Shown in pieces: positions 1-64,000 of a DNA stretch of 64,000 nucleotides. The notes below the pieces were generated by a model, which was not told where the DNA came from, searched no databases, and saw only the letters and a program-made list of their open reading frames with translations. Positions within the stretch are counted from its first letter, which is position 1, and the number at the start of each line of letters is the position of its first letter. Location of the stretch: NCBI RefSeq assembly GCF_016433145.1, contig NC_058132.1, positions 87,625,480 to 87,689,479 of the forward strand. The letters are read 5' to 3'. A program made the position numbers and the translations under genes. The stretch is from Gracilinanus agilis (taxonomy: Eukaryota).

Positions 1-120
1 TACAGCAACCAGGTACATCAGACAGAAGGGGATGGAGATCCACACGTGCATCTCCTTCAGGCCAGGGATGCCAATCAACACAAACATGTCATAGTTGATG
101 GAGAAGTTGGGAGTAGACAT
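1..120 (-). CDS. Class I (OR52-like) olfactory receptor, 5' 40 codons; gene runs off the left edge
   Basis: Reverse complement of 120..1 translates to MSTPNFSINYDMFVLIGIPGLKEMHVWISIPFCLMYLVAV: N-glycosylation sequon NFS, then the class I motif F-x-L-x-GIPGL...H-x-WISIPFC-x-x-Y. Too short for the ORF track. Intactness beyond the edge is unknown. Confidence 0.85.
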   Translation of the reverse strand, partial: MSTPNFSINYDMFVLIGIPGLKEMHVWISIPFCLMYLVAV

Positions 121-192
121 ACCATGAAAACTGTCAGTCTCACCCAATGACCTTCTTGCCTGTTCTGCAGCCAAGGAGATGAAGTCACAGGG

Positions 193-210
193 CTAGAAAG
201 CAGAATAATC
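193..210 (-). promoter_or_regulatory. Candidate splice acceptor for the left-edge OR coding exon
   Basis: Minus strand reads tattctgctttctAG|ccctg, about 70 nt upstream of the ATG at 120. Confidence 0.4.
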
Positions 211-319
211 CAAACAAGTAATTAATAAAAAAATTTTCAAGCTCCTTCTATGTGCCCAGTCTTGTGCTTTTTTAAAACAGTTTACCAGAATCCACTAACA
301 ACAAAAACCCAAGATCGCT

Positions 320-517
320 ATTAAAAACAAAAAAAAGTTCTCTCCAAATATCAATACTAAGTATCAATTCTAAAGCAAAAAGGTAATAAGGGCTAGGAAA
401 ATGGGATTAAGTGACTTGCCCAGAGTCACCCAGCTACGAAGTATCTGAGGTCAAATTTGAACCTAGAAGCTCCCATCTCTGGGCCTGGCTGTCCACTGAG
501 TCACCTAGTTGTCCCTT
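320..517 (-). mobile_element. CORE-SINE (MAR1/SINE1_Mdo type)
   Basis: aagtgacttgcccagagtcacccagct...tttgaacctag...ccactgagtcacctagttgtccc. Confidence 0.8.
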
Positions 518-2364
518 TTGATTGCCACCTTTTAAATTTCCATCTCTTTCTCCATGCCTAGGACATAGTAGGTACTGTGTATTTGTTTTATTATTATTAG
601 AACAAAATGTAAAATAAAATATAAATGTGAGCTGTGATTTTTGAAACAACCTAATTTATATAGATAATATTTCAAGAAAATGTATAAGTGAATATGACTA
701 ACATTGTTATCATCCCTAACTGATTCTTACTTGGCATTCAACTGATCAAATCAATCATTTCATTTATAGAATGAAATGTAAATGAGCAAGACATTAAATT
801 CAAGCAATATGTCCAACAATAATATGCAAGCAAATCATTTTATGTCTCAGGAATGTTTAAGGTATAGGAAAACCGACTCACACAACTAAAGAATAACTAT
901 TGGTGAATTTTTCCATCACAGGTATACTCAGAACAGAGAGTGAGGGTTGCAAGAAGGATATAATTGCTATCTGGAAGTATTTGAAAATCTCTATTGAAGA
1001 GGGATTGGGTATGTTCTTCTTAACCCCATGAGACAGAATCAGGAGTAATAGTGTTAATTCTCACTTCTCTAACACTTTAGGCTTCTCTTTCACAAATATT
1101 CTCTGGCACCTCACCTCATACTCTAAAAGGCTAATGGAGCACAAGCGGTAAAAAATTCTCACAGATCAGAGAGATTTTGAGAATAGACTTGAGTATATGT
1201 CATACATGAGTCTGAAAGTCCAGTCTAACCAAATTTGGTGATGACTACTATTGGATTGGCTGTGAGAGGAGATAATGGTAACTCCTTAAGACCATCTATT
1301 AAATTTTAGAAAATTAAGATCTGCATTATCAGAGGCAGAATCCGTACAAAGTTATGATCAAAGACTCTTAAAGCATTGCAGCCTAAGTTTAACAAAGAAA
1401 AACCATCAAAGGAAGATTCTTTCTTCTCATTTTTAGTTGAGTTTTCTCTTTGTTTATCCATCTGTCCACCTCTCCATTTGTCTGTCCATCTATCTGTCCA
1501 TTTGATCACTTCTTTCCTTCCTTCTTCCTCCATTTCCCTTCTTTCTTTTTCTATTTTATCTTCCTTCCTTCTTTCATTTCTTTATTCCATAAAATACTTC
1601 TCTACTAACACATTATATACTATTAACATAGAGGGAAGAAAAACTCTAGAGTTCATCTAATGCTAAACTTTCATTTTCTAGATAAACTGAGACCTAAAGA
1701 AATGTAACATCAAAGGTCAAACTGTTAATTAGTGAGTGCCAAAGTCTGCCATCAAACCCAGCTCTTCTAACTCTAAATTCTGTACTCCTTTGGAAAGAGT
1801 TTTTCCCTATATTAGAATGAATTAATTTACTTTGAAAACTGATAATCTCATCTTTTAAGGGAATCAAAGGGGTCATTTAATTGACTGGGTATGTGAACAA
1901 AAATTCCCTTTATGATACAACCAATAAGTGGTCATTAATCCTTTACCTGAATCCCTTTGAGGAGAGAGAATCTTCACTGCCTCCCAGAATCATGGAACTT
2001 GAGAGTGGGAAAGGACCTCAGTGACATTTAGATATAACACTTACCTGCATCCCAATACGCTTTTTGATATCTCTAAATCATTAATATGTACTTGTCTGTA
2101 GTCTCAATTTGCCTCTTTGAAACACATCATTGTTCGTAGTTCTGCTCTTATGGGTTAATGATGGGGATAGAAACTAGCCTTTAATTTCTTTGGTTTAGAG
2201 AAGTTCTAGGGGAGGAAACTTACTCTGCTCTGACATATTAGAAGCTTCTCTGCAATTTCTGGTCTTAGAGAGTTAGCTAAAGCACAGAGAATTGAAATGA
2301 CTTACACAGGGTCACATAGGCAGTATTTATATATATATCAGACCGAGGCAGAACTTGAACTCAG

Positions 2365-2560
2365 GAAAGGGTTAGCTGTTAAATTTTCGGTGTCAGCATT
2401 AGCACTTCAGAAATTAGCAAACCAATAAATCAGGGCTTCATTTATTGTTTTGATAATTGTGTACATAAAAAAGTTATAGAGAAAAAGTTAATAATGAAGA
2501 TCTTACCTAAAAGTAGATTGTATGTATGTGGTTTTCCCCAGAAAGACAAGTGTTAAACAC
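2365..2560 (+). mobile_element. Marsupial dispersed repeat (MdoRep1-like)
   Basis: tgttaaattttc.gtgt.agcatt..cac.tc.gaaat..gcaaac...aaatcagggctt. Related copies at 4676 and 27209. Confidence 0.6.
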
Positions 2561-2924
2561 TTATACCCTTAAGCCAAATTTTCCTGCCTCTTAGGCCATA
2601 TCTCTATCTGCTATAAGTCTAATCTCTGTTCCATGGAATCATTCTTCAGATATGTAAGGATAGATATTAAGCAGCTATTTCCAACCTCTTAACTCTCACA
2701 CCTCCCCAGGAGTCTCTTCCCCTAGCTAAACACTCATAATATCATTTCTTCATGATTTGAATCAGTGCTTCTGATTTAAAACCTACCATGCTGCATAGCA
2801 TGGAGAGCTCAGTCTGGGGGAACATGAGAGCTATTATATCATTTGAAAGATTATAATGTAAAAGAAAGACTAGATTTGTTATGACTCCAGTGGCAGTCGA
2901 TGGAGATCATAGTGAGAAGAAAGA

Positions 2925-3165
2925 GAAAAAATAGTTATAGAGAGCCTACAGTATGCCAAACACTGTGCTAAATGCATTACAATATTATGTCCTCAGATCC
3001 TCACAACAACCCTGGGAAGTGGGTGCTATTATTATCCCCATTTTGCTGATGAGGAAACAGAGACAGAGGTTAGGTTAATTACCTAGGATCAAAAAACTGA
3101 AGTCAAAAAGTCCTGAAGTCTTCTTTACTCTAGATCCACCATTCTATCTACTCTGCCACCTAGTA
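2925..3165 (-). mobile_element. MIR/MAR1 SINE inside a CR1 remnant
   Basis: gatcctcacaacaaccctgggaagt...ccccattttgctgatgaggaaac. Confidence 0.75.
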
Positions 3166-3627
3166 CGGTCCATTTCTCCTTGGTATAAGAAAAAAGTTCC
3201 TGATAATAATAACTGTACATAAATAGTATAGACTACATTATGTCCAAAGACATCTTTAGATACCAGATATTGGGGATGTTGTGGGAGTTATTCCTTTTAC
3301 AGTAGATGAATCTTTAAGTGACTTTTTTATGTCCTTTTCAACTCTAAGATTCTAGAATTCTGGCAAAAAATAGGCTCAGAAATGTTCCTGGGGGAGCGTA
3401 ATTATGGTAGGAAGGATACTCAGATATTCCCCTACCACCTGCTGATTGTCTGGCTGGAAAGACCTTGACCAAAGAGAAACTTAGCCTACTTCTCTTGCAT
3501 GTCAACCCAGCCTGGTGCACTCAAGATTGGTCTCTGTCAGAAGCCACTGCCTTTTACTGTTACAGAAACTAAGAAACACTGGTTTTCCTTGGATTCTTGA
3601 AGCTGTCTCTATCTACCAGCCCCTGTA

Positions 3628-3900
3628 ACTCACCTCCCTCCATGGCTTTTCTAACAGCACAAGTGAATGTAAGAGGCAGCCACAGAGACCTCAGATCTGT
3701 TGGGAGTCACTGAAGAACTATTTATCCTTTCCAGAAGCCTATGGTAGAGCTTAGGATGCCTAGGGTCTGCAGCTGTCTTCCCTAGTTGCAAATCCCCCAG
3801 AGAAAATTCAATTCAACTCAATTTAACAAACTTTGGAGAATAGTGCTAGAGAATCTTCCATTTAACTCTCACTGGGTTTCTCCCTTTGGGATCCCCTGGT
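3628..3900 (-). promoter_or_regulatory. Candidate promoter and 5' UTR exon of the left-edge OR
   Basis: Minus-strand donor GAG|GTGAGT at 3636-3628. O/E(EBF)-like sites TCCCCAGAGA (~3792) and TCCCTTTGGGA (~3881) lie upstream in apparently non-repeat DNA. Confidence 0.4.
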
Positions 3901-4675
3901 GACCTCTGGAGCTGTTTATGTATGGGAAGTAGGAGGTTTGAATAGAAAATCTTGAGATTGTGTGTTTACCAAGCATAGCAGGACTCCTGCTTCTCAATTG
4001 GAGCAGTCTTGTCCTTCAGGACCCACACACAGCTTTTTTTTTTTTTCCAAATGAAATCCCAATGGACAAAATTATGGTCTCTTTCCTCACAGAAATGATC
4101 TTCAGAGGCAGATTGTGTGAGAAACAAGGGCATCACATTTATTAGCAAATTTCGATTTTTCTTCCATAAGCAGCAGCATTATACATTTCCCTTGCTGTTC
4201 TCGTTATTGAATTCTAATGATTTTTGGCTATTTCCAATAATTTATATCGCACTTTGAGGTTTTCATGGTCCTTTACATAAATAATCTCGTATTCTCACAA
4301 CAACCCTAGCAGAGAGTCATTTTGTCCCCATTTTAAAGATGAAGAAACTGAAACATAAAGGAATTAAGTGGCTTTCTAGAGTTACACAGGTTAAAAGTGT
4401 CTAAGACAGGATTTGAACTCAAGTATTCCTGATCTTGGCACTTTGTCAACTAGCTGTCTTCCTTTTCAATTTCAAAATCCCTCCAAAAAGGAGGAAGCTA
4501 CGACTACACTGAGCAGACTGCAATAAATGTTTCACAGATTCAAGGCAACTCCAAAGAGAATTTTTACTTTAACTTTAAATCACAATTCATTGAGTTGATC
4601 AACGTTTTGTCTCAAGTTAACCACATTTGGATCAGTGCAGTCTCTCCAAAGGATTATGTTAAAGGCATACAATTA

Positions 4676-4852
4676 GGGGTGTGCTAGAGTTATCAATTAG
4701 AGCATTTAACTTTAGAAATCAGCAATCACTACAAATCAGGACTTGATTAATTATCTTGTTAAGTGTCTAGACTTTAGAAAATGTTAGTAATGCAGATTAA
4801 CCTTAAAACTTATTTATGTATGTATTTTCTGAGATTCTGATTTACCAGCACA
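4676..4852 (+). mobile_element. Marsupial dispersed repeat (MdoRep1-like)
   Basis: ggggtgtgctag...ctacaaatcaggacttgatt...tttaccagcaca. Confidence 0.6.
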
Positions 4853-6908
4853 GTCTATATTACCCTGAAAATTTTGCTCAAGCTCAGAAGAAATACAGTA
4901 AAAGATTTTAAGAATCAAATTATCACCAAACTGGAGATTTTGTCTAAAGGCTAACATAATAGTCATAGAAATAATAACAAGCATTTATATAACATTAAAA
5001 GTTTTGAAAAACAACTCATATCTATTATCTCATGTGAGCTTCACACCACTTCTTTGTTGTATATATTTGTGGATATTAAAGTTCTGAGATTAATTTTTTA
5101 AATAATTAATCTCATTAACTGATAATAAAGAGAGGTGAATAGGAAATAGTGCAGTAAGTTTACATCTCAAAACCCAATATAGGCTTTCATAAGAAAAATA
5201 GCTCCCATTATCCAACTTCACCAAAAATAATCTCCATTTTCTCCATTTCCATCTTCAAAATCAATTTCACCATCTTGACAACCGCATATTATTACCATAA
5301 TTGCCACCATTATCATTACCATCAATATTGCTCTCATCATTTTATTACTGCCATCTCTGACTTCACTATTACTGTCATGCAGAATAAAAAATAAAGCCAT
5401 GCCTTCATGTTTTACCCTTTGATAGTTTTTGTTAATCTCAACTCTACAAAATGTTTCATTTGTTTACTTTATACTCACACAGTTGTACTGCAATAGACTC
5501 CTAATTGATGTCTCTGCCTCCACTCTCTCCTCTCTCCTAACCATTATGCAAATAGTTGCCACGTTGAAATCATGGAAACAAATCTTATCACATGCTTAGG
5601 CAACCAGGAAGCTACACTGGAACCCAGAAACTTAGTGACCTGAGACAATTAAGTCTGAGGATAGTTTTAATATCTTTTAAGGAAAAGTTAACCTAGCCTA
5701 CAGAGGATAGGACTTCGAGAAAACAAACAAACAAAAACTAGCTAGACTACATTGCATGGACCTTGGCAGATATTGCTTTTTCCCACAAGATTCTTTTTCT
5801 TTCTTTCTTTTAAACTTAATTCCCTCCCTTTTGAAAAGGAATATTCAATTATCCCTGATAAACTAGAAAGTAAAAATATGTTCCTTTATCCCTCTCCTAC
5901 TTCCCCCTCCCTGATAGTACTCCTCTTCCCACCACCCTTCTTATTTCCCTCTAACTTCTCTACAGGGTCTTTTAATCATCCTTTTCAACTACCTCTTGCC
6001 TTATATTACTTCCTTCCCCACTACTCCTTTTCTTATTCCTCCTCTACTCCTATATAGGGTAAGATAGGATTCTATACCCCAAGGAGTCTGGCTGTTCTTC
6101 CCTCTCTGAGCCAATTCCAAAGGTTTAAGTATGACCCATCACCACTCTCATTCTTCCCTCCACTGCAATAGTTCCCCTCCTCCTGCCCTATGCCTATTTA
6201 TGTGATATAATTTACCCCATTTTACTTTTTCCTTCCAATTTTTTAAAGCAATCCTCCTTTTCACCTATAGATTTTTAAAATTTTACATATAATCCTAATT
6301 GTTTTTCTACCACACCCTCTGTCTATGCATATGTCTTCTAACTTCTATAATAATGATAAAAATTTTTGATAGTTACAAATAATGTCTTTCCATATAGAAA
6401 TATAAACAATTTGACCTTGAAGAGGCTCTCGAATTTTTTCTCTTTCTTGCCTTTTATATGCTCCTTTTGAATTTTGTATTTGGACATCAAATTTTCTGTT
6501 TAAATCTGGTATTGTTTTGGGAATGCTTGGAAATCTTCTAATTTATTAAATGACTATACTTTTCTCTTGAAAGAATACAGTCAATTTTTATGGGTAAGTG
6601 ATTCTTGGTTGTAAACCCAGTGTCCTTGCCTTCTGGAATATCATATTCCAATCCTTTTGATCTTCCAGTGTAGAAGGTTCAAAATCCTAAGTAAATCTGA
6701 CTGGGTCTCCAAGATATTTGAACTGTTTCTTTCTGGCTGCTTGTAAAATTATTTCTGCCTGGCCTGGGAGCTTCTGAACTTGGCTATAACATTCTTGGGA
6801 GTTGTCATTTGGGGATTTATTGCAGGAAATTATCTATGCATTCTTTCTCTTTCTATTTTACCCCCTTGTTCAAGAACATCAAGGGAGTTTTCTTTGATTA
6901 TTTCTTTT

Positions 6909-7090
6909 TTTTTTTTAACCCTTGTACTTCGGTGTATTTTCTCATAGTTGGAAGAGTGGTAAGGGTGGGCAATGGGGGTCAAGTGACTTGCCCAGGGTCA
7001 CACAGCTGGAAGTGGCTGAGGCCGGGTTTGAACCTAGGAGCTCCTGTCTCTAGGCCTGCCTCTCACTCCACTGAGCTACCCAGCTGCCCC
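6909..7090 (-). mobile_element. Young opossum-type SINE
   Basis: 16-bp TSD tttgattatttctttt. Confidence 0.9.
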
Positions 7091-7254
7091 TTTGATTATT
7101 TCTTTTAATATGATGTCTTGCTTTTCTTTTCTGGTCATGACTTTCAGGTAGTCCAATAGTTCTCAAATTGTCTCTCCTAGTATCTTTTTTCCAGATCAAT
7201 AGTTTTTTTAGTGACATATTTCATATTTTATTCTTTTTTTCATTTTTTTATTTC

Positions 7255-7309
7255 TTTCCTTTTAAATAAAAGTTGATCTTGAGGCTCATCACCAGATTTA
7301 TAAACATAT

Positions 7310-7374
<65 letters not shown>

Positions 7375-7686
7375 TTTCAGCCTTAGTAATTCAAGGTAAG
7401 ATCAGATCCCAGATTTTAGCTGAGGGAGGTTCCCTCCATGTTGCACTGCTGCTTGCTAATTGTCAGCCCAGTGATTCCATCTATTCAAGAGTGGAAGTAA
7501 AAAAGGACATTTTCTTTCCTACACTCATCTTCTAAACTCCATTAGCTCCTCCCTCTGTGGTGATATTTTAGCTTGAAGGTCATGCTGATGCCCACAATGC
7601 CAGCAAATGCCAGGGGATGTCATGTTGCTTTGTTACACCTATGTTGCTCCATTGGAGTACTCAGGATATGTTCTCTAGGTAATTTA
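7255..7686 (-). mobile_element. Solo LTR inserted in an old L1
   Basis: Interrupts L1 ORF1 with a tttc duplication. Its 3' end (ttataaatctggtgatgagcctcaagatcaa on the - strand) matches the 18455 LTR. Contains a (GA)n tract. Confidence 0.65.
7313..7372. repeat. (GA)n microsatellite within an LTR
   Basis: Direct reading. Confidence 0.95.
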
Positions 7687-8587
7687 TTTCACATAGTTTT
7701 ATTGTTTCTTGATGTCTCATGAGGTCATTAGCTTCTACTTGCCCAATTCTAATTTTTAAAGAATGAATTTCTTCCATGACATTTTAATCTTCCTTTTACA
7801 TTTGGTCAATTCTACCTTTTGTGGAAATCTTTTCTTCATTGGATTGTTTTTGCCTACTTTTCCAGTTGACCAATGTTGCTTTTTTAAGCTATTATTTTCA
7901 TTTTGCATTACTTTCATTTGTTTTTTTCCCATTTTTCTTCTACCTTTTTTATTTGCTTTTTGAATTTCTTTTTGAGCTCTTCTAGACCTATGGCCAATTC
8001 CCAGTTTTCTTTGAAGTTTTGCATGTGGTTGCTTGGATTTACTATCAACTCTATGCCTTATTCTTTGTCTCCATCAAAATTTTCTATGGCTAGGTATTTC
8101 ATTTTTGGTTTGCTTATTTTCCTGGTCTATTTTTTTTGCCTGTGAACTTGGAGTTATGAAAGTTGGTGATTTTGTCTCCTCTGCTGATAGCTTATGAGAC
8201 TCACCACACTGAGTTATTTTTCCCGGGGCTAGGTCTTCATCGTAGCTCAGGCTTAAAAGAGTGAAGCCCTAGGGACTTTCAGAACTCACTGAGGGCTGGT
8301 GCTAGGACTTGTGACTTTAATGGGTGGGTGTGGACTGTGGGGTACTCTGTTGTGTTATAGCCAGGATCCTGGGATCCAGAAGTTCTTCTATTCCCAGACT
8401 GAGAACATGACATAGTAGGTGTATGTGTGTGGGGTGGTCAGCCCTCACTCCTCTGTTTGTAGTTTTACTTCTGGTTCCCCCTTAGCCTGTAAAAAATCAA
8501 CTCTTCCTACCTTTCAAATTGTTTCCCACATGAGAGCCCTCTCTCTCCATCTTGCTGTTGGATTTTTACTCCTCTCATTTTGATATA

Positions 8588-9274
8588 CTTTTTTCTAAAC
8601 ATTTATTAATAATCATTTTTAACATGGTTACATGATTTATGCTCCTACTTTCCCCTTCACCCCCGGCTCTCCCCCCACCCATGGCTGATGCACATTTCCA
8701 CTGGTTTTGTCACGTGTCCTTGATCAAGACCTATTTCCAAATTGTTGGTAGTTGCATTGGTGTGGTAGTTTCGAGTCCACATCCCCAATCATGTCCACCC
8801 CGACCCATGTGTTCAAGCAGTTGCTTTTCTTATATGTTTCCTCTCCTGCAGTCCTTCTTCTGAATGTGGGTAGCATCTTTACCATAAATCCCTCAGAATT
8901 GTCCTGGATCATTGCATTGTTGCTGGTACAGAAGCCCATTACATTCGATTTTACCACAGTATGTCAGTCTCTGTGTACAATGTTCTTCTGGCTCTGCTCC
9001 TTTCGCTCTGCATCAGTTCCTGCAGGTCTCTCCAGTTTGCCTGGAACTCCTCCAGTTTATTGTTCCTTTTAGCACAATAGTATTCCATCACCCGCATATA
9101 CCACAGTTTGTTCAGCCATTCCCCAATTGAAGGACATGCCCTCCTTTTCCATTTTGTTGCCACCACAAAAAGCACAGCTATAAATATTTTTGTACAAGTC
9201 TGTTTATCTATGATCTCTTTGGGGTACAAACCCAGCAATGGTATGGCTGGATCAAAGGGCAGGCATTCTTTTAA
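8588..9274 (-). mobile_element. Young 5'-truncated L1 (ORF2 C-terminus and 3'UTR)
   Basis: ORF 8951-9238 is the L1 ORF2 C-terminus (TCTKIFIAVLFVVA...CPSIGEWLNKLW...EYY). T-rich tail on the left. Confidence 0.9.
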
Positions 9275-9429
9275 AGATTGGTTTGGAAGGATTCTCAGGA
9301 TAGTTTCAACTTTTGCTAGTATTAAACCACCACCTTGACTCGATCCCTATGGCTGGAACACCTTTTCTTCCGTACTAGAAGAGAACATTGATGAGCACTA
9401 ATAATAGTTATCTAGTCATGTCAGAAAAA

Positions 9430-9935
9430 ATTACAAGCATTTATACAGTGTTTTAAGGTTTGAAAAGTTTTTTAGAGGCAGCTGGTGACTTAGTGACCAG
9501 AGTACTGGACCTGAAGTCAGGAACACCTGAGTTTAAAACCTGCCTCAGGTTCTTAATAGTTATGTTAACCCAGATACATTACTTAATCTCTCTTAACCTC
9601 AGTTTACTCAGTTGAAGAAATGGAGATAATGATAGCACCTACCTTCCAGGGGTTGTCTTAAGCATCAAGTGAGATAATATTTGTAAAGATGGATAGTAGA
9701 GTGCCTGGCATAAAATTGATGTTATATAACTGTTTATTTCCTTCCTTTCTATAAATTATATAGCATTTTATGGTTACCACACTGAGAGGTAGGTACTATC
9801 ATTATCTCCATTTTATAGATGAGGAAACTGAGACAGATAGAAAATATTTGAATTTTCTGGGGTCACATAGCTAGGAATGATCTGAGGCACAGGTTTGAAC
9901 TCAAGTTTTTTGAGCAATCTAGCTGGTACCTAACC
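9430..9935. mobile_element. Nested MIR/MAR1 SINEs
   Basis: A plus-strand MIR (~9475-9750) inside a minus-strand MIR. Confidence 0.65.
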
Positions 9936-10259
9936 AGAATAAAATAGAGAAGGTCTTCCTGAAATTGTTTCTGTGGCATATGTGTATGAAGACGAGAGTA
10001 ACCATTTTATTTGGATTATTATCTTATTAATTTTAGTAATTTTATCCTTTTTGTATTTTTTCTCCAGTATAATCATTTTTATTATATTTTAATGGACCAT
10101 AAATGCCTTATAGTATGCTAACACCAGACCTGAAACACTGAACTGGTCTGAATTATTTCTGACCTATATTAGAGACCCAGGGAATTTCAGTGACTTTCTT
10201 CATCTCTTCCTGATTCTTAAAACAAAATGAACAATCTATATTAAAAATTACCAGAAAAT

Positions 10260-10448
10260 AGGGGGCAGCTGGGTAGCTCAGTGGATTGAGAGTCAGGCCT
10301 AGAGATGGGAGGTCCTAGGTTCAAATCTGGCCTCAGACATTTCCCAGCTGTGTGACCCTGGGCAAGTCACTTGACCCCCATTGCCCACCTTTACCAATCT
10401 TCCACCTATGAGACAATACACAGAAGTTAAGGGTTTAAACAAACAAAA
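10260..10448 (+). mobile_element. Young opossum-type SINE
   Basis: gggggcagctgggtagctcagtgg... with 17-bp TSD aaaaattaccagaaaat. Confidence 0.92.
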
Positions 10449-10489
10449 AAAAATTACCAGAAAATGGACAATAAGCCCAGAAATTAAAT

Positions 10490-10730
10490 GCAGGTAGGTA
10501 GAGAAGTAGATACAGTGCTAAACCTCAAGTCTAGAAAACCTCAGTTCTTATACTTAAACAATTACTGGCTATGTGACCCTGGTTAAGTCACTTAACCCTC
10601 TTTGCCTCAATCTTTTCTTCTGTAAAATGAGCTGAAGAAGGAAATGGAAAACTCTTACAGTATCTTTGCCAAGAAAACCTCAAATGGGGTCATTAAGAGT
10701 GACATAGGATTGAAGAGACTCAATAATAAA
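10490..10730 (+). mobile_element. MAR1 SINE with RTE-like tail
   Basis: gagctgaagaaggaaatggaaaactc...cagtatctttgccaagaaaacc. Confidence 0.75.
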
Positions 10731-10862
10731 AAAATCACCTACAATGAAAATTCAACAGTTGTAAGGAGTCTTTAAAGTCCATTGTAATGGTTCTACCTAG
10801 TCTTCATTGGCATTCACATTAAAGTAAAACAATTTTGCCTTTTAACCTCTTAAAAGTCTATA

Positions 10863-11750
10863 ATGTGTTCTTCTTCGTGTCCTACTGATGTACACTGTGT
10901 ACTGATGTACACAGACAGGACAATAGTACAACCGGATGTTGGGATTATACATGTTAAAGGCTATAAACCATTTACTGGAGGGGATCTAGAGATTTTAAAA
11001 AGGAGATTCCCCCAGTTCTTCACAAATCCACATAAGGCAATAAAAGAATTCAAACGGGCAGTTAGGCTGTATAATCCTAATTTTGAAGATGTGGAACTCT
11101 TATTAACAGAACTATTTACCCCAAGTGAAAAAGCTAAATTTCTTGCAGAGACAAGGAACAATCCCAATTTAGCATCGTGGCCTGAGCAACATCAAGATCT
11201 AGAGCTGTCATCTCATGCAAACATGACGTATCTTAGGAGATGCAGGGAGGACTTGGCAGAGGCGATGAGACTTCATGCTAAACGATCAAATGCATGGGGC
11301 TCATTTGAAAAGTTAAAGCAGGGGGAGGAGGAACATCAGAGCTTATACCTAGACAGACTGCTGGAAGCTGGAGAGACTATCCTAGGGTTTAGGGATATGA
11401 CTGCTGAAGACAACATTCAGCATATCAGAAGGCAATTTGTGAAAGGGAGTCAAAATTACATTCAAACATATTTTAGACTGCATTGCCCACAATGGGAGAC
11501 CATGCCCATTGAAGAATTGAGAAAGACAGCAGCTTATGTCCATGACTCAAAGGATAGTGACTCTAAAACATCTAGAAGCTCTGAAAAAGATTGAGAGATT
11601 GCTGAGCTTAAAAAGCAATTGAGGGAAGCTCAGAAAGCCAGGGAGGTGGAAGAAATAAAAAATATGGCTCTGATGTCCACTAATAAAAGGAGCCAAAGCA
11701 GGCCTAGGCAATCTAGTGGCAGTGCTAACAACAAAATTATGAGTTAGGAA
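10863..11750 (+). mobile_element. gag: Endogenous retrovirus gag fragment (capsid p30, gamma-like/ERV1); 243-codon ORF at 10863-11594
   Basis: YKPFTGGDL..K..FPQF..NP...YNPNFEDVELLLTELFT and a major-homology-region match KQGEEEHQSLYLDRLLEA (compare MLV QGPNESPSAFLERLKEA). The frame continues as coiled-coil-like sequence past TGA 11592 to TAG ~11745. No pol or env seen. Confidence 0.85.
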
Positions 11751-11773
11751 CAAGTTTTAGAAGATCTGTAGGT

Positions 11774-12934
11774 TGTTACATTTTTGCTTTGGATGTGTTT
11801 CAAAGATGTCTGCATTGCATGCTATAGGGATAGTGCAAATTGTTGCAGTTTTGGAATTTCTGTGATAATTTGTTGCATGTATTATGGTGCTTGTATGTTA
11901 TTCCAAAACCTGTTTTTCCCTTTATATTTTCCTTTGTCCCTCCTTAGATAGGGGTAGATAGTATAGATAAGCAATAGCATAGCAAGACTGTTAAGGGGTC
12001 TGGAATAAGACATTTAAGTTTAGTGTACACAGGGTAATTAATGCTACAATATCTTCAGCCTGCAGAATTTCCAGTGGAAATTCCTACTAGAAGAGGGGGA
12101 ATTTACTGTTGTGTGCAGATGCAAAGCATGGAATCCCTGCAAAAGTACAGGGATAGCCTCACCCAGAATTCCAGGGGACACCCCTGGAGAACTTTGGGTG
12201 AGGGGCAGTTGAGAAGGGTTGGGGACAATTAATTTGTGGGAGTGGATGTGAGCAGACACTCTGCTTGCTACTCCTGACTTGGGGTTTCTCCTGAGGTGGC
12301 CATTGTAGCATAAGCCAGTGGTTTCTACTCATAGAGTTAGCCTGTTTGTTATTACTATTTTTCATTAATATAATTATATAATTACTTAGTGATTAGAGAG
12401 TAAAATATTTATGAATAGCAAGAGAGCCAGTTTCAGTTAAGTGCTTCATCCCCTCTTGTGAAGAGGGGGAAGGGTAGCATCTACTTAGCAGTTCAGGGTT
12501 TCCTCTCATTATCCAAAAACCCTCATTTACCCTTTCTAGTTTTCTTTGTTATTACTTAATATAACCTTTACCTTCAAATCTGTGCCTGATAATTATTTGG
12601 GAAGATACTCACAATTCAGTCTGTACATTTAGTTTGAATCCTGTTGGCTGCCAGTTTAAGATCTCCTCTGTCCTCAACTGTTAGATAACTAATTTCTATA
12701 TACTCATCATACTGACCTGTGAGGAATATAAATTTAAGAAAAGGAACATCAATTGGGGTTTCAGCCATAACTGAAACTTACCAGAAGAATCTTATTCCTG
12801 TCTTCATTACCAACTGAAGCAGAAGCAGTTAGAGGGGGAGGGGCTTGAGAGCCAGGAGTGTTTAGCCCCCTCCTTTCCTCACTGAAGCCTGTCAATCTCT
12901 GGCTCTTGACTTAAAGCTCTATTTGGCCCTGACA
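11774..12934. mobile_element. LTR/ERV-derived non-coding segment downstream of gag; boundaries uncertain
   Basis: TG starts at 11774 and 11989, CA ends at 12748 and 12934, purine tracts AAGAGGGGGA(A/G), GC-richer than flanks. No TSD found. Confidence 0.45.
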
Positions 12935-13059
12935 CATTTATCTGCTTCTCCAAACTATCTGTTATTATCATCATAACTCTTGTCATGACTTGTTCCTCAC
13001 ATTTTGGCTGTAGAGCAGATAAAATATTTTAAAATGAAGAGGTAGCTCACATTTTTGCT

Positions 13060-13400
13060 TAAGTTTTTTTCAATTTTGGGTTATTTTGTACTTAACAAAT
13101 ATTAACATTTCCTCATCCACAAAATTGAAAAGGAAAAAATGGACAACATATAAATGTTTGTTATTTATAATTTGCTTTTAAAAAAGATAATTTTAAGATC
13201 TTAATCTCAAAATAGTCAGGCTTGTCTGTGTCTCTTCATATCTTTTCTTCTATGCATTTTTAAAATGCTTCAATTTTCTCTCCTAATTTTAACATCCCCA
13301 TTGGTTGTCCTCCAGCCTCCCTCCCTTTAAATACCTTAAAATTAACAAACAAACAAACAAACAAACAAAAAATCTCTTCCTTGTAATAGATAAGTAGGAA
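13060..13400 (-). mobile_element. Degenerate L1 3'UTR remnant
   Basis: T-rich text resembling the old marsupial L1 3' end. Confidence 0.4.
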
Positions 13401-14839
13401 ATGATATGGATAGAACAATATACCTAGAGTCAGGAAGATGTGAGTTCAAATAAAGCTACAGAATCTTAATAGTTGCATGATCCTACATAAATCTCCAAAC
13501 TTCTATCTGCCTCAATTTTCACATCTGTATAAAGGGGATAATAAGAGTATCACATACTCTCATGGTCTTTATGAAGATAAAATCATATAATATTTGTAAT
13601 GCACTTTGAAAACTTTAAGGCACCATATATACGCTAGCTATTATTATTACCAAGTAAGAATAATCAAGGCAAGTCATTTAGAATTTATTGAGCTCTTACT
13701 TTAACAAAACAAGTCCACACATTAGCCACATTCAAAACTGTTTATCTGTCTCTCCAATCTTCCATCTGTTTTTAAGATGGAGATGAAACCTCTCTGAGGC
13801 TTGGATTAGGACACAAGAACCAAAGAAACAGATACTATGATGATGGTACATAGTGGAGAATGGCAGAGGTTGGAAAGGTGAAGTGTGGAAATGGTGGTTA
13901 CCATGGAGAAGTATGACTCCTTCCATGTCAGCATCTAACTCAGAGCAAAAATTTACCATTTATAAGACATCACATACTTGATAGAAGCTATAATATGCTT
14001 ATTAAAACTGGCCTTTTATGACAAGTATCTCAAATTTCCTCAACTGATTTCCATATGGAATAATTTCTAGTTCCCTCCTAACTGTTTTCTTTATATGTTT
14101 TCTTAGGGTCTCAAAATATGTTATTCAGACCTAAACATAATATACCAGGCATGGACTTCTTAAAGTGGAGATGTTGGTATTATCACATATCTCCTTTGAA
14201 AGATCATGCTTATATTAATGTTGCATTATTTCTTTACCTGCTGTCTCTAACCAGTGGTTTGTAGGTTCTTTAAATTAGGATTATCTGGCCACATTTTTTC
14301 TGGAGTACCACTTTTGTCTCTAATTTATTGTAGTTAAATATTTTATTTATATTATATTTATCCTTATTGAATTCTCTACTATTATACTCAACCCATCATT
14401 CTATTTGTTAGTGTGGATTGAGATACCAGTTTTGCTACCTAGTATGATAGCTTTCTATCCTAAAAAAATGATTAATTAGGAAGAACATCTAACAAGGATA
14501 TGGATTGCCATGTAAGGAAGTAAAAATTCTCACCAGATAATTACTGACTATATTATCCTGGGACATAGCCTCTGTTTGCCTCAGTTTCCTTGTTTATAAA
14601 ATTGAGATAATAATAACACTTGCCTCTCAGGGTTGTTATGAGGATAAACTGAAATAATATTTATAAAACTCTTTAAAAAACCTTAAAGTACTATGTAAAT
14701 TTTATCTGTTTCTATTAAATGACATAGAATTAACTGAATACTAGAACTTGAGTGCAAAGTTCCCCTCCTGTGCCCTGTGCTATTGTTCTCTAATCCATGT
14801 TTCCAAAGTATTTATGCAACTAAGGAGACCTAGAGTATA

Positions 14840-15024
14840 TAGAAATGCCTCCTAATGAGCCACAATAGAGAGAAGGGTCTGACTGAATTTCTGAGTCATG
14901 CATGGAAGTAACTGTCAAGACTCCACTCCCATTGGGACTGCTAAGCCTAACATAAATGCAAGTGACACCAGACTCCTTTGCACACCAGGACAAAATTCAA
15001 GCTGGATTAATTGTTAAGGTGAGT
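14840..15024 (+). promoter_or_regulatory. Candidate promoter and first exon for OR-A
   Basis: TAATGA (14853), palindromic O/E-like TCCCATTGGGA (14927-14937), TAATTG (15008), and donor AAG|GTGAGT at 15018/15019. Confidence 0.45.
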
Positions 15025-16349
15025 GATGCATCTTTCTGTAGTTAGAAGAGATTGACCGGAGTTCTTATGGGCATGGTCAAATTACTAATAGGCATAGAGA
15101 AAGTGGTAGAGAGTAGATGGGAAAATGGTAGTGATAAGGATAAGAAGACAATAACAGGAAGGAAGAAAGCCTGAAAAGTACTAGAAAACAGTACTTAGAA
15201 AGGGAAGGTAGTGATGGAGCCAGGGAAAGAAATAGGGATTGTAAAAAATAATGAAGATGAGTCCCAGAGAAGTGAAATCATTCCATTAATAAATGGTAGA
15301 TGCAAGATTTAAACTTTTGGTTCCTAAATTCAAGTCCTGTGTTCTTGTAATTACACTACACTGCTTTAAATTATGACCTCTTGTGTCAGAGGGATCACTT
15401 AGCTGGTAAATCAGCCAAAACCCTATAAATATATTAATTAAATTATCATAATTAGGATAGCTTTGTGAGATCTTCAGTATGGACACTCATATAGATCACA
15501 TTTCACAAATGTCTTTTAGTGCTGGCCCATTATTATCCATGCCTTCCTTTATTTCCTCCATACTGGATGTAGACGATATGATGGATTCCCTCCTCTTAGT
15601 CTTTTTAAAATAGTTTATGGCAAACCTGAGTTTTTCAGTGAGTGATGACTCACATCATCCATTTCTTACCTTTTGATTTCAACATGTGTAAAGTGTTTGG
15701 AAACTTTAAATGTTAACTATTGTTAATACACCTGATGTTTCCCCATCATATATGCTTCTTGCTTTTCCAATGCCTTAGAGTCCTCTAATTTCATCACTAT
15801 TGGTGTCACCTCCCCTGATTTCAACTGCAGCTTATCCTTGAGAATTGCTGTGGCTAAACATTTCACATCCCTGTAAACAATCTGGATATCTATATAATAG
15901 TTTACACAAATAACCATTGTTACTATGTTACATTATAATCACATTATATTTATTTTTTATCATGCTTTATATTATAATCAGTAAAGATGCAATAGTGACT
16001 TTTCTGAGGGAACACTTGATTGATTGGACCAGTGATTAGAAAAGATGATAAAGTCCATGGAAGACAGAGCAGGGACAGAGTGGGGACAGAATAGTACAGC
16101 CTAGATCTATGCCCACTGTCTTAAGATTTTTCTAGTGTGTGTTAAGGTGCTGCCCCATTTAATAATTAGTAAACCAGGAAAGCTATTTGTATTGAGTCAA
16201 ATATAAGCATCATTACCCACCTTTGATCTGATTTCCTATTTGACTCAACTCCTATGGAGTCAGAACAGGTCAGTAGGAAAGGGATTAGGATGGGGCCCCA
16301 GAATCGTGACAGTGGATGAATATAAAGCTGGACTTTAAAGTTTTATTGC

Positions 16350-16575
16350 CATTATTTTGTTCAGTTGTTTAGTCATGTCCTACTTTTATGATACCGTTTG
16401 AGGTTTTCTTGGCAAAAATACTGAATTAGTTTTCCATTTCCATCTGTAACTCGTTTTACAGATGAGTGACTTGCTCAGGGTCACATAGCTAGTAAACATC
16501 TGAAGGCAGATATGAACTCAGGAGGGTGAGTCTGCCTGACTTAAGGCTCAGTACTCATTCACTATATGACCTGTC
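16350..16575 (-). mobile_element. MAR1 SINE
   Basis: gttttcttggcaaaaatactg...cagggtcacatagctagtaa. Confidence 0.75.
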
Positions 16576-17184
16576 TTCCATTATTTACATTTTATCCATA
16601 ACTTTCTTAGGTTTACACAGTTAACAAAGTAGCATTTGCCAATTTCCAAAGCATAACGGCTCTCACTAAAAATTTTAACAACTGACTCTCACCTGCAGGT
16701 TTTAGCTGATTCTAGCACACAAGAGACTATTCTTGCTTGTTCTATGGACCTCCACTCATACTAGTTATTGACTTGGGGATTTGCTCTACACCTTTGGCTT
16801 TGGCAATGTAGTCCTTCTTATACAGAAATTTCTTGCCGGTGATACTATCAAAGAGCAACATAAAGTGAGATACTTAATTGACTAGTGTTTCTTAGATGGG
16901 TAAAGAGCTATGTAACTAAAGAGAAACTATGAATATAATCCTCTGACTTTCACAAATTTTCTGAAATATCCTTGGCCAACTATTGGATTCCCTTAGAATA
17001 TTATTTTAGTCTACATTAACTTACACTTGCTGACTGTAATAAGGCATTGGAGAAACACCCCAGGATGTCATCAAATCCCTTATTTTCAACCATGTTATTC
17101 AATAAGCAGCATAAACTTAACCGAGTCACTTTGGAATTTATTGGATGATTTCAAAGAAAATTAAAAATAGGAAAATATATTATT

Positions 17185-17440
17185 TTTTGTATTAGTAATT
17201 TTCAGTTCTGTCCAATTTTTTCTGACCATATTTTTTTCATTTTTTTTTTGCAAAGATACTGGAGTGATTTCCTATTTCTTTCTCCAGTTCATTTTCTAGA
17301 TGAGAAAACAGATGCAAAAAAGGATGAAATGACTTGCCCCGGGTCACATAACTAGTAACTATATATGGTCACATTTGAACTCAGGAAGATGAGTCTTCCT
17401 GGTTCTAAGTCTGGCATTCTATCCACTATGCCACCTTGCT
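17185..17440 (-). mobile_element. MAR1 SINE
   Basis: gcaaagatactggagtg...gggtcacataactagtaa...atccactatgccacc. Confidence 0.75.
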
Positions 17441-18454
17441 GTCTGTTTTTTTTTTAAATAGAAATTAGCAAAGTGAAATTACTTAGGGACCTTTGATTGG
17501 AATCCTTAAAAAAACAAGTTAAGGCCTATTTCCAAATTGTTGATAGTTGCAAAATTAAAAATTATTAAAGGAAAAAAACAAGATAAGGGAATGTTCTGTC
17601 AAATCCTTCATCTATAATAAAAAGCTAAATTCTTCTGTCATATAGTCAATGTATGTGCACTCCAATGGAGTGATACGACCCTGATTTGACAATTTCCAGG
17701 ATTTTAATTCAGCAACTATTTATTAAATGTTTTTGTAATGAATTTATTTTTATTAGATTATTGAGTAGGTAGAAGTGGATAAAGCATGAAAAAGGATAAG
17801 ATCATGCATTTGGGGATAAATAATTCACACTACATATTCACAATGAAGGCTTGAACTATTTGCCTCAACCAAATGGGTTCTTTTAAGTTTTTGCCCTAGT
17901 ATACTGATTTAAGGTTTTAAGGTAAAACCCTCCAAAGTAATACTGGGCATCATCAGGAAAGAGATATTCAACCAATAAGCATTTATTAAGAGTGTCCTAT
18001 GTGCTGGCCACTATGCTAAAAATTGGTGTGTGCGCTCCTTTATTCTCTGATGACCAACTTCAGTTACTTTGCAAGTTTCTCCCAGGCAAGAAGTTCAAAC
18101 ATTTCCCCCACCATTCCTATCTATGCCTCATACAAATCTAAAACAAAAACAAAACATAATAAAAAAAAACTGTTGTACGAAATGGCTGCTGAGGTCCCAT
18201 ATAACTCTGAATTTCTACAATTCTTTTACTTGGGATTTAATTCCTATTTTTATACTTCTCATCTCTGTGACCTCAGACTTAGCTTCTCTGGGCTTTATAT
18301 TCTTTAGCAATAAAATGAGGGGTTTGGACCTTGCAAGAAGGTCACATACTATGGTAGAAAGAGATCTTGATTTGGTATTTAAGAGCTTTGGGTTTGAATC
18401 TCCATTCATCCAATTACTTCCTGTTTGACTTTGGTCCTTAATTTCTTCATCTGT

Positions 18455-18686
18455 TCTGTGAAGTGATTATTTAGGGGGCTTGGATCATGTGCATCATAGT
18501 GGCAAGAAGTAGGAGTCACAAAGTCATGTGGAGTGTCAGAAAGCTGGACTCCTGGGTTCCCCATCGGAGTGGAGTGTCAATGTGGCAGAGGTAGCACAAC
18601 ATGGCCATGAAGGGGCGAGCATGTTCATTTTTAAATGATTGCAGGAAACCAAGTGGATCTCTTGACTTTCATTCGGGTCTCTGCAA

Positions 18687-18724
<38 letters not shown>

Positions 18725-18834
18725 TCTGATTTGAATTGGGCATCTCTGGCAAGTGGAGGCCTTAATTATTCCCTTTACTAATAACTACTTATAAATCTGG
18801 TAATAAGCCTCCAGATCAATTATTATTTGTAACA
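18455..18834 (+). mobile_element. Solo LTR inserted in a MIR
   Basis: 4-bp TSD ctgt (18451/18835), ends ...gtaaCA, internal (TC)n. Same family end as 7255-7686. Confidence 0.7.
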
Positions 18835-18969
18835 CTGTAAAATTAAAGGATTATTTCTAATATAACATATGATATAATCTCTAAGAAATCCCTTGTAAAG
18901 TATTTCCAAAAATTTTCCAAAAAAATAAAAAAAAATTTACTCCCCAAAATACCAACTGCCATCCTATGA

Positions 18970-19450
18970 TCTGCCATATTGTGAAGTGCCTTGAATGAAA
19001 AACAAATCAGTTTTCATTTCATCTTAGGAGTAATAGGGAATTGGTGGACTATTTTGATCAAGGAAGTGTCAGTCATATCTGTGCTTTAGAAAAATCACTA
19101 AGTTGTATTGAGGATAAATGGAGAAGGGAACGACTTGAGAGAGGTTGATCCATTAGGAGTTAATTGGAGTAGTCCATGTGAAAGGAGATAAAGGACTGAA
19201 CTAAGATATTGGTTATGTGAGAGGATTAGAAGAAAGAAGACAGACGGTAGGAATGTTGTTGGGGTAGAATCAACAAGACTTAGCAATTGGTTCAATACTG
19301 GGGAGAGGGATAAGGTTAAAGAATCAATCTTGTTGCAAGTCAGTGTTACCAACATGATGGTACCCTAGAAAGGAACAGACAAGTAAGGGAGAAGGGACAT
19401 GTTTATGGGGAAAAATAATAAATTCTATTTTGGTTATGTTATGTTTCAAA
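18970..19450 (+). mobile_element. L2 remnant (paralog at 50085-50550)
   Basis: tgctttagaaaaatcact...tagtccatgtgaaagg...gaatcaacaagacttagcaattg. Confidence 0.65.
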
Positions 19451-19779
19451 TGAATTGGAAAGCCAACAAAAACACAAGCACAGAGTAGATGATCATTTTT
19501 TTTGTAATATTTTATAAGAGATTCCTATTCACCTATAGAATGGCAATTTGTCATAATTTTTTCCCAATGTCTACCAGAAACATTTGCTAACCAATTTAGC
19601 TCCACTTTTGTCTTTTAACAAAACTAAGTTTCTTTTTCTGTTTTTTAAAGGTTAGATCCTTTTGCTTTTTTTGTAGTGGTCACAATCTCTTAACTATGAC
19701 TACTAACTTTCAGAATTTGCTTGCCTTATATCTATTCATCCTAACACATAGTGAGAAGATTCAATATCTCTCCATTACA

Positions 19780-19893
19780 TAGCTCAAGTCCTTTATTTGA
19801 TTAACCCTGATCTTTAGTTTCCTGGCTTAGGAACACCTCCAGGCCTCTGGTCATTGCAGAGCAGAAATGTCAGAGCATAAAGTGTGTGTAAGT
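19780..19893 (+). promoter_or_regulatory. Candidate 5' UTR exon or alternative promoter upstream of OR-A
   Basis: Unique sequence conserved in the duplicate (50880-50985), ending in tgt|GTAAGT at 19888 (gtaagc in the copy). Confidence 0.3.
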
Positions 19894-20063
19894 TCCTTCA
19901 GTCTCAATGACCAACTCCATTTATTTTTGAAGTTTCTACCAGGTGATACATTCAAACATTTTCCACTCTCCTCCTGTCTATCTCTCATACAAACCTAGAC
20001 ACAGAGACATAAAAGAAGGTTTCCTCATGTTTGTTTCTTTTTTAAAAAACAGCTTTATAGTAT

Positions 20064-20314
20064 TGTAATAAATGAAAGTATAATTATTAAGTGTAATATT
20101 AATAAAATATTGTGGTTTTCATTATAAAATATACTCTCAAGTTAGGAGTTTGTTAGTAGCTCTCAACAATGTAATTTTAATAAAAAATGGACATATATGA
20201 AAAAATGAAAATGTAGGAAGGGGACAGAAAATCTCACCTATCTAGAAAAATACCCTAAGCAGAAATCTGAAGCCCACCAAGCCATTTAGCCTGCAGAGCC
20301 CTTGAGTGCAAACT

Positions 20315-20391
<77 letters not shown>

Positions 20392-20943
20392 TCTGTCCCA
20401 CACTTTTTGTCCCCTGTGCCCTGAACCTCCCGCAATATATGCACACGAAAACGGGATGTGGGGTAGGACAAACTTAGGGAGGGGTTTCTATCATTACAAT
20501 CCCCACTGTGATTCTATTGGGAGATGAGCATGTTGAAATCTCCCAGATCTACATGCCTAGTCTCCCCAATGAATCATTTAAAATAACCAGCTTATGTCTC
20601 TTGCAAAAGGTGAATAAAATATTACACTATCTAATGGGAAATTACAATAACTGGAGAAATGAGAGAAATAAAAGAAAAGGCGCATTGACAAAAAGTCAAT
20701 TAGGGGACAGTCCCCTTTGGCATAAAAGTTTAAAATCAAAATAAACATGTTCATCCTCCTTCAGTTTAATTTACTACATACCAAAGTTCACATGCAGTAT
20801 ATGGTTTCTGCAAGCTTCCCCATGGTGCCTTCTGCAAACAGTTCACTTTCTTGATTCCGGGAGTTAGTGAGCTTCTTTTGCTGAAATTACTCTCAAACAA
20901 GAAAAAAAATTAAATCCTGAATTTATGAAAATTATACAGTATA
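20064..20943 (-). mobile_element. LTR (20064-20498) plus 445 nt of probable ERV internal sequence
   Basis: Absent from the duplicate (51145 reads tttatagtatcacttt). Flanked by agtat/agtat. 20064-20498 aligns to the 61381 solo LTR. A PPT-like cacagtggggat precedes TGTAATG on the - strand. Confidence 0.75.
20315..20389. repeat. (GA)n microsatellite within an LTR
   Basis: Direct reading. The 61381 copy has only gagagagag at this site. Confidence 0.95.
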
Positions 20944-21080
20944 AGTATCACTTTATAGAAAAAAGAGAAATCATTGGTAGGATTTTGTTGTTTTTTGGTT
21001 GGTTTTCATGAGCAAGAATATGTTTTTCTCCCAAATCATGCTTTCATGGGTGCTTTATAAAAATGCTTCTAAACCTGGGA

Positions 21081-21097
21081 TATCTCATCTTTTTTAG
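21081..21097 (+). promoter_or_regulatory. Splice acceptor of the OR-A coding exon
   Basis: tatctcatcttttttAG|gcatc, 59 nt before the ATG. Conserved in the duplicate as ctcatttttttAG|gtgac at 51290. Confidence 0.65.
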
Positions 21098-21156
21098 GCA
21101 TCAAAGTCCAGGAGTAAGGAGGGTAAGCAGAACATATCTGTTACTTGTTTGTTGTC

Positions 21157-22107
21157 ATGGATAGCACCAACTACACATTCCACCCAACTGTCATCATTTT
21201 GAAGGCTATCCCAGGCCTGGAGCAAGTTCAGTTTTGGATCTCCATCCCCTTCTCTTCCATGTATGTGGTGGCACTTGGAGGTAACTCCTTGTTGATCATT
21301 CTTATCTGGAAGGAGCACAGTCTTCATGAGCCCATGTATATCTTCCTGGCCATGTTGGCTATGACAGACTTCTTGCTCTGCAACACCATCATGCCCAAGA
21401 TGCTAGCTCTCCTCTGGTTCCAAGCTGGATCCATTTCTTTCCAGGCCTGTATCACCCAGATGTTTTTTGTCATTTTCATCTTTGTCATGGAGTCAACAGT
21501 CCTCCTGGCCATGGCATTTGACCGCTATGTGGCTATCTGCTTCCCATTGAGATATACCATGATCCTGACCCCTTCTGTGATCTGGAAAATAGCAGGATTT
21601 TCTCTGGCCAGGGGCTTGGTCATCACTTCCCCTTTTGTTTTCCTTGTTGAGCGGCTGCCATTTTGTGGAAACAACATCATCGTTGATACTTATTGTGAAC
21701 TGACTAAGATTTCCAGACTAGCCTGTGCAGATATAACTGCCAATAACATTTACACACTAGTGATGTCTTTCTTGTCCACAGGCTTAGATGTCTTTCTCAT
21801 TTCCATCTCCTATGTGTTTATTCTTCGAGCTGTTTTCAGGCTGCCATCCCGTGATGCCCAGTTAAAGGCTTTGGGCACTTGTAGCTCACACGTGTGTGTC
21901 ATACTCATGTTTTATCTGCCAGCTTATCTGACAGTGCTAACTAGCCATCTTGGTTGTGGAGTCCTGCTAGCCAATCTTTATGTGGTTGTACCCCCTGCAT
22001 TGAATCCCATTATATATGGTGTCAGGACCAAGCAGATTCGAGATGTTGTCATATCAAGGCTCTCCCACTTGAGGGGGGAAGGAGTTCAGGAAAACCAAGC
22101 AAATTAA
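21157..22107 (+). CDS. Intact class I olfactory receptor, OR52 family (OR-A), 316 aa
   Basis: ATG at 21157 (MDSTNYT, sequon NYT). Motifs LHEPMY, MAFDRYVAIC, three ECL2 cysteines, KALGTCSSH and PPALNPIIYGVRTKQIR are present. LACADIT and AVFRLPSRDA resemble OR52B2 as recalled. Confidence 0.96.
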   Translation: MDSTNYTFHPTVIILKAIPGLEQVQFWISIPFSSMYVVALGGNSLLIILIWKEHSLHEPMYIFLAMLAMTDFLLCNTIMPKMLALLWFQAGSISFQACITQMFFVIFIFVMESTVLLAMAFDRYVAICFPLRYTMILTPSVIWKIAGFSLARGLVITSPFVFLVERLPFCGNNIIVDTYCELTKISRLACADITANNIYTLVMSFLSTGLDVFLISISYVFILRAVFRLPSRDAQLKALGTCSSHVCVILMFYLPAYLTVLTSHLGCGVLLANLYVVVPPALNPIIYGVRTKQIRDVVISRLSHLRGEGVQENQAN

Positions 22108-22954
22108 GATATTCTGTGTGTATTGCTCTGGACTAGAGATGTTCAAAATGTGTTTTAATTTTTTGTGATTATGGCACCAAAGGTGATTCCTTTCACGTGT
22201 TTAATTAATCTTATAGCCTATACCTAAAAACAATTAATGATACGGATCATAGAGAAGTTTTGATAGATGATAGAATTCTCAGCAAAAATGAGACTTACGC
22301 TGAGCATCTAACTCAGAAACCTCTAAGAGCTTCCTTTTACCTAACAAAAATCTGTAGCAATCAAGGATCTCTATGATTTGGACTCCAAATTTCTCTTCAA
22401 TCTGGCATCTCATTCTTTCTATAGTAATTTGAACAAATATAGTGAAACTGGAGGGCTCTCTAGTTTGTTTTTCCATGAATATATGCCACAATCTACTTTT
22501 ATTATTTGTTTCCACTTTTCTTATCCTTATGTTTAGTATTTGAAGCATTTGCATGTTAACCAATATGGACCACTGATACACAGAATTTTTCCAGTTCAAT
22601 TTGGCTTGGAGAAGTTACTGCTAGGTATTTTATGTGGTCAAGCAATCAAGCGGACTTTTAATATTGAGCTATGCCAACTCACAGCAAACAGAGCCTTATT
22701 AGACTTTCAACATTTATAATTTCTCCAAATTCACAATTTATCCTGAGGTGTGACATTCATTTTCCAAAAGTCATAATTCCAAATAGCTCAACCTATGTGC
22801 CAGGCACTGTGCTACTGTATACCAAAGATACAAGAAAAAACAAAATGGGTCCTTCAATTAGATGCCTATATTTTATCTAGAGAAATAATGTACATTTATA
22901 AATATGCAAAAACATAAACATCAAATAAAAGGTAATTTCAAATAAAATTGGCAC

Positions 22955-23235
22955 TCACAGTTGGAGGAAATAAGGAAAGGAGAAGTAATAATTGAACTGA
23001 ATTTAGAAGGGAAGATGGGAGAGGGGGAAGAGAGAGAGGAAGGGAGAGACAGAGAGACATAGGCAAACTCAGAGGTAGAAAGAGATACAGAGACAGAGTC
23101 ATAGAAAAATCAGGTATAGAGACAGAGAGAAAGGGAAGGAGGATAGATAAGAGAATGAGAGAGATTAAGAGTGAGAAAAACAGAGACAGAGAACAACATA
23201 GTGAGAAACAGAGACAGTAAGAGAGAAATCTGAGA
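22955..23235. repeat. GA-rich low-complexity purine tract
   Basis: agagag/acagag repeats. Confidence 0.8.
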
Positions 23236-24399
23236 AGTGACTTTTGTGTTCCAGCCATTTCAGGTACTCCATTGATTGCCAAATATAAGAAAAAGTAAGA
23301 GGAAAATAAATGAGCAAATGCTAAAAAACTGGACTCTATCTCTGTTGGAAATCATATTCCTTTATCATTGGCTTGAATGAAGGCATAGATACAGTTTGAT
23401 ACAATACAATTAAATCCAATTTCATTCTATTCTAGCAACATTTATTGAGAATTTTTCAAATTAAGAGATCTATCATACCCTACCTGTTTATTCTATCCTA
23501 GGTTCCTTGACATCTTCCTCCTCAGTATCTTTAATTTTCATAATCCTCAAATGGTATATTTCCCAGTCTCCTCAGCATCTTTCTTTGAAAAGCTTAAGGG
23601 TTGTCACTAGACTTCCTAAGAAAAGACACTCAGAATTGAACATACCACTCTTGATTGAGCCTGAACAGTACAGAGAGAAGCTGGCTTTTCATTTCCTCTT
23701 TTGGACTCTAACCTTCTATTTATGCAGCTTAAAATTTCACTGATTTATTTACATGCCATGCTGTTGATTCACATTGAACTTGTGGTACACTAAAAATCTA
23801 AGGACTTTTACAAATGAAAAATCTACATCTAGATAAATCTCTCATTCTATACTTGTATAACTGAATTTCTGAAACCACACTTCTCTAGACAACATTACAT
23901 TAGATATGTTGCTATTATCTGTTAAGATGTAGGACTCTTGAAGGCAGAGACCATATTGTTTTTTTTTAGTTTTGTATTTCCAACTATTGCCACATGAAGA
24001 TAACCTAATGCCTTTTAATTCATTCATCTAAGTCTTTAAATTTTCTCTTTTTTCATTTTATTAGATTCAATCTACCATTCTACTCTTGATTTCTTTTGGA
24101 TTGCCAATCTACTGTCCAACATTTGGCTAACCCTGCTAAGTGAATTAATACAAATTGTAATAACTTCTCCGCCCTCACCAGTCAAGATGAACAATAATAA
24201 AATGGGTTGTCTTATGAGTCTGCTTCAAGTAGTAGCCAAAATAACATTTTTTAGATTTTTTTTGGGGGGGGAGATGTTTCTAATTCTTTTCTCATAATAA
24301 AATCCTAATTTCTGTGAACTATGATTTCTTTTAACACTGATGTGATGTGATAGAACTACTGCATCATGTTAGAGCACATGACTATGATTCATCCCATAT

Positions 24400-25700
24400 G
24401 TTCCCAAGGGACCTACTCAGTTGGCGGAAAACATTGAGGACAACCCCTCTTGAGGAATAAGAGTGTTAAAAGCTCTGACTTCACTTCTAGCTTGAGGAAG
24501 GAGGTGGCTGTTGAAACTTCATCCACTTTGGGAAATATTGGCCATGAGATAAAAACACCAGAGAAACTGACCCTCATTGTGACTTATAATATCACCAAAA
24601 AGACAAGATTCCCTTGGCTACCATCAAGGTCAGTGAAACCATTGTCTGAAGAGAGGAGTTGGAGATTGGACTCATGATGGAGAGAGATGAGGCTTTGAAA
24701 AATGTTTTAAAAAGAGAATAGAAAAAGAATGATGCAATGGTTATGAAGAGAGAGCAGTGGTAGTGGGATTAGGGAGACGTTGTCACATATTGAATAAGCA
24801 TAAGAAAAGGGGAAGAAATATAGCACTGCATAAGGGAAGAGCCTGATTGAATTGAGGAAACATTGATGGGTATGTGGTGACAATAATGTCACTAGAGAGA
24901 CACTCATGGGATGAAGTGATAATGAAAAAAATTTGAGATGGATGGGAATGAGAAGATAATAAGGATATAAGTATTGGGAAATTTTTTTTAATATGGAGGG
25001 AGTAATATAGTAGAAGAAATAAAAAATATGGTATAGTGTTAAGGATAGAAGAGAATGAAAGAAATTAAAGATAGTAAGGAGGCTGTGGTGACAATGATGA
25101 GAGCAACAAGAGTGATGGAGGTGATGAAATTTTAAAAAATAGGAGAGTGTTGAGATTAAGGAGATATGAAAAATATTGAGAGGGGGCAGCTGGGTGGAAT
25201 GAGAGCCAGGCCTAGAGATGGGAGATCCTAGGTTCAAATCTGACTTCAGCCACTTCTCAGCTGTGTGACCCTGGGCAAGTCATTTAACCCCTTTGCCTAC
25301 CCTTACCAGTCTTCTGCCTTGGAGCCAAAACACAGTATTGACTCCAAGATGGAAGGTAAGGGTTTAAAAAAATATTGAGAATACAGTAATAGGTAGAAGC
25401 AAAAGTACTGAGGATAGGAAATGGTGATTTCAATGAGGAGAAAGAAATAAGCAGAAGGATCCAGTGATGGGGATGCATTTGGAGAGACAGAATAAAATGA
25501 TGGTTCTAGCTTAGAGAATAAATTATATTGGTAGGCAGTCAGGAAGATGAGAAAACAATAATATGAATACTGAACTCATTCACTTAATAATAAATTGATC
25601 AACAATATCTTGAATACCAACTAAGTACCAGGTCGTATACATTATAGTTTTGAGGAAGAACGAATATAAGTAATTTAAGACACAGATCCCACTGTCCCAA
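24400..25700. mobile_element. L2 remnant (RT region and purine-rich part)
   Basis: Degenerate L2 text. It explains the low-complexity 176-aa ORF at 24707. Confidence 0.55.
25182..25367 (+). mobile_element. CORE-SINE
   Basis: 13-bp TSD aaaaatattgaga. Confidence 0.9.
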
Positions 25701-25764
25701 AATTTACAAACTGAAAAGGTAGGAAGAGGCTAGCTTGTGAGGGGCTTTTAAAAACCAAATAAAA

Positions 25765-25973
25765 GGAGGCAGCCAAATGGCTTAGAGGATCAAGTACCAG
25801 ACCAAGAAATACGAAGTCCTGGGTTCAAATCTGGCCTCAGACACTTCCTAGCTGTGTGACCCTGATCAAGTTGCTTAAGCCCCATTGTCTAGCCCTTCTT
25901 GGACTTCTGTCCATGCTTCTGTCTTGGAACCAATACATGGTGTTGATTCTAAGATGAAAGTTAAGGGTATAAA
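25765..25973 (+). mobile_element. CORE-SINE
   Basis: Family consensus with A-rich TSD aaataaaa. Confidence 0.85.
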
Positions 25974-27208
25974 AAATAAAACAAACATAAGACTTCATAT
26001 ATGAACCTGGAGGCAAAAGGCAACCACTAGTTTATTGAATATGAGAGGTGATAAGGTCAGACTAGTGTTTTAGAAAGAGCAATTGGACAACAGAATAGAG
26101 GATGGACTAGAGTGGGGAAGAGACTTAAGAAGAGAGACCGGCCAACTAATAAACTATTTCAATAGTTTAGGCATGGACAAATTATGTTAGAAAATATTTT
26201 CAGTTCTTCATAGAATTCTTTCTACTTCAGGTTGCCTCCATATTTGTTTTTAGGCTTGAGTTTTGTGACCACATGTAGACATCTGTTGTTTGTTCCCCAC
26301 ATTAGGAGATGGCCAGCATTGACAAACATGAGGTTTGTCTCAGTCTTAGATATTTATTCTCTACCAATTGCCCATAACCCTCTTTGTAATGCAACTGTCT
26401 CACCAGCAATACGTCCAGACACCAGAATGGCTTCAGCAGTGAACAATCATGACCAATTAATTAGTTCAATTTTCCTTTAGTAGTGAATATGTATATGTAA
26501 TCTACTGCAGCTTTCACAGATTCACTCACAAATAAATCATTGTCTTGATAATTTTGAAACTTTGGGATTGCTTTGTCTTATTGGTCATAAAGTTTGTCTG
26601 TGACACTTTGAATTTTCTAAGTAAAACGAACAACATGTTTCAGTTTAGGTATCATATTATATATTTTGTATTTTCAAGTATTGGACATGATATAAGGAAA
26701 AAGAACTGAGTTACCCTAAGATCAGTTGGACTGTTCAGTCATAGCTTCTAGACAAAAATAAAGAATAGTAATAAGTATTTATGTACAATGATGAATATAT
26801 GTCCATTTAGAGGTAAGTCTGAATCTCCATAAACAGTACAAGTGCCTCTTCCTACATATTGCCTCTGTGACCTAATACAAGTCATTGAATATCTCTGGGT
26901 TTCTGATTGTTCATCTATAATATGAAGAGATAACATGTGGCATGTTTCTCAACATTAAATCTATAATGATCTCAAGAGTAAGGGGAGTAGTTAAATAATT
27001 ATGGGCTGGTTAATGAGACCTAGAGTATAAAGATGAACTATATTTTCTGAATGACCCAAAACCATGCCAATGTGTTGAGACTATAAGAAAAAAATCTAGA
27101 CATTTGGAATGAATGCTTGAGATATTGTCACTACCCTAAAAAAGGGGACTGGAAAACTATGTAACATGTTTGCATTTTTGCTTCCTTTAAGACATTGACT
27201 TGATGGCA

Positions 27209-27395
27209 GGTGTATTTTGGAGCCAGCTTGAACTTGTTCACAGAGTTGATTGTTAATTTCCCATACAAGTTTCCTCAGAAATTGCTAAATGTTATAAAAC
27301 CAAGTTTGATTTATTATTTGCTGATTGTTTAGACTTAAGAAAGTGATGATAAAATGTTAACAATGCAGAATGAATTCAACATTTCCCAGCATGTC
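27209..27395 (+). mobile_element. Marsupial dispersed repeat (MdoRep1-like)
   Basis: caggtgt...ggagccagctt...tttagacttaagaaagtgatg...catttcccagcat. Confidence 0.6.
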
Positions 27396-27555
27396 CTTAT
27401 TTGATATATTGCTGAGTTCAAAAGTGAACTAACAGAATTCTGAGAGGTAGAAGCAAAACAGAAAAAATACCCTGTACTCCTCTACAAGACATCCCAGTGT
27501 ATTCTCCTTCAGGAACATGTAAATCTAACTCTGGGCCATCTTTGAAGGACTAGAG

Positions 27556-28066
27556 CGGGGTTGGTGAACCTATGGCATGGGTGCCAAAGATGGCACACAG
27601 AGCACTCTCTGTGGGCACATGGCTATCCTCTCTCCCACACCCCTGGAGTTTGTTACTAGAAAGGCAGAAGGACTCAGGCAGAGCTGCTCCCCTCCCCCTC
27701 TCCACCATGCCTGACTATATTTTTTAACATCCCCCGCCCCTCTGCCCAGCAGCCCAATGGGAGTGCACAGTGGGTAAGGTTGGTGGCTCACAGGTGGCAG
27801 AGCTAGAGGAGAGCAAAGTGCTGGGACTGCTCTCTTCCTCTCTCTATATTCACTAAGTAAACTCCTCACTCACCCATCCCTCCATCCAGCAGCACAATGG
27901 GAGTGCTTTCTTCCTCCTTGTGTGGGGTAAAGGGGGCAGGGTGTACCCAGCATGGGGGGACAGGAGCACCACATGTGGTCTCTGGGGGGGCAGGCATGGC
28001 ACATAATCTAGGGGTAGATTGGGGGTGGGACCTGGTACTCCATTTCTAAAAGATTCACCATCACTG
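27556..28066. mobile_element. Non-autonomous hAT/Charlie element (OposCharlie/OC1-like MITE), 511 bp
   Basis: TIRs CGGGGTTGGTGAACCT / AGATTCACCATCACTG, degenerate 8-bp TSD gactagag/ggttagtg, subterminal atggcatgggtgccaaagatggcac. Confidence 0.75.
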
Positions 28067-28426
28067 GGTTAGTGAATCCGTGTTACCTTTCTATGGCTCT
28101 TTAGGAATGGAATATTCAACAGGGAAGTTCTAGCACACAGGCAAAAAGATGTCAAAAAACTAGTGTGACTGATGTCTGCAGGGAGTAGATATGGGAGCAA
28201 TCCACAGAACTTATGGACAATAACTAGACCTCAAAGAGGAATCATTAGTAGATATATGTCAACTTAGAGAAATGTCTGTACTATAGATCTTTGAGATTAA
28301 GTGCCCTTTTTTATGTGCAATTATACATTTTTATCCACTTATCAAATTCAGAGATGATGCAATACAGGGAGAGAGGGTGGTTGTGTTGGGTGACTTCATT
28401 CAATTAGATTAAATTTAATAGAGGGT

Positions 28427-28640
28427 GGGATAGCTAGGGGGATCAATGGATTGAGAGCCAGGGATAGAAATGTGAAGTACTAGGTCCAAATATGACCTCA
28501 GACACTTCCTAAGTGTGTGAACTGGAGCAAGTCTCTTAACGGCCATTGACTAGTCCTTGTGCTCTTCTGCCTTGGAACCAATACACAGCGTTCATTCTAA
28601 GACAGAAAGTAAGGGTTTAAAAAATAAAATAAAATAAAGA
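28427..28640 (+). mobile_element. CORE-SINE
   Basis: Family consensus ending aagggtttaaaaaataaaataaa. Confidence 0.8.
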
Positions 28641-29375
28641 ACAAAATATCACTTGACTTTTAAAAAATTCAAATGCATTTAGCACTTAGGAGGTAAGAGT
28701 CTCAAGATATTCAACTGAAGACTGGATTATCAGATGCTGATAATGGAAAGTTGTATTTTTGCTCAGGCATAAGTTGAACATGACTTCTGAAGTTATTTTC
28801 AACTCTGGAAATCTGTCATTCTTTGTTCCCTTTCTTTTAACCTAAAGAGAAGTGGTTTTTTGTTTTTGTTTTACAGCATCTTGCCTAAATACTTACAATT
28901 TTAAATTACAAATTAAAAAATATTTTTGAAGCATTAATACTGTTATTGCATCATACAGGAACTAATACTAATAGCAAAAATTGTTCTGTTTTGTTACAAA
29001 ATAAGACAGTAGGAAAAGGGATAGATAGATTTATTTTTAAGCCATTATTTTCTTAGTAAATAGGTTTATATGACTTATCCAAGATCACAAGGCTAGAAAT
29101 TGTCAGAGGCCAGATTTGAACCCAGGTCCTCTCTATCCCAGGTCTAGTGCCACTTAGCTGCCCCGAAAGGGATGGATTTATAGTTAGAGGGAATGAATTC
29201 AACTCCTAGCTCTGCTATTACCTGTTTGATCTCATCCAAGTCATTGGATTTCCGGTTCCTCATGTCTAAAATAATGAGTTAGATTAAATAACCTTAAAGG
29301 TACCTCTCAGTTCTAAAACTATAATCATCCCCAGAATGATGTGACATAGGGGAATAACTAAATGATTATGAGTGG

Positions 29376-29395
29376 TTTTTTCCCCTTCTTTATAG
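29376..29395 (+). promoter_or_regulatory. Splice acceptor of the OR-B coding exon
   Basis: tttttccccttctttatAG|gtgaac, 51 nt before the ATG. Confidence 0.7.
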
Positions 29396-29446
29396 GTGAA
29401 CAAGCAAAAGAAGAAAGAGGAAAGAACTAACTATATCCTCATATCC

Positions 29447-30379
29447 ATGGCTATAACCAACCAAACCACTTTCCACCCAGCTTTCATCATTTTGATGGGC
29501 ATCCCAGGCTTAGAGAAGCTACAATTCTGGATCTCCATCCCTTTTTGCTCTATGTATTTAGTATCACTTGTGGGCAACTCCTTGCTGACCTTTCTGATCT
29601 GCCTGGAACACAGTCTCCATGAGCCCATGTATCTCTTCCTGGCCATGTTGGCTATGACAGACTTCTTGCTCTCTAATACCATCATGCCAAAGATGCTTTC
29701 TCTTTTCTGGTTCCAGGCTAGGAACATTTCTTTCCAGGCTTGCATCACCCAGATATTCTTTGTCATTTTCATTTTTATCATAGAATCAACAGTCCTTCTG
29801 GCCATGGCATTTGACCGCTACGTGGCCATCTGCTTTCCATTGAGATATACGATGATCTTGAAGCCTTCTGTGATCAGGAACATTGGAGCATTTTCTGTGG
29901 CCAGAGCCCTCCTCTTCACATCCCCTTTTGTTTTCCTAGTCGAGCGGCTGCCATTCTGTGGAAATAACATCATTGCTGATACTTATTGTGAACAAACTAA
30001 GGTTTCCAGACTGGCCTGTGCAGATATAACTGCCAACAATATTTACACTCTGGTGATATCATTTCTGTCTACAGGCTTAGATGTCTTTCTCATTTCTATC
30101 TCTTATATGTTTATTCTTCAAGCTGTCTTTAGACTCCCATCCCGTGATGCCCAGTTGAAAGCTCTGGGCACTTGCAGCTCCCATCTGTGTGTCATCCTCA
30201 TGTTCTACCTGCCAGCCTACCTGACAGTGCTGATCAGCCGCCTAGGCTGTGGGGTCCTGCTAGCCAATCTTTATGTGGTTGTGCCCCCTGCATTGAACCC
30301 CATTATTTATGGTGTGAGGACCAAGCAAATCCGGGATATTATCACATCCAGACTCTCTAGGCTGGGTTTACATTGCTAA
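29447..30379 (+). CDS. Intact class I olfactory receptor, OR52 family (OR-B), 310 aa
   Basis: ATG at 29447 (MAITNQT). Full 7TM motif set as in OR-A. Many synonymous differences from OR-A. Confidence 0.96.
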   Translation: MAITNQTTFHPAFIILMGIPGLEKLQFWISIPFCSMYLVSLVGNSLLTFLICLEHSLHEPMYLFLAMLAMTDFLLSNTIMPKMLSLFWFQARNISFQACITQIFFVIFIFIIESTVLLAMAFDRYVAICFPLRYTMILKPSVIRNIGAFSVARALLFTSPFVFLVERLPFCGNNIIADTYCEQTKVSRLACADITANNIYTLVISFLSTGLDVFLISISYMFILQAVFRLPSRDAQLKALGTCSSHLCVILMFYLPAYLTVLISRLGCGVLLANLYVVVPPALNPIIYGVRTKQIRDIITSRLSRLGLHC

Positions 30380-32178
30380 GCTAACATTTTCCTGGAAAAT
30401 GATGCAGCTTGACATATTCTATGTGAGTCAATGTAAATTAGAAATAATGAATATTTCAACTGAAGTGGTGATTGTAGATTGAAAGAATTTCCTCTCGTGT
30501 ATATAAATGCTCTAAACTACTTTGTATATTTGATCCTCACAGAATCTAATGTAATAACATTTCAATTATACTTAATGATTCCAGAATTAAAAAATATAAT
30601 ATTCAGTACTCTTAGTATTCCCATTTTGCAGATGAACAATCTAAGGCCAAAGGAAGTTAACTGCCTTGCCCAGGATCATGTGGTTTGTAAGTGACTGAGA
30701 CAGGATTCAAACTCATATTTTCCTAACTTCAAGTACTTCACTATCCACTGTGACACTCAGCCTCAATTAGAATTATACTTTGTGTAAAATAAGCACTATT
30801 TATTATAAACTCAATTGTCTACTCAGAAATGTTTCAATTTCTGAGTGGTCTGGGAAGTACTCGAAGTATCTAAAGAAGTCTCCAAGTGGCAGTCTTGTAT
30901 ATGGGAATGTCAAGCTACCCAGGTTATTTGAATAAAATCATAAGCAAGACGGGAGTGTGTCCAATTAACATTCAAAGCTTCAGAGCGGAGAATCTACTTC
31001 TAAAAGTTTGTAATGAAGGATACAGATTTGATTTCATTTATATCATGATTATATCAACATACAATACTTTAATCTACAAGAGCATTCATGGAAGTTCTTG
31101 GCAGAGGAAAGGAGAAAGGATTTTCTGAGATCTTCCATCAACTCATAGTCATTAGTTTTTCCTGTGTTATATAGAAGAGAAGAGGTCTCTGGGGACCTTT
31201 CCCTACATTTCTGTGTCTCTACATTTCAGAAGTAGGCATGAAAAATTGTCTGCTGTGGAAAAGAAAGCCACAAAGTTCAAGAAAGAAGAAAGAAGAAAAG
31301 GAATAGGCATATATTTTAGATGGCAAATCTCAAGTCCCTACTGGAAAGTGACTCCTTTTCTATCTTTTAATCCTGGTAATTTCCTGTTACAGATAATGAT
31401 GAGAAATAATAATAGCTGAAACTTATATGGTTATATAATCTGTTATCACAATATTATGTCATATATGCTATTATGTCACTAAATTATATAGAAATGCTTA
31501 CTGAGGTCATTTTGTATAACATTAACATAATATATTATTATATAAAACTTTCAACACTCCTTTATAAACATCATATAATTTTTGTCATGAAATTTTCTTA
31601 TGTATTGAAGGTACTTATGGGGGAAATGGAATATAGTTTATAAATCACTGTATATGGAGCCAGGAAGACCTGGATTTCAATCCTGAATCAAATACTTTCT
31701 GGCTGCATGATTTAGAAATGTCATTTAATCTCTCTTGGACTCAGTTTCCCCATCTATAAAATAAGGACATATTACATGTGTCATATATTTGTTTTGAAAA
31801 TCAAATGAGGTAATACATGTGCTTTGCAAAACAGAATATTATATAAATATTTACTATATATGCACACAATAATTGTATATTATATTCATTTTCTATATGA
31901 CAAGATTAAAGTTCAGAGTAGGTAAATGATTCCCTGTAGTCACACAGCACAAAGATGGACTTTGAATTTTTCAAGTCTAACACTTTATCCCCTGTATCTA
32001 TTTGCTTTTCAGGTTATTTTTAAGTTCCAAGATCATGATTCTTTCTGACCTTCACTGCCATGAGAATGGACATATTCATTTTTATGGGAATCAAAATATC
32101 TTGAGTGTTCCTATCTTATTTCTTTTGGAGTAGAGCATTAGTGAGCCACACATTCATTTTTATTTTTTGGGCATAGGC

Positions 32179-32397
32179 CAGTGATGGCAAAGCTTTTAGA
32201 GATCGAGTATCCAAATTGCAAGCCTCACACTGCATGTGAGCCCCCTGCCTTACCCAGTCAGGGGAGGGAGGAAGCCGTTCCATTGGGCTGCTGAGCAAAG
32301 GAGCAAGTGATGAGAGAAATATCCTCAGGTAAGCATGGAGAGGAGGAAGCCCTATCTGTCATGTTCTAGCACATGTGCCATAGGTTCACCAACACAG
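32179..32397. mobile_element. Shorter OC1-like MITE, 219 bp, opposite orientation to 27556
   Basis: TIRs CAGTGATGGCAAAGCT / AGGTTCACCAACACAG. Its ends are reverse complements of the 27556 ends. Empty site at ~63485. Confidence 0.75.
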
Positions 32398-32989
32398 GTA
32401 GGGCCCATGAGTTTCAACCACTTCCTCATTCCTCACTTTTTTTCTACCTCAGAGGAATTTACAGAATGGAACAAAGGCACATGGGTGTTGAGAGCTTCAG
32501 GAGTCACAAAAGATCACAACATGTGTCTATATCTCATAGCAAACTCCAGATATATGTCACCTCAAAATAAGAAGATTTTTCCATAGGGAATCTTCCATAG
32601 GCCATTTTCTAATATTCTCTGTCCAAGAACCCACAGCTTTTCAATTGTTGGCCAATTCGGATGATTTATAATTCATCTTTTTCCTCCAAAAATGGAAAAA
32701 ATATTGATTAACTATTGACTAAATGATTCATCTGCTTGTTTATTAATATACAGATATAAACTTGAAAGGAGAACTCTATTGACAGTGCCAGTTCTCTGAT
32801 ATGAGATCTGTTTTGCTTAAGAGTTTTATCAAATGATAGGATAAAATATGATCATATTTCTCCTGTAGAAGATAAAACATAGATATATTCCCATTGAATA
32901 AACACTTATTAATTCAATTATATTTGATAAAGATTTATTAAGCCCCTGCTACATACTAAAACAAAATAAAAATAGTTTGATCTCTAGCA

Positions 32990-33420
32990 GTTTATCTTCT
33001 ACTGGTAGGGATGTAGGGGATACAATTTTATACAAAAAAGCAAGTTTAACATAATTGTAGTAGGAAGTATGCTCATTAGTGGGATCTGAAACATTTTCTC
33101 TTAGTTGGTGGTACATGATGAACCTTGAAAGAAGCAATAATTCTAAGGGATGAGGGTGAGGAAGAAATTTATCCAGTCTCTGATGAAGTCTATATGAAGG
33201 CATAATGAGAGATAGAAAGTCAAGTTCAAGGAAAAGAAAATGGGATTGTTTGGCTGGATTACAGAGTGCATGAGGACGAATAATGAGAAATGAATGGGAG
33301 GATAACAGAAACAAACTGTAAAAAGTTTTAAATTCCAAGTTGAGTAGTTCCTATCTTATCACAGATACTATAGAAGCCATTGAAGAGTATTGAACATAAG
33401 TGATGTATTCAGATCTATGT
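32990..33420 (+). mobile_element. L2 remnant (paralog at 51510-51950)
   Basis: gagccttgaa...ccagtttggctgga...taaatgcca...tttatcc. Confidence 0.55.
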
Positions 33421-33744
33421 GTAGTAGCTACTGAGAAAATAAATCAAAGAATATATATTAAAAGCAGAGGGTCAAATCAAGGTCCTTTGAATACTTAAGG
33501 GTAGCATTGTTCCCTCCTCCCCCTTTTCAAATCTCATCTGTTCTCCACATTATCCACAGTCTCTTTAACAAATTCTAATATCTATTTTGTTTCTTTACCA
33601 TTCTATTAACCTTTCTTTAGAGAACTTCTAGTTTATTACTGTCCTAAAAGTTGGCAACCAAAATCAACCACAGTATTCTAGATATAGTCTAACTAGGAAA
33701 GAAAATGTGAGAATCATTGTCTTTCTCATTTTAGTATTATACTT

Positions 33745-34930
33745 CCCTTTTTTAAAACCCTTACCTTCTAATTGTACAAAAAAATCAAACCATTCCCCAA
33801 CTGATAAAGAGGCAAGTGACATGAATAGGCAATTTTCAGGTAAAGGAATCAAAACTATCAATGACCACATGGAAAAGTGTTCTAAATCTCTTATAATCAA
33901 AGAAATGCAAATCAAAGCAACTTTGAGGTACCACCTCACATCTAGCAGATTAGCTAACATGACAGCAAAGGAAAGTAATAAATGTTGGAGGGGATGTGGC
34001 AAAATTGGGACCTTAATGCATTGCTGGTGGAGTTGGGAAATGATCCAACCATTCTGGATGGCAATTTGGAAATATGTCCAAAGGGCATTAAAATATTGTC
34101 TTCCCTTTGATCCAGCCACACCACTGCTGGGTTTTTACCCCAAAGAGATCATAAGGAAAAAGACTTGTACAAAATTATTTATAGCTATGCTCTTTGCGGT
34201 GGCAAAAAAAAATGGAAAATGAGGGGATGCCCTTCAATTGGAGAATGGCTGAACAAATTGTGGTATATGCTGGTGATGGAATACTATTGTACTCAAAGGA
34301 ATAATGAACTGGAGCAATTCCATGTGAACTGGAATGACCTCCAGTGTGAAAGGAGCAGAATCAGGAGAACGTAATAACCAGAGACAGATACACTGTGGCA
34401 CAATTGATTGTAATGGACTTCTCTATTAGCAGCAATGCAATGGTCCAGGACATTTCTGAGGGACTTATGAGAAAGAACTCTGTCCACATCCAGAGAAAGA
34501 ACTGAGGGAGTAGAAACACAGAAGAAAAATAAGTGCTTGATCATATGGGTCAATGGGTATATAATTGGGGATGTAGATGCTAAATGATCACACTAATGCA
34601 AATATTAATAATATGGAAATAGGTCTTGACCAATGACACATGTAAAACCCAATGGAATTACTCATTGGCTATTGGCCAGGGAGAGAAGGGGAGAGAAAAA
34701 AAAACATGAAACATGGAACCATGGAAAAATATTCTAAATCAATTAATTAAAGAAAGTTTTTCAATTAAAAAAAATCTTACCTTCTGCCTTATAATCAATA
34801 CTAAGTACTTGTTCCAAGGCAGAAGAGTGGTAAGGACCAGGCAAAGGGGGTTAAGTGACGCTCTGTATCACACAGCTGGGAAGTGTCTGAAGCCATATTT
34901 GAACCTAGGACCTCCCATCTGTAGGCCTTA
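33745..34930 (-). mobile_element. CORE-SINE split by the L1 at 33770-34769
   Basis: Tail at 33745-33769, body at 34770-34930. The whole block is absent from the duplicate (52270). Confidence 0.8.
33770..34769 (+). mobile_element. 5'-truncated L1 inserted into a SINE tail
   Basis: ORF2 C-terminus (MQIKATLRYHLT...CWRGCGKIGTLMHCWW). TT|AAAA site with TSD aaaacccttaccttct / aaaaatcttaccttct (33754/34770). Confidence 0.92.
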
Positions 34931-35561
34931 TTATAATTCTTGTCATGCAGTCTAAATTTTCATTGTTGGGTTTTTTTTGGTTTCCATATTACATTATTGA
35001 TTGACATTAGACTTGCAGTTTGCTAAAACCCAGATATTTTTCACATGAATGGTTTATACTCACATCTTCACTGAACAATATTTTATTAGGGGAACTTTTC
35101 AATAAAGATATAGGATTCTACATTTATCCCTATCATCTGGCACCTTATTAAATTCAGTTCATAATTCTAGGTTATTATGCCATTGGGTTTTTTGTCTAGA
35201 TTCTGTCACAAAAAATGACTTTATTGCATCTGAAAGAGTGAGCAAATGACAGAATATTCAAAAAACAGAAATGTCAAAGGTTGGGAACACCTCAATAACT
35301 TGTGATTTCTCCACACCTGGAGATTATAAATATGTGGTCAAATAAATTCTTGTTGGGTTTGTTATAGAGAGGATTCAATTTTAATTGGCATATCATGTCC
35401 CATTAAATTTGTCAAATGAACAACAGATTGTTCATCATAATATTTAATGTAATAGAAATAGCCAATTCACGTATAATTAATCTCAATTTTACCTTTCTGT
35501 ACTGTTTACAAAATCCCCATCTAGCTGAGAGTACATTTTGAGAAAATTTCATCTCCCCACA

Positions 35562-35766
35562 CCCAAATAACAAGAGAGAAAAGAGTTAATTGTCCTGATT
35601 TCACTTCTTTTGAATGAGATGTGGGAGTGGCTATGAAATTCATCCCCATAGGAAATGTTTAGCATGAGCTCTTAATATAAGTGACACACAGCCTCATTGT
35701 CTTTTATACCAGAGATCCTGTCACTATAACCAAGATAAAGTTACCACACCAATTTTTCAGGTGAGT
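35562..35766 (+). promoter_or_regulatory. Candidate promoter and first non-coding exon of OR-C
   Basis: Homeodomain-like TAATTG and CTTTTGAATGA, O/E-like TCCCCATAGGA (~35643), TATA-like TAATATAA (~35673), and a consensus donor CAG|GTGAGT at 35760/35761. About 98% identical to 53111-53316. Confidence 0.6.
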
Positions 35767-37311
35767 ATCCAACTTTCTGAAGAGTAAAGAGAAAGACTTC
35801 TAATGGGGATGAATGAGTCAAAGACACATATAAAGAGGATATGATAAGAAGGAGAAAAGGATAATGAAGAAAGGAAGGGAAAATCTTGGTATGGGGAAGA
35901 GTTCAGGAGAAACAATGAGAAGATAAAGAACATTTTAGAGACAGTGATGAGAATAACATAATTTCTGGGCATAGGAATATTTTAACAGATTGGAAAGAAT
36001 TGTGGGGGGATTGAAAGAGACTGAAACAGGAAAATATTTATTGCATTGTGATGATAATAGTAGGATGTGTTGAGATAGTGATGGGAATGTAAAAACAGGT
36101 GGCAATGAGTTGAGAGAAAGTATGGGGAGAGATAAATGAGGTGAGTTAGGAAGAATAAAAAGACAATAATTGTGCTGGGCAGAGAAATATAACGACCAAT
36201 CAATTCATAGTCAATGTATCAACAAGTAGGACACTGGAATGTGCTAAATGCTATTCCCTGTACTAGTTGTTGGAAGGGGGAGAAACATAGCAATATAAAG
36301 ATACTTCCCCTCTCTCAGAACTTACAGTCTAAGTGAGGTAATTTGCAGCCATATGAACTGAAAAATAAGCAATATTTTGATACAGATGAATCCATTATCT
36401 CATTTTTGTGTCTACTCTTTGCACTGTGGCAGATTATATGTCATTAATACCCACTTTTGCTATGCACAGCAAGCAAATTTTTCTCTCATAAATCCCCCAG
36501 AGGGAGAGTGGGGGAAAAAGTCACCCAACTGGGAGAGTACTTCTAGGTCTTCAATTGGCCCATGGAAAATAGCACAATACTTGAGCTATCTACCTTTCCC
36601 TCTACCTCATTCAATGATTGACCTATATATTATTCCAAATATTAATAAAAAAGAAATTATTAATGTCCACTAAGTGGCTGTGTGGAGATGTTCCCAAAAA
36701 TACAATGAAGCATTCCTTTTTGTAAATAAACTTGCATGCTATTTGAGGAAACAATATATACAATTATAAGAAGTTACAAACTATAAACAAAAATATTTAA
36801 AGCAATTTTTGAATGAGGAATTAGTAGCTATAGAAACAGGAAATGCATTAGATAGTAAATGGTATCTGAAATGAGTTTTGAAGGAACTAAGAACTAGTAA
36901 GAGGCAAAAGTGGAATAAAATTAATTCCAGACATTAGGGATATAATGGATGAGAACTGTAAGAAGATCTGACTGACTAGGCTAAAATTGTTCATGCACTA
37001 AAGATGTAATAAATTGATTCTTTGGAATCAAGATGTGAGGAGCTTTTAATGCTAAATAGAAGATTTTGCATTCAATCTTAGAAACCTTTTTAGTAAGGAA
37101 ATAATAGTATCAGACATGTGCTTTAATAAAATTACTTAGGTACATGTCTGTGTGTGTTTATGCATTATTTAGCCATATGCATATATTGCTTAATCCTAAA
37201 TACATTTTACATATATAATAGTATAAAAGCACAGATCTGATAATGTTATATAAACAAGAAGCAATATATGTATATATACATACATATATTAACAAGAGGT
37301 AAAGAATTATC

Positions 37312-37336
37312 TGATGATGATGATGATGATGATGAT
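37312..37336. repeat. (GAT)8 microsatellite
   Basis: Direct reading. About 3 units at the paralogous site (54830). Confidence 0.9.
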
Positions 37337-38559
37337 TATAGCTTTTCAGGTTTGCAGGGTACTTTGCATGTTACATCTTTTAATGAACTAGGTAAATTAA
37401 TTGTTATTACTATCCCTATTTTGTGGGCAGGGAAACTGAGGCATAGAGAAGTTAAGTGGGTTATTTAAAGTGATGCAGCTAGTATCTGAAGCAAGATTAA
37501 AAATCAGTTTTTCCTCATCCTAGACACACTTTATCCTTTATGTCAACCAGCATCCATAGAAGCTAGCTAGTTTTTGGTATATAAATCCACAGCTTTTTAT
37601 TTAAACCCACTTTTCTTCCCACTACATGAAGTATGAGACTTGTGCCTACACAAAGGGACTTAATACTTGCGACTTGCCTTATCACATAGCTAGCATCCAC
37701 TGTCTTGGTGACTTGTTCTCTGATTTTTGCTTGGGAAATCTAGTCTTCTTTCACTATTCTCTTTGTGAACAAGCATATAATTAATGAGCTGTTCTCTCCT
37801 CTCCTAATGATTATACCATAAAGTACCAGGACTTCTTCAGTGGGAAAAAATCCCCAATTAATTCCCTGTATTTTTTTGAGGATACAAATAAGTACCCAAA
37901 GAAAAACTGTGGATTTAATATACTACAACATTCATCGACAGGTGTTGCTCAATCTTAGTATCTCTTCTATAATTACTTTTTGTCATAAGGCAATTTATAC
38001 ACATTTGTATTTTATGAGTGTATTTGGCAAAAAGGAATTGAATAAACAGAATGTTGAATTTGTCTAAGTCATGAATTTAAGAAGATAGTTTTTTATTAAA
38101 TAACTTCACATATGAAAAGGAAAAGCATTTGAGTTACTGTGAGCATGGTTGGTGATTTAGTTATAGCTTTGAGAAAGGGAATTTTTTGAAGCAAAGAATT
38201 TCTAACCTGGAGAGGACCCCTGTGGTCAAAATTGCACAAGAAAGAAAGGCAAGATCATGCACTGGATGAGTAAGGAAGATCTGAATTCATATTCAAATTC
38301 ATATGCTTAGTAGTTTGTCATTTTGGAAAAATCACTCACCCTCTGTTTGACTGAGTTTTTTCAACTGTAAAATGGGGATCATAACAGCACCTTCCTCACA
38401 GGGTTTTAGTGAGAATGGAATGATTATGTCCCATAATTCATGTCCGAAAAGTGGTCATCTGCTGGTTCAAAAGGAACACCATCCTTAAAAAGGGGAATCT
38501 ATGCTCTTCTGACCCTAATTCCTAAATCATCCCATCTAAATTTTGGTCAATTCTAATAA

Positions 38560-38740
38560 CTGGAAATAATTTCTTTAGATCATACTACTGCAGATATGAA
38601 TAACATAGAAATAGGTTTTGAAGAATGATATATGAATAACCCAGTGGAAATGCTTGTCAGATTCCAGAGCGGGGAAGAAAGAGCAGGATGAGAATCATGA
38701 ATTATGGAAACATGAAAAAATATTCTAATTAAAAAGGAAA
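38560..38740 (+). mobile_element. L1 3'UTR fragment, present only in the OR-C unit
   Basis: aataacatagaaataggttttga...acccagtggaaatgcttg...gaatcatgaattatggaaacatgaaaaaatattc. Absent at ~55940. Confidence 0.65.
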
Positions 38741-39959
38741 AAAATAAATAATTTTTTACATTAAACCTGATTAGTAACTTCTACCAATTTCTTCTAGATC
38801 TGTCCCCTAGTCACAACTCCTAACAAATGTAATTATTATTAAATCTGAAAGACATTCAAATATTTGTTAATAGCTATTGTATTTCTTACCTCTACCTCCC
38901 TCACTTGTCCACTGAAAAACAAAGCACAGAAATAACCATTCATTTTTCTGGATGTAGGTAAGAAATTATGAAATTTCATGAATTTCCATATTAGTATTGA
39001 GAGACTCTTATGGGTAATAAGGAAAACCATTTAGTGAAATCTATCACCTGCCAATGAAATCAAACTTCTCTGGTCATGAAGAGTCAAGATAAGAGGAAGA
39101 AATAAAAGATTGTTTTATGAATGGGTTGTTGAAAATATGAGATCAGTGGGTAAAGTCAAATTCAAGATCACCCATTCTGGAATAATCCAAATTATACATT
39201 TGAATTGGTTAACTTACATGTTAGGAACCATGAAAGGCAGCAGCCAGGAGTTCTTGGACTTTTTTCCCCTTTATGACATTTATTTGATATAAATTCAAAT
39301 TCAAAGATATTAATACAATGCTGGGCATTTTCAAGAAAATGACAGAAGGAAAGCTACACATTTTTATTTGCCCTCCTACAGATGATTCTCTCATGTATTC
39401 AAGGCTGGCCCTGTATTCCAACAAAGATATCATAAACAAGAGTCCTTACTAGCTTTCTTTGTCTAATCACAACATAGACCAGTGAGAGATTATAATATGG
39501 GACAGGGCAATTTGAGTTTTTGTTTTTCTTTTTTTTTTAAACCCTTAACTTCTGTGTATTAACTAATGATCTAGAGAATGTGCTGAATTCTATTCAAATA
39601 TTATCTCATTTAATTCTGGTAACAATACAGGTAAGTGCTATTATCATCTTCATTTTTGAAGAAGCTGAGGAAGATAGAGATGAAGGGGTTTCCCTAGGGT
39701 CTAAGTACTATCTAATGCACTTCTTAGCTGCCTTTGAGAAGAGCAAGATTGAAGTTAGCCAAAGAAGGTCCATGAACAAGAAAGAAAAGCCAAAGGTACT
39801 GTCAGCTTTTAGGTTGGTGGAAGAGGGAAGGGTGGAATTTATCTGCTTTGTGATTTTTCCAATCACTGATTCTGATCAGGATCACCTTGAAAGGAAATAT
39901 TCATGGTTTATTTTAAGTCTAAAAATGAAATATCAAAATAGTTAGAGGGGTGCTAAAAT

Positions 39960-40420
39960 CCAAGATGAGTTAAGAGATGGTAACAGACTACTTAGTGACT
40001 TACACTGAATCCAAGTCATAGGGTTTAGATGAGCTAAATCTCTTTATGGTGGATGACTTGGAAGATGTGATTGCTGAACTCTCAGTGCCCTTGGAAAAAT
40101 TGAGGAGTGATAGAAAGATGTTCTCAAACTTAAAATGGGTATTTTCCCCAATTTTTTAAAAAATGCGATATTATCATATTCAACTTTGACTTTAATTTTG
40201 AATAAAACTCCAGAAAATATCATTCAATGGAGGATTTTTAAGTACTAAGGCAAAGAGAAATTGACTATAATCAGTAAAAGCTATCATGGTTTTATCAAGA
40301 ACAATCCAGGAGAGACTAATCTCTTTTCCTTTATTGTAATGGTTATTATATTGTTATAACATTTTGAAAAGAATTATATAGGACAATTATAACTTAATTT
40401 CAACAAAACATTTTACAAAT
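39960..40420 (+). mobile_element. CR1/L3 reverse transcriptase remnant
   Basis: Paralog of 56386-56850. Confidence 0.7.
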
Positions 40421-40524
40421 GGTTTAATGAATGGACAAGGTGAATATATGTATACATATATAGATATGGATAGAGATATATGTAGATAGGTATATATTAG
40501 TAGATAAGATGGGTATGTCATGTT

Positions 40525-40545
40525 TTACACACACACGCACACACA

Positions 40546-40579
<34 letters not shown>
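40525..40579. repeat. (CA)n microsatellite
   Basis: Direct reading. The paralogous site (~56985) is (TACA)n-like. Confidence 0.95.
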
Positions 40580-40759
40580 AAGTAAGAACACAGAAAGCAG
40601 GAGAGACAGACAGAAGATTATAGAGAAATTAGATTAAGAAGAATTTTAATGATCAGGCAGTCAAAATAATTTGAAGATGACTTATAGTAATGTATCTTTA
40701 ATGGAGTGGAATCTGCTTTATCCTATGCTATTAAATATTTTTATAAATGACATGAATGA

Positions 40760-41100
40760 AAGCATATTCTTATAAATTTCCAAATAATGAATACCTAGGA
40801 GATAAAACTATTATACAGTTTAACATTACAGTTACAATGTAATGACAGAGCCATGGGAAAAAGGTTCAAGAGGTCAGATTTTGACCAGGTGAAAGGAAAA
40901 TCTTTCTAAAGAGCTATATGGATGTTCCATGAACTAAACTGGGAGGAAGTACTCTTTCTCTGAAGCTGGTAAGAGAAAAAAAAACAACTCAATGACCACT
41001 GGTCAATTATATTGTAGAGGAGATTCCTGTACAGTAGGGCATGGGAAAGAAGACTTCTGAAGTCATTACCAATCTTGAGTCTCCTACTCTTCAATGCATT
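40760..41100 (+). mobile_element. CR1/L3 3' end (paralog at 57330-57580; other CR1 ends near 925-1050 and 2820-3360)
   Basis: gaaaggaaaatctttctaa...gagctat...ggatgttccatgaac...ccttctct. Confidence 0.55.
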
Positions 41101-42029
41101 GAAAGGAATTACATTGCATTTAAGCAATCAATCAAACAATAAATGTTATCAAGCAAATACTATATTCTAAGTATGTGTGTGTGTGTGTTTATAGACTATG
41201 TGTGTTAATTTGCTACTGTGGAAGGTATTAAAAGCTTAAGGAAATGAGGAATGTTTCTTAAACTAAGTTTTGAGTGAACTTTGGGATCCTGAGAGTCAGA
41301 GGCAAGGAAGGAGTATATTTCGGTCATGAAAGATAGTTTTAGCAAATGCACAAAAATGGGAGGGAAATTATGAAAAAATTACATGACCAGACTCAAGCAT
41401 GTAGCAAAGGGCCTTATATATATGAAGACTGGAAAGGTAATCTGGAAAATCTGGAAAAGAATGATGTGGTATACTGAGGTTCACTAATTCACTGCATCTA
41501 GGATTCAAGGGAAGAGACTGGGGCATTTATATGAACATTATCACTTCTTGGGAATTTTGAAGAGCAGTTGTCTTTGCAGGTAAATGTTGTAATAGATATT
41601 CTTTAAGGTCCTTTCTAATAGTGAGATTCTATGATATTCTCTTCACTCATATCTAAATTAAGGAAAAGATTTTCTAGAAAATTCTCTAGAGAATTAAAAC
41701 ATGCAAATAGTAGTTCTAAAAACCAACAGGCATTTATTAATTACTTTTAACATGCCAAGTTTTGTGCCTTTCCCAACAATTAATTCTGGTGCTTTCCCTC
41801 CTATTTATCTTTTATATAGCTTGTTTGTAGATAATTGTTTCCTTGTCTTCCCCTTTAGACTGTGAGCTACTTGAAGGCAGGGACTCTTTTTGTGTCCCTA
41901 GTCCTTAGCATACTTCCTGGAACATAGTAGGTGCTTAAGAAATGCTTATTGACTGACTGATTGAATCCAATAATGTTCCAAGGGATACAAATTGTCCAAA
42001 AGGAGCACAGAAATTTCCTTGGCCAACAT

Positions 42030-42054
42030 TTTCTCCTCTTCCTCATTTCTGTAG
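42030..42054 (+). promoter_or_regulatory. Splice acceptor of the OR-C coding exon
   Basis: ttttctcctcttcctcatttctgtAG|gtgatc, 57 nt before the ATG. Confidence 0.75.
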
Positions 42055-42111
42055 GTGATCAACCTAAGGAGGAAAAGAGAAAACAACATCCTCAGATCCC
42101 ATTCTGATATC

Positions 42112-43065
42112 ATGGCTGCCACTAATCACACCTTCCATCCAGCTGTTTTCCTCCTTTGGGGCATCTCAGGTCTAGAGGAACTGCACATCTGGATCTCCAT
42201 CCCCTTCTGCACCATGTATGTAGTGGCCCTTGGAGGTAACTCCTTGTTGATCATATTTATCTGTATGGAGCACAGTCTACATGAACCCATGTACCTCTTC
42301 CTGGCCATGTTGTCCCTGTCGGACCTTTTGCTCTCCACTGCTATCATGCCCAAGATGTTGGCCATTTTTTGGTTTGAAGACAGAGTCATTTCTTTCCAGG
42401 ACTGCATCACTCAGATGTTCTCTGTCATCGCCATCTTTGTCATGGAGTCAACAGTTCTTCTGGCCATGGCATTTGACCGCTATGTGGCCATCTGCTATCC
42501 ATTGAGATATACCATGATTCTGTCCCCCTCTGTGATCAGGAAAATAGCGGGATTTTCTCTGGCCAGAGGACTGCTCATCACTTCCCCTTTCATCTTCCTA
42601 GTTGAGCAGCTGCCATTTTGTGGAAATAACATAATTACCAATACTTACTGTGAACTTCCTAAAATTTCCAGACTGGCCTGTGCAGATATCACAGCCATTA
42701 ACATTTATACACTAGTGTTGTCCTTCTTGTCCACGGGTTTAGACGTCATCCTCATCTCCATCTCATACACTTTTATTCTCCAAGCTGTCTTCAGACTCCC
42801 ATCCCGTGATGCCCAACTCAAGGCCCTGGGCACCTGCAGTTCACATGTCTGTGTCATCCTCATGTTCTACATACCAGCCTACCTGACAGTGTTGATCAGC
42901 CACATTCAGTATGGGATCCTGCTGACTAATCTCTATGTGGTTGTACCCCCTGCACTGAACCCCATTATATATGGTGTCAGGACTAAACAAATCCGGGATC
43001 ACATCATACGCAGGTTCTCCCAATTGGGCAGGGCATGCTTTGCTGGAGATGTCAGGAATAATTGA
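42112..43065 (+). CDS. Intact class I olfactory receptor, OR52 family (OR-C), 317 aa
   Basis: ATG at 42112 (MAATNHT). Full motif set and no stops. Confidence 0.96.
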   Translation: MAATNHTFHPAVFLLWGISGLEELHIWISIPFCTMYVVALGGNSLLIIFICMEHSLHEPMYLFLAMLSLSDLLLSTAIMPKMLAIFWFEDRVISFQDCITQMFSVIAIFVMESTVLLAMAFDRYVAICYPLRYTMILSPSVIRKIAGFSLARGLLITSPFIFLVEQLPFCGNNIITNTYCELPKISRLACADITAINIYTLVLSFLSTGLDVILISISYTFILQAVFRLPSRDAQLKALGTCSSHVCVILMFYIPAYLTVLISHIQYGILLTNLYVVVPPALNPIIYGVRTKQIRDHIIRRFSQLGRACFAGDVRNN

Positions 43066-43179
43066 GGTGCTTAAACTAATCTGTATCAGTCATTTTGATT
43101 TAGACATTCAAAGAAGCTGTAACCATTTGTAAAGATATTCTGACAATTGACATTAAGGGAGATTTCTTTTCTGTCAATT

Positions 43180-43400
43180 AGGCAATGAGGCTATAGAGTG
43201 GATAGAGCAATGGACCTAGAGTCAGGAAGATCTCAGTTTACATCCAGTTTACTAGAATGTTAGTTTGGCAAGTCACTTAACCTTTTCCCCCTTAGTTTCC
43301 TCAATTGTAAAAAGTGATCATCATCCCATGGTTTTTGTGACAATTCAATAGGATATTTGTAAAGTACTGGCACATGGTAGGTACTATATAAATGCTATCT
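43180..43400 (+). mobile_element. MIR (paralogous copy at 59650-59880)
   Basis: CORE consensus. Shared by both duplicated units, so it predates the duplication. Confidence 0.7.
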
Positions 43401-43582
43401 ATTGCTATTATTATTTTCATGTATAAAACAGATTAATCATAAACTTCATATATCCATACATTCTTTTTAAAATTAAATTTATATGCTATTTCACTTAATG
43501 ACCTCATTCCCCCCCAAAATTCCCTCAGGTATCATCACTAAGCAAATGTTTCTCAGATCTACTTGTCTCCATATTTGCACCT

Positions 43583-44418
43583 TGTAGCAGAATATTTGTT
43601 AGTTAATTAAGAATTAATTAGGAAATAGGATATTATTGTTGATAGACAGATAAAGAGAGAGTTGAGTGGGTTGGATTTCTTTAAGCCAGAATGGAATCTC
43701 AAAGATGACTCATGGGAAAAGAAATTTCTCAAGGAGCTTTGGGAAAGACAGTTGGACTAACGTACTCACTCTTTGAACGGTCCTGAATAAGGAAGGTTAT
43801 TTGAAGAGGCTACTCTGGAAGTTGGGAGAAATTTCTGGTGAATTTATCTCTTGAAACCATCCCAGCTGACCAGAGACCAACGTTTGTATTGTGTGCAGTA
43901 CCAGTGCCGAGCCCAGTAGGTGGCAGAAAAGAGAGAGCTGTGTGAATGGAGAAAGTTTGTGAAGATTCTGAAAGCTGCTTTTTTCATCTGAACAGCTGGA
44001 AAAGAAATCTAACTGATTCCTTTCTGATTATAAAGTTATATTTAGTATAGGATAGAAAGATAGATATTTGGGGATTTAGTTAAATAGAGAAGAATAAGAA
44101 GGATCACTCTTAGTGATCATGAAGAAATCCTTCACAGGATAGATTCTGGGGGTTGTTTGAGTCAAGATAATTTTAGAGTTACGGAATTACAATTCCTAAA
44201 CTTCCTATTTCAATATCTCCAATTTCCTTTTCCTATCATTTTTCTTATAGAGGTAAATTTAATAAATGTTTTTTATAGATTTGTCTACAGTCAAGTCTTT
44301 TCACCTACCAGTCCATCAAATTCAACTATCAACTCCCAACAAATAAATCTGTTTATAACCTAGTAATAATAGGCTATTATATCTTTAATCTACAACTGAA
44401 CAAACCCCCAAAATAGCA
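43583..44418 (+). mobile_element. Solo LTR, 836 bp
   Basis: TG...CA ends and a 4-bp TSD acct. The empty site ttgcacctcaaactcc is present in the duplicate at ~60033. AATAAA near the 3' end. Confidence 0.85.
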
Positions 44419-44419
44419 A

Positions 44420-45200
44420 CCTCAAACTCCCTATGGGACATATCAAACTGGATGTTCTATTCATATCTTTCACTTAACACAGCTCAAACTGAATTTATCT
44501 TTCTTTTTTTCCAAAACCTTCTCCTCTACCTAAATTCCCCATTTTTTCCTAATACTATCATTCTTCCAGTCATCTAGGCTCACAGTCTAAGTGCAACCTT
44601 CACTCCTCATTTTCAGTCAACTTCCAAATCCCATCAGTTGTCAAATTCTGTTATTTCTAGCTTCATAATGTCTCTTATCTATCAACTTCTTTCCTCTGAC
44701 CCTACAATCATCATGGTGTATGTAAGTTTTCATTACCTAACCCATAAAGAAACTCATAAAAGCTACCTGCCTCAGGTCTTTCTCCACTCCAGTCTGCCCT
44801 CCACTCAGCTGTCAAATTAATCTTCCCAAAACTCAGGTATGATTGAATCACACCTACCATTAAAAACAAACAAAAAGCCAGTGGCTCCCTATTACTTCCA
44901 GTATTAGATATAAAAGTTTCTGTCTGGTTTTTAAAATCCTTTAATCAGTCTCTACCAACCGTTTCCCAGTTCCCTTACACTATATTCTCATCTATATATG
45001 CTGTGATCAAGTAACACTGGTCTCATTGCAATTCCTTGCATGTGACATTCCATCTCCTGACTGCATTTTCCCTGGCTGTCCTCCACACACCTGGAATGTT
45101 CTCCTTCCTTATCTTTGTTTTCCTGGATTTCTTCAAGTCTCAAATAAAATTTCACCTTCTATAAGAAATCATTCCTGATTTTTCTAAAATTTCACTATGT
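44420..45200 (-). mobile_element. L2 remnant (paralog at 60035-60800)
   Basis: ctcaaactc...ggacatatc...tcttccagtcatctaggctcac...ccagtctgccctccactcagctgtcaaatt. Confidence 0.65.
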
Positions 45201-45747
45201 GACTATCATTGATATTTTGCAGCTTTGTTGCCTCTGATGGAGTCACAAAGTGTTGGGTTTCTCCAAGTTCAGCTGGTTTTTCTCTCTTACTCAAATGAGA
45301 AAAAAATTTCTTTAGTCTTGCTTGATTTCAAGATGGTGTTTTTTCTGTGTGTGTGTATATGTGTATGTGTGTGTGTGTGTAGAAATGGAGGGGAGTGGTT
45401 TGAGCAGAGTATCCTTTATTCCACTGCCTTAGCTCCTAATATGCAACTGAAGAAATCATATTGAAAAGATTCTCTTGTTAATGTTTATTTTAAAATTTAT
45501 AGTAAATATTTCAATAGGAAAAATAACTTTGAGTTGACCCCTAAATCTCAATTTCTCATTTTATCCTCTTCTGTGCTACCGGTAACTGTTTTTCTTTTCT
45601 TTTTCTTTCAATTTTTTGTTTTTCAATAAGTTTCTGCATGAAATTTCCAAAGATATACACTCCAAATTTTCTCCTTCCCTTCTTCCTCTCCCCCTCTCCT
45701 GAAGGTGGCAAGCAATTCAAAACACATTTGCATATTGTTCATTTTTT

Positions 45748-46907
45748 TAAACATTTATTAATATACATTTTTAACATGGTTACATGATTCATGCTCCTCC
45801 TTTCCCCTTCACCCCCCCCCCCGCGCTCCCCCCACCCATAGCCGATGCGCATTTCCACTAGTTTTGTCATGTGTCCTTGATCAAGACCAGTTTCCAAATT
45901 GTTGGTAGTTGCATTGGTGTGGTAGTTTCGAGTCCACACCCTCAATCACGTCCACCCCGACCCATGCGTTCAAGCAGTTGTTTTTCTTATATGTTTCCTC
46001 TCCTGCAGTCCTTCCTCTGAATGTGGGTAGCATCTTTACCATAAATCCCTCAGAATTGTCCTGGGTCATTGTATTGCTGCTGGTACAGGAGCCCATTACA
46101 TTCGATTTTACCACAGTATATCAGTCTCTGTGTACAATGTTCTTCTGGCTCTGCTCCTTTCGCTCTGCATCAGTTTCTGGAGGTCTCTCCAGTTCGCCTG
46201 GAACTCCTCCAGTTTATTGTTCCTTTTAGCACAATAGTATTCCATCACCCGCATATACCACAGTTTGTTCAGCCATTCCCCAATTGAAGGACATACCCTC
46301 CTTTTNNNNNNNNNNNNNNNNNNNNNNNNNNNNNNNNNNNNNNNNNNNNNNNNNNNNNNNNNNNNNNNNNNNNNNNNNNNNNNNNNNNNNNNNNNNNNNN
46401 NNNNNNNNNNNNNNNNNNNNNNNNNNNNNNNNNNNNNNNNNNNNNNNNNNNNNNNNNNNNNNNNNNNNNNNNNNNNNNNNNNNNNNNNNNNNNNNNNNNN
46501 NNNNNNNNNNNNNNNNNNNNNNNNNNNNNNNNNNNNNNNNNNNNNNNNNNNNNNNNNNNNNNNNNNNNNNNNNNNNNNNNNNNNNNNNNNNNNNNNNNNN
46601 NNNNNNNNNNNNNNNNNNNNNNNNNNNNNNNATAGTGGATTCATGTCCCAAAAGTTGGGCTCTTTGGGTTTATCATACACTGTCTTGCTGATGTCATTTA
46701 TCCCAAGTCTATTCCATTGATCCTCCTCTCTATCTCTTAGCCAGTACCATATTGTTTTGATGACTGCTGCTTTATACTATAGTTTCATATCTGGTATTGC
46801 TAGGCCCCCTTCCTTCACATTTTTTTTCATTATTTCCCTTGATATTCTTGATCTTTTGTTATTCCAAATGAAATTTGTTACAATATGTTTCATTAACAAA
46901 TAACAAA
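45748..46907 (-). mobile_element. Young 5'-truncated L1 spanning the assembly gap
   Basis: 17-bp TSD catattgttcatttttt (45731/46908). The 3' end is nearly identical to 8588-9274. Confidence 0.92.
46306..46631. other. Assembly gap (326 N)
   Basis: Direct reading. Lies inside a young L1. Confidence 0.99.
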
Positions 46908-47680
46908 CATATTGTTCATTTTTTAAAGTGAATAATCTAAAAAAAATCAATACTCCCATACTATACCCAAATAAACAAGTGAAAATTTATATGCTTTTAT
47001 CTGAATTCTTACTCTAAGAGTTCTTTCTCTGGAAATGGATAGCATTCTTTTTCATAAGTCCTTCAGAATTATCTTGGATCATTATATTGTTGATAGTAGC
47101 TAAGTCTATCACACATCTTCATTCTACAGTATTGCTATTACTGTGTAAAATGTTTTCCTGGTTCTATTTATTTCACTCTGTATCAGTTCATATAGGTCTT
47201 TCCATCTCCTTCTGAAATCACCCTATTCATAATTCCTTACAGCACAATCCATCACCATCATATACTACATTTTGTTCAGTCATTCCCCAATTTATGTGGA
47301 CATCCCTTTAGTTTCCAATTCTTTGCCACCATTAAAAAGAACAGCTATAAATATTTTTGTACAAGCAGGCCTTTTCTCATTTAATCTTTTTGGTATACAG
47401 ATTTAGCGGTATTACTGTATCAAAGGATAGGAATTGTTTTGAAGCCTTTTGGGCATAGTTTCAAATTACCCTTCAGAATGTCTGGATCAGTTCACAACTC
47501 CACCAGCAATGAATTAGTGTCACAATTTTGCTGCATCACTTATAGCATTTATCATTTTCATTCACTAAAATACCGGGCAATCTGATAGGTGGGAGATGGT
47601 TTACCTCAGAGTTGTTTTAATTTGCGTTTCAATTATCAAGATTGATTTAGAACTTTTTAAAATATGATTATTGATAGCTT

Positions 47681-48677
47681 TGATAATTAGATTAAATCTA
47701 CCCTGCCCATCTTTAGATTTAAGGACCAAAGGTGAAAATATCTCCATTTAAGTTGGGAGGTCTGTGACCCAAGGGCCTGTGCTAAAGTGAGTGACAAATC
47801 AGAATTTACTGACTGCCTCCTGGGCAGTCCTAAGAAAAGCATCTGTTGTGATTGGACATGTAAACTAAGAGGAAGGCACAAGAAGTGATGCAAAAGAAAC
47901 CCCTTTAAAAGAGAGTTCATTAAGCTCAGCTTCTTCTTGTTTGTGGCTTGGACTTGGAGGAGCTCTGGAGCTGGAACTCAGAGAACTTGGTGAGACTGTT
48001 CTTAAATCTTTCCTTTGGAATTCCATGTGGTGAGTGTAAAGACCAAATCTTCCTGAGCTTCTCTTAAGGAACTTCCCTTTCAAAGAGACTCTGTGACTGA
48101 AACTTTTACTTCATTTGCCTCTGTGGCCCTCCGGACCTCTGGCACTCTGACTTTCCAGCCTTGGGCTCAAGGCCTTACGTCCCTTGGCTGAGGGGTTAAT
48201 TAGATCTGCCTGAGTTAAACTAGGGGAGGGATGCAAATTACCTAGTGTGTTAGATTACATGTCTTATCTTATCCTATTTCTCATTTCCTTATTTCCTCTT
48301 CCTCTCCACATTTGTTAAAAAACTTCCATAAAAGTTATTTTGAGGGGACAGCTGGGTGGCTCAGTGGATTGAGAATCAGAACCAGAGATGGGAGGTCCTG
48401 GGTTCAAATCTGGCCTCAGATACTTCCTAGCTATGTGACCCTGGGCAAGTCACTTAACCCCCATTGCCTAGCCCTTACCACTCTTCCACCTTGGAACCAA
48501 TACCCAGTATTGATTCTAAGATGGAAGGTAAGGGTCTTAAAAATAAATAATTAAAAAATAAATAAAAGTCATTTTGACTTGAAGTTATTCTTTAATTGGG
48601 GATCAATAATCATTCAATTCCTTGGCAACTAAACCTTTTAATATTCACCCAATCAAAACCCCTTTTTATCCCTTACA
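47681..48677 (+). mobile_element. Solo LTR inside an old L1, itself carrying a SINE
   Basis: TG...CA ends, TSD tagctt/taactt. L1 sequence resumes on both sides. Confidence 0.8.
48344..48561 (+). mobile_element. CORE-SINE inserted at the LTR poly(A) signal
   Basis: 16-bp TSD ataaaagt(t/c)attttga. Confidence 0.9.
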
Positions 48678-49734
48678 TAACTTTGATTTCTTTATCTGAA
48701 AATTGCCTATTCATAATTATCCATTTGTCCATTGGGGAATGACTTGTATTCTTATAAATTTCACTTAGTTTTTATGTATTTGAGAAATGTTACTTTTTCA
48801 GATAAATTTATTATAAAATTACCCACCCCCCAAGTTTGTTGTTTCCCTTCTAATCTTGGTTGCTTCGGTTTTATTTATACAAAAGGCTTTTTAACTTAAT
48901 ATAATTGAAATTATTCATATTATATCTTGTAATGTTCTTTTTCTCTTGTTTAGTCATAAATTCTTCTTGTATCCGTAGATCTGACAGGTAAATTATTCTA
49001 TGTTCCCCTAATTTATTTATAACATCATCCTTTATGTCTAAATCTTCTATCCATTTTGACCTTATTTTGGTATAGGCTGTGAGATATCGATCTATATCTA
49101 ATTTTTTCCACAGTTTTCCAAGCTGTTTTTGTCAAATAGTGAGTTCTTATCCCAAATACTAGAATCTTGGGATTTACCATACACTAAATTATTGATGTCA
49201 TTTTCCCCTAATCTCTTCCATTGATCTACCCTTCTATTTCTTAACCAGCACCAAGCTGTTTTGATGATTACTGCTTTATAGTAGTTTAAGATATGGTACT
49301 GCTAAGCCACCATCCACATTTTTTTCATTAATTCCCTTGATAGTCTTTATCTTTTTTTTCCAGATAAATTTTATTATTTTTTCTAGTTTTATAGGTAGTT
49401 TTTTGGTAATTCGTTTGGCATGGCACTGAATAAGTAAATTAATTTAGGTAAGATTGTCATTTTTATTATAGTAGTTAGGCCTACCCATTACCAATTATTG
49501 CTTAAATAAACAACTTTAAGAGGCTTAAAAACTCTAATTAATGGAACTAACCCAAAGTATTGATTGAGAAATATTTTGTTCAGACATGGCAAGGTGAGAA
49601 TTTATTTTATTTGATTATACACATTTGTTACAGGGTTTTATTTTCTTTTCCAAAAAACAGAAATATTATTTTTATTATCATAATCATTTGTCCCTGAACA
49701 TCCAATGTTCATGCAAACAGCTGATGCATAAGAG

Positions 49735-50030
49735 TATATTTTTATTTTATTTTTTCCATGGTTCCATGATTCATGTTCTTACTCTCTCCCCCCCAAACTT
49801 CCCCACCCCCTTGTAGCCGATACACATTTCCATTGGTTTCTTCATGTGTCAGAGATCGATACCTATTTCCATATTATTGATAGTCGTACTAGGGTGCTCA
49901 TTTAGAGTTTACTTCCCAAATCATGTTGGCATCAACCCATGTGTTCAAGCAGTTGTTTTTCTTCTGTGTTTCCACTCCCGTCATTCTTCCTCTGAATGTG
50001 GGTAGCGTTCTTTTCCATAAATCCCTCAGA
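49735..50030 (-). mobile_element. L1 3'UTR fragment
   Basis: Matches the L1 3' end seen at 8600-8890 (cccatgtgttcaagcagttg...aaatccctcaga). Confidence 0.8.
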
Positions 50031-50084
50031 ATAATGAACAGTAAGCAGTACTCTGTGACTAAAAGGCAAAAAAAAAATGTAAAG

Positions 50085-51509
50085 TATAAGCCATATTGTT
50101 AAGGGCCTTGAGTGTCAAACAAAACAGTTTTCCTTTCATTTTAGGAATAATAGGGAGTCATAGGACTGTTTTGATCAAGGAAGTACTATAATCATATCTA
50201 TGCTTTAGGAAAAATCACTTTGGAAATTGTATTGAAGATGAAATGAAGAAGGGAGAAACTTGACATAGGTTTATCAATTAGGATGCATTTGGAGTAGTCC
50301 ATGTGGAAGGTGCTAAAAGCCTGACCCATGATAATGGTCATAAGAGTGGAAAGAAGACATGGGAGGGATGTTGTAAGGGCAGAATCAGCAAGACTTAGCA
50401 ATTGATTAGATATTGGAAAGAAGGAAAAGGTTAATGAATAAAGGTTTTGATGAACCTGTGTTATCAGAAGGATGGTGCCAGGGAAAAGAAGAAGACAAGT
50501 TAGGGAGAAGGGGCAGGTATGGTTAAGCTATGTTTCAGATAAATGTGAAAAATCATCAAAACCCTTTAAACATAGGTAATATAATTATTTTGTGTAATAA
50601 TTTACAAGGGATTCCTATTCACCTATGTATTGGTAATGACACATTTTTTCCCAAATGTCTGCCAGAAACACATTTGCTAATTGGTTGAAGATTCACTTTG
50701 CCTTTTAAAAACTCAGTTTCTTTTTCTGTTTTTTTTCTAAGGTTATATTTTTGCCTTAGTCAGTAGTGGTCACAATCCCCTTGACTGTGGCTACCATCTT
50801 TCAGTACAAGAACTTACTTGCTTCATATCTGTTCTACCTAATACATAGTAGGAGGATAGGATATTTTATAGGTGATATCAGATGTTTGACTGACCCTGGG
50901 CTCTAGTTTCCTGAGTTAGGAACACCTGCAGGACTCTGGTCCCTGCAAAACAGAAATGTCACAGTATAAAGAGTGTGTAAGCTCTTTCAGTCTATAATGA
51001 CCAACTTCAGTTACTTTGCAATTTTGTACTAGGTGACATATTCAAACATTTCTCACTCTCCTCCTATCTATTTCTCATAAAAGTCTAGCCACAAAGCCAC
51101 AAGAGAAAATTTTCTCATGGGCTTTTTTTTCCTCAATGACTTTATAGTATCACTTTAGAGAAAAATAATGGCAAGACTAGGTAGTGTTTTGTTCTTTTTG
51201 CTGTTTAATTTGTTGGTTTTTACATGTAAGTTTATGATTTTTTTCTCATGAGTTAATGCTTCTAAACCTTGTGATATCTCATTTTTTTAGGTGACAAATC
51301 CCAGAAGTGAGGAGGATAAGCAGAATACATCTGTTATTTGTCTACTATCATTGATAGGACCAATTACATTTCTAGCTGTCATCATTTTGAAGGCTATCCA
51401 AGCGCTAGAGAAATTACAATTTTGGATCTCCATTCCCTCCTGTGCTATGTATGTGGTGGCACTTGGGGGTATCACCTTGCTGATCATCCTTATCTGGATG
51501 GAGCACAGT
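50085..51509 (+). repeat. Segmental duplicate of 18970-21321 (without the 20064-20943 LTR insertion)
   Basis: Colinear similarity from gccatattgt (18975/50089) through the L2 remnant, unique DNA, the acceptor and OR TM1. Roughly 80% by eye. Confidence 0.9.
51291..51509 (+). pseudogene. Truncated OR pseudogene (copy of the OR-A 5' end; N-terminus and TM1 only)
   Basis: Aligns to 21098-21321. The start codon context tcATGgatag has become tcATTgatag (~51350), followed by a small deletion. It encodes ILKAIQALEKLQFWISIPSCAMYVVALGG...WMEHS, then homology switches abruptly to 32988 onward. Confidence 0.9.
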
Positions 51510-52425
51510 TTATATTTTACTGTTAGGGATGAAGAGGATACAATCTTTATACAACAAAAGTAAGTGTAACATAATTTCAGTAGAAAGCTCTTGTTAGTGG
51601 GATCAGAAAAGTTCCCTCTTAGTTACTGATTGATAAGATGAGCCTTGAAAAAAGCACGAATTCTAAGAGACTAGCATAAGGAAGAAGTTTATCCACTCTC
51701 TGATCAAGCCTATATGACAACATAAATAATAGGATATGGAAAGTCATGTTCAAGGAAAAGAAAGTGGGATCATTTGACTGGAATACAGAGTGCATGAGGA
51801 CAAATAATGAGAAATGTATGGAAAGACATACCAGAGCCACGCTGTAAAAAGTTTTAAATGCCAAGCTGAGTAGTTCCTATTTTATCCCAGAGGCAATTGA
51901 AGGCATTGAAGATTAACGAATGCAAGTGATGTGTTCAGATCTACTTGTGGTGATTACCAAGAAAATAAATCAAAGGACATATACTAAAAGCAAAGGGTCA
52001 AATGAAGGCCCTTTTGAATACTTATGGGCAGTATCCTGCCCTCCTCCCCCTTCTCAAATCTCATCTGTTCTCCACACTATCCACAGTCTCTTCAACAAAT
52101 TCTTATATTTATTTTGTTTCTTCAACATTCTAATAGTCATTCTTTTGAGAACTTCTAGCTTATTACTATCCTAAAAGTTGACACCCAGAACCAAACATAT
52201 TACTCTGGGTGTATCATAACTAGGACAAAAGGTGAGAGAACCACTAACTCTCTCATTTTAGTATTATACTTCTCTTAATGCAGTCTAAGTTTTCATTAGC
52301 TTTTTGGTTTCCATGTTACGCTATCGATTCACATCGGACTTGCAGTTTACTAAAACCAGTAACTTTTCACATAAATGGTTTATGGTCACATCTTCAACAT
52401 CCTATATTTGCATAGGTGAATTTTC

Positions 52426-52639
52426 TTTTTCTTTTTTCTCTTTTTAAAAACCTTACCTTCCATCTTAGAATCAATACTGTGTTTGGTTTCAAGGCAGAAG
52501 AGAGGTAAGGGCTAGGCAATGGGGGTGAAGTGACTTGCCCAGGGTCACATAGCTAGGAAGTATCTGAGGCCAGATTTGAACCCAGGGCCTCCCATCTCTG
52601 GGTCTGACTCTCAATCCACTGAGCCACCTAGCAGCCCCA
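52426..52639 (-). mobile_element. CORE-SINE, present only in the OR-D unit
   Basis: 15-bp TSD cataggtgaattttc. Confidence 0.92.
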
Positions 52640-53110
52640 CATAGGTGAATTTTCAATAGAAATCTAGGATTCAATATTTATCCCTATCATCTGCCATCTT
52701 ATTAAATTCAGTCCATAATTCTAGCTAATGATGTCATTGAGTTTTTTTTATCTAGATTCTGTCATATAAATGACTTTATTCCACCTAAAAGAGTGAACAA
52801 ATGAAATAATATCCCAAAAAAAGAAGTGTCAAAGCTTGAGAACATCTCGATAACTTGTGATTTCTCCACACCTGGAGAACATAAATAAGTAGTAAAATAA
52901 ATTGTTGGGTTTGTCAAAGAGAGGACTCTTAATTCCAATATTGTGTCCCATTAAATTTGTCAAATGAACAACAGATTGTTCATTTTAATACTTAATGTAA
53001 TAGAAATGGCTAATCCATGTATAATTAATCTCAATTTTACCTTTCCCTACTGTTTTACAAAATCCTCATCCAGCTGAGGGTACATTTTGAACAAATTTCA
53101 TCTCCTCAAG

Positions 53111-53316
53111 CCCAAATAACAAGAGAGAAAAGAGTTAATTGTCCTGATTTCACTTCTTTTGAATAAGATGTGGGAGTGGCTATGAAATTCCATCCCCATA
53201 GGAAATGTTTAGCATGAGCTCTTAATATAAGTGACACAGAGCCTCATTGTCTTTTATACCAGAGATCCTGTCACTATAACCAAGATAAAGGCACCACACT
53301 AATCTGTCAGGTGAGT
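53111..53316 (+). promoter_or_regulatory. Candidate promoter and first non-coding exon of OR-D
   Basis: Copy of 35562-35766, with donor CAG|GTGAGT at 53310/53311. Confidence 0.6.
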
Positions 53317-56300
53317 ATCCAACTTTCTGAAGAGCAAAGAAAAGGACTTCTAATGGGGAGAATGAGTCAAAGACACATATGAAGAGTATATGATAAGAAA
53401 GGCAAAAAGATAATGAAGAGGAAACATGGGGAAGAGTTCAGGAGAAACAATGAGAAGATAAAGAACATTTTAGAGACAGTGATAAGAATAACAGATAATT
53501 TCTGGGCATAGGAATTTTTTTAAAGATTGGAAAGAGTTGTTGGAGGATTGAGAGATAATGACTGAAATAGGAGAATACTCATTGGATTGTGGTGACAATA
53601 GAAGGATGTGTTGAGACAGTGATAAGAATATAAAAATAGGTGGGAATGAGTTGAGAGAAAGTATGAGGAGAGAGAAATGAGATGAGTTAGAAGAATAGAA
53701 AGGCAGAGAAATATAATGACCAATCAATTCATAGTCAATATATCAGCAAGTAGGATGTTGGCATGTGCTAAATGCTATTCCCTGTACTAGGAGGGGGAGA
53801 AACATAGCAATATAAAGATACTTCCCCTCTCCCAGAACTTACAGTCTAAGTGAGGTAATTTGCAGCCATATAAACTGAAAAATAAGCAATATTTTGGTAC
53901 AGATGGATCCATCATCTCATTTTTGTTTGTACACTTTGCACTGTGGTAGATCATATGTCATTAATACCCACTTGTGCTATGCACAGCATGCATATTTTCT
54001 CTCATAAATCCCCTAGAGGGAGGGTGGGGAAAAAGTCACCCAAGTGGGAGAGTACTTTTCTAGGTCTTCAAATGGCCCGTGGAAAATAGAACAATACTTG
54101 AGCTATCTACTTATCCTTCTACCTCATTCAATTATTGACCTATATCTTATTCCAAATATCAATCAAATAGAAATTATTTATGTCTATTGAGTGCTAGCAT
54201 TGTGATGTCCCCAAGAAAATAATGAAACACTCCTTGCCCTAAATTAATTTTCATGCCATCTGGAGAAACCACATACACAAATATAAGAACATACAAAATA
54301 TAAATGAAAAATATTTAAGTAATTTGGGGAGAAGGCATTAGTAGTGAGGGGAAACAGGAAATGTCTCAGAAAACAGGTGGTATTTAACATGAACTTTGAA
54401 TAAAACATGTAATATTAAGAGGCAAAACAAGATAAAATTAACTCCAGGTATTAGGGAAATAATGCATGAGAACTATAAGGTCTGACTGATTAGGCTAAAA
54501 TTACAATGTACCAAAGGTGTAATAAATTGATTCCTAGGAATCAAGATATGAAGGGCTTTTAATACTAAATAGCAGATTTTGCATTTGATTTTAGAAGTAT
54601 TTTGAGTAAGAGAACAATAGTATAAGATCTATGCTTTAATACTTTTATTTAGTTACATATATATGTATGTATATATTACTTAGCCATATGTATTTATCAC
54701 TTAAGGTTAAATATGCATTACATATATATATATATAATATTATAAAAGCACAGGTCTGATAATGTTATATAAATAAGAAGCAATATGTGTATACGCACAT
54801 GCATATATTAACAAGAAGCAAAGAGCCATATGATGATGATAGCTTTTTAAGGTTTGCAGATTGCTTTGTGTATATTACTTCTTTTGATCAACTAGGTGAA
54901 ATAAGTACTATTTCTATCACTTTTTTGTAGATAGGGAAACTGAGGCACAGAGAAGCTAAGTAGCTTGCCAAAGTTATTCAGCTAGTATCTGAAGCAAGAT
55001 TAAAAATCACTTTTTCCTAATCATAGGCACCACACTCTAACCTCTATGTCATACAGCATCCTTAGTAGCTAGCTAGCTTTTGGCACATGAATCTGGGGCT
55101 TCTGATCTAAACCCACTCTTCTTCCCACTACATGAGGTCTGAGGCTTGTGACAACACAAAGACAATACTGGCAACTTTCCTTAGCACATTGCTAGCATCC
55201 ACCAAATTGATTATTCTCTGGCTTTTGCTTGTGAAATCCAGCCTTCCACTTTTCTCTTTGTGAACAGTGATCTAATGATTATACCATGAAGTACCAAGAC
55301 TTCTTCAGTGAGAAAAAAATTCCCAATTAATTCCCTAGTTTTTGAGAACATAAATAAATACACAAAGAAAAACTTTGTGGTTTTAATATACTACAATATT
55401 CATTGACAGGTCATTGGTGCAATCTTAGTATCTCTTCCACTATTACTTTTTTGTCATAAGGCAAGTTTATACACAGTTGAATTTTTCTGAGTGTATTTGA
55501 CAAAATGGAATTGAATAAATAGAATGGTGAATTTGTCCAAGTCATAAATTTAAGAAGATGTTTTTATTAAATAACTTCATATGTGAAAAGGAAAAGCATT
55601 TGAGTTGCCATGAGGCTGGTTGGTGATTTGGTTACAGCTTAGAGAAAAGAAATTTATTGAAACAAAAAATTTCTGACCCAGAAGAGACCTCAGAGGCCAT
55701 AACTACAGAAGAAAGATGAGCAAGATCGAGCACTAGACCTAGAATTAGTAAGATCTGAGTTCACATTCAAACTCATATACTTAATAATTTGTCATCCTGG
55801 ATAAATCACTAAACCTCTGTTTGACTTAGTTTCTTCAACTGAAAAATGGGGGGTCATAATAGCACCTACTTCATAGGGTTTTTGTAAGAATGGAATGAAA
55901 GTATATGTCCCATAATTCCTCTCTGACAAAAGGTCATTTGCTGGTGAGCCCATCCAACTTTTGGACAGTTCTAATATTTAGAAAAAATGTCTTTATATTA
56001 AACCTAATTTGTAATTCCAACCAATTTCTTTTACATTTGTCTTTGGATCACAATACCTAACAAATGTAATTATTCTTAAACCTGAAAGATATTCTAATAT
56101 TGAGATTGTATCTCTCACTCTCCCTCACTCCCTTGTCCATCTGAATAACAAAACAGAGGAATAACCATTCATTTTTCTGGATATAGGTAAGAAATTATGA
56201 AATTTCATGAATTTCCATATTAGTATTGAGAGCCTCTTATAGGTAACCAGGAAAAATACTTAGTGAAATCTATCACCTGCCAATGAAACCAAACTTTTCT

Positions 56301-56385
56301 GGTCATGAAGAGTCAAGAGAAGAGGAAGAAATAAAAGATTTTAAGGTGAAGAAAGATATAGCAAAATAGTTAGAGGGTACTAAAA

Positions 56386-56850
56386 TTGAAGATGAGTAAA
56401 GAGATGGAAACAGACTACTTAGTGACTTACACTGAATCCAAGTCACAGAATCTAGATGAGCTAAATCCCTTAATGGTAAATGATTTGGAAGATGTGGAAG
56501 CTGAACTCTCGGTACCCTTTGAAAAATTGAGGAGTGATAGAAGTCCTCAAACTGGAAATGAGTATTTCTTCCCAATTTTTAAAGAACAGGAAAGGTTGTC
56601 CTATTCAACCTATGGACCAATGAATTTGACTTTAATTCTGAACAAAACTCTAGAAAATATCATTAAAGTGAAGATTTTTAAGCAGTGAGGTAAAGTGAAA
56701 TTGATGATAATCACTAAAAGCAATCATAGTTTCATCAAGAACAATCCATGAGAGACTAATCTCATTTCCTTTTTTGTAACAGTTATATTGTTATAACATT
56801 TATTATATATGGCAAGTATACCTTAATTTTATAAAAACATTTTACTAATG
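56386..56850 (+). mobile_element. CR1/L3 reverse transcriptase remnant
   Basis: KSQNLDELNPLMVNDLEDVEAELSVPFEK...FPIFKE...YGPMNLTLILNKTLENIIK resembles CR1 ORF2 [30 protein letters not shown]...NYRPVSLTSIPGKILEQIIK. Confidence 0.8.
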
Positions 56851-58494
56851 ATTTATTTAATGGACAAAATGGATATATATATGTATATATATATATGTAT
56901 ATATATATATATAATTTGGATCTAGATATATGCATATAGATATACCTTAGTATATAAGATGGCTATGTCATGTTTTTTATTTATACATACATATATGTAT
57001 ACATACATACATATACAAATAGATAAACAGAGGCACACCAGAAAGAGACAAAGAAAGGATTATAGAAAAATTGGACTGATTAAGGAGTATTTAAGTGACC
57101 AAGTTTAAACAGCGGTCAATGTAATTTGAAGGTTCTAGAGAGGTAACTTTAGATCAGTGGAATAAGCCCTTTATCTTACATTATAAAATATTTTTATACA
57201 TGACATGAATGAACACGTATTCCTATAAATGTCCAAATAATGAATACCTAGGAGATAAAACTATTATACAGTTTAACAAGTTAAGATCTACAAAGATCTA
57301 TCTCATTAGAATAGAATGCCAGAACCATGGTGAAAAAGTTGAAGGGGTAAGATATTGGCCTGGTGAAAGGACAATCTTTCTAAAGAGCTATGTGGATGTA
57401 CCATGAACTAAATTGGGGGAAAGTGCCCTTTCTCTTGAGATACTAAAAGAAGAACACTGTAAGATCATTTGTCAGTTATATTATAGAGGGGATTTCTGTT
57501 CATCTAGGACATGTGAAAGAAGACCCCTGAATTGCTTACAAACCTTAAATCTGTTATTCTTCAATGGCTTGAAAGGAGTTAGAATGCACTTAAACAATCA
57601 GTCAAACAACAAATGCTGTCAAATACTCAGTTACAGGTACAAATCTAGGTGCTAGTGAAACAAAGATACAACATATATGTACATATGTAACCATAGACTA
57701 TGAATGTTAAAGCTGAGGGAAATTAGGAATGTTTCTTAAGCAAAGTTTTGAGGGAACTTTGGGATTCTCAGAGGCAGAGATGAGGAAGGAATATATTCCA
57801 GACATTAGAGATAGTTTTAGCAAATGCACATAAATGGGAGGTACATTACTAAAAATTATGTGGCCAGACTGGAGCATGTAGCAAAGGGCTTTATATATAA
57901 GACGGCTGGAAAGGTTCAGGAAAAGAATAAATTAGCATAGAGGGGTTCATAAAATAAAATGCATCTAGGATTCAAGGGAAGAGATTTTAGATATTTATAT
58001 GAAACTATAATTTTTGGGGAATTTTGAAGAGCAGTTGTCCTTACAGGTAAATGTGATACTAGATGTTCTTTGAGGTCCTTTCTTAATGTGAGATTTTATA
58101 TTCTCTTCCCTCATCTCTAGATACAGAAAAAAGATTTTCCAGAAAATTTTCTAGAGAATTACAACATGCAAATAGTAGTTCTAAAAATTCATAGGCATTT
58201 ATTAATTGCTTTTAAAGTGCCAAGTTTAGTGCCTTTCCCAACAATTAATTCTAGTGTCTTCTATCCTATTTATCTTTTATATAGGTTGTTTATAGATAAT
58301 TGTTTCCTTGTCTTCCCCTTTAGACTGTGAGCTACTTGAAGGCAGGGACTCTTTTTGTGTCCCTAGTCCTTAGCATACTTCCTGGAACATAGTAGGTGTT
58401 TAAGAAATGCTAATTGACTGACTGATTGAATCCAATAATGTTCCAAGGGATACAAATTGTCCAAAAGGAGCACAGAAATTTCCTTGGCCAACAT

Positions 58495-58519
58495 TTTCTC
58501 CTCTTCCTCATTTCTGTAG
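58495..58519 (+). promoter_or_regulatory. Splice acceptor of the OR-D coding exon
   Basis: Identical to the OR-C acceptor. Confidence 0.75.
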
Positions 58520-58576
58520 GTGATCAATCTAAGGAGGAAAAGAGAAAACCACATCCTCAGATCCCATTCTGATATC

Positions 58577-59530
58577 ATGGCTGCCACTAATCACACCTTC
58601 CATCCAGCTGTTTTCCTCCTTTGGGGCATCTCAGGTCTAGAGGAACTGCACATCTGGATCTCCATCCCCTTCTGCACCATGTATGTAGTGGCCCTTGGAG
58701 GTAACTCCTTGTTGATCATATTTATCTGTATGGAGCACAGTCTACATGAACCCATGTACTTCTTCCTGGCCATGTTGTCCCTGTCGGACCTTTTGCTCTC
58801 TACTGCTATCATGCCCAAGATGTTGGCCATTTTCTGGTTTGAAGATAGAGTCATTTCTTTCCAGGCCTGCATTACCCAGATGTTCTCTGTCATCGACATT
58901 TTTGTCATGGAGTCAACAGTTCTTCTGGCCATGGCATTTGACCGCTATGTGGCCATCTGCTATCCATTGAGATATACCATGATCCTGACCCCCTCTGTGA
59001 TAAAAAAAATTGTGGGCTTTTCTCTAGCCAGAGGTATGATCCTCAGTTTCCCTTTTGTCTTCCTAGTTGAGCAACTGCCATTCTGTGTAAATAACATTAT
59101 TACTAATACTTACTGTGAACTGCCTACGGTTGCCAGGCTGGTCTGTGGAGATATCACAGCCATTAACATTTATACACTAGTGTTGTGCTTTTTGTCCACA
59201 GGCTTAGATGTCATCTTCATTTCCATCTCCTACACTTTTATTCTCCGAGCTGTCTTCAGACTCCCATCCCATGATGCCCAACTCAAGGCTCTGGGCACCT
59301 GCAGTTCACATGTCTGTGTCATCCTCATGTTCTACCTACCAGCTTACCTGACAGTGCTGATAAGCCACTTGCACTGTGCAGTCCTGCTGACTAATCTCTA
59401 TGTGGTTGTGCCTCCTGCACTGAACCCCATTATATATGGTGTCAGGACAAAACAAATCCGGGATCACATCATCCGCTGGTTCTCCCATTTGGGCAGGGCA
59501 TGCTTAGCTGGAGATGTCATGGATAATTGA
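58577..59530 (+). CDS. Intact class I olfactory receptor, OR52 family (OR-D), 317 aa; duplicate of OR-C
   Basis: ATG at 58577 (MAATNHT). Colinear with OR-C at a constant offset of 16465 nt. Flanks are homologous. Confidence 0.95.
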   Translation: MAATNHTFHPAVFLLWGISGLEELHIWISIPFCTMYVVALGGNSLLIIFICMEHSLHEPMYFFLAMLSLSDLLLSTAIMPKMLAIFWFEDRVISFQACITQMFSVIDIFVMESTVLLAMAFDRYVAICYPLRYTMILTPSVIKKIVGFSLARGMILSFPFVFLVEQLPFCVNNIITNTYCELPTVARLVCGDITAINIYTLVLCFLSTGLDVIFISISYTFILRAVFRLPSHDAQLKALGTCSSHVCVILMFYLPAYLTVLISHLHCAVLLTNLYVVVPPALNPIIYGVRTKQIRDHIIRWFSHLGRACLAGDVMDN

Positions 59531-61299
59531 GGTGCTTAAAATAATCTGTCAGTCATTTTGATTTAGACATTCAATGAAGCTATAACCATTTGTAAAGGTA
59601 TTGAGACAATGACAATGACAACATCAAAGGCTATTTCTTAAATGTCAATTAGGCAATGAGGCTGTGCCATAGACCTAGAGTCAGAAAATTCTCAGTTCAT
59701 ATTCAGCCTTATATATTTACTGGTGTGTTATCTTTGGCAAGTCACTTACCCTTCCCCACCTTTGTTTCCTCAATTATAAAATGGGATGAATCATAACATA
59801 TACACCCCATGACTTTTGTGATGATTCAATGGATATTTTGTAAAGCACTGGCACACAGTAGGTACTATATGGAGTTGTTATACTTGTTGTTAGTGTTATT
59901 CATTAATAATGTGAAATAGTCCTACATAAACTTCATATATCCACTCATTCTTTTAAAAAATTAAAAATAAATGCTATTTCACTTAGTGCTCTCATCCCCA
60001 ACTCTGGCCTCCGATCTACTTTTATCTATATTTGCACCTCAAACTCCCTATTGGACATATTAAACTAGCTATTCTATACACATCTATCACTTAATATAGC
60101 CCAAACCGAATATGTCTTTTCTTTTTTCCAAAATCTTTTCTTCTACCTAAATTCCCCATTTTCTCCCTAATACTATCATTCTCCCAGTCATCTAGGCTCA
60201 CAATCTAAGTGCAACCTTCACTCCTCATTTTCAATCAACTCCAAATCCCATGAGTTGTCAAATTCTGTTATTTCTAGCTTCATGTCTCTTATCTATCAAT
60301 TTCTCTGCTCTGACCCTACAGTCATCATCATGGTGTAAGTCTTCATCATCTAACCCCTAGTGAGGCTCATAGAAGCTGGTTGGTTGGTCTTCCTGCCTTA
60401 GGTCTTTCTCCAATCCAGTCTACCATCCACTCAGTTGTCAAATTAATCTTCCAAAAACTCAGGTATGATTGAATCATACCTACTATTAAAAACAGATATA
60501 AACTTTTCTGTCTGGCTCTTAAAATCCTTTAACCAGTCTCTACCACCATTTTTACAGTTCTCTTACACTTTATTCCCATCTATAAACCCTGTGATCAAAT
60601 AACACTAGTCTCATTGCAATTCCTTGCATATGACATTCCATCTTCTGACTGTCTGTATTTTCTCTGGCTATCCTCCACACACTTGGAATGTTCTCCTTCC
60701 TTATCTCTGTTTTTCTGGCTTTCTTCAAGTTTCAACTAAAGTTCCACCTTCTGTAGGAACTCATTCCTGATCTTCCTAAAATTTAGTTTTCTCTATGTGA
60801 CACTCATTGATATTTTGCAGTTTTGTTATGCCTGGTGGAGTCACAGTGTGTTGGGCTTCTCCATGTTCTGCTGGCTTTTCCCTCCTCTTACCCAAATGAG
60901 AAAAATTTTTTCCAGCTTTCTTTTATTTTAAGGTGATTTTCTTTCTTTTTGCATGTGTGTATAGAAATGGGAGTTGTGGGGGTTGAACAGAGTATCCTTT
61001 ACTCTAACATCTTACTACCCAGCGTGCAACTAAAGAAATCATATTGAAAAGAAAAACAACTTTTTTCTTTTGTTAATGTTTATTTTTAAGTTTATAGTAA
61101 ATATTTCAATAGGCAAAATAACTTTGAGTCGATTCCTAAGTCTCAATTTCTCATTTTATCCTCTCCTGTGCTATAGGTAACTGTTGTTCTTTTCTTTTCT
61201 TTTCTTTCTTATCAATTATATGCAATAAATTTCTGCATAAATTTTCCATATGTGCTCCAAATTCTCTCCTTCCATCCTAGAAATACTGACTGTTTATAA

Positions 61300-63790
61300 T
61301 TGTAGTCATGATTGTAGATTGAAGGAATTCCTCTCATGCATATAAATAATCTTAATAATAATAATATCTAGCATTTATATTGTAATAATGAAAGTAAAAT
61401 ATTAAATGTAATATTAATTACAAAATTGTTGTGGTTGCTGCTTATATAATTAACTCAAATCACGAGTCTGTTAGTAGCTCTTAACAATTACACTTTAATC
61501 AAAATGGATATAATGTAAAAAGAGGGAAATGTAGGAAGGAGACAGAAAATATCACCTAGCTAAAATATCTTAAGCCAAATCAGGAAGCCCAAATCCAAAG
61601 CCCGCCAAGCCCCCAAAGTCTGCAAAAACCCTCTAGCACACAGCAGGCACCAGAGCTACCTCTCCAGACCATGTTCCACCAAAGAACCAATGGAGAGAGA
61701 GCACTTCATGTCCCACACCATGCCTTTTCTTTCTCCCCCCTCTATCATGAAAGGTACACATGCAAAAATGGGATGTGGCCTAGGACGAGCTTGGAGAGGA
61801 TGTGCCTGGGGATTGTATTCTATCTACACAATATGGAACTCTAAGATTTATAAACTATTTTTGATCCTTAGCACCCAATGTAAGACTAATTAAATTATAT
61901 TTAATAATTCAATAATTCAAATATATTCAATGCACATATTTTCCCATTTCATAGAATAATTTAATGCTTAAAGAAGTTAAGTGACTTGCCTAGGGTTATG
62001 TCATTTGGAAGTGTCTGAGTCAGGATTCAAACTAGTATCTTCCTCCTTCCAAGTACATCACTGTCCACTGTGACACCTAGCTATGTCTAGAATTATACCT
62101 GTGCAAAAATAATAGTATTTATAATAAAACCAATTGCCCACACAGAAATGTTTCACTTACAAATGTTTTTTGGAAGTGCTGAAAGTGTTTAACCAAGTGT
62201 CCAAGTAGTATGCTTGTATATAGGAATGTGAAGTTACTCAAACTGTTTGAAGAAAACCATAATTAAATGTCACTCGTCCAAATTAACTTCTATAGCTTTA
62301 GAGTGGATAATCTATTTCCAAATGAGCTTGTCCATAAAAAACAGAGATCTGGATTCATTTTTATCATAATTGTATCAGCATTCTATACTTTGGTCTTCAA
62401 AAGAATATATGGCAGTTCTTGGCAGGGGAAGAGGCAGAATTTTCTGAGATCTTTCCACAACTCATAGTCATTAGTTCTCTCTATGATATGCAGGAGAGTA
62501 GAGATCTTTGGGGACATTTGACTATTCTTATAAATCTCTACATTTCAAAGCAAGAAATATTGTCTATTTTTACTATGGAAAGAAAACACAAAAGTTTAAG
62601 AATTTAGAAAGAACAAAGGAATAGGGATACATTGCAGAGAACAAATCTCAAGATCTCATTGGGAAGTGACTCCTTTACCAGCCTTCCTTCCTAGGAATTT
62701 CATGTCACAGACAATGATGAGAAATAAAAATAGCTGAGACATATAGTTATATAATATTGTCATAATATTATATCACTAAATTCCATAGAAATATATGTAT
62801 AATGCCATTTTATATAGCATATTACCATAATATCATATGTTATATAAATATTTCAATGCTCCTTAATATACATAGTATAATTTTAACTATGAAATTATGT
62901 TGTTTTGAAGGTACTATGGGGGAAATGGGATAGTTTATAAATCACTGTATATGGAGTCAGGAAAACTTGGGTTTCAATTCTGTTTCAAATGCTTTCTAAT
63001 TGTGTGTTCTAGGAAGATCATTTGATTTCTATTAGGCTCAGTTTACTCATCTGTAAAATGGGGATGTAGTACATACTTCACATATTTATTGTGAGAATCA
63101 AATAAGGTAAATATATGTAAAGACTTTACAAGCTTTAAAAGTGACATATAAATATTACTATATATACTATATAATTATATATTATATCCATTTTCAATAT
63201 AAGATTAAAGTTCAGAGACGTTAAATGATTCACTGTAGACAAAGAGTATAAAGTGTAAAAGATGGACTTCGACTGTTTCAAGTCTAACACTTTATTCAGT
63301 GTCCATATTACTTTTCAAGTCATTTTTCAAGTCCAAAGTCACAATTATTTCTATTATTTATTAGAACAAGAATGGATATGTCATTTTTGATGGACATTAA
63401 CAGATTTCCTTGAGTGCTTCTCTCTTGTTTTTTTGGAGCACAGCATCACTGAGCCCCTTAACTCCTTTTTTTTATTTTATAGACTTAAGGCCTATCATTT
63501 TCAACAAATTTGCTGACACTTCTTTCTCCCTCATAACAAATTACAGAGTGGGAATAAGGCACATGGATATTAATAAACTTAGGAAACACAAAGGATTAAA
63601 ACATATATTTATATCGCAAAGCAAATTCAAGATTTGTGTCACCTCAAGATAGGAAGATTTGTCTATAGCAAATCTTGCACAAGTCATTTTCTGATATTCT
63701 CTCTCCATGAAACTATAAATTTTCATATGGTTTATAATTCACATTTTTCCTCCCAACATGGCAAAGAGTTTGATGGGTATATTGAAAACT
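61300..63790 (+). repeat. Segmental duplicate of 30465-32700 (3' flank of OR-B)
   Basis: attgtagattgaa(a/g)gaatt at 30471/61311 and tttctgagatct(t)tcca...caactcatagtcattagtt at ~31120/62440. Colinear to ~32700/63790. Confidence 0.88.
61381..61830 (-). mobile_element. Solo LTR, 450 bp
   Basis: TG...CA ends and a 4-bp TSD atat inside a MIR tail. Homologous to 20064-20498. Confidence 0.8.
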
Positions 63791-63798
63791 GTTGGCTA

Positions 63799-63999
63799 GG
63801 AGGCAGCTGGGTAGGTCAGTGGATTGAGAGCCATGCCAAAGACTGGAGGTCCTAGGTTCAAATCTGACCTCAGACACTTCCTAGCTGTGTTACCCTGGGC
63901 AAGTAACTTGACCCTCATTGCCTAGCCCTTACCACTCTTCTGCCTTAGAGCCAATACATAATATTGATTCCAAGATGGAAGGTAAGGGTTTAAAAAAAA
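63799..63999 (+). mobile_element. CORE-SINE at the right edge
   Basis: ggaggcagctgggtaggtcagtgg...aagggtttaaaaaaaa. Confidence 0.9.
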
Positions 64000-64000
64000 G

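Follow-up and report, generated by a model that had tools for sequence, protein, structure and literature searches.

The window, i.e., the whole 64-kb stretch of Gracilinanus agilis DNA that was analyzed, holds four intact odorant receptor (OR) genes, designated OR-A to OR-D, together with pieces of two others (Table 1). Each of the four has an intron-less coding region and an N-terminal N-x-T glycosylation site (NYT in OR-A), and each is matched by the Pfam profile 7tm_4 from position 1 to 277–279 of its 280, with E values of 7e-87 to 9e-95. The motifs MAFDRYVAIC, KALGTCSSH and PPALNPIIYG are present in all of them.

Table 1. Receptor genes, gene pieces and relevant segments located in the window.
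Feature	Position	Strand	Description	Evidence or remark
OR-A	21157..22107	+	intact single-exon class I (OR52-like) odorant receptor gene, 316 aa	ORF; Pfam 7tm_4 E 4e-89
OR-A shortened TM6-ECL3-TM7 hairpin	21916..21963	+	LPAYLTVLTSHLGCGV; 6-residue gap after codon ending 21954	HMMER vs 8hti, 8uxv
OR-A ECL2 position 45.52	21700..21702	+	Leu instead of carboxylate-binding His	context TYCE-L
OR-B	29447..30379	+	intact paralog, 310 aa counted from first ATG	
OR-B short hairpin	30209-30256	+	LPAYLTVLISRLGCGV	Arg at 6.59, unlike any other clade member seen
OR-C	42112..43065	+	intact paralog, 317 aa	P0014
OR-C short hairpin	42871-42918	+	IPAYLTVLISHIQYGI	without Cys
OR-D	58577..59530	+	intact paralog, 317 aa	P0019
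OR-D short hairpin	59336-59383	+	LPAYLTVLISHLHCAV	
Truncated N-terminal/TM1 remnant of fifth copy	51375..51515	+	pseudogene fragment	tblastn 74% identity over 47 aa
Start of further, more distant OR gene	1-120	-	gene cut by window edge	loop not reached

The intramembrane pair R4.52-D5.50, considered a class I-specific feature (Billesbolle preprint, 10.1101/2022.12.20.520951), is present in the four genes; in alignment A1, D5.50 was invariant and R4.52 nearly invariant. Among receptors of solved structure, the best match to OR-A was the consensus OR52 receptor OR52cs (8hti; E 2e-109, about 60% identity), followed by consOR51 and OR51E2 (E 1e-80), while class II consensus receptors gave only about 1e-48. 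In the tree described below, the window genes nest among OR52B2, 52D1, 52Z1 and 52H1. On phylogenetic grounds, the short-loop clade to which they belong is class I and of the OR52 type. Two usual attributes of this class were found changed. The stretch from FY to LLANLY, which covers TM6-ECL3-TM7 and canonically has 22–23 residues, has 16 in the four genes. Of the two residues with which class I receptors bind carboxylates, H45.52 is missing in all four, and R6.59 occurs in OR-B alone, both in the window and among all the clade members seen.

Some details of the gene models should be mentioned. The open reading frames of OR-B, OR-C and OR-D open at upstream GTG codons (29396-29446, 42055-42111 and 58520-58576). 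The likely true start codons are ATGs, at 29447, 42112 and 58577, while OR-B is publicly modelled (P0009, 294 aa) from a later internal Met. In the public collection, OR-A is P0215, placed within the 90% cluster of Sminthopsis P0001. The fragment lying between OR-C and OR-D is a dead fifth copy, of the OR-A/OR-B type, running from the N-terminus through TM1; its translation breaks after about 60 residues, where the frame enters unrelated sequence and then a stop, and the loop is not reached. The OR start at the window edge is 42% identical to the N-terminus of OR-A, and its presence indicates that the short-loop genes sit within a larger OR cluster.

The preliminary description had counted 16 residues between FY and LL(A/T)NLY in each of the four genes, against 22 in ordinary class I receptors. 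When the open reading frames were read again, the quoted strings were found to be exact. The PDB consensus receptors and rodent and hedgehog OR52B2 bore out the ordinary length as a class of 22–23 residues, the stretch of the relatives being six or seven residues longer than that of the clade. HMMER alignment of OR-A to OR52cs (8hti) and to consOR51 (8uxv) placed one clean gap of six residues directly after Gly 6.61. The residues that fall in the gap are HHIPPY in OR52cs, between THRFG and IHILLANLY, and QNIPRY in the lizard sister. As an alignment-free measure, the residues between TCxSH and NPxxY were counted among the 214 proteins retrieved. This spacing was 37 in the four window genes, while the 192 non-clade OR52-type proteins matching the pattern displayed, without exception, values of 43 (159 proteins) or 44 (33 proteins), with no intermediates. 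In class II receptors the same region spans about 41 residues, still above 37. In an alignment of 128 long-loop sequences and 17 clade members (A2), six columns were filled in 128/128 of the former and empty in 17/17 of the latter. With Pfam 7tm_4, clade members aligned 273 residues over 279 profile positions, and long-loop relatives 278 over 278.

A Cys in the short loop had been noted in three of the four genes, and it is indeed present in OR-A, OR-B and OR-D, but it is not conserved across the clade: in A2 this position was Cys in 11/17 members and Tyr in the remaining 6/17. A conserved disulfide formed by this residue was rejected on these counts, no partner column being seen in A2. The pattern His6.59-x-x-Cys as a clade-wide metal site was unsupported too, as both residues occurred together in 10/19 listed sequences.

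Database searches with OR-A returned 18 proteins with a spacing of 37, which were 76–89% identical to it and included three of the window's own, while the next-best single-receptor matches were about 60% identical. A second search scored residues 225-295 only, so that proteins sharing the deletion should rank at the top; the short-loop proteins recovered were again these 18, with none added, and had scores of 122–139 bits versus 113 bits or less for ordinary single-receptor relatives. One 312-aa finch entry scored 160 bits in this search, its pattern spacing being normal. Eight of the 90% clusters, when opened, contributed 25 more sequences, OR-A among them, and the spacing was 37 in all 24 of the 24 that covered the region. 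In total, the gap was found in all 38 further clade proteins beyond the window. The carriers belong to Monodelphis, Gracilinanus, Sminthopsis, Sarcophilus, Antechinus, Macrotis, Vombatus, Phascolarctos, Trichosurus, Petaurus, Notamacropus and Dromiciops, and span five of the seven marsupial orders; Gracilinanus itself has three further short-loop genes outside the window. Among annotated proteins, the loop-region search included, the six-residue gap was not displayed by any protein of birds, reptiles, eutherians or monotremes.

The short loop is, then, no novelty of the window's genes, since it is common to every sampled member of a marsupial-wide clade that is already annotated; at the same time, it is not common among annotated OR52 proteins in general, as the uniform spacing of the 192 non-clade proteins indicates. 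The annotation of the carriers reads only "olfactory receptor 52B2-like", "52Z1-like" or "52Z1P-like". Full-text searching of the non-subscription literature found no description of the deletion, and the shortened-loop feature of these annotated genes appears to be undescribed. In Sminthopsis crassicaudata (L001, 18791-19744), a long-loop OR52 with a spacing of 43 and an intact HRFG lies about 8 kb downstream of the OR-A ortholog, so short- and long-loop genes adjoin in the cluster.

In a maximum-likelihood tree of 47 proteins, the short-loop genes formed a single clade (support 100/100) whose long stem measures 0.62 changes per site, and one change suffices to account for the deletion. The claims that the deletion predates the expansion of the genes and that it marks a distinct subfamily are both upheld by this result, the deletion being present in every sampled member of the clade. 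Within it, three well-supported orthogroups were recovered: the first contains OR-C, OR-D and two Monodelphis genes together with genes of Macrotis, Petaurus and Phascolarctos and two of Notamacropus; the second, OR-B with genes of Vombatus, Trichosurus and Petaurus; and the third, OR-A with genes of Sminthopsis, Sarcophilus, Macrotis, Vombatus and Notamacropus. Each orthogroup mixes didelphid and Australidelphian genes, which implies that the deletion is older than the split of the living marsupials, dated to some 70–80 million years ago; judged from the tree, at least three deletion-bearing copies were already present before that split. The dS values agree with this, as they amounted to 0.49–0.61 for orthologs and 0.63–0.93 for the older paralogs. 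With a dS of 0.19–0.20, OR-D is by this measure a recent duplicate of OR-C. Two further observations concern OR-A. In the tree it groups with the dasyurids (98/81, on a branch of 0.014) and not outside all the Australidelphians, a placement that may reflect noise, hidden paralogy or rate effects. Its loop sequence is identical to that of the Monodelphis ortholog P0216.

Neither the tree nor the searches yielded a close eutherian counterpart. The nearest outgroup was a lepidosaur pair formed by Sphenodon P0049 and Podarcis P0058, the latter annotated as "52Z1P-like", which fall on the clade's side of a 98/91 split. These lepidosaur OR52s are 53–57% identical to clade members and keep the full-length loop, H45.52 and R6.59, while P0058 has Y6.52 as the clade does.

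The preliminary description had spoken of an almost absent ECL3. Concerning this point, helix and loop boundaries were taken only from the secondary structure of AlphaFold2 models. In the model of OR-A (mean pLDDT 87), TM6 covers 232-262, with T262 as its last residue, S263-H-L-G-C267 form the loop, and TM7 covers 268-290, starting at G268. In that of the long-loop lizard receptor P0058 (pLDDT 90), TM6 covers 236-269, the loop is G270-Q-N-I-P274, and TM7 covers 275-299. Counted from Y6.48, the predicted TM6 ends at 6.57 in OR-A versus 6.60 in P0058, and the helical residues of TM7 before the PP motif are 11 versus 14. The loop block was the part of the core with the lowest confidence, with a pLDDT of about 75 in both models. 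The hairpin is thus shortened, but a five-residue loop is predicted in both receptors alike, and the expression was an overstatement. The models predict that the loss of six residues costs TM6 and TM7 about one helical turn (three residues) each, and in these terms the short form is more aptly called a hairpin that is one turn shorter, its loop presumably rebuilt from residues of the former end of TM6.

The residues around the deletion were counted in A2, comparing the long-loop relatives (n = 128) with the clade (n = 17, OR-B (P0009) being outside this alignment). The deletion is accompanied by the loss of the class I carboxylate-binding residues and is part of a larger rewrite. Position 45.52 was His in 128/128 relatives, while in the clade it was mostly Leu or Gln and His in 0/17; position 6.59 was Arg in 125/128 relatives, versus His (14), Gln (2) or Asn (1) in the clade. 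Next to the latter, 6.58 changed from His (122/128) to Ser (15) or Asn (2), 6.60 from Phe (128/128) to mostly Leu or Met, and 6.61 from Gly (126/128) to a variable residue. The start of TM7 was His in 126/128 relatives and Gly in 14/17 clade members. Deeper in TM6, Phe at 6.53 (128/128) was replaced by Leu (15/17) and Phe at 6.52 (121/128) by Tyr (17/17). The resulting TM6 segment, (L/I)PAYLTVL, is almost invariant in the clade, and positions 6.57-6.63 differ between orthogroups.

The meaning of these replacements can be judged from the receptors studied so far. In OR51E2, activation requires R6.59, which acts as counter-ion to the carboxylate of the odorant, and an inward shift of R6.59 and ECL3 is enough to activate the receptor (10.1101/2022.12.20.520951). 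In OR52cs and OR52E8, R6x59 and H45x52 bind the carboxylate, and their substitution by alanine abolishes signalling (PMC13458081). Simulations indicate that an ECL2-ECL3 gate formed by R262 and Q181 governs ligand entry and closure (10.64898/2026.07.06.736896). On the other hand, R6.59 is lacking in 29% of human class I ORs, while 7% of class II ORs carry it (Billesbolle preprint, 10.1101/2022.12.20.520951), so that the loss of R6.59 is not by itself proof of a change of ligand class. The His found at 6.59 in 14/17 clade members could still pair with an acid, and OR-B retains Arg. That H45.52 and R6.59 have been lost in parallel nevertheless lends weight to the suggestion of the preliminary description that these receptors may gate ligands differently.

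Compared with OR52cs (PDB 8hti, 8j46, 9wg4) and the OR52 family, the clade shares the 7TM layout, the motifs FYxP, KALxTCxSH, PPxLNPIIYG and MAFDRYVAIC, the cysteines of ECL2 and the R4.52-D5.50 pair. It differs from OR52cs in lacking HHIPPY past G6.61, in having other residues in place of the carboxylate ligands H45x52 and R6x59, and in substitutions of F6.52, F6.53, H6.58, F6.60 and the TM7-start His. Human OR51E2 (PDB 8f76), also of class I, has in common with the clade the pivot Y6.48 and the connector. However, its R262(6.59), situated beside ECL3, binds propionate, whereas in the clade position 6.59 is predicted to lie inside the re-formed loop of a shorter hairpin, and it is His, Gln or Asn. 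The closest functional analogy to the state that the clade may have reached is offered by class II ORs, which mostly lack R6.59 and bind neutral hydrophobic odorants. Unlike them, the clade keeps R4.52 and D5.50.

It seems reasonable to interpret these data, with a probability of roughly 0.7, in the sense that the four genes belong to a functional, marsupial-specific subfamily of class I (OR52-type) receptors, presumably with olfactory expression, which has a rebuilt extracellular gate and responds to non-acid ligands. An in-frame 18-bp deletion occurred in the stem of the subfamily, before the living marsupials diverged, and removed the six residues past 6.61. A five-residue loop would have re-formed from the former end of TM6 (S6.58, H6.59, L6.60 and G6.61, followed by Cys), and, with TM6 and TM7 about one turn shorter each, the tip of the hairpin would be lower. 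On the same stem branch the carboxylate clamp was replaced, through the changes H45.52 to L/Q, R6.59 to H/Q/N, H6.58 to S, F6.60 to L/M and TM7-start His to G. The long stem would correspond to a burst of change in an ancestral marsupial OR52 gene, after which the design would have become fixed and duplicated, and it has remained under purifying selection. In such receptors a carboxylate would no longer be captured by R6.59 and H45.52, and both the OR51E2-like closure of the gate from R6.59 to ECL2 and the latch provided by a long, mobile ECL3 would be lost. Instead, non-acid ligands would probably be bound under a shorter and more hydrophobic rim (L45.52, L6.53, V6.55 and L6.60), which, together with the few conserved polar groups Y6.52, T6.54, S6.58 and H6.59, would suit other ligands. 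Below the pocket, signalling would be unchanged, with the FYxP pivot (Y6.48), the R4.52-D5.50 connector and intact DRY and NPxxY motifs.

A bolder version of this interpretation, which is conceivable but on balance doubtful, is that the lineage has dispensed altogether with the mobile ECL3/R6.59 latch and with the carboxylate clamp, leaving a short, stiff hairpin that serves another class of ligands or another entry route. Neutral or hydrophobic cues might then pass between the helices, an entry route that has been proposed for class II receptors; speculatively, the members with His6.59-x-x-Cys might instead bind sulfur or amine odorants at a site assisted by a metal. If the latch had really been abandoned, the clade would be a natural experiment, indicating that class I receptors can be activated without movement of ECL3.

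The remodelling that we favor has to be weighed against an indel fixed neutrally in the ancestor, with no effect on gating and with ordinary OR52 function, including acid ligands bound through, e.g., His6.59. This would fit with the five-residue loop given by both AlphaFold2 models, with the retention of all the activation motifs, with the availability of His6.59 in most members and of Arg in OR-B to bind an acid, and with the 29% of human class I ORs that lack R6.59. We consider it unlikely because loop length is otherwise fixed (0/192 relatives deviate from 43/44), and because the deletion coincides, on a long stem, with the replacement of six near-invariant neighbouring positions and of H45.52 (128/128), after which the new TM6 segment LPAYLTVL is almost invariant. 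This is a pattern of shift followed by constraint.

A different possibility is that the genes function mainly outside the main olfactory epithelium, in an ectopic or other chemosensory tissue, with the gate remodelled for a non-odorant ligand. Class I receptors such as OR51E2 are well known for roles outside the nose (PMC13617435). For the short-loop genes this is very improbable, as they lie within an OR cluster, with other OR pieces in the window and the Sminthopsis long-loop OR52 8 kb away, and as multi-copy, lineage-specific duplication is typical of ORs tuned to odorants.

Concerning selection, the dN/dS values among the four window genes were 0.14–0.24 by the Nei-Gojobori method and 0.19–0.30 by YN00. 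Ortholog comparisons were made with the Sminthopsis, Macrotis and Notamacropus loci, masking 14 OR-A codons over 21502-21541, and gave values of 0.085 for OR-A versus Sminthopsis, 0.138 for OR-A versus Macrotis and 0.119 for OR-C versus Notamacropus. A codon model fitted by maximum likelihood to seven clade genes yielded an omega of 0.17. All the copies are in frame and under purifying selection, as had been anticipated from their many silent changes, and the values of 0.085–0.24 mean that the four genes are not drifting pseudogenes. The idea that they are in-frame pseudogenes or genes under relaxed constraint, intact in appearance only, which could draw on their lower Pfam 7tm_4 scores (about 292–318 bits versus 364–426 for relatives), deserves hardly any credence and was rejected, given such ratios at dS values of up to 0.9, intact open reading frames retained in 12–13 genera and in three orthogroups that reach back to the marsupial crown, and the conservation of all the OR hallmark motifs.

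The deletion is real, ancient and clade-defining, and it affects a mechanistically important site in clearly constrained genes. Recent cryo-EM and simulation work centres class I activation on the ECL3-adjacent Arg6.59 and the ECL2-ECL3 gate, and precisely that region has been cut, rewritten and then strongly constrained in this natural variant, in three gene lineages and since before the living marsupials diverged. The clade supplies ready constructs, including the orthologs P0013, P0018, P0216 and P0238 of the laboratory opossum Monodelphis domestica, with which to ask whether the length and mobility of ECL3 are needed for activation, and it can also be used to study the way in which a class I scaffold comes to be tuned to ligands other than acids. 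Moreover, the deletion is a clean molecular marker by which to recognize an OR52 subfamily specific to marsupials, whose members are now filed under three different "-like" names.

Two other elements of the window can be mentioned. Positions 46306-46631, between OR-C and the OR fragment, are a run of 326 N, corresponding to an assembly gap or to masked sequence. On the forward strand, at 10863-11594, there is an open reading frame of 243 aa with a weak match to Gag_p30 (E 6.6e-05; 23 bits, below the Pfam cut-off of 27.4), which is probably the remnant of an endogenous gamma-type retrovirus amid the OR genes.

Follow-up and report, generated by a model that had tools for sequence, protein, structure and literature searches.

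Replacement of the canonical carboxylate-clamp residues in a conserved marsupial clade of OR52-related olfactory receptors

Our analysis of four olfactory receptor (OR) genes in the window, the whole 64,000-nucleotide stretch of Gracilinanus agilis DNA studied here, points to a group of OR52-derived receptors in which the residues that hold carboxylic acids in solved class I receptors have been replaced together. Loss of the canonical carboxylate clamp is well supported by comparison of the sequences, since the pocket that took its place is itself conserved (dN/dS 0.09-0.27). The pattern is common to 19 non-redundant proteins, spread over 10 marsupial species, that form a single clade, and its distribution indicates that it is an ancient, clade-wide marsupial trait that extends beyond the four genes alone. 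We think it rather probable that these are working, marsupial-only receptors of OR52 descent, with both the clamp and the activation latch dismantled, that detect another class of odorant.

Replaced pocket motifs and intact signalling motifs in four genes

The four genes, which we call ORA (21157..22107), ORB (29447..30379), ORC (42112..43065) and ORD (58577..59530), all lie on the forward strand as intact, intronless class I OR reading frames with ATG starts, and encode proteins of 316, 310, 317 and 317 aa, respectively. ORD is a recent tandem duplicate of ORC: dS between the two is 0.18, and the duplicated block is seen when the window is compared with itself by blastn. The window also contains a run of N at 46306-46631. 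All four proteins score 292-318 bits against Pfam 7tm_4, for which the cut-off is 27 (E = 4.4e-89 for ORA). Among receptors of solved structure, the OR52-like ORA is closest to the human OR52 consensus receptor, OR52cs (8hti; E = 1.4e-109, 370 bits), followed by consOR51 and OR51E2 (8f76; E = 1e-80, 275 bits), and the class II consensus ORs reach only ~170 bits or less. An AlphaFold2 model of ORA, built from a 69-sequence alignment (mean pLDDT 82.4), superimposes on 8hti_R with TM-scores of 0.84/0.87 and an rmsd of 2.7 A. Given this closeness in sequence and their nesting among OR52 genes, ORA-ORD are class I receptors of the OR52 family by descent.

The initial annotation had described the pocket residues of these genes as systematically replaced and their activation motifs as untouched, and both observations held when each motif was located. 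In ORA, the TM3 motif FFVI (21463-21474, +) carries Ile in place of His 3.33. The ECL2 motif DTYCELTK (21685-21708, +) stands for HTYCEHMG, so that the ECL2 His has become Asp, H45.52 has become Leu and G45.54 has become Lys. Thr occupies the position of Gly 5.39 in the TM5 motif IYT (21748-21756, +), and the tip of TM6 reads SHLG (21943-21954, +) for HRFG, with Ser for H6.58, His for R6.59 and a deletion in ECL3 directly 3′. The corresponding TM3, ECL2 and TM6 motifs are FFVI (29756-29767, +), DTYCEQTK (29978-30001, +) and SRLG (30236-30247, +) in ORB, where the Arg at position 6.59 is encoded by CGC (30239-30241, +); FSVI (42418-42429, +), NTYCELPK (42640-42663, +) and SHIQ (42898-42909, +) in ORC; and FSVI (58883-58894, +), NTYCELPT (59105-59128, +) and SHLH (59363-59374, +) in ORD. 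The range to which these changes had been assigned, 21455-21775, spans just TM3 to TM5 of ORA, and the TM6 motif lies outside it. The motifs PMY, MAFDRY, KAxxTCxSH, FYxP and PxxNPxxY, together with an N-terminal NxT site, are present in ORA-ORD, and the ECL2 cysteines C170, C180 and C190 are invariant in the 69-sequence alignment.

The pocket compared with solved receptors and with OR52 relatives

The roles of the replaced residues are known from two solved receptors. In OR52cs (numbered as in the paper describing it, which is the stored sequence index minus 10), the carboxyl group of octanoate is held by R265(6.59) and H183(45.52), and the R265A substitution kills octanoate signalling. G201(5.39) lies <4 A from the carboxyl, and G201V kills signalling through a clash with it, while H107(3.33) and F261(6.55) pack the acyl chain. 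Activation brings TM6 inward, with H264(6.58) bonding to both E182(45.51) and H275(7.33). For OR51E2, R262(6.59) is the counter-ion, mutants of R262, H104(3.33), G198(5.39), I202 and S258 lose the propionate response, and inward movement of R262 and ECL3 suffices for activation. The initial annotation had listed H104, H180, G198 and R262 as lining the propionate pocket; H104, G198 and R262 are named in the source, but H180 is not, and it is the OR52cs equivalent, H183(45.52), that contacts the carboxyl.

OR52cs (8HTI with octanoate; 8J46 and 8W77 without ligand) is ~60% identical to ORA and has a matching fold. It shares with the clade the motifs PMY, MAFDRY, KAxxTC-SH, FYxP and NPxxY, the ECL2 cysteines, and the residues F4.60, Y45.49, E45.51 and Y7.41. 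In contrast, R265, H183, G201, H107, H264 and H275 are all replaced in the clade, and the ECL3 residues HHIPPY are absent from it. OR51E2 (8F76, with propionate), in which the ligand site lies between TM3, TM4, TM5, TM6 and ECL2, has the same class I architecture as the clade, yet its R262(6.59), H104(3.33) and G198(5.39) are without equivalent there, and Val stands in place of S258(6.55).

We compared the 19 clade members with the 82 nearest OR52 proteins outside the clade, a reference set that represents the nearest relatives rather than all class I receptors. Four residues are present in 100% of these relatives: the ECL2 His three residues before Cys 45.50 (D15, N3, E1 in the clade), H45.52 (L8, Q8, the rest M, A or E), G5.39 (82/82; T18, I1) and R6.59 (82/82; H15, Q2, N1, R1). 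H3.33, found in 96% of relatives (79/82), is I18, T1 in the clade; H6.58 (94%) is S17, N2; H7.33 (98%) is G16, V2, A1; G45.54 (96%) is K17, T2; and F6.52 (94%) is Tyr in all 19. Position 6.55 is V18/L1. At the four core carboxylate positions, 79 of the 82 relatives have HHGR, as do 0/19 clade members. The pattern exceeds chance: of 19 pocket positions defined from the literature, the consensus residues of the clade and of the relatives differ at 14, and elsewhere they differ at 87 of 262 positions (Fisher p = 7.6e-4). At the 13 published pocket positions of OR52cs the clade matches just 1-2 residues (only F4.60), at an overall identity of 56-62%, whereas the 82 relatives match 4-9 (median 7) and all 26 human OR52s match at least 4/13 (30.8%) and have H3.33.

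The family-wide frequencies, which had been named as the check to make, show changes that are fixed in the marsupial clade and absent from 141 other OR52s and 26 human OR52s. Commonness of the substitutions across OR52B orthologues had been named as grounds for rejecting the proposal; that clause does not apply to these genes. In the 59 OR52s examined beyond the 82 relatives, the combined pattern is likewise missing: they carry scattered single or double changes, the single ones at 6.59, 5.39 or 3.33, and none of them has a short ECL3.

Loss of Arg 6.59 by itself is far from peculiar to the clade. Of human class I ORs, 71% have the residue and ~29% lack it, and human OR52B2, OR52N1, OR52E6, OR52A4 and OR52I1/I2 are without it, like most clade members; OR52B2 and OR52N1 even share the clade's usual His. 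Unlike the clade, however, these human receptors have H3.33 (all), H45.52 (all but OR52A4), G5.39 (all but OR52I1/I2), a full-length ECL3 and at least 4/13 pocket matches. OR52B2 in particular has His at 6.59 yet keeps H3.33, H45.52 and G5.39 (Supplementary Table 5, PMC10703812), and it is listed among acid-responsive receptors, so that Arg 6.59 alone appears to be dispensable. The His in OR52B2 had been pointed out in the initial annotation and is confirmed by that table; the corollary that the clade inherited it would require an orthology to OR52B2 that our tree does not establish, as described below.

A second structural feature sets the clade apart. Its ECL3 is 6 residues shorter after the tip of TM6 in both HMMER and MAFFT alignments. 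Between 6.59 and 7.41 the clade has a segment of 10 residues, the shortest among 93 sampled OR domains; in this library it measures 16-17 residues in class I-like domains and 12-15 in most class II-like domains. Placement of the gap depends on the alignment, falling after the G of SHLG with OR52cs and consOR51, and over 'hrfgn' (the HRFG motif) in one HMMER alignment, that to OR51E2. As its position is ambiguous, we assigned the numbers 6.58 and 6.59 by counting from Tyr 6.48 without gaps, and this count puts His at 6.59, or Arg in ORB. In the AlphaFold2 model of ORA, TM6 ends at residue 262 and residues 263-267 form the loop; mean pLDDT over residues 261-270 is moderate, at ~69.

The class II ORs (consOR1, consOR2 and consOR4) also lack a conserved Arg 6.59, have an ECL3 shorter than that of class I and bind neutral volatile ligands. 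They differ from the clade in a conserved contact between Tyr 6.55 and Asp/Glu 45.51, in place of which the clade has Val 6.55 and a new Tyr 6.52, and overall similarity puts the clade clearly in class I (~370 bits, against ~170 bits for class II). Neither the hallmarks of class I acid receptors (Arg 6.59; His 45.52, Gly 5.39 and His 3.33) nor the class II pairing of Tyr 6.55 with Asp/Glu 45.51 is present in the clade, the single Arg of ORB being derived.

Distribution, age and conservation of the clade

In a word-index search of 5.8 billion proteins, those 76-89% identical were solely marsupial, and everything else was at most 60% identical. ORB, ORC and ORD of the window are themselves among the clade matches. 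The genera represented are Gracilinanus, Sminthopsis, Sarcophilus, Macrotis, Vombatus, Notamacropus, Trichosurus, Petaurus, Phascolarctos and Monodelphis, and the NCBI names of the proteins are either '52B2-like' or '52Z1P-like'. The same discontinuity appears when residues 170-290 (ECL2 to TM7) are scored alone, with clade members at 202-241 bits and the rest at no more than 153 bits once three multi-domain artefacts are set aside. HMMER, run exhaustively over 1.84 billion cluster representatives, yielded no further close family, and a literature search on marsupial class I or OR52 receptors turned up no account of the clade.

In a quick maximum-likelihood tree of 102 sequences, among which there is no eutherian OR52B2, the clade is recovered with an SH-aLRT of 100; its stem, at 0.67 substitutions per site, is longer than any other inner branch and is near saturation. 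Nested among OR52D1, OR52Z1 and sauropsid OR52 genes, the clade has as its sister, with moderate support (SH-aLRT 90), the pair Sphenodon P0051 and Podarcis P0061; the sauropsid 'O52B2' group stands separately. Since the clade is placed beside these Sphenodon and Podarcis genes, orthology to human OR52B2 is not established.

Within the clade the tree resolves three orthogroups, each with didelphid and australidelphian genes. Orthogroup A comprises ORA with dasyurid, bilby, wombat and wallaby genes, and orthogroup B comprises ORB with wombat, possum and glider genes. In orthogroup C/D, ORC, ORD and two Monodelphis genes are sister to koala, bilby, glider and wallaby genes. As every orthogroup holds both sides, the remodelled receptor is older than the split between American and Australian marsupials. 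That split is ~80 million years old.

The coding sequences point to continued constraint. By the Nei-Gojobori method, dN/dS is 0.14-0.27 for comparisons within the set of four paralogues; for orthologues, with coding DNA from Sminthopsis, Vombatus, Trichosurus and Monodelphis, it is 0.09-0.24. These values indicate purifying selection on the genes and speak strongly against relaxed constraint. Over 22 codons of the pocket and ECL2, orthologue pairs of the A and B groups are separated by 3-5 synonymous but just 1-2 non-synonymous changes. The new pocket reads I3.33, F3.36, V/I3.37, F4.60, L/Q45.52, T5.39, S5.43, S5.46, T5.47, Y6.52, V6.55, S6.58, H6.59 and G7.33, and is nearly invariant across the clade; most of the variation falls at 5.42, at 6.59 and at 45.52, which is Leu or Gln.

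Position 6.59 deserves separate comment. The initial annotation had stated that only ORB keeps the Arg. The Arg of ORB is indeed the sole Arg at this position among the 19 members, but its polarity had been read the wrong way round: all 18 other members have H, Q or N there, the ORB orthologues of Vombatus, Trichosurus and Petaurus having His. The codon is CAC in the Trichosurus orthologue and CAY or CAA in the other sampled clade genes. As neither the ORB orthologues nor the other members carry Arg, parsimony favours a regain, most likely through one A-to-G transition (CAC to CGC) in the Gracilinanus lineage.

The Lys that appears in ECL2 had been considered a possible substitute charge. Its presence at 45.54 in 17 of the 19 proteins is plain, but several features weaken the proposed role. 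The Lys lies two residues past 45.52, in a short helix predicted by the AlphaFold2 model, and it comes paired with the acidic residue that replaced the ECL2 His, the combinations at these two positions being D/E-K in 16/19 members, N-K in 1 and N-T in 2. We regard a pairing within the loop as at least as likely as a counter-charge for the ligand, a view that draws on one apparent evolutionary change.

Ligand class and alternative readings

With the clamp and latch residues replaced, the coupling motifs intact and the genes held by purifying selection, the clade is best read as having moved away from fatty-acid binding of the canonical kind. A shift from fatty acids to another ligand class had been proposed from the window; the parts of that proposal that concern residues, motifs and constraint stand, and the ligand class itself is something we infer. 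We propose that the clamp was dismantled on the stem of the subfamily, before didelphid and Australian marsupials separated. Arg 6.59 at the tip of TM6 and His 45.52 in ECL2, which hold the acid group, would have been lost, while Gly 5.39, which gives that group room, would have become Thr, and His 3.33, which packs the chain, Ile. The latch formed by His 6.58, Glu 45.51 and His 7.33, which keeps TM6 inward, would have lost both of its His residues, and ECL3 would have been cut by six residues. Purifying selection would since have preserved the new pocket in all three orthogroups. Such receptors would be expected no longer to bind fatty acids in the canonical pose. Their ligands would probably be other odorants, likely uncharged, held through hydrophobic contacts and hydrogen bonds to hydroxyl groups, and signalling would presumably run through the usual OR G-protein machinery.

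It is conceivable, though in our view unlikely, that clade members are still acid receptors, with the acid held by His 6.59 (Arg in ORB) and Lys 45.54. Human OR52B2, cited as acid-responsive with a His at 6.59, could be taken as a precedent, except that it retains the three partner residues H3.33, H45.52 and G5.39, all of which the clade is without. Lys 45.54 would supply a charge where 96% of relatives have Gly, but it probably faces elsewhere, given its place in the predicted helix, and it pairs with the new ECL2 Asp. The regained Arg of ORB also fits this idea; an essential counter-ion, however, would hardly be expected to alternate between H, Q, N and R within one clade, as 6.59 does. Thr 5.39, moreover, resembles the G201V change in OR52cs, the one that kills octanoate signalling.

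A different possibility, which we consider improbable, is that activation has been altered and the ligand has not, the short ECL3 tying the tips of TM6 and TM7 together in place of the Arg/His latch and giving high basal activity or a lower threshold. The solved receptors lend this some plausibility: OR51E2 is activated by inward movement of R262 and ECL3 alone, TM6 of OR52cs moves inward and is latched by H264-E182-H275, and the clade combines the absence of both latch His residues with the shortest ECL3 among the 93 domains sampled. The argument is purely inferential, the loop is modelled with only moderate confidence (pLDDT ~69, residues 261-270), and the strong conservation of the new pocket argues that contacts with a ligand still matter. 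Least probable of all, to a degree that we give it very little weight, is that the pattern is without meaning and reflects ordinary pocket variability or relaxed constraint in genes that are drifting or becoming pseudogenes. The binding pocket varies more than any other part of ORs, ~29% of human class I ORs do without Arg 6.59, and single changes at 6.59, 5.39 or 3.33 crop up in other OR52s; against this stand four intact reading frames with dN/dS of 0.09-0.27, new residues that are nearly invariant over 19 proteins and 10 species, and a combination of changes that none of the 141 other or 26 human OR52s possesses.

Departure from canonical acid binding, the reading we prefer, can be carried further, and here we are more tentative. 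It is quite possible, if somewhat short of probable, that a marsupial class I lineage has wholly left the acid niche and has been tuned for at least ~80 million years to a different ligand class that stayed conserved, perhaps neutral or marsupial-specific semiochemicals, with a hydroxyl-rich TM5/TM6 pocket, the shortest ECL3 sampled and possibly a coupling between TM6 and TM7 that operates without the latch. Were this so, the clade would be a natural counter-example to the equation of class I with acids, and could provide a template for re-engineering class I pockets.

The structures of OR51E2, OR52cs and consOR51 have led to a model in which class I ORs bind acids via Arg 6.59 and conserved partners, with ligand-driven inward movement of TM6 and ECL3. 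The clade offers a natural case, tested by selection, in which the whole clamp set is gone and ECL3 is short in an otherwise intact receptor, and it bears on which parts of the class I model are obligatory, which changes suffice for retuning, and whether ECL3 length sets basal activity. It also draws attention to a chemosensory channel in marsupials that is peculiar to their lineage. Lineage-specific subfamilies with divergent pockets are to be expected in the OR family, and the interest of the clade is moderate to that extent.

Two further differences from OR52cs might be mistaken for part of the remodelling. Replacement of T3.36 by Phe and of G3.37 by Val would suggest a bulkier pocket floor, but the natural relatives already have F3.36 and I, A or V at 3.37, and we rejected this reading since the Thr-Gly pair is peculiar to the human consensus. 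S5.46 and T5.47 were likewise set aside as novelties, both residues being shared with natural relatives.

Possible charge pairing in the second extracellular loop

Throughout the clade of 19 marsupial receptors with replaced carboxylate-pocket residues, the new Asp or Glu at the former ECL2 His position, three residues before Cys 45.50, occurs together with the new Lys at 45.54 (ORA codons within 21685-21708). The acidic residue and Lys are combined in 16 proteins, Asn is paired with Lys in one, and Asn with Thr in two, these being ORD (58577-59530) and the Monodelphis protein P0018. Because Asp/Glu and Lys 45.54 co-occur, the aligned sequences suggest that the two residues form an intra-loop charge pair.

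Duplication and remnants in the window

ORC (42112-43065) and ORD, together with their 5′ flanks, are carried by tandemly duplicated blocks of ~8-10 kb (35087-44868 and 52642-60494) that are 82-86% identical, and dS between the two genes is 0.18. For ORA (21157-22107) and ORB (29447-30379), the coding region is the only part held in common with other receptor genes of the window. Between the ORC and ORD units lies a plus-strand relic of an ORA-like receptor N-terminus (51375-51515), covering residues 11-57 at 74% identity; similarity ends after TM1, and stops follow. A run of 326 N (46306-46631), either an assembly gap or a masked stretch, is located between ORC and this relic. Another olfactory receptor gene begins on the minus strand at 1-120 and continues beyond the window start; the part present, from the N-terminus through TM1, is 42% identical to ORA.

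Annotation and genomic neighborhood

Window-encoded entries for ORB, ORC and ORD are present in the protein collection. No identical ORA entry was returned from it, the best match being 89%, and ORA may lack annotation in the source assembly. For Monodelphis domestica, the protein searches yielded clade genes of the C/D type only, located ~15 kb apart on one chromosome. They recovered no A- or B-type orthologue, both of which are kept in Gracilinanus; loss, pseudogenes or missing annotation could account for this absence. The ORA orthologue of Sminthopsis crassicaudata is followed 8 kb downstream by a canonical OR52 receptor gene (L001:18791-19744, a locus outside the window) with HTYCEH, YG, HRFG and a full-length ECL3; the counterpart of this gene among the window neighbors is ORB. 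Clade genes are thus interleaved with ordinary class I genes.
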